Shown here: in pieces, positions 1 through 30,923 of the stretch | How the letters are laid out: the number at the start of each line of letters is the position of its first letter | How positions within the stretch are numbered: position 1 is the first letter of the stretch | Program-made: the position numbers and the translations under genes | NCBI GenBank assembly: GCA_041624095.1 | Contig: JBFJVR010000001.1 | Coordinates: 1-30,923, forward strand | Length of the DNA: 30,923 bases | From: Oleiphilaceae bacterium | GTDB taxonomy: Bacteria; Pseudomonadota; Gammaproteobacteria; Pseudomonadales; Oleiphilaceae | Direction: 5' to 3' | The notes under the pieces: model-generated | The model's database searches: none | The model's input: the letters and a program-made list of their open reading frames with translations, nothing else | Told to the model about the DNA's origin: nothing

Positions 1-3000
1 CGCGACATCACGCTCAGCTATATGGGTAAAACCCTGAGCAGTCAATTCGACTCAGCCAGAAACGGGTATTTTTATACCGTAACGGTCGACAATGTCAGCT
101 ATCAGTTTGTCGCTGACAATTCCGAGCAAAGCCTGAACGACGCGCTTAAATTGCTCGCCGGTCTTAAGCCAGCTGAACTGGGGAACAACGCCGCTACCGT
201 GCAGCAAATCACGCATTTGGGAGAGCAGCGCAAGGTCATCAGTGTCGACGAATTTGGCTTTCAGACGGACGATAATGCCAATTATGCGCTATTAAAAGTC
301 ACCTACAACGACGCCGCGGGTTCGCAGACTGCCTATGCCGATGTAGCTCTTACTCGCAGCGGTCTGGACGCACGCCAGAAAGTAGCCGGTGAAGCTTACG
401 GTGATGGTGACATACTGCGTGGTAGTGGGTATTTTTATCAGGTATCTCTTGAAAGCGGCAGCCAGCAATTTGATGAGAACGGCCAGCCTATTCTTGAAGA
501 TCAGTTTGTCGCGGCAGTACAAAGAGATGGCAACATTACCCAGGAAATTTCCCTGGCGAATGGCCTGGACCGAGTTACGCTGTTTTACGGTTACAACACA
601 GATGCCCTGCAGAATGGCATGAGTAGCCTCAATTCAGTCGAAATCTACAGCTGGATGAGCAGCGTCGAAGTAGTCGATACGATTAACGCCGCTTTTGACA
701 ATGTTTCGGTGTCAGTATCCGAACTAGACGATGCCCTAAGTGGTGCTCCGTGGACCATTCAGGTGGACTCTGCCGGGGCAAAACAATTCGCCTACCATTA
801 CCAGACTCAGGCCTTCGCCGGGCAGGTATTAAAGCAGGCCGACAGCGCCCTGTTGCAAGCTTTTGTCCGTGCGCAAGCGGCGGGCGATGGAATATGGGAG
901 CATGCTTTCAACGATGATGGCTCGCCCTCCTTATTTATAGAAACTGCGATGCTCGACGGGCAGTTGACTTGGGCGGAATGGATGAAAACCGCCAAGCTGC
1001 AATCAGGCACCTCCGCTCAGAGCTTATTGCCAGTTCACGACTTGGTGGCAGCGGCTATCACAGAGGCTGAAGTATTCGATCAGGCGCCAGACTGGACAGC
1101 AGCCACGGCACAATTGAAAACGCTGCTTAGTAACTTTGCAGGCATGGAGCGGGTCACCATCACCAGTAGCACGGGTAGCGATGGCTTGCCGGTGTGGAGC
1201 TTTAGCGAATCTGTAGCTTCGAACGCCTTTAATCTTTACGAATTTTCTGACTCGACCATTGGTGCCAACGATACTGCAGTTCACGTGTTTTACAACGGGC
1301 TGTATAAGTCGATTAACTTTGGTGAGCTTACTCTAAGCGCAGAAGATAAATCCCGACATGTCGTTGTTGATAGTGCCGATAACAACGCTGCACTGCTTGC
1401 GGCGATGACGCAGCAAGTGAAAGCACTAACCGGGCTAGAGTCTTCAGTGGCATACGATGGCACGCGATGGCAGATCGAAGTTGCAGGAGCGCTCTCATCG
1501 AGCTTGCAATTGTCTACCGACAGCCGTTTTAAGCCAGACCCAGTGAGTCTCGGCGACAGCGAAACCCTTGTTTATATTGGCGATGAGTCGGGCAGCTTAG
1601 TCGGCTCACGACTAAGCCTGTCTCACGAAGACATTACTGAAGGCCAAATAAAGCTTTATGTTGGCGATTCTGCGGTTTCGCTTAGCGTCGACCCAAGTAC
1701 AACACGGGATGCGCTTGTTGCTGCTTTAGGCTCAGTCAGCGGGGTAAATATCAACGTTATCGCCGACAGCGGTAGCTCCAGTGAGTGGACCTTGAGCGTC
1801 GAAGATGCAAACCTCGATGACGACCTGACTATCGGCCTCGAAGCCGTAGCGTCCAGAACCTCATTGCCTTTGGTGCTGGTATCTCAATGGCAGCAGGGAA
1901 GCTTATTGGCCGAAGACGCGACGCTTGAAGGTCTCTTTGATGCGAGTACATTGGTACTGCCTGACCTCAGTTCTTTGCGTAATTTAATGCTCGCAGTCGA
2001 CGGTGGCCCGGCAACAGACATTTCTATCGATTCTGCAGATATCAGTGCAAGTAAGACCTCAATCGCCAATGCCTTAGGGGTGGCCGAAGCCGATATCGAC
2101 GTGAATGTCTTTGATGGCGTCTGGAATATTACCTTCCTGACCGGTCCGGCACCGAGTGTGCTGTTGCATTATGACCTACCGGGGCAGTCCGTTTCGCTAA
2201 GCGGAACAGACCTGCAATTGCCCGACCTGAGTTCAGCACTTAATGTACAACTTCAAGTCGACGATGGACCCAGAACGGATATTACACTTGACGCATCCGA
2301 TCTAAGTACAAGCAAAACGTCGATCGCCAATGGTTTGGGCCTCGCAGAGGCCGACATTGATGTTAGTTTGGTAAACTCTGCGTGGCGTATTTCACTTTTG
2401 ACTGCGTCACCCGGCGAGATCCTGCTGCATTATGACCTTCCGGAACAGATTGGTTTGGCCGAAAAACTAGGTTTGGGTCTGACGCCGCTTAGTAAAGCAC
2501 TTGATAACACGCGCCTGTTGTTACCCGATTTGTCCCAAGCGGGCACCAGTAACCTGCAGTTTGCAGGCTCAAGCCTAAGCATGAGCTATGACGACCAGAA
2601 TAGTGATATCTATCTGGGCGACGGGCTTACAGCTGAAGAGTTCGCTGCGGCAGCCAGTACACCTGCACTTACGATTGATCCCAATGATGTCACGCTTAGT
2701 GAAGTCGTCGATGGTTGGGTAATTGACTTCAAGGGTGCGCTAGCCCCAGCTCTAACGCTCAATTTTGACCTACCGGGTTTGACTGGCCAGTCGCGTAGCC
2801 TTGAACTTGTCGCCTTTGATTACTCCCAGCAAAGCGTTGCAATTCCGCTTGGCTTTGACCAGATAGAAGTCAGTTACAACGGCGAATCAGCTGTCATCGA
2901 CCTTACTCCTTTTCAGTTATCAGGTGCCGAAAGCGATACCGACTTTCCGGTTCAATATACGGCTGATGATCTTGCTGGCTTATTCGCTGGCATCAATGTG

Positions 3001-6000
3001 CTGGAAGACGCTCAGCTTAATGCCGAAATTAGCGCTGACCCTGCCGGTTATTTGCAGCTCAGTATTGTTATGCCGAACGGCGAAAGCGAATATTTCGCGC
3101 TTGCCATCGCGCCAGTTGTACTAGGGAGTCAGCAAGCTGACATTATCAGCTCTGTACCAGTAAGCAATGGCTTTGTCGTCCCGGTTGCTAGCGCGGGCGA
3201 TAACCTGACGCTGGCATTTGGAGCCGGGCTGGATGCTGGTTCACAACTTGAGATCACCGTTCCGGCCAACTTCTCCGCTGCTAAATTACAACAGCAATTG
3301 CTCGCACATGCTGGTAGTCAGGGCTTCGCGGTGTCCTCGGTAAAGGTAGAGACCATTAATGCCGGATCAGACTGGGCGATTACCTTCTTTGCAGATACTG
3401 CACTCCCGCTGTATTACAGCATCAATGGTGCAGTAGAGTCGGCCGCAGCTGCACAATTTAAAACGATTACCGACAATAGTGTACAGCAGATCAATCTGCC
3501 GCTTGTGGAAGAAACCCTGGCGCTAAGCTTAGGCGACGAAACCGTTTACATTTATCGCGATGCGTCTGCAAACGAAGTAAAAACAGCGTTGGAATCGCTG
3601 AGTTTAGTCACTCAGGCCATGGTTGAGGTCGATGCTTCGTCATGGACAATCACACTGATTGACCCCGCGAGTGATGGCAGTCAAAGCTACCCGGTACTTT
3701 CGTGGCAAGCAATCAACAACACAATCGATAATGCCGCGGTTGCAGACGCAGTTAAAACCATAGAGCGCCTAGGCGGTGAGACCTGGTCAGTCGAACTTGA
3801 TCAAACAAATTTGAGCCAACAAGCGGTCTATGACTTTGAGCTCAATACCAACAGTGGCGAGACCTTTATTAACGCCGTTCAAATTATCGAGCGTCAAGTG
3901 CCGCGCGCCTTACTGAAAGACGTCTGGGAAATTGATGAGTCAAGTGGCCAAGCAGTCAAAACAGGCGAGCAGGATTGGTTCCTCGACCCACGAACTGTCG
4001 TTGACGGGAGCGTCGATGAGATCGCCATTAGCGGCTCCGATGCGAATGATCACTTCCTGATTGGCAATCAGATCCTCAATAAGGGGCAGGGCGATGCTGA
4101 GCAAATTCAGTATGGCGTCATGCAAATCACCCATACTCGCGAAGGCTTGGCCGACGATGGTGTGACCATTAATTTGCGCTCCTTAAGCCGCGTCGCTTCG
4201 ACCGAAGAAGCCGCACTGGGATTAGAAGGCAATAGTTCAGTAAACGACATACTGAACATTGATGCCGGTGAAGGCAACGATACATTGCTTGCAGGCTTGG
4301 TACCTAACTCACCCGACATCGTTGCAGGCAACGATATACTCTTGTCGAATATGGTAGCTGAACTCGGTTTGATCGGCGGCGAGGGTAACGATTGGATCGT
4401 TGGCAGTAAATTCATCGACAGAATTGAAATGGGTTCGGGCTCCGATCGCGTAAGCGGAAACGAAGGGGTCGATATTTTCATCGGCGACGAAAGCAGCATT
4501 GGCGATGTTTTGCTCGAAGCGCGCAGTGGTTCTTTCAGCTTAAGCGATATCGCGTTGAGCATCACCTACCAGCAAAAGACAGCTAAAATCACTGAAACCG
4601 GCGTTGATACAGGTGAGCGTCAGGTCGTCGAACTCGAAGACGTGCAGCTGTTCGAAAGCTTTATACTCTATGGCGGTGCAGACACCGATGTATTTGCCAC
4701 CGGCAACTTTACCAAAGACGCCATCCTCGATGGCACCGAAGGCGGAGATCGTTACACCACGACGCTTAGCGGTGAACTGGGTGAAAGCTCTAATGTGCGT
4801 ATTGCTGATAGTGGCGCACTTGGTGCCGATACCCTGGAAATACAGGGCAGCGCGGCCGACGATACCATTCATCTCGACGTCATTGACTCCAGTTCAGATT
4901 ACCTTGTCGGCTATACCAGTGTAAGTTCGCCGCTACGTTTTAGTTATCGCGGTGAAACGACTGAAGAGATAAATGTCGATCTGCCTGTCGGCCAGACGCG
5001 ATTGTTGGACCAACGCAAGGCGATTGAAGCCGCGCTACAGGCGCTTGATGGCATTCAAGATGTGATTGTTTCAGGTGAAGGTACCGAGCTTAAACCCTGG
5101 AAGATCGTATTGGTCGATGCTGACCAGAATGCGGGTGAGTTCTATGCCCTGGAAGCAGCAAACAGTAATACCGAAGTAAGTGCTTTGCAGACCGCTATCG
5201 TCGAGCGCTTGCAAAACAACGTTGCCGACGCCTTACTCGCAGGCGCTCCCAATGTTGATGCAATGTTTGATAATCCGATCAACCAGCAGCAGTTGTTTTT
5301 CCGTCGTGGTGAGTGGCCCGCCGATTTAGTTGATCTGGATTCTGCCGAGCGCAGCGTCACACTTAACTATAACGGCAGCGTGTCGGAGTTCACCTTCGAT
5401 ACCACGTCTTTACCAAGCAGCCAAAGCGAACAGATTACAGAATTCCGAAATCAACTTGAAACAGCTATACAGGTCTTCGATGCCAGCGCCAGTATACGAG
5501 GCGCGGGTACCGATCAAGACCCGTGGGTTATTCAGTTAGTTGATGCGGCTACAGACCGTCACGACAATTTCTATTCGGTGACGCTGAGTAATGTACCGCA
5601 ATACGAAGTCGAACAGGATGGCGTTACTCAGTCTTATAACCTCTTTACTGACCCGGCTGACCTTGCCGATGCAGCAGCACAAACGCGCGCGTCAGCCGAT
5701 TTAAGCACTATTGGGGATTTCCAGCGGGTTTATTACAACTTTACTCTTGAACAAGTAGTTACGCGCGGCCGCGAAGGCGACGATACCTTTATCGTCGACG
5801 ATACTGCCGCAGCAGTTAAGGTCTATGGTGATGCAGGTAGCGATAACTTCCTCGTTGGCCGCGTACTAAAAACCACCACTGTCGTCAGTGATGGACGTGA
5901 AGTTGAGATAGTCGATAGCAGCGACCCGAACGCGCCGGGCATTACCTCGGGCGTGAGCTTTAATGCTGACTTCTTTGGCGGCTCAGGCGACGACTACTTC

Positions 6001-9000
6001 GAAGTAAACCACAACGTCGGTGTACTTAATCTGTATGGCGAATCGGGAGACGACACTTTCTTCCTGAAAGCGCATTTGGAACTTAACCCCGATACGACTG
6101 GCAGCAAGACAACGCGCGAAATAGCTGGCTCAACTATTAACGCGGCAGCGGGTGACGAAGACGGGTTTATCGAGGCTAATGACAATGACTCCCTGATCGA
6201 TTATGTCGAAAACAACCGGGTCAATATATACGGCGGCAGCGGCTTCGATACTATTGTTATCGCAGGTACCTCATTTGATGACGAGTTTTTCATCTATACC
6301 GATAACGACGGCCAGCAGTATCTCTATGGTGCAGGCATTAAACTAGAAAGTATCGACGGTATCGAACGGCTTGCGCTTGTTACTGGTGCTGGTAACGATA
6401 AAGTATGGCTTTATGGCTTGGATCAGCGCCTTAGTCTCCTGTTAAACCTCGGTTCGGGCGACGATACCGTTCAAATAGGGGGTGAGGCAAAGGACTTTAC
6501 CGTCACCTACCCGAAATCAGGCGCCATCTACACCGTTGGTCAGAAGGTGAATATCGAGCAGCTGCTTGCTTCGTCTACGCGCGTCACACCGGACACCATT
6601 AGCCTTGTGAAACGTAAATTCGACGATGAATTGAGTCAGGAAGAGCGCATTGCAGGTGCCAAAGCAGCGCTTGACGACGCCAAGATGGTTAGCATTTTTC
6701 AGGACTTTTTCAAGAAGTGGTTCCCCGAAGCAGACGCCTCTAAAGTAATTATTAGCCGCGATTACTGGAACCTGCTCGAAACCAATTTAGCGACGGCGCT
6801 TTACCACTTCAGGGCCGGGCTAAACGCCACGTCCAGCAGCCAGATCAAATACGGCAGTGGTTTTGACAATTTCAAGAACAACACACAGGCGATTCTCGAT
6901 AAATTCGCTTATTTGCCAGGCCAATACAAGCAAAACTCTGGCAGGGATTGGAATAAAATTCGCGGGTATCTGACGGCAGACCAATTAGCACAAATGCCTG
7001 AGACCTTGGACCTTGCCGGTGTGCAAGCCCTCCTGGGCGGTGGCGGTCTCTGGATCGACAAGTGGGTCAAGAACCCGATGGGTCTGTTGTCCATCGACGA
7101 CATTCTGTTTAGCGATTACCTGAACAAAGCACTCGGCTATACCTTGTGGGGCGACTTTCTTCACGGCCATGTTCACCGCCCGATCGATCTCGAAGGTAAA
7201 CACCTTGTTACCAGTCAGATTCCAGAAGGCAAAGGTTACATGGATCATCTGACGGGAGTCGAACAAGGCGATAAGAGCTACATTTTCATTAGTACTGATG
7301 AAGTCAGAGCGCATGGCAATAACCAGACTGGTGGCGACCTCTTGGTCGATATGTTGGCTCTGTTCTACGATGTAGAAGCATTAAACGATGTGACTTACAA
7401 CATCGTCGAGCAATGGCAGTCAGTCGAAGTAGACGGAATCCAGTCCTACCGCTTTGACACCTTGCCAGAGCGTGAAGAAACACGTTGGATTCCCGAGAGC
7501 TACGATTTGTCGCGCATTGCTGGCGTGGTGCGTATCGCCGGTGCAGCCGGTGATGATGCAATTGAAATAAATGCGCAGGACGATAATGGCTTAAGCCTTA
7601 CCCTAGGCACACAAACCCTGAAACTGGGGGAGTTTGTATTCAGCGGCGATCCGATGGAAACACTGAAAGTGAAAGCCGCACAGAAGTTTATCGATAACTA
7701 CTCCGGGGCCACAACAGATGCCCGCTATATCAACCAGAAGTTACTTGTTGATACGGCACGCAGTGCGCAGGCTGATTGGCTTGCGAGTACCTATATTACC
7801 ACCGCAGATGGCATCGCTATTAGCAACCAAGATGTTCAGGATGCCTTGATTCGCGCCAACAAAGAAACCAATATCAACGTCATCCACGACCTGTTGGAAA
7901 ATACACTTTCATCCTTGTCGCTGGATGTTTCCATCGATAGAGAAGTACCCGCGAGCGACGGCATCAAATTTACGCTTGAAGGGCAGTTACTGGCACTGCA
8001 AACAGTATGGACGGTAAGCAACGATAATCTGGGCTCATATAACTGGTTTGATGCGGCGGCAGAAGAAACTGCGGAAGACGGTGCACAGCGACAGACCTGG
8101 TTTACGGGTTTGGGTGACTTTATTCAGCATGGTCTGCATTTGAGTGATAGTAACCAATATGCAGATGCCAATGCCACATTCTCCCTAGATGTCTTGAATG
8201 GTTATTTGGCTTCAGAGCAGCTCGAGTTCTTGTTGGCTAACAACGGCTCATCTTTTGACGGCCTGCAAGACCAATTGATCGCCTTGCGAAACTACCTGAC
8301 CCTGACCGTAGTGTCGGACACGCTCGACGACAAAGCCTACACGCGCCTTGGTGAATCAGCGTTGAAGGTCTATAAACAGAATTCTCCTACTTTAGGAGCC
8401 AGCCAATCCACTCGCTATTATTGGGACTTGCTGTATTCACCCAGCGACATCGCGCGCGGTGAAAACTGGCTGGACCCGAATCGTGCGGGCGCGTTCAACG
8501 ATCGTATCGACCTTAGCGAGATACTCGGCCCACCCGATGCATTGAATACCGCAGATACTGTCAGCCCGCAGCTAGCCTTGTTGCGAGCGGTGGTTCCCGG
8601 CGCGTCGAATATTAACTTGGGTGCGGGTACCGCAACCGACAAATTGGCCGGAAACGACATTGAACTACTCAAGGAATATGCACGCCAATTGGCTGCACTA
8701 GATGAGTCCTACTACACCTATGCGTACTCGGGTACCAATGAAACTGGCGCTAAAGTACTGGCGGCAATTGCGATTAATCGTGTATCGAACACCGTCGAGA
8801 AGAGTCACTTGCTCGAAAGCGGGGTCTACCTTACGGCTGACAACTGGGGCGACTACATCGCAGCGTTCTATACCGACCCTGACTACACAGCCGCGCTCGC
8901 GAGCCTGCCTATAGCAAATATTACAGACTTTACCGAAGAAAACGTCGACGCGTTTATCCAAGCCGCGTTGAACCAAAGCACCTTGGAGATAAAAGCTCCT

Positions 9001-12000
9001 GTAGAAGATGGTACCCGCATTAACCTCGGCGGCGGTCGCATCGGCTATATGGATATTCAGACTGTTCAGGATGACGCATTCTTATACGTACCGCTTGAAG
9101 TTGTATTGCGTGAAGACATTACTGAAAGCGTGAACGTCGACAGAAGCTTTGTTTCTGTCGCACGGGAACTATACGAGGTCACCTACGATACCTTGGATCT
9201 CGCGAACGATGGCGGCCTGCTTAACCACGGTTTCTGGTTCGGGACGGTCGAGAATCTGACCTTAAACATTAACCAGGACGATACCCGCGACATCGGCGAC
9301 ATTGTCGACATGAGCAATAGCAAATTTGTCGAGGACCTGGTGATCAACACGGGTGGGGGAGACGACACCTTAAACATTGTTACCGAAGGCTTGATAGGTA
9401 CCTTGGATATCTTCACCGGTTCGGGTGCCGATACGCTTAGCGTTAACGCAGCCAATGGCACGGGAAATATCAACGTAGATAGCGGCACTGAAGCCGATCA
9501 GATCACGCTAAATATTCTCAGTCTCGAAGCAGACGAAAACGGCAATTTGCCTGCCGCAGAAGCACTGTCAGTTTCTTTGGAAGGCGGCGCAGGTGCCGAT
9601 CAGTATACCGTTACACTCTCTGGGCAAACCCGCGAAAACATCACCATTGAAGACGTCAACGACGGTGTTGCCGGTTCTGCTGGTAACCAGCTCACGGTAA
9701 TCGCAAGCGAGTTCGATGACGCCTTTTTGTTACGTAACAACTTGCTGTACCTATACAACCATTCCGACGATGAAGTTGGTGAGCGCATCGACTATACCGG
9801 GCTTAGCTATCTGACTATTTATGGTGAAGACGGCAACGACAGCTTTTATTTTGATGACACCAATATAGTTACCGATGTATTTGCGGGGGCTGGGGATGAT
9901 ACCTTTCAGGTCGGGCAAATGTATGCTTCACCACGCGGTGAGCAATCCGGCTTGCCTATAGAAGAGTACTTTTTTACCCAGGAAACCACCAAAGGGTTCT
10001 TGAGCAATGGTATCGGTGAGCAGGCTACGCTGAATGGCGAAGACGGTGAAGACAGCTTTATCGTTTATCGTAACATGGCCGAACTGTCGCTGTTTGGTGG
10101 TAACGACAGTGATACCTTTGTGGTACGTTCGTTCATCGAAGTTGACCCAAATGACCCGGATAAACCCTTCACCAATATCAATGGCGGTCAGGGTGCCGAC
10201 TTCATAAACTACACGCTGAACTCGCCTGTGTTGATTGATGGCGGCGACGGGCTAGACACTTTGACCGTGCTTGGAACCGAATTCGGCGACGACTACATTA
10301 TCACCGATGAAGGTATTTATGGTGCCGGTCGAGTGACTCGTTACAGCGGAATCGAACAGGTACTGGTCGATGGCATGGAAGGCAACGACACCTTCTTCGT
10401 GTTTAGCACCCCTGAAGGCGTCGACCTCCAACTCATTGGTGGCCTGGGCAGTGATACTTTTAATGTCGCGGGCGGTAGCGATGGCAAAGCAATCGATGTG
10501 GTCGCCGACGACCTGCGTGGGCACTCAGGCTTGATAGCCCATAACGATGGCAGCGATATTATCAACACCCTTGATGTGAACGTGATGGATAACGACGAAG
10601 CAGGTGTGCGCATTATTCCACTGCAAGACAGCTACAAGGTGATCGAAGGCGTGCAATCTGTCGCTTATGCCGTTGTACTTACTCGCCCACCGAAGAAATT
10701 CGTCAGCTTCGAAGCCAAAGCCTCTCCCTTGGGTGACCGTAGTATCCCAGGCTCAGAAGGTGTGACCCTCAACGGCCGTAACGGGGCCGATGGCATTACC
10801 CTGTTATTCGACAAGTCCAACTGGTTTATTCCACAAGAAATCGAAATAGCAGGCATCGATGACAGTCTCACCGAAGGCAATATCGCGTATAGCATTAAGC
10901 ATAAAGTGACTGAAGGCTTTGGGCTCGATGGCGATAGCTATGACGGCATCGCGGTAGAAAGTTATACCGTAGAGGTGATCGATAACGAGTTATCAAATGT
11001 GGTAATCACACCTAACAGTCACGAATTAGTTGCCGCCGAAACAGGTAACTGGGACGCAGGCTACAACAGCTACGATCTGGTGCTGTCAAAACAACCGACA
11101 GCCGATGTAACCGTGCTGATATCTGACGTAAGCGGTCAGTTGTCGACCTCGCCAGCAAGTGTGACCTTCTCAAGTGACTCAAGCGCGGCAAACGCATGGA
11201 ACAGAGTACAAACGGTTATCATCGATGCGGTAGATGAAGCCGATGGTCAAATTGAAGGCATCCATTACAGCCGTTTGACGCATACCGTCATTTCATCTGA
11301 TTCCAGCTACAACGGCCTGCTCGCCGACTCCCTGGATGTAAAAATCGGCGATGCAGAAATATCCCAGTTTATCGTGCTAGAAAGCGGCGGTGATACCACT
11401 GTGACCGAGAAAGCAAGCACAGCGGTACTCACCGAAGGGCAAGTATTAAATGCCAGCGGAACCGATTTCATCGGCACCATAGGCGATTCCCAAATAAGCG
11501 AGAATGGCCAGAATAACAGTAGTAATACCGCTCAAGACCTTGATATCAGCTCGTGGAGCATCAAGAACGATGCCGAGATAGTTGATTCAACGACAATTCC
11601 GCACCTGAGTATCGACGGCCGACTCGAAGGAACCAAGGACTATTACAAGTTCGAAGTCACCGACACCATGCTGTTAGACGAATTTGGCAATCCTAAGGCT
11701 GTAGCGGTGCACCTCGATATGGACCACGGCTTTGAATATTCCTATGCCAGCGGTCAATTTGTCTCTGACCCCATTTATTGGGTTAGCAAGCTGGAGCTGT
11801 TTAAAGAATCGGATGATCAGCGCGTGATCGGGACAAGAGGAACAGGCGCCGATGCCGGCTCGCTTAACAATTCCTATTACGACGACAAAGTGACCTACAG
11901 TCTTACTGAAGCGGGTGTCTACTACATCGAAGTAGGCAGTAGATACAATTGGTACTATGACTACGAAGCGCGCCAATATAAATATGGTGTGCCTGACGGA

Positions 12001-15000
12001 GCAGACTATGAGTTGCAGGTTTCGATCGAGGATCATGCCTACGATGAGTTGAAATTTACGCCAGACCCAGTGCTCGAAAACGAAGCCGAGCAAGCGCTGA
12101 ATAACCAGATTCAAGATATTGACGATGCATCGAACTGGTTTACCTTTGACGACGGCGCAATTGGCGACGGAACGCTCGATGCTGCTACGCCGCATGCGGT
12201 TATTACCGGTTCCGGAGACGGGTCTGTGGATCGCTATCAATTCAGCATCGACTACAACATGCTGAACCCAAATGCCGGCGACCTTGATGCAGTAAACAGC
12301 CTGATAGATGGCAAGCTCTGGTATACCGCTGCAACAGTGAATCTGTCGGCAGCACATACCATCGCAAGTGGAGAACTATGGAGTATTACGATTAATGGCA
12401 TGCAGTACGATTATGCAGCGCAGCCAGGTGATGGCATCAATCAAGTTGCAGAGGGGCTTGAACTCAGCGTTAATTCACAGATCGACGCGAGCGAGAACGT
12501 CACTGTAGATGCTTCAGGTAGCAGTCTCATTGTAAGCGCAACCACCGGTTCGGCGTTTACGCTTGGTGACGACGGCTCCCTTGTAGGCAACGTCGCAACA
12601 GAGCCTGATGCCATCGTCGGTAACACTATTGTTAACCCATACACCACAGCCAGTTCAACGCGTTTTGGCAGCTATACAGAGACGTTCACCAACGCCTTGT
12701 TAAGCATTACCGGAGACGCCAATGCGAATTCCTCGTGGGCGGTTCAAGTCGGTGGCGTCGAAGTAGCCAGATACGATGCAGCTACAAGCGATGTCGCACG
12801 AAATACAGTCTTGCAGGCACTGGCGGACAATTCCGGTGGAGCAATTGTTGCCGATACGGCAAACGGAACCTTAACTGTAACGGGTGGTGGAGACTCCGTT
12901 GTACTCGTGGTTACCGGTGATGCCAGCGGTGTGGATGTGGGTATCAGTAAAACACTAAGTGCTGGCGTCGATGTAACGGCTGATTCGCTGAACATTGCGC
13001 TAACAGGTGACTGGTCTTATGGCGGCGATGTCTGGACATTGACCCACAGTGGTCAGGTCTTCACCTATACAACGCCAGGCAATACGGTCGACAGTATCGA
13101 CGATGTGGCCGCCGCATTGGCCGCCGAGATTCGGAATCTGACGAATGCCAATGGACGCAATAGTGACGGCATCGTCAACAGCTCTGCCTCGGCCACGGGC
13201 GGCGTGATTAGCTTCGACACTATTTACACCGGGGCGAATCCCGACGCATCCAATGTGAGCTATTCAGTCACGCGCAGCGATACAGCCGATACTATCGCCG
13301 ACACCAACAGCTATATGATTTCGCAAACAATTGACCTGAATGGTACCTTTGCGGCGGGTGAAACCTGGGATATTCGTGATGGCGGTACGAGCTTGCTAAC
13401 CGGTACTTATGTTGCTGGCACCAACGGCGATACTAACTATACCGGTTTAGCTCAGCAGCTCGCGGCACTGGATGATGGCAGCGACAGTTATCAGATAAGC
13501 GCCAATGGCGAACAGTTGGTCGTAACACTGACTACCAACGACGAAACGGCGACGCTTAACCTTAATGCTCAGGTTGTTGCTGCGACGAATGCGCTTACAA
13601 CCAGCAATGGCAGTGTTGGACCAGTAGTCGCCGCAACGATTGATTTTAGCCCTGTTAGTGCAGGGGACAGCGTCACCTTTAGCTTGTCAGCTGCGGGCGG
13701 CGGAAGCCCCAGCGTTAATCAGGCGTTTACCAACATCACAGCGCTGGAAACACTGATCAATGGCGGTGGAAGCTTTGCCAATTATAGTGCTAGCGTGAGC
13801 GGTGATGTACTCAGTATCACCTTTAATGATGGCAGCGATAGGGCCGTTTCGGTCTCTAGCGCAAGCTATACAGGCTCTGTACAAGGTTCCGGCACGGCAG
13901 ACACCGATGTGGCGACCGCGACGATTAACCTGGCAAATGACCGCGAGTTTGTTGTCAATGAAACCTGGACCTTATTCGATGGAACAAATGAAATAGCCAG
14001 CCACCTTGTAACGAATGCATCCAGCATCGCGGATCTGATCAACAACAATCTGGCCTCTGGCCTAAGCGCAGCGTATAACCTTGTGTATGACAACGCCGCC
14101 GAAGAGCTGCGGATTACCGCTAATGCAGGTAGCTTTTCTGGTGACTTTAGTCTTGTCATTACTAAAGCAGGCTCAGTTGGCAACGTATCGGCAATCACTG
14201 CCGAATTGCCACAAACAGTAATTCTAGGACAGTTAATTACCCTTGATGCGCCCAACCTGGTGCAGACAGGAGATATTTGGACGCTCGATATCCAAGGCAT
14301 TGCTACCGATGGCAGTTTTGTATCGAGCCAGAATTACACTACGAGCAATCCCGCGCTAAGCGCAATCGCCAGTCAGTTCGAAACCCAGCTGACAGCCGAG
14401 AGTGCACTGAGCATTGTTAGTTCCGGCAATACCTTGTTGGTCGAGCGCAACGATGGCAGCGCCCTTGTTATCTCTGAGCTAAGTAATCAACGTGCCGATG
14501 CTGAAAGCGCATTAGCTGCGACTCAGGACACGCGCTCACATTACAGCACTGCTGAGATTGACCTGGCGGGTAGCCCAAGTAAGGGGAAAATCTGGATTGT
14601 CACCATCGACGGCCAGGACTTTGATTATGCGGCGACCAGCAGCGACACCAACCTGAATCTGATAGCCCAGGGTCTGCGCGATAGGATTATGGAAGATACG
14701 GCCACTCACGGCTATGTCGCCATGGTTGCTGATGGCGCGACCTCAATCGTACTGACGAACCTCCGCTCAGCCACGGTTGAAGTTGATTATGCTAACGCCG
14801 GTACGGCCCTCGGTTTATTCGACCTGCAACAGGCCGTGACAACCACAGAGAAAGTACTTAGCGATACGCTATCCAGTAGCAGTACAACTACGACGCCATC
14901 GTCGTCCCAATATGTCAGTGGCGAATATCGTTATACAACCAACACTAGCACCTATGTTCGTGTTGACGAAACGACCAAAGTGTACCACCAGATCGTTAAG

Positions 15001-18000
15001 ACACCGTATCTTCGTCTGATCAATGCAGCTGACCCTACGACAGTTTTGCTTGAGGTCATTGGCGACAACCCGCAGTTGCCATACGGCTTTACGACCGAGG
15101 GCGACTACTACATCGAAACCGGTTATCAGGTTGAGACCAACGAAATACGCGAAACCAGCACTAAAACGACCCAAACAGTACATCGTACGGTCAATGTCGA
15201 ACGCTTTATTGTTGTTGGTTATTTCCAATGGTCGACTAACAACAGCAGCTGGACTTCATCTTCTACACAAGTCTCAACGCCGGTGAATACGGCTAATATC
15301 CTTCCGACTTATGACACCGGCGTCATTGGTGGCAGCAGTTATCGACTAAACGTGTCGTTGCAAGAACATGCGATTAACAGTTCCGCTTTCGACTTAACCG
15401 GGATGGTAATTCGCATAACAGAGGGCGCTGGCTTTGATGATGCCACGGGTATTGGCCAAACGGCAGTGATCACCAGCTTCGACCCGCTTACCGGTGCGGT
15501 TAGCGTTACGCCGACTACGCCAAGCGCTTGGGCAATTGATGACACTACACGGTATCAGATCGAATACGACATCAGTTCCCAGTATGCAGCTTATGCGATA
15601 GACGAAAATGTAAACTGGATGAACGACAGCTACAAGATAGCGCTAACCGCAGCACCAAGTGCGGATTATAGTATTAATGTGAATGCCATTGATGCGCGTA
15701 GCTATAATGCTGACTTAGCCTTCAGTGACCCAAGCAATGCTGAATTCTTGCAGTCACAGGTTGATATTGCTGCGCTTAGCCGCTTAGTCGGCTTTACGGT
15801 GGACGCCTGGGATACGCCGGTTACCATTAATATTTCGGCTATAGACGACGCAGTTATCGACGGTGGCGACGCGAAAGTGGTCGCACCTCCGGAAGAGCGA
15901 ATTAACCAGATTCGCGGCCCTTTAACCATCGACGGCGGTATTCGTACCAACCAAGAAGCGGTCATCAACAACCCGCATATGCTGCCAGACGAAAACAATT
16001 GGATCATCGCTGACGGCTTACTTACAGCCGATGCCAGCATAGCCGGCAATGGCGAGTTAAACATTATCGATACTGGTGCAACACATTTCGATCCGGATAA
16101 CCCGGACGTATTGCAGAACCCCGGTTTTGACCCGCGCGCTAACGACGCCCCTTATGAGATATTGTTTGTCTCTGGCGCACTCGAAGGCATGTCTTTCGAT
16201 GTAGTGGAGGGCAGCGTAAGCGGTGCCCAGTTAACTATTCGTCCTATTGGTGCGGTGTTCGGTGAAGATGGCTGGCCGATGGATAGCGATGGCAATCCGC
16301 TGCTACCACTTGCCAGTGACAGCTATGTGTTCCGCCCAGTAAACCGCAACACCTTGGTTGAAGAGTCCTCACAAGTAGATGTAATGAGTATATTCAACGG
16401 CGACAGCCCGGCAGACGACGAGGGGGTTCTCACCGCAAATCGGCTCTCCGGTTTTGGCATGGGCGGCGACACGGTTATTGCAGGTGAAACCATTCTCGGC
16501 GGTATCCACTACGCCAACCTCGAAAATCTGAATATTGAACTGGGCAGTGGTAACGACACCCTGACTATCGAATCGACTCATCAAGGCACAACTAGCGTGA
16601 TGGGCGGCGCAGGCGAAGACCAGGTGCGCGTCAAAACCATTGCCGGACAAACCTTTGTCGACGGCGAAACTGGTAGTGATGGCGTAGTCGTAAGCAGTGA
16701 TGCACAGCAGCTCGATCAGATCATGTCACTACTCACCGTCATCGGAGATAGTGGCCCCAGCGGTGCTGATGGCGAAGTCGATACCCTGACTATCGACGAC
16801 AGTCTCGACACCAACGACAATACAGCACAGCTAACAAAAGATACGCTGACAGGGCTCGATATGCCGAGCATTCAGGAGCAACAGCAGATCTACTTACAAG
16901 CTGACTCGGGAACCTTCGATTTAAGCTTAGCGGGCTATGGCACACTCACCGTCGATTGGAACGTTTCAGAAAGCCAACTGGCGGCTGACATTCAGAGCTT
17001 GATCGACACCGTGCATACTGAACCCGGCTTTAACGGTGGCGTTCAGGTTTCATTATCGCTTGCAGACGGATTGCCACAGCGTACCTACGAGATTCGCTTT
17101 ATCAACGACTTGGCTGGTATTGATATGCCCCGGTTTGAAGTGGATGGTGCACTGCTTGGCGCTCCGACCAGCTTTACGCCAAGAATCGAGAGCCAGACCC
17201 TGCAAGATGGTGGAACCGAGCCGCAAACGATGCAAAACGTGTTTGTGCTTGAAATGCTGTCGCAAACGGGCACCTTCCAGTTAGGCCTCTTGGATGAAGT
17301 AATTACCTTAAACAACAATGTAAGCGAACAAGACTTTTTTGCTGCGCTTGACCCCATTCTGAATCCGAACAATCAACCCGACAGAGTCTCGACCTACCCG
17401 GGTACAAATGGTTTTCAGCTGAAGAAGGCTGGTACAAGCTTTATTTTGGTGCTGCAAGGTGAACATCAGGAGCTGATTCTTGATCAAAACAATATCCTAT
17501 CGGGTGATGTTTCACTCACGCAGCGCGCAGACGGTATTAACTATTACAGTATCGAAGAGCTGAATATCATCACCGGCGCAGGGAATGACCGTATAAATGT
17601 GCTGTCGACCAATGCCGGGACGACGACCAATATCAACGCGGCAGCCGGTAGTGACCAGTTCCATGTTGCATCGACTGCCAATGGCAGTTTTTCACGGCAG
17701 GACACTGCCGATGGCGTACTTGATGGCATTCAAGGCACTTTGAATATTGACGCGGGTAGCGAGCACAATGCGCTATATGTCAGTGACTTCGATAGCCTCG
17801 TAGCGGATACCGGTGTAGTGCTCAGCGATGGTCAGATTCAGGGCATGTCGCTAGGCGATATCAACTACACCGCGACAGGCGGCAGCTTCGATAACGATCT
17901 GGTGATTTGGGCCGGGCAGGGTGCCGACAACATTAGCCTTAGCTCGGTATATCAACAAAGTGTCTCGATCACGAGTTTGTATACCAACGCCGGGGCAGAC

Positions 18001-19836
18001 AACATCACTATTACCACGCTAGATGATCTTGCGAATCCCAACCATTTGCTTCTGGAACCTTTGCGTCGACGATTGGAGCTCTTCAGCCAAGCGGGCATCG
18101 ATAATATAGATGCATCCGTTTCGTCGATGGCGGTACGCGTCGATGGTGGAGAAGATAAAGATTACATCACTGGCGGGCAGGGCGACGATGCCTTGTTTGG
18201 TTCAAGCGGTAATGATGAAATCTACGGGCTATCGGGTAACGACTACATCGACGGCCAGGCTGGACACGACACCTTGTTTGGTCACCAAGGAACCGACCGG
18301 ATATTTGGCGGTTCGGGCGATGACCTGATACGCGGCATGAGCGATAACGACGTACTCGATGGCGGCCTCGGACGAGACATTCTGTTTGGTGAAGATGGCC
18401 TCGTAACGGATTATTCAGGGGCTTCGTTATTAGCCGAACAGCTCCGTGATGGGAGTGGCACAGTACAGATAGCCAGAATATCCAGTTCGGTTTTCAGCAA
18501 CGACGACGATGTGATCAACGACCTTAGCGGTGACAACATCGTGTTTGCCGGTTTGGGTAACGACACAGTGACCACAGGCGATGGCAATGACTGGATTTTC
18601 GCCGACACCGGCGAGATCCACTATAGCGAGGGCAAAGTCCAGCATTTCTACTCCAATAATGATGGGCGGGGACAGGACTATATCCACAGCGGTGGTGGCA
18701 ATGACATCGTATTTGGAGGTTTGGGAAGCGATGAAGTCCATACTGGGAGTGGTAACGACGTGGTATTGGCAGATACAGGTCATATCGCCTTCCACGCAAA
18801 CGGTTCGCAGATTTCATTAATCGATAATGGTGTTACGCCAGCAGCTGGTGGCAACGACAGAATTTACCTCGGCGACGGAAAAGACACCGGTTTAGGTGGC
18901 TTCGGAGCTGACCTGATTGAAGGCGGAGCTGGGTCCGATGCGATCTTTGGTGACTTCGTTAGCATCAAACAATCCCAGTCAGGTATTCGCGATATCCAGT
19001 CCCTAATGGCCGGTATAGGTAGCAGTGACGCCTTATCGGGCGGCGCCGGTTTCGATATGCTGGTTGGCGGAGCAGGCCGCGATGTATTTACCGGCAGCCT
19101 GACAGAAGACATTATTATTGGTAACTATGCGCGCATCATCGACTCGCCAGACGAACGGTCCTTGCTGGTCGTATCTGACCCCAGCAACCGCGAGGTGATC
19201 TCTGCCAGCATGTTCGGCCTTTACAGAGACGAGGCGCTTGGCCGCGCCACCGATACTGAAGAGCAGCAGTCCTTGATCTTCGATTACCAAGCCTATGCAA
19301 ACAAGCCAAGCCCACTGAAATCGGATACAGCGCTGCGCTTAATGCCGATGCTCAACAGCGAAGACTTGTCACGCTTATCCGACAGCGAGCTAAAAGACTT
19401 TTTGCGCAACCTGCCGCTGGTACCACAGAAGAGCCATACCTCGCACACGATACCCAAGTCATCGGGCTCAAGCCTCGACAAACTGTTTGATTTAGACAGC
19501 GACGCTGCGGCAGAAAGCAATAAACTGGGTATGGGTGCGCACTTGCTTGATGACCTGTATATGACGCAAAATGGCTCGACCAAAAATAGCGACACCGAAG
19601 CCAAGGCGCTAGGGTCAAACGGCTCGACTAGCGACGAACCAAATCGCCAGCTAGACTCCGGGCTCGCGGCAAGTCTGTTACTTGCCGCTCGGGTCGCCGA
19701 TAAACGTGGCTGGAAGGTCTCACGTTTTAGCGATGAGGAATCAAAAATTCAGGGCGACCTCGATAGCCTGCGGCGGGCTCAGGCAAGCCAGAAGTTTGTG
19801 GCCTGGACGAAAAACGATAGCGCGACCAAGCACTAG
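1..19836 (+). CDS. Giant RTX/beta-roll repeat surface protein (adhesin-like), 5'-partial
   Basis: The 6604-aa ORF from ATG 22 has no upstream stop in frame (cgc gac atc acg ctc agc tat = RDITLSY) and no SD before ATG 22, so the gene probably starts left of the window. It is rich in D/G/S/T/A/N, has many GGxGxDxL-type nonapeptides in several clusters, and I saw no Cys by eye. Stop TAG at 19834-19836. Confidence 0.93.
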   Translation, partial: RDITLSYMGKTLSSQFDSARNGYFYTVTVDNVSYQFVADNSEQSLNDALKLLAGLKPAELGNNAATVQQITHLGEQRKVISVDEFGFQTDDNANYALLKVTYNDAAGSQTAYADVALTRSGLDARQKVAGEAYGDGDILRGSGYFYQVSLESGSQQFDENGQPILEDQFVAAVQRDGNITQEISLANGLDRVTLFYGYNTDALQNGMSSLNSVEIYSWMSSVEVVDTINAAFDNVSVSVSELDDALSGAPWTIQVDSAGAKQFAYHYQTQAFAGQVLKQADSALLQAFVRAQAAGDGIWEHAFNDDGSPSLFIETAMLDGQLTWAEWMKTAKLQSGTSAQSLLPVHDLVAAAITEAEVFDQAPDWTAATAQLKTLLSNFAGMERVTITSSTGSDGLPVWSFSESVASNAFNLYEFSDSTIGANDTAVHVFYNGLYKSINFGELTLSAEDKSRHVVVDSADNNAALLAAMTQQVKALTGLESSVAYDGTRWQIEVAGALSSSLQLSTDSRFKPDPVSLGDSETLVYIGDESGSLVGSRLSLSHEDITEGQIKLYVGDSAVSLSVDPSTTRDALVAALGSVSGVNINVIADSGSSSEWTLSVEDANLDDDLTIGLEAVASRTSLPLVLVSQWQQGSLLAEDATLEGLFDASTLVLPDLSSLRNLMLAVDGGPATDISIDSADISASKTSIANALGVAEADIDVNVFDGVWNITFLTGPAPSVLLHYDLPGQSVSLSGTDLQLPDLSSALNVQLQVDDGPRTDITLDASDLSTSKTSIANGLGLAEADIDVSLVNSAWRISLLTASPGEILLHYDLPEQIGLAEKLGLGLTPLSKALDNTRLLLPDLSQAGTSNLQFAGSSLSMSYDDQNSDIYLGDGLTAEEFAAAASTPALTIDPNDVTLSEVVDGWVIDFKGALAPALTLNFDLPGLTGQSRSLELVAFDYSQQSVAIPLGFDQIEVSYNGESAVIDLTPFQLSGAESDTDFPVQYTADDLAGLFAGINVLEDAQLNAEISADPAGYLQLSIVMPNGESEYFALAIAPVVLGSQQADIISSVPVSNGFVVPVASAGDNLTLAFGAGLDAGSQLEITVPANFSAAKLQQQLLAHAGSQGFAVSSVKVETINAGSDWAITFFADTALPLYYSINGAVESAAAAQFKTITDNSVQQINLPLVEETLALSLGDETVYIYRDASANEVKTALESLSLVTQAMVEVDASSWTITLIDPASDGSQSYPVLSWQAINNTIDNAAVADAVKTIERLGGETWSVELDQTNLSQQAVYDFELNTNSGETFINAVQIIERQVPRALLKDVWEIDESSGQAVKTGEQDWFLDPRTVVDGSVDEIAISGSDANDHFLIGNQILNKGQGDAEQIQYGVMQITHTREGLADDGVTINLRSLSRVASTEEAALGLEGNSSVNDILNIDAGEGNDTLLAGLVPNSPDIVAGNDILLSNMVAELGLIGGEGNDWIVGSKFIDRIEMGSGSDRVSGNEGVDIFIGDESSIGDVLLEARSGSFSLSDIALSITYQQKTAKITETGVDTGERQVVELEDVQLFESFILYGGADTDVFATGNFTKDAILDGTEGGDRYTTTLSGELGESSNVRIADSGALGADTLEIQGSAADDTIHLDVIDSSSDYLVGYTSVSSPLRFSYRGETTEEINVDLPVGQTRLLDQRKAIEAALQALDGIQDVIVSGEGTELKPWKIVLVDADQNAGEFYALEAANSNTEVSALQTAIVERLQNNVADALLAGAPNVDAMFDNPINQQQLFFRRGEWPADLVDLDSAERSVTLNYNGSVSEFTFDTTSLPSSQSEQITEFRNQLETAIQVFDASASIRGAGTDQDPWVIQLVDAATDRHDNFYSVTLSNVPQYEVEQDGVTQSYNLFTDPADLADAAAQTRASADLSTIGDFQRVYYNFTLEQVVTRGREGDDTFIVDDTAAAVKVYGDAGSDNFLVGRVLKTTTVVSDGREVEIVDSSDPNAPGITSGVSFNADFFGGSGDDYFEVNHNVGVLNLYGESGDDTFFLKAHLELNPDTTGSKTTREIAGSTINAAAGDEDGFIEANDNDSLIDYVENNRVNIYGGSGFDTIVIAGTSFDDEFFIYTDNDGQQYLYGAGIKLESIDGIERLALVTGAGNDKVWLYGLDQRLSLLLNLGSGDDTVQIGGEAKDFTVTYPKSGAIYTVGQKVNIEQLLASSTRVTPDTISLVKRKFDDELSQEERIAGAKAALDDAKMVSIFQDFFKKWFPEADASKVIISRDYWNLLETNLATALYHFRAGLNATSSSQIKYGSGFDNFKNNTQAILDKFAYLPGQYKQNSGRDWNKIRGYLTADQLAQMPETLDLAGVQALLGGGGLWIDKWVKNPMGLLSIDDILFSDYLNKALGYTLWGDFLHGHVHRPIDLEGKHLVTSQIPEGKGYMDHLTGVEQGDKSYIFISTDEVRAHGNNQTGGDLLVDMLALFYDVEALNDVTYNIVEQWQSVEVDGIQSYRFDTLPEREETRWIPESYDLSRIAGVVRIAGAAGDDAIEINAQDDNGLSLTLGTQTLKLGEFVFSGDPMETLKVKAAQKFIDNYSGATTDARYINQKLLVDTARSAQADWLASTYITTADGIAISNQDVQDALIRANKETNINVIHDLLENTLSSLSLDVSIDREVPASDGIKFTLEGQLLALQTVWTVSNDNLGSYNWFDAAAEETAEDGAQRQTWFTGLGDFIQHGLHLSDSNQYADANATFSLDVLNGYLASEQLEFLLANNGSSFDGLQDQLIALRNYLTLTVVSDTLDDKAYTRLGESALKVYKQNSPTLGASQSTRYYWDLLYSPSDIARGENWLDPNRAGAFNDRIDLSEILGPPDALNTADTVSPQLALLRAVVPGASNINLGAGTATDKLAGNDIELLKEYARQLAALDESYYTYAYSGTNETGAKVLAAIAINRVSNTVEKSHLLESGVYLTADNWGDYIAAFYTDPDYTAALASLPIANITDFTEENVDAFIQAALNQSTLEIKAPVEDGTRINLGGGRIGYMDIQTVQDDAFLYVPLEVVLREDITESVNVDRSFVSVARELYEVTYDTLDLANDGGLLNHGFWFGTVENLTLNINQDDTRDIGDIVDMSNSKFVEDLVINTGGGDDTLNIVTEGLIGTLDIFTGSGADTLSVNAANGTGNINVDSGTEADQITLNILSLEADENGNLPAAEALSVSLEGGAGADQYTVTLSGQTRENITIEDVNDGVAGSAGNQLTVIASEFDDAFLLRNNLLYLYNHSDDEVGERIDYTGLSYLTIYGEDGNDSFYFDDTNIVTDVFAGAGDDTFQVGQMYASPRGEQSGLPIEEYFFTQETTKGFLSNGIGEQATLNGEDGEDSFIVYRNMAELSLFGGNDSDTFVVRSFIEVDPNDPDKPFTNINGGQGADFINYTLNSPVLIDGGDGLDTLTVLGTEFGDDYIITDEGIYGAGRVTRYSGIEQVLVDGMEGNDTFFVFSTPEGVDLQLIGGLGSDTFNVAGGSDGKAIDVVADDLRGHSGLIAHNDGSDIINTLDVNVMDNDEAGVRIIPLQDSYKVIEGVQSVAYAVVLTRPPKKFVSFEAKASPLGDRSIPGSEGVTLNGRNGADGITLLFDKSNWFIPQEIEIAGIDDSLTEGNIAYSIKHKVTEGFGLDGDSYDGIAVESYTVEVIDNELSNVVITPNSHELVAAETGNWDAGYNSYDLVLSKQPTADVTVLISDVSGQLSTSPASVTFSSDSSAANAWNRVQTVIIDAVDEADGQIEGIHYSRLTHTVISSDSSYNGLLADSLDVKIGDAEISQFIVLESGGDTTVTEKASTAVLTEGQVLNASGTDFIGTIGDSQISENGQNNSSNTAQDLDISSWSIKNDAEIVDSTTIPHLSIDGRLEGTKDYYKFEVTDTMLLDEFGNPKAVAVHLDMDHGFEYSYASGQFVSDPIYWVSKLELFKESDDQRVIGTRGTGADAGSLNNSYYDDKVTYSLTEAGVYYIEVGSRYNWYYDYEARQYKYGVPDGADYELQVSIEDHAYDELKFTPDPVLENEAEQALNNQIQDIDDASNWFTFDDGAIGDGTLDAATPHAVITGSGDGSVDRYQFSIDYNMLNPNAGDLDAVNSLIDGKLWYTAATVNLSAAHTIASGELWSITINGMQYDYAAQPGDGINQVAEGLELSVNSQIDASENVTVDASGSSLIVSATTGSAFTLGDDGSLVGNVATEPDAIVGNTIVNPYTTASSTRFGSYTETFTNALLSITGDANANSSWAVQVGGVEVARYDAATSDVARNTVLQALADNSGGAIVADTANGTLTVTGGGDSVVLVVTGDASGVDVGISKTLSAGVDVTADSLNIALTGDWSYGGDVWTLTHSGQVFTYTTPGNTVDSIDDVAAALAAEIRNLTNANGRNSDGIVNSSASATGGVISFDTIYTGANPDASNVSYSVTRSDTADTIADTNSYMISQTIDLNGTFAAGETWDIRDGGTSLLTGTYVAGTNGDTNYTGLAQQLAALDDGSDSYQISANGEQLVVTLTTNDETATLNLNAQVVAATNALTTSNGSVGPVVAATIDFSPVSAGDSVTFSLSAAGGGSPSVNQAFTNITALETLINGGGSFANYSASVSGDVLSITFNDGSDRAVSVSSASYTGSVQGSGTADTDVATATINLANDREFVVNETWTLFDGTNEIASHLVTNASSIADLINNNLASGLSAAYNLVYDNAAEELRITANAGSFSGDFSLVITKAGSVGNVSAITAELPQTVILGQLITLDAPNLVQTGDIWTLDIQGIATDGSFVSSQNYTTSNPALSAIASQFETQLTAESALSIVSSGNTLLVERNDGSALVISELSNQRADAESALAATQDTRSHYSTAEIDLAGSPSKGKIWIVTIDGQDFDYAATSSDTNLNLIAQGLRDRIMEDTATHGYVAMVADGATSIVLTNLRSATVEVDYANAGTALGLFDLQQAVTTTEKVLSDTLSSSSTTTTPSSSQYVSGEYRYTTNTSTYVRVDETTKVYHQIVKTPYLRLINAADPTTVLLEVIGDNPQLPYGFTTEGDYYIETGYQVETNEIRETSTKTTQTVHRTVNVERFIVVGYFQWSTNNSSWTSSSTQVSTPVNTANILPTYDTGVIGGSSYRLNVSLQEHAINSSAFDLTGMVIRITEGAGFDDATGIGQTAVITSFDPLTGAVSVTPTTPSAWAIDDTTRYQIEYDISSQYAAYAIDENVNWMNDSYKIALTAAPSADYSINVNAIDARSYNADLAFSDPSNAEFLQSQVDIAALSRLVGFTVDAWDTPVTINISAIDDAVIDGGDAKVVAPPEERINQIRGPLTIDGGIRTNQEAVINNPHMLPDENNWIIADGLLTADASIAGNGELNIIDTGATHFDPDNPDVLQNPGFDPRANDAPYEILFVSGALEGMSFDVVEGSVSGAQLTIRPIGAVFGEDGWPMDSDGNPLLPLASDSYVFRPVNRNTLVEESSQVDVMSIFNGDSPADDEGVLTANRLSGFGMGGDTVIAGETILGGIHYANLENLNIELGSGNDTLTIESTHQGTTSVMGGAGEDQVRVKTIAGQTFVDGETGSDGVVVSSDAQQLDQIMSLLTVIGDSGPSGADGEVDTLTIDDSLDTNDNTAQLTKDTLTGLDMPSIQEQQQIYLQADSGTFDLSLAGYGTLTVDWNVSESQLAADIQSLIDTVHTEPGFNGGVQVSLSLADGLPQRTYEIRFINDLAGIDMPRFEVDGALLGAPTSFTPRIESQTLQDGGTEPQTMQNVFVLEMLSQTGTFQLGLLDEVITLNNNVSEQDFFAALDPILNPNNQPDRVSTYPGTNGFQLKKAGTSFILVLQGEHQELILDQNNILSGDVSLTQRADGINYYSIEELNIITGAGNDRINVLSTNAGTTTNINAAAGSDQFHVASTANGSFSRQDTADGVLDGIQGTLNIDAGSEHNALYVSDFDSLVADTGVVLSDGQIQGMSLGDINYTATGGSFDNDLVIWAGQGADNISLSSVYQQSVSITSLYTNAGADNITITTLDDLANPNHLLLEPLRRRLELFSQAGIDNIDASVSSMAVRVDGGEDKDYITGGQGDDALFGSSGNDEIYGLSGNDYIDGQAGHDTLFGHQGTDRIFGGSGDDLIRGMSDNDVLDGGLGRDILFGEDGLVTDYSGASLLAEQLRDGSGTVQIARISSSVFSNDDDVINDLSGDNIVFAGLGNDTVTTGDGNDWIFADTGEIHYSEGKVQHFYSNNDGRGQDYIHSGGGNDIVFGGLGSDEVHTGSGNDVVLADTGHIAFHANGSQISLIDNGVTPAAGGNDRIYLGDGKDTGLGGFGADLIEGGAGSDAIFGDFVSIKQSQSGIRDIQSLMAGIGSSDALSGGAGFDMLVGGAGRDVFTGSLTEDIIIGNYARIIDSPDERSLLVVSDPSNREVISASMFGLYRDEALGRATDTEEQQSLIFDYQAYANKPSPLKSDTALRLMPMLNSEDLSRLSDSELKDFLRNLPLVPQKSHTSHTIPKSSGSSLDKLFDLDSDAAAESNKLGMGAHLLDDLYMTQNGSTKNSDTEAKALGSNGSTSDEPNRQLDSGLAASLLLAARVADKRGWKVSRFSDEESKIQGDLDSLRRAQASQKFVAWTKNDSATKH
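1951..2775 (+). repeat. Three tandem ~87-101 aa protein repeats (LPDLS...W.I.F...[HN][YF]DLP)
   Basis: LPDLS starts at 1957, 2218 and 2521. Units 1 and 2 share SKTSIAN.LG.AEADIDV and LLHYDLP; unit 3 is diverged (GWVIDF, LNFDLP). Confidence 0.85.
4258..6480 (+). repeat. RTX-type Ca-binding beta-roll cluster 1
   Basis: DAGEGNDTL, IGGEGNDWI, YGGADTDVF, RGREGDDTF, YGDAGSDNF, FGGSGDDYF, YGESGDDTF, YGGSGFDTI, TGAGNDKV, LGSGDDTV. Confidence 0.85.
9340..10480 (+). repeat. RTX-type beta-roll cluster 2 (paralogous to 4726-6480)
   Basis: TGGGDDTL, TGSGADTL, EGGAGADQY, YGEDGNDSF, AGAGDDTF, FGGNDSDTF, NGGQGADFI, DGGDGLDTL, DGMEGNDTF, IGGLGSDTF. Confidence 0.85.
10588..11350 (+). other. Two tandem Calx-beta/cadherin-like beta-sandwich domains within the giant protein
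   Basis: Both follow the pattern DN[DE]..V.I....V.E.....Y.[VL]VL...P...V......F...[NA]W...Q.[IV].I...D....EG (DNDEAGVRII...SNWFIPQEIEIAGIDD; DNELSNVVIT...NAWNRVQTVIIDAVDE). Family name assigned from motif memory. Confidence 0.6.
11512..12039 (+). other. PPC-like (pre-peptidase C-terminal type) beta-sandwich domain 1
   Basis: NNSSNTAQDLD...DYYKFEV...LDMD...KLELF...YSLTEAGVYYIEVG...DYELQVS matches the D.Y.F / L.L / G.YYI.V / Y.L.V pattern of PPC-type domains. Confidence 0.6.
12320..14810 (+). repeat. About eight diverged ~100-120 aa repeats with an (I/L).L....G[DE].W.[IL] signature
   Basis: Signature Trp codons at 12379 (GELW), 12736 (NSSW), 13033 (GDVW), 13366 (GETW), 13966 (NETW), 14278 (GDIW), 14593 (GKIW), plus a Trp-less unit near 13663 (GDSV). 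Most are followed by an amphipathic helix (e.g. VAEGLELSVN, VAAALAAEI, IAQGLRDRI). Confidence 0.7.
18142..19110 (+). repeat. C-terminal RTX nonapeptide array
   Basis: Nine consecutive nonapeptides at 18142-18384 (DGGEDKDYI, TGGQGDDAL, FGSSGNDEI, YGLSGNDYI, DGQAGHDTL, FGHQGTDRI, FGGSGDDLI, RGMSDNDVL, DGGLGRDIL), then about a dozen more up to VGGAGRDVF. C-terminal RTX arrays are an established hallmark of type I secretion substrates. Confidence 0.95.
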
Positions 19837-19868
19837 TTAAAAATGTAAGCTTAATACCACTTAAATTT

Positions 19869-19874
19869 AGAGGA
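19869..19874 (+). promoter_or_regulatory. Shine-Dalgarno for the DUF3467-like gene
   Basis: AGAGGA, 6 nt before ATG 19881. Confidence 0.7.
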
Positions 19875-19880
19875 TTAGTA

Positions 19881-20180
19881 ATGTCAGATGATGCAGTAAA
19901 CAAGAAGAAGACCTCAGGCCCAACTATACGCTGGGACGACAGCAAAATGCGCAGCGTGTATGCCAATGTGTGCAATGTATCGAGTACCCGTGAAGAGGTG
20001 ACCTTGTTATTTGGTACAAATCAAGCGTGGCGCGCAGGGCAGCAGGAGGTTGGCATCGAGTTGACCGATCGCATTATCGTTAGCCCATTTGCCGCCAAAC
20101 GGCTGTCAGTGTTGTTAAACGGCGTTGTATCGGAATACGAAAAACGCTTCGGCGCGTTGGATGACATCGAACAAAAATAA
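19881..20180 (+). CDS. DUF3467-like small protein (99 aa)
   Basis: YANVCNVSSTREEVTLLFG and RIIVSPFAAKRLSVLLNGVVSEYEKRFG match the DUF3467 pattern as I recall it (YAN...EF.L.F ... R..MSP..AKRL...L...YE...G). Good SD; 44 bp after the giant gene. Confidence 0.8.
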   Translation: MSDDAVNKKKTSGPTIRWDDSKMRSVYANVCNVSSTREEVTLLFGTNQAWRAGQQEVGIELTDRIIVSPFAAKRLSVLLNGVVSEYEKRFGALDDIEQK

Positions 20181-20350
20181 ATCTAATGCCTTGATACGCG
20201 AAGTGTTTGGACTCCGATCTTTAGTCTGAGCGCTTCGCTCTTGTATATGTGTACTATCTCGTCCAACTCAGTTTTGTATCAGCCGCATCGGGGCTGCATG
20301 CTCTCTTTTTGGTATGAATCTGCCTTTCTCGTGTAAACGGGCCCAAACCT

Positions 20351-22174
20351 ATGAGTGAATTAAACCTGCGCCTACCAGACGAGCCAGATCTTCCCGACAG
20401 CTTGGTGGATGTTGAAAGTGAGCGTTGGCATGCAGAGTGGCTAGTCTGGATGTGTCGCCAGATACCCTCAGCGGTGGCCGCGCTGGTTGTCAGCGACGAA
20501 GACCTGAGCGGTCAATTTCACCCCAAAGCAGTGTGGCCCGATAGCACGAATCACGATGCGCTAATGCAACAGGCGACAGAAGAAACCCTGCGTAAAAAAC
20601 AGGCCTTGCTTACACCGCTCGACGATGGCAAACATCATTTGGGTAGTTATCCGGTATTTGTTGAAGGCACCTTACGTGCTGTTATCACGATGCTATTCAT
20701 GATCAAAGACCAAAACGAGTTAGAACAAGCGCTCAAAGTCATCGAGCACTGTTCGGCTTGGCTAGAATTGGGTTTGGCACGCAAACAACTAGGCTCATTG
20801 TCAGCCCAAACGCAGCGGCAGAAGTTAGTGGTCGACAGTATTGCCGATGTGTTGGGAGAGCCAGATTTTGAACATGCAGCACTGCGTTTTGTTAACTTAA
20901 TGGGGCGTCACCTCGGTGCTGAGAGAGTCGTGCTGGGCTTCGTTCAGCATGGTGAAGTAGCCGTTCACTCAGAGTCGGACAGCAGCGGGCATAGCAAGAA
21001 GCACGAGCTCGTCAAATTGAGTAATCAGGCGCTCCAGGAGGCAGTTGATCAACAAGAGTCAATTGTCTGGCCACAGCCTGAGGACATGCACAAAGTGACG
21101 GTAGCGCACCAAAAACTTGCCGAAGCTGAAGGCAAACGAGCCTTGCTAAGTATTCCGCTGGTCGACAAGGAATTGTGCTACGGAGCCATATTGTTCGACC
21201 GTTCACCAGAAAGACCGTTTAACGATGCGGAGCTACTGACCGGCGAAGCCTTGGCAAACTTCGTTGGCGCCGTCCTCGAAGAAAAACGCCAGTCCGACTT
21301 ACCCTTGTATAGCCATGCTTACCGCAGTATCGAGAAACAACTCGCCCGGCTAATCGGACCTGGTCACCTGACGCGCAAAGTCACCGTGTTCAGCGCCGTT
21401 CTACTGCTGGTTTTGTTCAGCGTTCTCAATGGAAGTTATAAGGTAGGTGCCGATGCCGTACTCGAAGGCGCAGAACTGCGGTCTATCGTCGTTCCCTTTG
21501 ATGGCTATCTTCAGCGCGCCGAAGTGAGAGCGGGAGACAGCGCGCCCGAGCGTACCGTGTTAGCCGAGCTGGATACGCGCGAACTGCGTCTGCAACGCAT
21601 TAGCTGGATCAGCCAACAGGCCACCTCTAAGCGTCAGTACGAAGACGCTCTGGCAAAGCAGGAACGCGCACAAGTTCAGATTAGCCATGCGCAAGTACAA
21701 CGCGCCCAAGCAGAAATCGATTTGCTCGACTACCAGATATCGCAAGCCATCATGCGCGCTCCCTTCGATGCCCTTGTGGTATCGGGTGATCTCAATCAGC
21801 GTATTGGGTCCCTAGTGCGACAAGGCGAAGTATTGTTTGAACTTGCTCCCAGCGAACGTTTTCGCTTAGCCATTTACGTCGATGAGTTCCGTATCAATGA
21901 TGTTGCGTCTGAACAACAGGGACAGTTAGTGCTCGCCGCCTTACCCGACGAGAAATTCCCGTTCGTAGTTACGCGCATTAACCCAATGGCAGAAGTGCGC
22001 GATGGCGCTACGGTTTACCGGGTTGAAGCCGAAATCAACAGCACCTCGGATTTACTCAGAGTCGGGCTCGAGGGGGTCGCGCAGGTTTATGTTGATGAGC
22101 GTTTGCTAATCAGCATCTGGACCCGCAGCCTGAGTGACTGGTTAAAGCTGCAGTACTGGCGGTTCTGGGGCTAG
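20351..22174 (+). CDS. GAF domain(s) + single TM + HlyD/membrane-fusion (periplasmic adaptor) protein
   Basis: GAF-like segment at aa ~165-310 (ALLSIPLVDKELCYGAILFDR), TM near aa 346-364 (KVTVFSAVLLLVLFSVLNG), split biotinyl-lipoyl halves IVVPFDGYL and MRAPFDALVV around a coiled-coil hairpin, then a beta-barrel. The start codon has no clear SD. Confidence 0.85.
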   Translation: MSELNLRLPDEPDLPDSLVDVESERWHAEWLVWMCRQIPSAVAALVVSDEDLSGQFHPKAVWPDSTNHDALMQQATEETLRKKQALLTPLDDGKHHLGSYPVFVEGTLRAVITMLFMIKDQNELEQALKVIEHCSAWLELGLARKQLGSLSAQTQRQKLVVDSIADVLGEPDFEHAALRFVNLMGRHLGAERVVLGFVQHGEVAVHSESDSSGHSKKHELVKLSNQALQEAVDQQESIVWPQPEDMHKVTVAHQKLAEAEGKRALLSIPLVDKELCYGAILFDRSPERPFNDAELLTGEALANFVGAVLEEKRQSDLPLYSHAYRSIEKQLARLIGPGHLTRKVTVFSAVLLLVLFSVLNGSYKVGADAVLEGAELRSIVVPFDGYLQRAEVRAGDSAPERTVLAELDTRELRLQRISWISQQATSKRQYEDALAKQERAQVQISHAQVQRAQAEIDLLDYQISQAIMRAPFDALVVSGDLNQRIGSLVRQGEVLFELAPSERFRLAIYVDEFRINDVASEQQGQLVLAALPDEKFPFVVTRINPMAEVRDGATVYRVEAEINSTSDLLRVGLEGVAQVYVDERLLISIWTRSLSDWLKLQYWRFWG

Positions 22175-22213
22175 GCATATGCACACAACATCGACTTTGG
22201 CAAAGCATTTACC

Positions 22214-24352
22214 ATGAGCGCGACACTGTTCTCCCGCGATTGGTATCGCATAGCAGACTTGAAACCTCACCTGCGACGACACGTTAAGGTAAGTGCTCAC
22301 CGTTACCGCGGCCGGCGCTGGTACTTATTAGAAGACCAGGTAACGGGGCAAATAAGGCGTATTACGCCTGAATCATACTTAATGGTCGGGCTGATGAACG
22401 GTAGTCGCAGCGTAGACACTCTTTGGCAGCTTGCTTCAGAGCGACTGGGCGAGTCCATGCCGACACACGAAGAGATGCTGCAGCTGCTTGCTAATCTGTA
22501 TCAGGCTAATCTTATTCGTATGGATCTCAGCGGTGATATCAGCGAGTTGTTTGAGCGCGGAAAAGAAGCGACCCGCAAACGTTGGTTAGGAAAACTTAAA
22601 TCGCCACTTTCTATCCAGATTCCACTGCTTGACCCGGAACGCTTCTTACAAGCCAGCCAGAAGTACGTAAAGCCGCTGTTCTCGCCGGTCTTCGCATTAA
22701 TCTGGATTGCCCTGTTCGTTAATATGCTTATCCTCGCTGGCCAACACTGGGACGAACTAAGCGATAATGTCTCCGACCGCGTACTCGCCGCCGATAACTT
22801 ACTGCTACTGTGGCTGATCTATCCGATCATCAAACTGTTACATGAATTAGGGCATGGCTACTGTGTTAAACGGGGCGGCGGAGAAGTACATGAGCTGGGC
22901 ATAATGCTGCTGGTGCTGATTCCCATGCCCTACGTCGACGCTTCGTCATCGAGTGCCTTTGCCAATAAAAAACAGCGCATGCTCGTCGGTTCGGCCGGAA
23001 TACTGGTCGAGCTGTTTATTGCTGCCTTGGCTATGATAGTTTGGGCCAATGCCGAAGCCGGGCTAGCCAAATCAATCGCGTATAACATCCTTTTCATCGC
23101 GGGCGTTTCAACGGTACTGGTGAACGGAAACCCTCTACTGCGTTTCGATGGCTACTATATTCTCGCGGACTTTCTGGAAATTCCTAATTTAGCGCAGCGT
23201 GCTAACCAATACTGGGGTTGGCTCACTAAAAGCATCCTGTTTGGAGTCAAAGGTTTACCGTCACCCGCCTACGATAAACGCGAGGCCTTATGGCTGTTTT
23301 TCTACGGCTTTGCAGCCTTTATCTATCGCTTGTTTTTAATGGTCACCATAGTGTTGTTTGTCGCCCAGCAATACTTTTTTCTGGGGATAATTCTGGCAGT
23401 TTGGTCGGTCGTTGGAACCTTCGTATGGCCAAATCTTAAAATCCTGTTCAAAGCCTGGCGCGACTCCGACATCACCTCCGGGAGGCGCAGTCCTACCTTG
23501 GTTGTGGCTTTGTGCAGCGGATTAGTCGTATTCTTATTCGGCGTGCTGCCTTTCCCGCTGTCCACCAGCATTGAGGGGGTGGTACAGTTCAACGATGAGC
23601 GCCGGGTAATTGCTCACGAGAATTGTTTTATTCGCAACATACGAAGTACACCGGGGTCATTCGTCAAGCAGGGTGAGCTGCTATTGAGTTGCGATAACCG
23701 CGAATTAAAAACAGCGCTATTGGTGTTACAGCAGCAGCTGGCCGAAGCGGTCGCTCAGCGCCAGGGAGGTTGGGACGACCCGGTAAATCTGAAAATATAC
23801 GATGACGAACTCGCGCGTTTGAAATCAGAAATACAAGAAGCTGAAACCCGAATCGCATCGCTGGAAATTTACGCCAAAGCCGATGGAATGTGGTCGCTCA
23901 ATAAGCCGACAGATCTAAGCGGGAAATTCATTAAACGCGGTGAGCTTATCGGCCATATATTGGCAGACGAACGCGTTACAGTCCGCGGAATGATTCCCGA
24001 AGCCGATATCAAACTGGTGCGAGACCACACAGAAACACTGGTAGCCTATAAAGCCTCGGACCTTCATCAACAATGGTCACCCGCAGACTGGAAGGTCTTC
24101 CCCTCGACTACTAAACAGGTCGTAAGCCAGGTGCTGACAGAAGCCGGCGGCGGTACGATTATGCTGAGCCCTGCCGAAGCCGAACCGACGACCTTATTGC
24201 CGTATTTTCTTGTGTTAACGGAATTCGAGCACCTGCCGCGCGTACGCGTGGACGAACGGGTCTTTCTCAAGTTTGAACACCCCCCTGAAGCGCTTGTTTA
24301 TCGCACATATCGCTTGTTGCGGCGCACATTTTTGACCTATTTCGATGTCTGA
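22214..24352 (+). CDS. PqqD/RRE-like N-domain + M50 (site-2 protease family) zinc metalloprotease + HlyD-like adaptor fusion
   Basis: HELGH at aa 210-214 (22841-22855) and NGNPLLRFDG at aa 304-313 give the HExxH + NxxPxxxxDG zinc-ligand set of M50. There are multiple TM helices. The C-terminal half has lipoyl-hairpin-lipoyl features (GSFVKQGELLL ... EIYAKADGMW ... GKFIKRGELIGHI). The N-terminal ~90 aa has a three-strand, three-helix pattern (YLLEDQVTGQIRRIT...LMNGSRSVDTLW...MLQLLANLYQANLI). Confidence 0.85.
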   Translation: MSATLFSRDWYRIADLKPHLRRHVKVSAHRYRGRRWYLLEDQVTGQIRRITPESYLMVGLMNGSRSVDTLWQLASERLGESMPTHEEMLQLLANLYQANLIRMDLSGDISELFERGKEATRKRWLGKLKSPLSIQIPLLDPERFLQASQKYVKPLFSPVFALIWIALFVNMLILAGQHWDELSDNVSDRVLAADNLLLLWLIYPIIKLLHELGHGYCVKRGGGEVHELGIMLLVLIPMPYVDASSSSAFANKKQRMLVGSAGILVELFIAALAMIVWANAEAGLAKSIAYNILFIAGVSTVLVNGNPLLRFDGYYILADFLEIPNLAQRANQYWGWLTKSILFGVKGLPSPAYDKREALWLFFYGFAAFIYRLFLMVTIVLFVAQQYFFLGIILAVWSVVGTFVWPNLKILFKAWRDSDITSGRRSPTLVVALCSGLVVFLFGVLPFPLSTSIEGVVQFNDERRVIAHENCFIRNIRSTPGSFVKQGELLLSCDNRELKTALLVLQQQLAEAVAQRQGGWDDPVNLKIYDDELARLKSEIQEAETRIASLEIYAKADGMWSLNKPTDLSGKFIKRGELIGHILADERVTVRGMIPEADIKLVRDHTETLVAYKASDLHQQWSPADWKVFPSTTKQVVSQVLTEAGGGTIMLSPAEAEPTTLLPYFLVLTEFEHLPRVRVDERVFLKFEHPPEALVYRTYRLLRRTFLTYFDV

Positions 24353-26339
24353 GTTCGCAAGTAAACAAGCTAGCCTTGCCGGTATCCGCAACGAACGGCA
24401 GTGGAAAGATAGCAACCGGCTAGACGTTTTTTTGTCTCGCAGCAGGGAGCGCCTTGGTAAAATTAGCTCGTTGCTCACCCAAAGCAACACGCGTTTGGTC
24501 AGGGCTATTCTTAACCGCAGCGCCGAGCTAGAAGCATACTCTGACGCAAGCTTGAAGCAGGAACTCGAGCAAACCAGAAAAAGGCTACGCCTCGAAGGTA
24601 TTAATAAACACAGCCTTGTTCAAGCGTTTGCAGTCATCCGAGAAACGAGCGGTCGCAGCTTGGGAATGCGCCATCACCATACGCAGATATTGGCATCAAT
24701 CTCATTGTTGCGTGGCAGCATTGCCGAAATGGCAACAGGTGAAGGCAAAACGCTAGCAGCAACCTTGGCGGCAGCAAGTGCTGCGCTGAGTGGGATACCT
24801 GTTCATGTGGTTACCGTCAACGATTATCTGGCAGAACGTGACGCAGAAGAAATGACACCGCTTTACGAAGCTCTCGGGCTAAGTGTCGGCATCGTTACTC
24901 ACGAAAAAGAACTTGCAGAACGTCGCGAGGCCTACGCCTGCGATATATGTTATTGCAGTAACAAGGAACTGACCTTTGATTTTCTGAAAGACCGCTTGGT
25001 GTTAGATGGAAAAACAGGTACTCGACGGTTGCAGGCAGCGCTCTTGACCGGTAGCGCCACTTGGTCAAAGCAGCTGTTATTACGCGGTTTACATTTTGCG
25101 ATTGTAGATGAAGCAGATAGTGTGTTTATTGATGAAGCGCGCACACCGCTCATCATTTCTGGCGAAGAAAAATTCGGCGAGCGCGAGGCAGACTTACTAA
25201 AAACAGCCATGCGAATCGCCAAACAGTTTGAACAGAATCTGCATTTCACTCAAGACGAAACGTCGGCCGTACATTTAAGCTCTGCGGGTCACAAGCTCTT
25301 GGTAGAAGCCTGTGCAGATTTGGACGGCTTATGGCAGAGCAGTTTTTATCGAGAGCCACTTGTTAAGCAAGCGTTGGCGGCACTACATACCTATGTGCTC
25401 GATCGTGATTACATTATCGATGAGGAAGGCGCAGTACAGATCGTAGACCCCTACACCGGACGGGTGATGCCAGGGCGCAGCTGGGGGCAGGGCTTACAAC
25501 AAATGATCGAACTAAAAGAGCAACTAGAACTGACAAAACCGCGTGAAACCAACGCGGAAATTAGTTACCAGAACTTCTTTCGCAAATATCACCACCTGTG
25601 TGGCATGACGGGAACAGGGCGCGAAGTCGCAGGGGAGTTGCTCGACGTGTATCGTTTACGAAGCGATGTCATCCCTTTGTTGAAACGGAGCCGCCGTAAA
25701 CGCCATTATCGCGAAGTGTATGCAGATGAAGCCGCTAAATGGGCGCGGGTTGCGGAACTCACCCGCGAACTCGAGGGTAAAGGGCAAGCCGTGTTAATAG
25801 GCACAAACTCTGTCGCTTCGTCCGAAGCAGTCAGCACTGTACTCACCGAGGCTGCGATAACACATCGGATACTCAACGCAAGGCAGGACAAAGAAGAAGC
25901 CGATATTGTCTCGATGGCCGGTGGCTCAGGCGTCGTTACTGTATCTACCAGCATGGCGGGGCGAGGCACTGATATAAAACTGAGTGATGAAACAAGGGCA
26001 GCGGGCGGCTTACATGTTATTATCACCGAGCTTCAAGATTCAGCACGTATAGACCGACAACTTGCTGGGCGGAGCGCACGGCAGGGAGATCCGGGCTATG
26101 TTAGCCTGATACTGTCGCTGGACGACATACTTATAAAAAAAATGTCGGGCAGTGCACTGCGTAAAATTATAAAAATGCTGAAGGCATCTGGTTTGGCGCT
26201 GCCTCACTTTGTTGGCTACGCGATACAAATTCACTGCCAGAAAAAGCTGGCCCGAAGCCACTACAAACAACGTAAACAACTGATTAAAGTCGACACACAA
26301 CGCCAGCGGACACTGGCATTTACCGGAGATAAAAAATGA
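24345..26339 (+). CDS. Short SecA paralog (DEAD motor + preprotein-binding domain only; C-terminal domains absent)
   Basis: SecA-specific motifs: EMATGEGKTL (Walker A, M129), VHVVTVNDYLAERDAEEM, AIVDEADSVFIDEARTPLIISG (DEAD at 255), GRVMPGRSWGQGLQQMIELKE, ISYQNFFRKY..LCGMTGT, STSMAGRGTDIKL, RIDRQLAGRSARQGDPG (Q572). It ends at aa 664, versus about 900 for housekeeping gammaproteobacterial SecA. It overlaps both neighbouring genes. Confidence 0.9.
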   Translation: MSEFASKQASLAGIRNERQWKDSNRLDVFLSRSRERLGKISSLLTQSNTRLVRAILNRSAELEAYSDASLKQELEQTRKRLRLEGINKHSLVQAFAVIRETSGRSLGMRHHHTQILASISLLRGSIAEMATGEGKTLAATLAAASAALSGIPVHVVTVNDYLAERDAEEMTPLYEALGLSVGIVTHEKELAERREAYACDICYCSNKELTFDFLKDRLVLDGKTGTRRLQAALLTGSATWSKQLLLRGLHFAIVDEADSVFIDEARTPLIISGEEKFGEREADLLKTAMRIAKQFEQNLHFTQDETSAVHLSSAGHKLLVEACADLDGLWQSSFYREPLVKQALAALHTYVLDRDYIIDEEGAVQIVDPYTGRVMPGRSWGQGLQQMIELKEQLELTKPRETNAEISYQNFFRKYHHLCGMTGTGREVAGELLDVYRLRSDVIPLLKRSRRKRHYREVYADEAAKWARVAELTRELEGKGQAVLIGTNSVASSEAVSTVLTEAAITHRILNARQDKEEADIVSMAGGSGVVTVSTSMAGRGTDIKLSDETRAAGGLHVIITELQDSARIDRQLAGRSARQGDPGYVSLILSLDDILIKKMSGSALRKIIKMLKASGLALPHFVGYAIQIHCQKKLARSHYKQRKQLIKVDTQRQRTLAFTGDKK

Positions 26340-27109
26340 TAAGCTCACCAAACAGGGTTAGACTCACGGCTGTATGCGCACTCATGTTATGTAGCGCTGG
26401 GCCACTATCTGCAAGCGAATCGACATTGTCGACGCTGGGTTGCATGCTAGAGCCGAGTGAAAAGGTGGATGTGAGCTCCCCGGTACCGGGTGTATTGGAC
26501 AAGGTCGCGATCAAAAGGGGCGACCTGGTAAAAAAAGGCGATGTGTTATTTAAATTGAAAGCAGGGGTAGAGCAAGAGCAAGTTGATCTGGTAAAAGCAA
26601 AAGCTGATTTCGCCGAACGCAAAGCGAAACGGAATCAGGAATTATACAAAGATGACATTCTCACCATGCACGAACGCGACGAGATAGAAACCGAATTATT
26701 ACTCGCAAAAACCGAACTACGCTTGAAGCAGGAAGAACTCGCCCTGCGTACCGTCAAAAGCCCAATTAAGGGTGTCGTGGTGAATCGTTTGAACACCAAA
26801 GGAGAGTATGTAAACGTTGAACCGGTAGTGCAACTGGCGAATCTAGACCCATTGCATATCGACCTGCTGTTGCCCGCCAGTTACTTCGGGAAAATCACCA
26901 AAGGGCAAGAACTACTGATCAAACCTGAAGCCGAGATGATCGCAGCAAGCCCCGCCAAAGTGGATATCGTCGACCCTTTAATCGACCCCGCTAGCGGCAC
27001 CTTTCGCGTACAGTTGGTCATGGCAAACCCCGGTAACAAGATACCCGCAGGCTTACGCTGCTCAGCACAAACACAGCCGCAAGCCGTAACGCAAGTTGCG
27101 CCGAAGTAG
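26336..27109 (+). CDS. Efflux RND/HlyD-type periplasmic adaptor (MFP) with probable cleavable signal peptide
   Basis: N-terminal basic + hydrophobic leader (MISSPNRVRLTAVCALMLCSAGPLSA), VSSPVPGVLDKVAIKRGDLVKKGDVL and TVKSPIKGVV lipoyl halves, short hairpin, DPLIDPASGTFRVQL..ANPGNKIPAG barrel motif. ATGA overlap with the SecA paralog stop. Confidence 0.9.
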   Translation: MISSPNRVRLTAVCALMLCSAGPLSASESTLSTLGCMLEPSEKVDVSSPVPGVLDKVAIKRGDLVKKGDVLFKLKAGVEQEQVDLVKAKADFAERKAKRNQELYKDDILTMHERDEIETELLLAKTELRLKQEELALRTVKSPIKGVVVNRLNTKGEYVNVEPVVQLANLDPLHIDLLLPASYFGKITKGQELLIKPEAEMIAASPAKVDIVDPLIDPASGTFRVQLVMANPGNKIPAGLRCSAQTQPQAVTQVAPK

Positions 27110-27115
27110 TAAGCA

Positions 27116-27601
27116 ATGACGAGTAAATTGACCAACAGTTTGCTGGGTCTGGTGATTGTATTGTTGCTTGTGAATATCACGTTAACGACGAAGGTCCTCA
27201 AGCAGCAAAGCCATGACCTAGCAGACGAAAAGCAGACACAATTCGAGCCCGCTGTAGCTAAGGAGTGGGGCCGTAAAGCAATTAAACTTTATAACCAGCA
27301 GGATCATGCCTCACTGTACGAGCTGTTCCACGCCCAGGCAAAGGACAAAATCACTAAACAACAACTCGAAACCCAGCTTACTAGGCTTTACCAGTTATTT
27401 GGTGATATTCAGGATGGCGCGCTGGTCAATTCGATAAAGCTCGGTGAGAAGGGTAACGAAGAATATTACCAATTGGGCTACAAGGTGCTCGCAACCAAAA
27501 CCGACACCGGAACAGCTAATCTCACACTATCGCTGATCAAGACCGAGAACGATATCAGACTTTATGGCTTCAAACTCAACGCCCTCCAATCCCTCGAATA
27601 G
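27116..27601 (+). CDS. Membrane-anchored hypothetical protein, DUF3887/NTF2-like periplasmic domain (tentative)
   Basis: N-terminal hydrophobic helix (LLGLVIVLLLVNITL), then AIKLYNQQDHASLYELFHAQAKDKITKQQLETQLTRLYQLFGDI followed by beta-strands, resembling DUF3887/DUF4019-type folds. It starts 6 bp after the MFP stop. Confidence 0.6.
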   Translation: MTSKLTNSLLGLVIVLLLVNITLTTKVLKQQSHDLADEKQTQFEPAVAKEWGRKAIKLYNQQDHASLYELFHAQAKDKITKQQLETQLTRLYQLFGDIQDGALVNSIKLGEKGNEEYYQLGYKVLATKTDTGTANLTLSLIKTENDIRLYGFKLNALQSLE

Positions 27602-27612
27602 TTGGGAATAGT

Positions 27613-27723
27613 TGGGGACGGAGGGATCAGAAATTGACCAATTCGCGATTCTTATGACCTGAGCCCACATAGACCGCGGGTTTAGCCGATACCCGAGTGC
27701 GACCTAGCTCGCCTCCGTCCCCA
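27613..27723. repeat. 111-bp unit with perfect 12-bp terminal inverted repeats (MITE- or REP/REPIN-like)
   Basis: TGGGGACGGAGG at 27613-27624 and its exact reverse complement CCTCCGTCCCCA at 27712-27723. Confidence 0.7.
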
Positions 27724-27786
27724 CCCAGGTGGCTGGTAAAGGTTCGATTATCGGTCCTATTAAGGCAGATTATTTTACCTTCTGCC

Positions 27787-27794
27787 TCTATACT
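27787..27794 (+). promoter_or_regulatory. Candidate sigma-S/sigma-70 -10 element for the mscS-family gene
   Basis: TCTATACT matches the E. coli RpoS-type extended -10 (C at -13, TATACT), about 78 nt upstream of ATG 27872. No convincing -35. A 7-bp inverted repeat AGGCAGA/TCTGCCT (27763-27787) abuts it. Confidence 0.3.
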
Positions 27795-27871
27795 CGGGGT
27801 TTGTTATGGCTGTATTCTGACTTATACCCTTACTTCAACGGCCTATCAGCTGGCATGCAAGGTTGCCTACT

Positions 27872-29200
27872 ATGCTATTGGACAAGCTTAACCAGATCTT
27901 TGAAGACAGCTTACGTGTAACAACTGAGGCTATGTCCTTGCCTGAGACCTATACGCAAATAGGGATCGTTTTAGGGGTTTATGCCCTTGCCTTTGGCTTG
28001 GCCAACCGTATTCGAAAGTTCGCACCGTTGCTGGATGCTAACTATAGAGGCGCTGCGGTTCACCCCTTCCGAAAATTTGTAAGCAAGCTCGGCCGACTGA
28101 TCTTCCCCCTGTTAGCGATATTGATGCTGAGAATTTCAGTAGAGATAAGCCAAGCGGCGATAAACCATGGCTGGCTTGTGAAAACTGCGCTAACGATCGC
28201 CTTATTACTGCTATTTTATTCCATCGTCGAAGATTTCGTTCATAACAGAGTTGTATCACGTGCATTTAAATGGTTAGGCATGCCCATACTGTTTTTGCAC
28301 CTGATAGGTTGGTTGGGTAGTTTAATTGCGTTACTGGAATCCATCTCGATTAACGTCGGAGATATTTCGGTATCACTCTACGGTATTGCGCGAGTCACTA
28401 TATTTGGGTCCTTACTGTTCTGGTTCGGCCGAATCAGTAGTAAAACAGGCCGCGATTATATCTCCCACCAACAAAGCCTCGATTTACGTACGCGAGAGGT
28501 TGCTGCAAAGCTACTCGAGGTAGCGATATTCTTTATTATTTTCCTCTTGCTGCTCCAGATTATGGGTATCAACCTGACCGCCTTGGCGGTGTTTGGGGGC
28601 GCATTGGGTGTTGGCCTGGGGTTTGGCTTACAGGCTATTGCCTCTAATTTTATTTCTGGCGTCATAATTCTGCTCGACCGCTCGTTATCGATTGGTGACT
28701 ACGTCGAGCTGGACGATGGCCGGACTGGCGTTGTGCGTGAGCTGAACATGCGTTCCACTACGCTAGAAACTTTCGATGGTAAAGATATCGTCGTACCCAA
28801 CGAAAAGTTTATTGTCGAGACCTTTACCAACTGGACGCATAAAGATAAAAGCCAGCGTTATCGCGTCGATTTCTCGGTCGCCTACAGCAGCGATGTCAGA
28901 AAACTCGTCACCATTATTAAAGAAGTCGTGGCGAGCCATCCACAAGTCTTCAGCGGTGAAGACATTCCCTTTGAAGAACGCCCTGACTGTGAGATAGACA
29001 GCTTTGGTGACTCAGGCATCAATATGTTCGTTGAGTTCTGGATGGAAGGGATAGACGACGGTAAAAACCGCGTAGGTGGCGATTTGCTGTTGATGATTCT
29101 TGAAGCACTTCAAGAACATGGCTTCGAGATACCCTTCCCACAACGAGAGGTTAGGGTACTTAATAAGGGGTTTTCCGTTCGCAGTAAACAGGACGACTAA
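27872..29200 (+). CDS. MscS-family mechanosensitive channel (442 aa, extended N-terminal TM region)
   Basis: Canonical TM3/beta-domain motif GALGVGLGFGLQAIASNFISGVIILLDRSLSIGDYVEL..G..G.V.....RSTTLETFDGKDIVVPN and C-terminal IPFPQREV. I prefer ATG 27872 (AAGG 9 nt upstream) over TTG 27863. Confidence 0.95.
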   Translation: MLLDKLNQIFEDSLRVTTEAMSLPETYTQIGIVLGVYALAFGLANRIRKFAPLLDANYRGAAVHPFRKFVSKLGRLIFPLLAILMLRISVEISQAAINHGWLVKTALTIALLLLFYSIVEDFVHNRVVSRAFKWLGMPILFLHLIGWLGSLIALLESISINVGDISVSLYGIARVTIFGSLLFWFGRISSKTGRDYISHQQSLDLRTREVAAKLLEVAIFFIIFLLLLQIMGINLTALAVFGGALGVGLGFGLQAIASNFISGVIILLDRSLSIGDYVELDDGRTGVVRELNMRSTTLETFDGKDIVVPNEKFIVETFTNWTHKDKSQRYRVDFSVAYSSDVRKLVTIIKEVVASHPQVFSGEDIPFEERPDCEIDSFGDSGINMFVEFWMEGIDDGKNRVGGDLLLMILEALQEHGFEIPFPQREVRVLNKGFSVRSKQDD

Positions 29201-29412
29201 ACACATTTATTGTATGTGGCCGAAGTTAACACGAGCAAAGCAAGCGCTGTAACATTCGGGTAATTTCGCCAATAAGGAAGTCCCTTCTAACTCGATAGCA
29301 ATGCTACAAGCTAAAGCTAAAATAAACGGCCTTTAAATAGCTAAGCAAGATTTATTATTTGATAATACTCATAGAATAACGCAAACGTGTGGGTTCGAGC
29401 GGAGGGAAGATT

Positions 29413-30390
29413 ATGAAGCGATTTAATAGCATTTTATGTGTGGTTGATTCACAAAAGTGTTCTCACACAGCTATTGCCCAATCGGTGATGATTGCCAACG
29501 ATCATCAAGCAAAGCTAACAGTTGCGTCCGTTGTCGAACCGGCTATATCCTGGCGCACAGCCTTTGGCGATACAAAGGCGTACGGTAAAGGCTTAGACGA
29601 GCTAATAAATAATAAGAAAAATGAAATTGCGGGCTGGATCTCAAGCGTCGCGCCGACATTGAAAGCACGCGTCGAGATCTATACAGGGATAGCATTCATA
29701 AAAATTATTCAAAGCGTCGTTCATAACAAGCACGATCTGGTCATTAAGTGCGCTGAAGAATCTGACTGGCTAAGCCGTATGTTTGCGAGTGAAGACATGC
29801 ACTTGCTTCGCAAATGCCCATGCCCAGTGTTAATGTTGAAGCCAGGGCAAAACGACAGATTTCAAAATATTCTCGCCACAGTCGATGTAAACGATGATTT
29901 CAGTGAACCGGATGAGGAACGAGTCCAAGACCAACTCAATAAACAGGTACTTGAGTACAGCGCAACATTATGCATGCCAGAATTAACCACACTGCATATT
30001 GGCAGCGCGTGGGATGCTTACGCTGAAGACTTCTATCGCTACGGTGCTTTTTCTAGCTTACCTGAAGACGAAGTTAATAAGTATGTAGATAGAGTGCGTC
30101 GCGACTGTGTCGATAATTTGGACCTACTCGTTAAAGAAATGAACGAAATTCTAGGTAAAGAAACCGTCCAGTACCTGCATCCTCAATTACATTTGGTAAA
30201 AGGGAAACCCTATAAGGAGATTCCATTGATGGCAGAAAAACATGACATAGACTTAATTGTCATGGGAACAGTTGGCCGTATAAAGATCCCTGGTTTGATT
30301 ATCGGGAATACGGCCGAATCGATTTTGGAACAGGTACAGTGCTCAGTATTAGCAATTAAGCCTAAAGGTTTCAAAACGCCCGTTATGTAA
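29413..30390 (+). CDS. Universal stress protein, tandem-domain UspE-like (325 aa)
   Basis: Two USP domains: KRFNSILCVVD...HDLVIK...DMHLLRKCPCPVLMLKP, then FQNILATVD...IDLIVMGTVGR...IIGNTAESILEQVQCSVLAIKPKGFKTPV. Strong SD GGAGGG at 29401-29406 supports ATG 29413 over GTG 29389. Confidence 0.92.
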   Translation: MKRFNSILCVVDSQKCSHTAIAQSVMIANDHQAKLTVASVVEPAISWRTAFGDTKAYGKGLDELINNKKNEIAGWISSVAPTLKARVEIYTGIAFIKIIQSVVHNKHDLVIKCAEESDWLSRMFASEDMHLLRKCPCPVLMLKPGQNDRFQNILATVDVNDDFSEPDEERVQDQLNKQVLEYSATLCMPELTTLHIGSAWDAYAEDFYRYGAFSSLPEDEVNKYVDRVRRDCVDNLDLLVKEMNEILGKETVQYLHPQLHLVKGKPYKEIPLMAEKHDIDLIVMGTVGRIKIPGLIIGNTAESILEQVQCSVLAIKPKGFKTPVM

Positions 30391-30524
30391 GCTTACCTAT
30401 AGAGTTGGTGTGATACTTGATTATTAGCTAACACCTACTTTCAATTCCAATAAACAATTTTGATCGTATGCGGTAAACTGAGCGATACGCATCGCTCTTT
30501 TTCTAAGCAACAGGGGTAATTAAA

Positions 30525-30806
30525 ATGAGTAAGAAAGATGCATATGTAGAAAAAGCCCAAGCAAAAGTCGAAGAGCAATCAGCCAAGCTCAGCCGCCTCA
30601 AAGCACAAGTAAAAGGCGAGGTAGCCGATAAAAAAATCGATACATACAATCTTATAGAAAAGCTGGAAGCGAAACTGGCCTCAGCTAAATCCCAACTCAA
30701 TGAAATAGCTAACGCTACCGAGGATAAATGGGAAAGCCTGAGCGAGCGTTTCGAGACGCTTAGCGATGAAGTCAGTGCCTCGGTAAAGAAGTTTCTCGGC
30801 AAATAA
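30525..30806 (+). CDS. Small coiled-coil protein, resembling the sll1863-family stress proteins
   Basis: The pattern K.AY..K..A.......I/L..LKA....ADxK..Y......L....A...L.E......WE.L...E...E....VKK matches that family as I recall it. SD AGGGG about 8 nt upstream. Confidence 0.7.
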   Translation: MSKKDAYVEKAQAKVEEQSAKLSRLKAQVKGEVADKKIDTYNLIEKLEAKLASAKSQLNEIANATEDKWESLSERFETLSDEVSASVKKFLGK

Positions 30807-30821
30807 ACTAGATTGGCTCAA

Positions 30822-30893
30822 TGGGGACGGAGAGCTCGTTTTTTACGCAACCCTCTATAAATGCCCGGTTATTTTTCGACCCCTCCGCCCCCT
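30822..30893. repeat. Second, degenerate copy of the TGGGGACGGAG inverted-repeat unit
   Basis: TGGGGACGGAG at 30822-30832 is identical to 27613-27623. The partner arm CTCCGCCCCCT at 30883-30893 is a 9/11 match to CTCCGTCCCCA. Confidence 0.55.
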
Positions 30894-30923
30894 CGCTATG
30901 CCTCCCCCCCGAAACGCGATACC

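Follow-up and report, generated by a model that had tools for sequence, protein, structure and literature searches.

A conserved short SecA paralogue coupled to an M50-HlyD gene cassette and associated with giant proteins

The window analysed here, the whole stretch of 30,923 nucleotides at the start of contig JBFJVR010000001.1 (Oleiphilaceae bacterium, assembly GCA_041624095.1), encodes a short SecA paralogue that is predicted to be a catalytically intact motor, composed of NBD1, PPXD, NBD2 and a scaffold helix. Its gene lies in a cassette of HlyD-type adaptors, one of them a fusion with an M50 protease, close to the gene of a giant protein. We favour, with some reserve, the reading that it is a motor feeding the giant protein into a conduit made of the M50-HlyD, GAF-HlyD and small HlyD proteins, and not into SecYEG. 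The family, its locus and the idea that it replaces an ABC transporter have been in print since 2015, and the window adds one more instance. Its features are as follows.

1..19836, + strand: 3' part of a giant gene, at least 6611 codons, with C-terminal RTX repeats, probable cargo (open reading frame and repeats; truncated 5' by the start of the contig)
19881..20180, + strand: DUF3467 protein, 99 aa (Pfam, locus comparison)
20351..22174, + strand: GAF-domain HlyD-type adaptor, 607 aa, with one TM segment at about residues 340-365 (Pfam, hydropathy, conserved partner)
22214..24352, + strand: fusion of an M50 intramembrane metalloprotease with an HlyD-type adaptor, 712 aa, about 7 TM segments (domain models, hydropathy)
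24345..26339, + strand: short SecA paralogue ('secondary SecA_DEAD domain protein'), 664 aa, stop-free translation (Pfam domains, family length, tree)
24480..25640, + strand: SecA_DEAD region, that is NBD1 with the inserted PPXD, aa 46-432 (337 bits in Pfam), with Walker A K135 and DEAD box 255-258 (Pfam, genome search, invariant columns)
24999..25073, + strand: family-specific NBD1 insert of about 19-25 aa, at about aa 219-243 (alignment gaps)
25188..25511, + strand: PPXD (preprotein cross-linking domain), aa 282-389 (SecA_PP_bind, model positions 3-110 of 110)
25695..26144, + strand: NBD2 (P-loop_SecA), from aa 451, with motif VI at aa 572-584 (Pfam and conservation)
26205..26321, + strand: long scaffold helix, aa 621-659, last structural element (AF2 model, conservation, alignment)
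26336..27109, + strand: small HlyD/RND-type periplasmic adaptor, 257 aa (Pfam; TIGR01730, 126 bits, above cut-off)
27116..27601, + strand: 161-aa protein with an N-terminal TM segment, possible accessory (hydropathy, position)

An earlier note on this DNA had described the protein as a SecA reduced to its motor, with all NBD1, PPXD and NBD2 motifs intact and a C-terminal segment resembling the SecA helical scaffold. The motifs are indeed recovered by Pfam and by conservation: Walker A (GEGKT, K135), the DEAD box (D255 E256 A257 D258) and motif VI (Q572...G584) vary little or not at all across sets of 13 and 85 homologues. As the note had anticipated, Pfam matches SecA_DEAD and SecA_PP_bind, and there are zero SecA_SW matches in the short SecA. 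The C-terminal segment (residues 631-650) aligns to positions 630-649 of the full-length SecA of the same genome, and also to the matching segment of B. subtilis SecA. The end of the protein, which the note placed about 30 residues past this segment, is at that distance from the start of the segment (about 33 residues), but lies 14 residues past its end. It corresponds to about canonical position 663, the border between scaffold helix and wing domain, so that the whole long scaffold helix and the PPXD are retained. 'Motor only' is therefore right as to the absence of SecA_SW, IRA1 and C-tail, but overlooks that the PPXD and a complete scaffold helix, ending with a conserved LAF-x-G motif (F659), are kept; 'N68 plus scaffold helix' is a better description, the protein being a little larger than a bare DEAD motor. 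The NBD1 insert, two short helices in the AF2 model, is present in 13 of 13 aligned family members and absent from both B. subtilis SecA and the canonical SecA of the host genome.

The AF2 model of the protein is confident (pLDDT 91), and its best superposition is on substrate-engaged, SecY-bound SecA (5eul and 6itc; TM 0.79-0.80, rmsd 3.2-3.4 Å). This resemblance, together with the retention of PPXD, both NBDs and scaffold helix, speaks for an accessory, SecA2-like factor working at SecYEG, perhaps with the housekeeping SecA; the M50, HlyD and TolC proteins would then act after the inner membrane. In canonical SecA the retained parts also contact SecY, so loss of the wing and of IRA1 alone cannot exclude SecY binding. 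The view in the note that the parts working with SecY are lost thus applies to the wing domain, IRA1/two-helix finger and C-tail, which are gone, but not to the parts that remain. Moreover, mycobacterial SecA2 is a natural SecA without wing domain that nevertheless works through SecYEG, and its structure, PDB 4uaq, is among the structural and alignment matches of the short SecA. The absence of IRA1/two-helix finger and C-tail argues in the opposite direction, as do the genomic coupling and the cargo N-termini described below, and on the whole we regard action at SecYEG as quite improbable.

The short form is not peculiar to this strain. Homologues at 37-75% identity are nearly all 645-690 aa long and align to the last residues of the query; clustered at 50% identity, sequences of this fixed length and end form at least 150 clusters, and at 90% identity more than 100. 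This is what the note had expected of an evolved end, and the shortened C-terminus is indeed evolved and conserved, not a product of decay. In a tree that combines 36 short SecA with 13 canonical ones, built without the sequences of Kamneva et al. 2015, the two groups are separated by one split (100% SH-aLRT) with a long branch, and classes interleave inside the short-SecA clade. Wing domain, IRA1/two-helix finger and C-tail were most likely lost in one ancient event. The opposite reading, a decayed, strain-specific and functionless truncation of a second secA, has nothing to recommend it beyond the shorter length, and the existence of a conserved family already refutes it. The end is common to hundreds of homologues, the catalytic motifs do not vary, no wing remnant occurs in any frame (the six-frame search of the genome gave a single SecA_SW match, in the canonical gene), and an intact overlapping gene follows downstream. 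We give this reading practically no credence.

The host genome has two SecA_DEAD matches, the short copy of the window and a separate full-length secA on contig C314, the existence of which the note had predicted; it has one secY only. Every SecA and SecA2 NCBIfam model scores far under its cut-off for the short SecA. It is distinguished from a housekeeping SecA by the absence of SecA_SW and by its score with NF009538 (562 bits, cut-off 814), and the low SecA2 scores (TIGR03714, 455 against 930; TIGR04221, 405 against 725; TIGR04397, 501 against 1085) set it apart from the SecA2 systems of Gram-positive type. The single secY, the lack of asp genes and the HlyD/M50 neighbours agree with this distinction, which the note had also drawn. 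Short SecA was found in about 4% of the even class sample, and also in other classes of the phylum. Two apparent fusions were discarded: a 1370-aa 'SecA fusion' in genome G641 is artefactual, a result of the long open frames of GC-rich DNA, the normal three genes being present, and the 1240-aa P0195 is a full-length SecA with SecA_SW.

The gene is strictly associated with its cassette. The order GAF-HlyD, M50-HlyD, short SecA was found at 15 of 17 loci in the even class sample, and likewise at four of four loci outside the class (other classes of the same phylum) and in three metagenome relatives; the small HlyD gene usually, not always, accompanies the three. In the 400-genome sample, all 17 genomes with a short SecA carry the M50-HlyD fusion (16 without G135, whose copy is cut by a contig end). 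The HExxH and NPLLRFDG motifs of the fusion are invariant in 18 homologues. Its stop overlaps the start of the short SecA by 8 nucleotides (ATGTCTGA, 24345-24352), and the ATGA overlap noted earlier between the short-SecA stop and the small HlyD start is present at 26336-26339; overlaps on both sides suggest translational coupling. That the short SecA never occurs without M50-HlyD in the sampled genomes, and overlaps both cassette neighbours, argues against the SecYEG alternative. Because of this strict coupling, the data are consistent with a short SecA that serves a non-SecYEG, M50-HlyD-based channel. No ABC transporter was seen in the window or in the related loci inspected. Modelled as a complex, the short SecA and M50-HlyD residues 1-336 scored 0.02, below the mark, which speaks neither for nor against binding. 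A search for RNA runs covering the locus gave none.

The outer members of the cassette are less constant. Among the loci compared, the DUF3467 gene is limited to cassettes with a giant gene upstream. A role for DUF3467 as a SecB-like chaperone is unsupported: its model has a pLDDT of 68, and no meaningful match was obtained with Foldseek against the PDB or with VIA-align searched widely (best Z 3.1). Downstream of the small adaptor, open reading frames of 148-156 aa at loci of close relatives (L006/L007 and L037) correspond to the 161-aa frame by position and size alone.

The cassettes are flanked by large RTX, cadherin or Ig-repeat proteins, and a giant with an N-terminal LEPR-XLL/DUF4347 tag typically adjoins those with a short SecA. 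In the 400-genome sample, LEPR-XLL tags occur in 14 of the 17 short-SecA genomes, against 17 of the 383 others. The C-terminal tail of the giant protein of the window is conserved, and its complete relatives have LEPR-XLL/DUF4347 N-termini. The LEPR-XLL N-termini have no hydrophobic core of the kind typical of a Sec signal, which also argues against passage through SecYEG. The only full locus that could be read, TolC-like gene included, is that of genome G405, which runs TolC-like, a LEPR-XLL giant of 14.9 kaa, DUF3467, GAF-HlyD, M50-HlyD, SecA and HlyD. In the host genome, a TolC-like gene lies beside a LEPR-XLL giant N-terminus on contig C198; no sequence overlap joining C198 or C82 to the window start was found. 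The outer-channel gene is outside the window, and is linked to the giant gene of the window by synteny with G405 only. Elsewhere the host genome has ABC transporters of the ordinary T1SS type, as well as five TolC-like genes, and these could serve RTX cargo, a point against the motor model.

Closely related M50-HlyD cassettes without short SecA were found on contig C82 of the host genome and in genomes G327, G346, G148, G292, G291 and G215. In G292, G346 and G148, which are 96-100% complete, the canonical SecA_DEAD gene is the only one. A search for a replacement ATPase beside the SecA-less cassettes yielded only unrelated genes. The existence of such cassettes means that the short SecA cannot be the universal engine of the apparatus; rather, it resembles an accessory dependent on the cassette, and export through the M50-HlyD apparatus does not always need this motor. 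Something else, possibly the housekeeping Sec, would then serve the apparatus, which is a point for the SecYEG alternative.

The SecA-less cassettes bear equally on another scenario, in which the short SecA acts in the cytoplasm on cargo of 6,000-16,000 residues, as an unfoldase, a holdase or a clearance ATPase, and is not the translocation motor itself. Its role would consist in keeping the chain unfolded or in pulling stalled chains from the channel. A cassette that can exist without it suggests an optional helper, two cassettes with one short SecA in the host genome would suit a soluble factor shared in trans, and the polypeptide clamp is kept where the pushing finger is lost. However, its gene has a fixed place, preceded by M50-HlyD and followed by the small HlyD gene with codon overlaps on both sides; this suggests a stoichiometric component of a membrane complex, and we hold this scenario to be unlikely.

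The preferred reading, a motor feeding the cassette conduit, may be put in the following terms. The short SecA, a soluble ATPase, would dock on an inner-membrane assembly of the M50-HlyD fusion, GAF-HlyD and small HlyD, itself probably connected to a TolC-like outer channel. We infer that the unfolded giant LEPR-XLL/RTX protein is its substrate, gripped in the PPXD-NBD2 clamp, and that the ATPase helps to feed this chain outwards into the cassette conduit instead of SecYEG; the loss of IRA1 would leave control of the ATPase to the cassette partners. In canonical SecA, the two-helix finger is thought to push the polypeptide, and its absence from the short SecA is counted against this model. As a more tentative extension, doubtful though worth stating, the short SecA may be a detachable booster motor of an ABC-free, envelope-spanning system for LEPR-XLL giants (M50-protease-adaptor, GAF-adaptor, small adaptor and TolC-like channel), serving the window and C82 cassettes in trans, with the M50 protease removing the leader. 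If a route without ABC transporter or SecYEG were real, double-membrane bacteria would have a secretion system of a new class, the SecA motor would prove capable of redeployment on another channel, and the exit of LEPR-XLL giants of 6,000-16,000 residues would be explained. The SecA-less sister cassettes offer a natural comparison for what the motor adds.

The closest precedent is the secondary SecA_DEAD family with a T1SS-related locus described in a computer analysis by Kamneva, Poudel and Ward (2015, PLoS One, PMC4452313), who proposed that the SecA ATPase stands in place of the missing ABC transporter, and in whose tree the family is a clade near that of SecA2. Like the window, it combines a second SecA_DEAD protein without SecA_SW with GAF-HlyD, Peptidase_M50 and HlyD/Biotin_lipoyl proteins, and sometimes an OEP gene; the correspondence with the window protein is one of domains and locus, not of direct alignment. 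The window has the extra SecA_DEAD protein, no SecA_SW (the first scaffold helix only), the conserved locus and the grouping across taxa, and its order GAF, M50, SecA_DEAD, HlyD is that of the Methylobacterium extorquens AM1 operon (META1p2402-2399; PMC4452313). That paper names no cargo and mentions neither giant, LEPR-XLL, RTX and DUF3467 proteins nor SecA-less cassettes. The latter are a new caution relative to the published family description. We found no experimental study of any short-SecA family member in the literature.

In domain content (NBD1, PPXD, NBD2) the short SecA nearly equals E. coli SecA-N68 (PDB 5k9t) and the isolated DEAD motor (3bxz), to which it also matches structurally. 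However, N68 is an engineered laboratory fragment, whereas the short SecA is natural and conserved, is extended by about 20-30 residues at the N-terminus, and adds a full scaffold helix and the NBD1 insert. Like SecA2 (mycobacterial 4uaq and other Gram-positive forms), it is an additional SecA next to the housekeeping one and has a reduced C-terminal region, but SecA2 retains IRA1/two-helix finger and acts with SecYEG or SecY2, whereas the short SecA has no finger and belongs to a genome with one secY and no asp genes. Finally, like the T1SS of giant RTX adhesins (LapBCE, HlyBD-TolC), the cassette has HlyD-type adaptors (three in the window) and giant, repetitive probable cargo with C-terminal RTX repeats; a TolC-like partner belongs to the complete locus of G405, the TolC-like gene of C198 being on a contig that no overlap joins to the window. 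Unlike a T1SS, it has no adaptor-linked ABC transporter, such genes being found elsewhere in the genome only, but a SecA-type ATPase, an N-terminal LEPR-XLL tag on the cargo and three different adaptors, one of which is fused to an M50 protease.

After the 3' part of a giant RTX gene (window 1-19836, its 5' end cut by the contig start), six genes follow on the same strand. The fourth encodes a short SecA, a 664-aa paralogue without the wing domain (SecA_SW).

Genes that follow the giant ORF, and Pfam domains of the short SecA
First gene: DUF3467 protein, 99 aa
Second gene: GAF-HlyD adaptor, 607 aa, one transmembrane segment
Third gene: M50-protease-HlyD fusion, 712 aa, about seven transmembrane segments
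Fourth gene: short SecA, 24345-26339, + strand
Short SecA, aa 46-432: SecA_DEAD, 337 bits
Short SecA, aa 282-389: SecA_PP_bind, full model covered
Short SecA, from aa 451: P-loop_SecA/NBD2
Fifth gene: small HlyD adaptor, 257 aa
Sixth gene: membrane protein, 161 aa

The start of the short SecA gene overlaps the stop of the M50-HlyD gene (ATGTCTGA), and its own stop overlaps the start of the next gene (ATGA). HExxH and NPLLRFDG of the M50-HlyD protein are invariant in 18 homologues. No ABC, RND or TolC gene was found within the window. Downstream of the cassette, genes for an MscS-family mechanosensitive channel (27863-29200) and a tandem universal stress protein (UspE-like, 29389-30390) look like ordinary neighbours that are not conserved with it.

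The ORF (24345-26339, + strand) is open for 664 codons. As the earlier note had anticipated, Pfam recognised SecA_DEAD and SecA_PP_bind and gave no match to SecA_SW, and all the motifs it had listed were found, with motif VI at 572-584. NCBIfam SecA and SecA2 models all match, far under their cut-offs, and the matches break off at around position 600 in models about 790 long. When aligned with solved structures, residues 61-652 pair with residues 32-602 of Bacillus subtilis SecA. Compared with the full-length SecA of the same genome (37% identity), residue 650 lies opposite residue 649 of the canonical protein, which puts the end of the short SecA close to canonical position 663, at the point where the long scaffold helix would give way to the wing domain. 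The previous observation of a SecA without these parts is confirmed, with two corrections: PPXD and the entire scaffold helix are kept, so that "N68-like fragment with the scaffold helix added" is the most fitting description, and the protein ends 14 residues, rather than about 30, past the segment taken as the start of the scaffold.

A confident AF2 model built from 85 homologues (pLDDT 91, pTM 0.89) has the helix 621-659 as its final element. The top Foldseek matches of this model are SecA structures only; the engineered E. coli N68 fragment 5k9t is among the matches, and the best superpositions (TM 0.79-0.80, rmsd 3.2-3.4 Å) are with 5eul and 6itc, in which SecA sits on SecY while a chain is being translocated. 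The predicted fold and polypeptide clamp are intact, and this is all that the prediction shows. A SecA2-like helper still acting at SecYEG is a rival reading that we regard as improbable; the genome has a single secY.

A truncation by gene decay was also considered. An exhaustive search for homologues covered 1.8 billion cluster representatives; the best 150 matches (38-55% identity) are nearly all 645-690 aa long and aligned to query residues 659-663. A word-indexed search gave over 100 clusters at 48-75% identity, with lengths of 661-669 aa in almost every case. The residues of Walker A, the DEAD box and motif VI do not vary across homologues, and neither does a C-terminal signature ending LAF-x-G (F659 is invariant in 13 sequences). 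Members of the family have an NBD1 insert of their own (about 19-25 aa) and are extended at the N-terminus by about 20-30 aa, in which an E17/D27 pattern is conserved. When 36 short and 13 canonical sequences were placed in one tree, the two groups fell on either side of a branch of length 1.0 (100% SH-aLRT support), and sequences of different classes interleave within the short clade. The genome (92% complete) has a separate secA on contig C314, in an open frame of 915 codons (902 codons from its ATG to where the fetched stretch stops), and in all six frames SecA_SW is matched just once. The earlier expectations of a common end point among homologues and of a second, full-length secA are therefore confirmed, and the conserved lengths, ends and motifs show that the end has evolved; decay has practically no chance of being the explanation.

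Two observations concern the family itself. One full-length SecA that includes SecA_SW, P0195 (1240 aa, from NCBI), reaches 468 bits at 45% identity over the motor, a score such as short members obtain; it may be a full-length relative near the family's origin. Many short members (for example, P0003, P0006, P0008, P0010 and P0013) are named "prepilin peptidase" at NCBI, a label that is at odds with the SecA domains they carry and appears to be a misannotation.

Three metagenome relatives (50-65% identity) show identical gene order, and the giants adjoining them reach 16,436 aa. The short SecA occurs in 17 of the 400 genomes of an even class sample, a count that includes the present genome and a copy truncated where its contig stops. 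All 17 have the M50-HlyD fusion, and GAF-HlyD, M50-HlyD and short SecA stand together in 15 of the 17 fetched loci; of the exceptions, one is contig-cut and the other has the partners on another contig. Other classes of the phylum contribute four loci with the same cassette. In genome G329, a CHAT-NACHT-TPR protein of 1565 aa (L047:1128-5825) adjoins the cassette on the opposite strand; this may be coincidence, and a SecA-NACHT-TPR fusion has been noted in a spirochaete (PMC4452313).

The cassette also exists without the short SecA. On contig C82 of the same genome (L086:58-8721), a second cassette consists of a 564-aa adaptor, a 712-aa M50-HlyD (36% identical to that of the window), a 304-aa adaptor and a LEPR-XLL/DUF4347 giant that leaves the contig end; M50-HlyD and the small adaptor have no SecA between them, and the short SecA of the window is the only one in the genome. 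This layout is a second cassette in G327 and the only one found in G346, G148, G292, G291 and G215, among which G292, G346 and G148 (96-100% complete) have a canonical SecA_DEAD gene only. No other ATPase was found conserved beside such cassettes, and in the M50-HlyD tree they cluster among SecA-linked copies (fewest changes, 2). The dependence is therefore one-way: the short SecA always accompanies the cassette, which can do without it. The idea of a motor should be treated with caution for this reason. Another rival reading, a clearance factor or unfoldase in the cytoplasm, seems unlikely. In G291, a PAS-GGDEF-EAL protein (L092:7021-10146) is encoded between the small adaptor and giant genes of the SecA-less cassette, which hints, by analogy with Lap-type adhesins, at c-di-GMP control; this may be relevant to the GAF domains of the large adaptor.

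Large ORFs flanking the cassettes encode surface-type repeat proteins (RTX, cadherin, Big, FG-GAP and DUF4347 domains). Readable giant N-termini carry a LEPR-XLL motif (NCBIfam NF012209; 22 bits against a cut-off of 17 in L079) followed by DUF4347, and those read have no hydrophobic core typical of a Sec signal. Both elements are present on contigs C82 and C198; the 14.9-kaa giant of G405 has LEPR-XLL, its DUF4347-like stretch being visible only by blast to the present genome's giants. Among the 400 sampled genomes, LEPR-XLL matches occur in 14 of 17 with a short SecA and in 17 of the 383 without one, an odds ratio of about 100; because related genomes are not independent, the p-value makes the association look stronger than it is. 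The one complete locus read, in G405, runs TolC-like, giant, DUF3467, GAF-HlyD, M50-HlyD, SecA, HlyD. On C198 (L087:1405-5567), a TolC-like (OEP) gene stands immediately before a LEPR-XLL/DUF4347/RTX giant N-terminus that leaves the contig; judged by synteny with G405, these may be the outer-membrane channel and the absent 5' portion of the giant gene in the window, and no sequence overlap links C198 to the window. Nine further contigs, each one open frame end to end (C112, C441, C503, C507, C517, C537, C541, C554 and C560), are presumably unassembled pieces of giant repeat genes. Giants upstream of DUF3467 share a C-terminal tail (window 19111-19836, L004, L007, L037 and L039), in which a brief hydrophobic segment, a conserved G-W and, some 25-30 residues further on, a conserved F/Y-x-x-W are present; it could be a C-terminal recognition signal.

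With modest confidence, we favour a soluble, cassette-dependent ATPase. The short SecA would dock on an inner-membrane assembly of M50-HlyD, GAF-HlyD and HlyD and help to feed the giant protein, in its unfolded state, towards a TolC-like exit by a route that avoids SecYEG. As IRA1 is absent, ATPase control would pass to the cassette partners, and the M50 domain might plausibly trim the leader of the giant. The earlier proposal of a motor repurposed for a non-SecYEG channel is reasonable and partly supported, and the idea was already in print. No later paper taking up the secondary SecA_DEAD locus was found in the literature searched. Kamneva, Poudel and Ward (2015) described a conserved locus with GAF, Peptidase_M50, HlyD and sometimes OEP proteins, and proposed, as a hypothesis without experiments and naming no cargo, that SecA is the ATPase replacing an ABC transporter and the M50 protein the pore former (PMC4452313). 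The earlier interpretation of the short SecA restates that published hypothesis.
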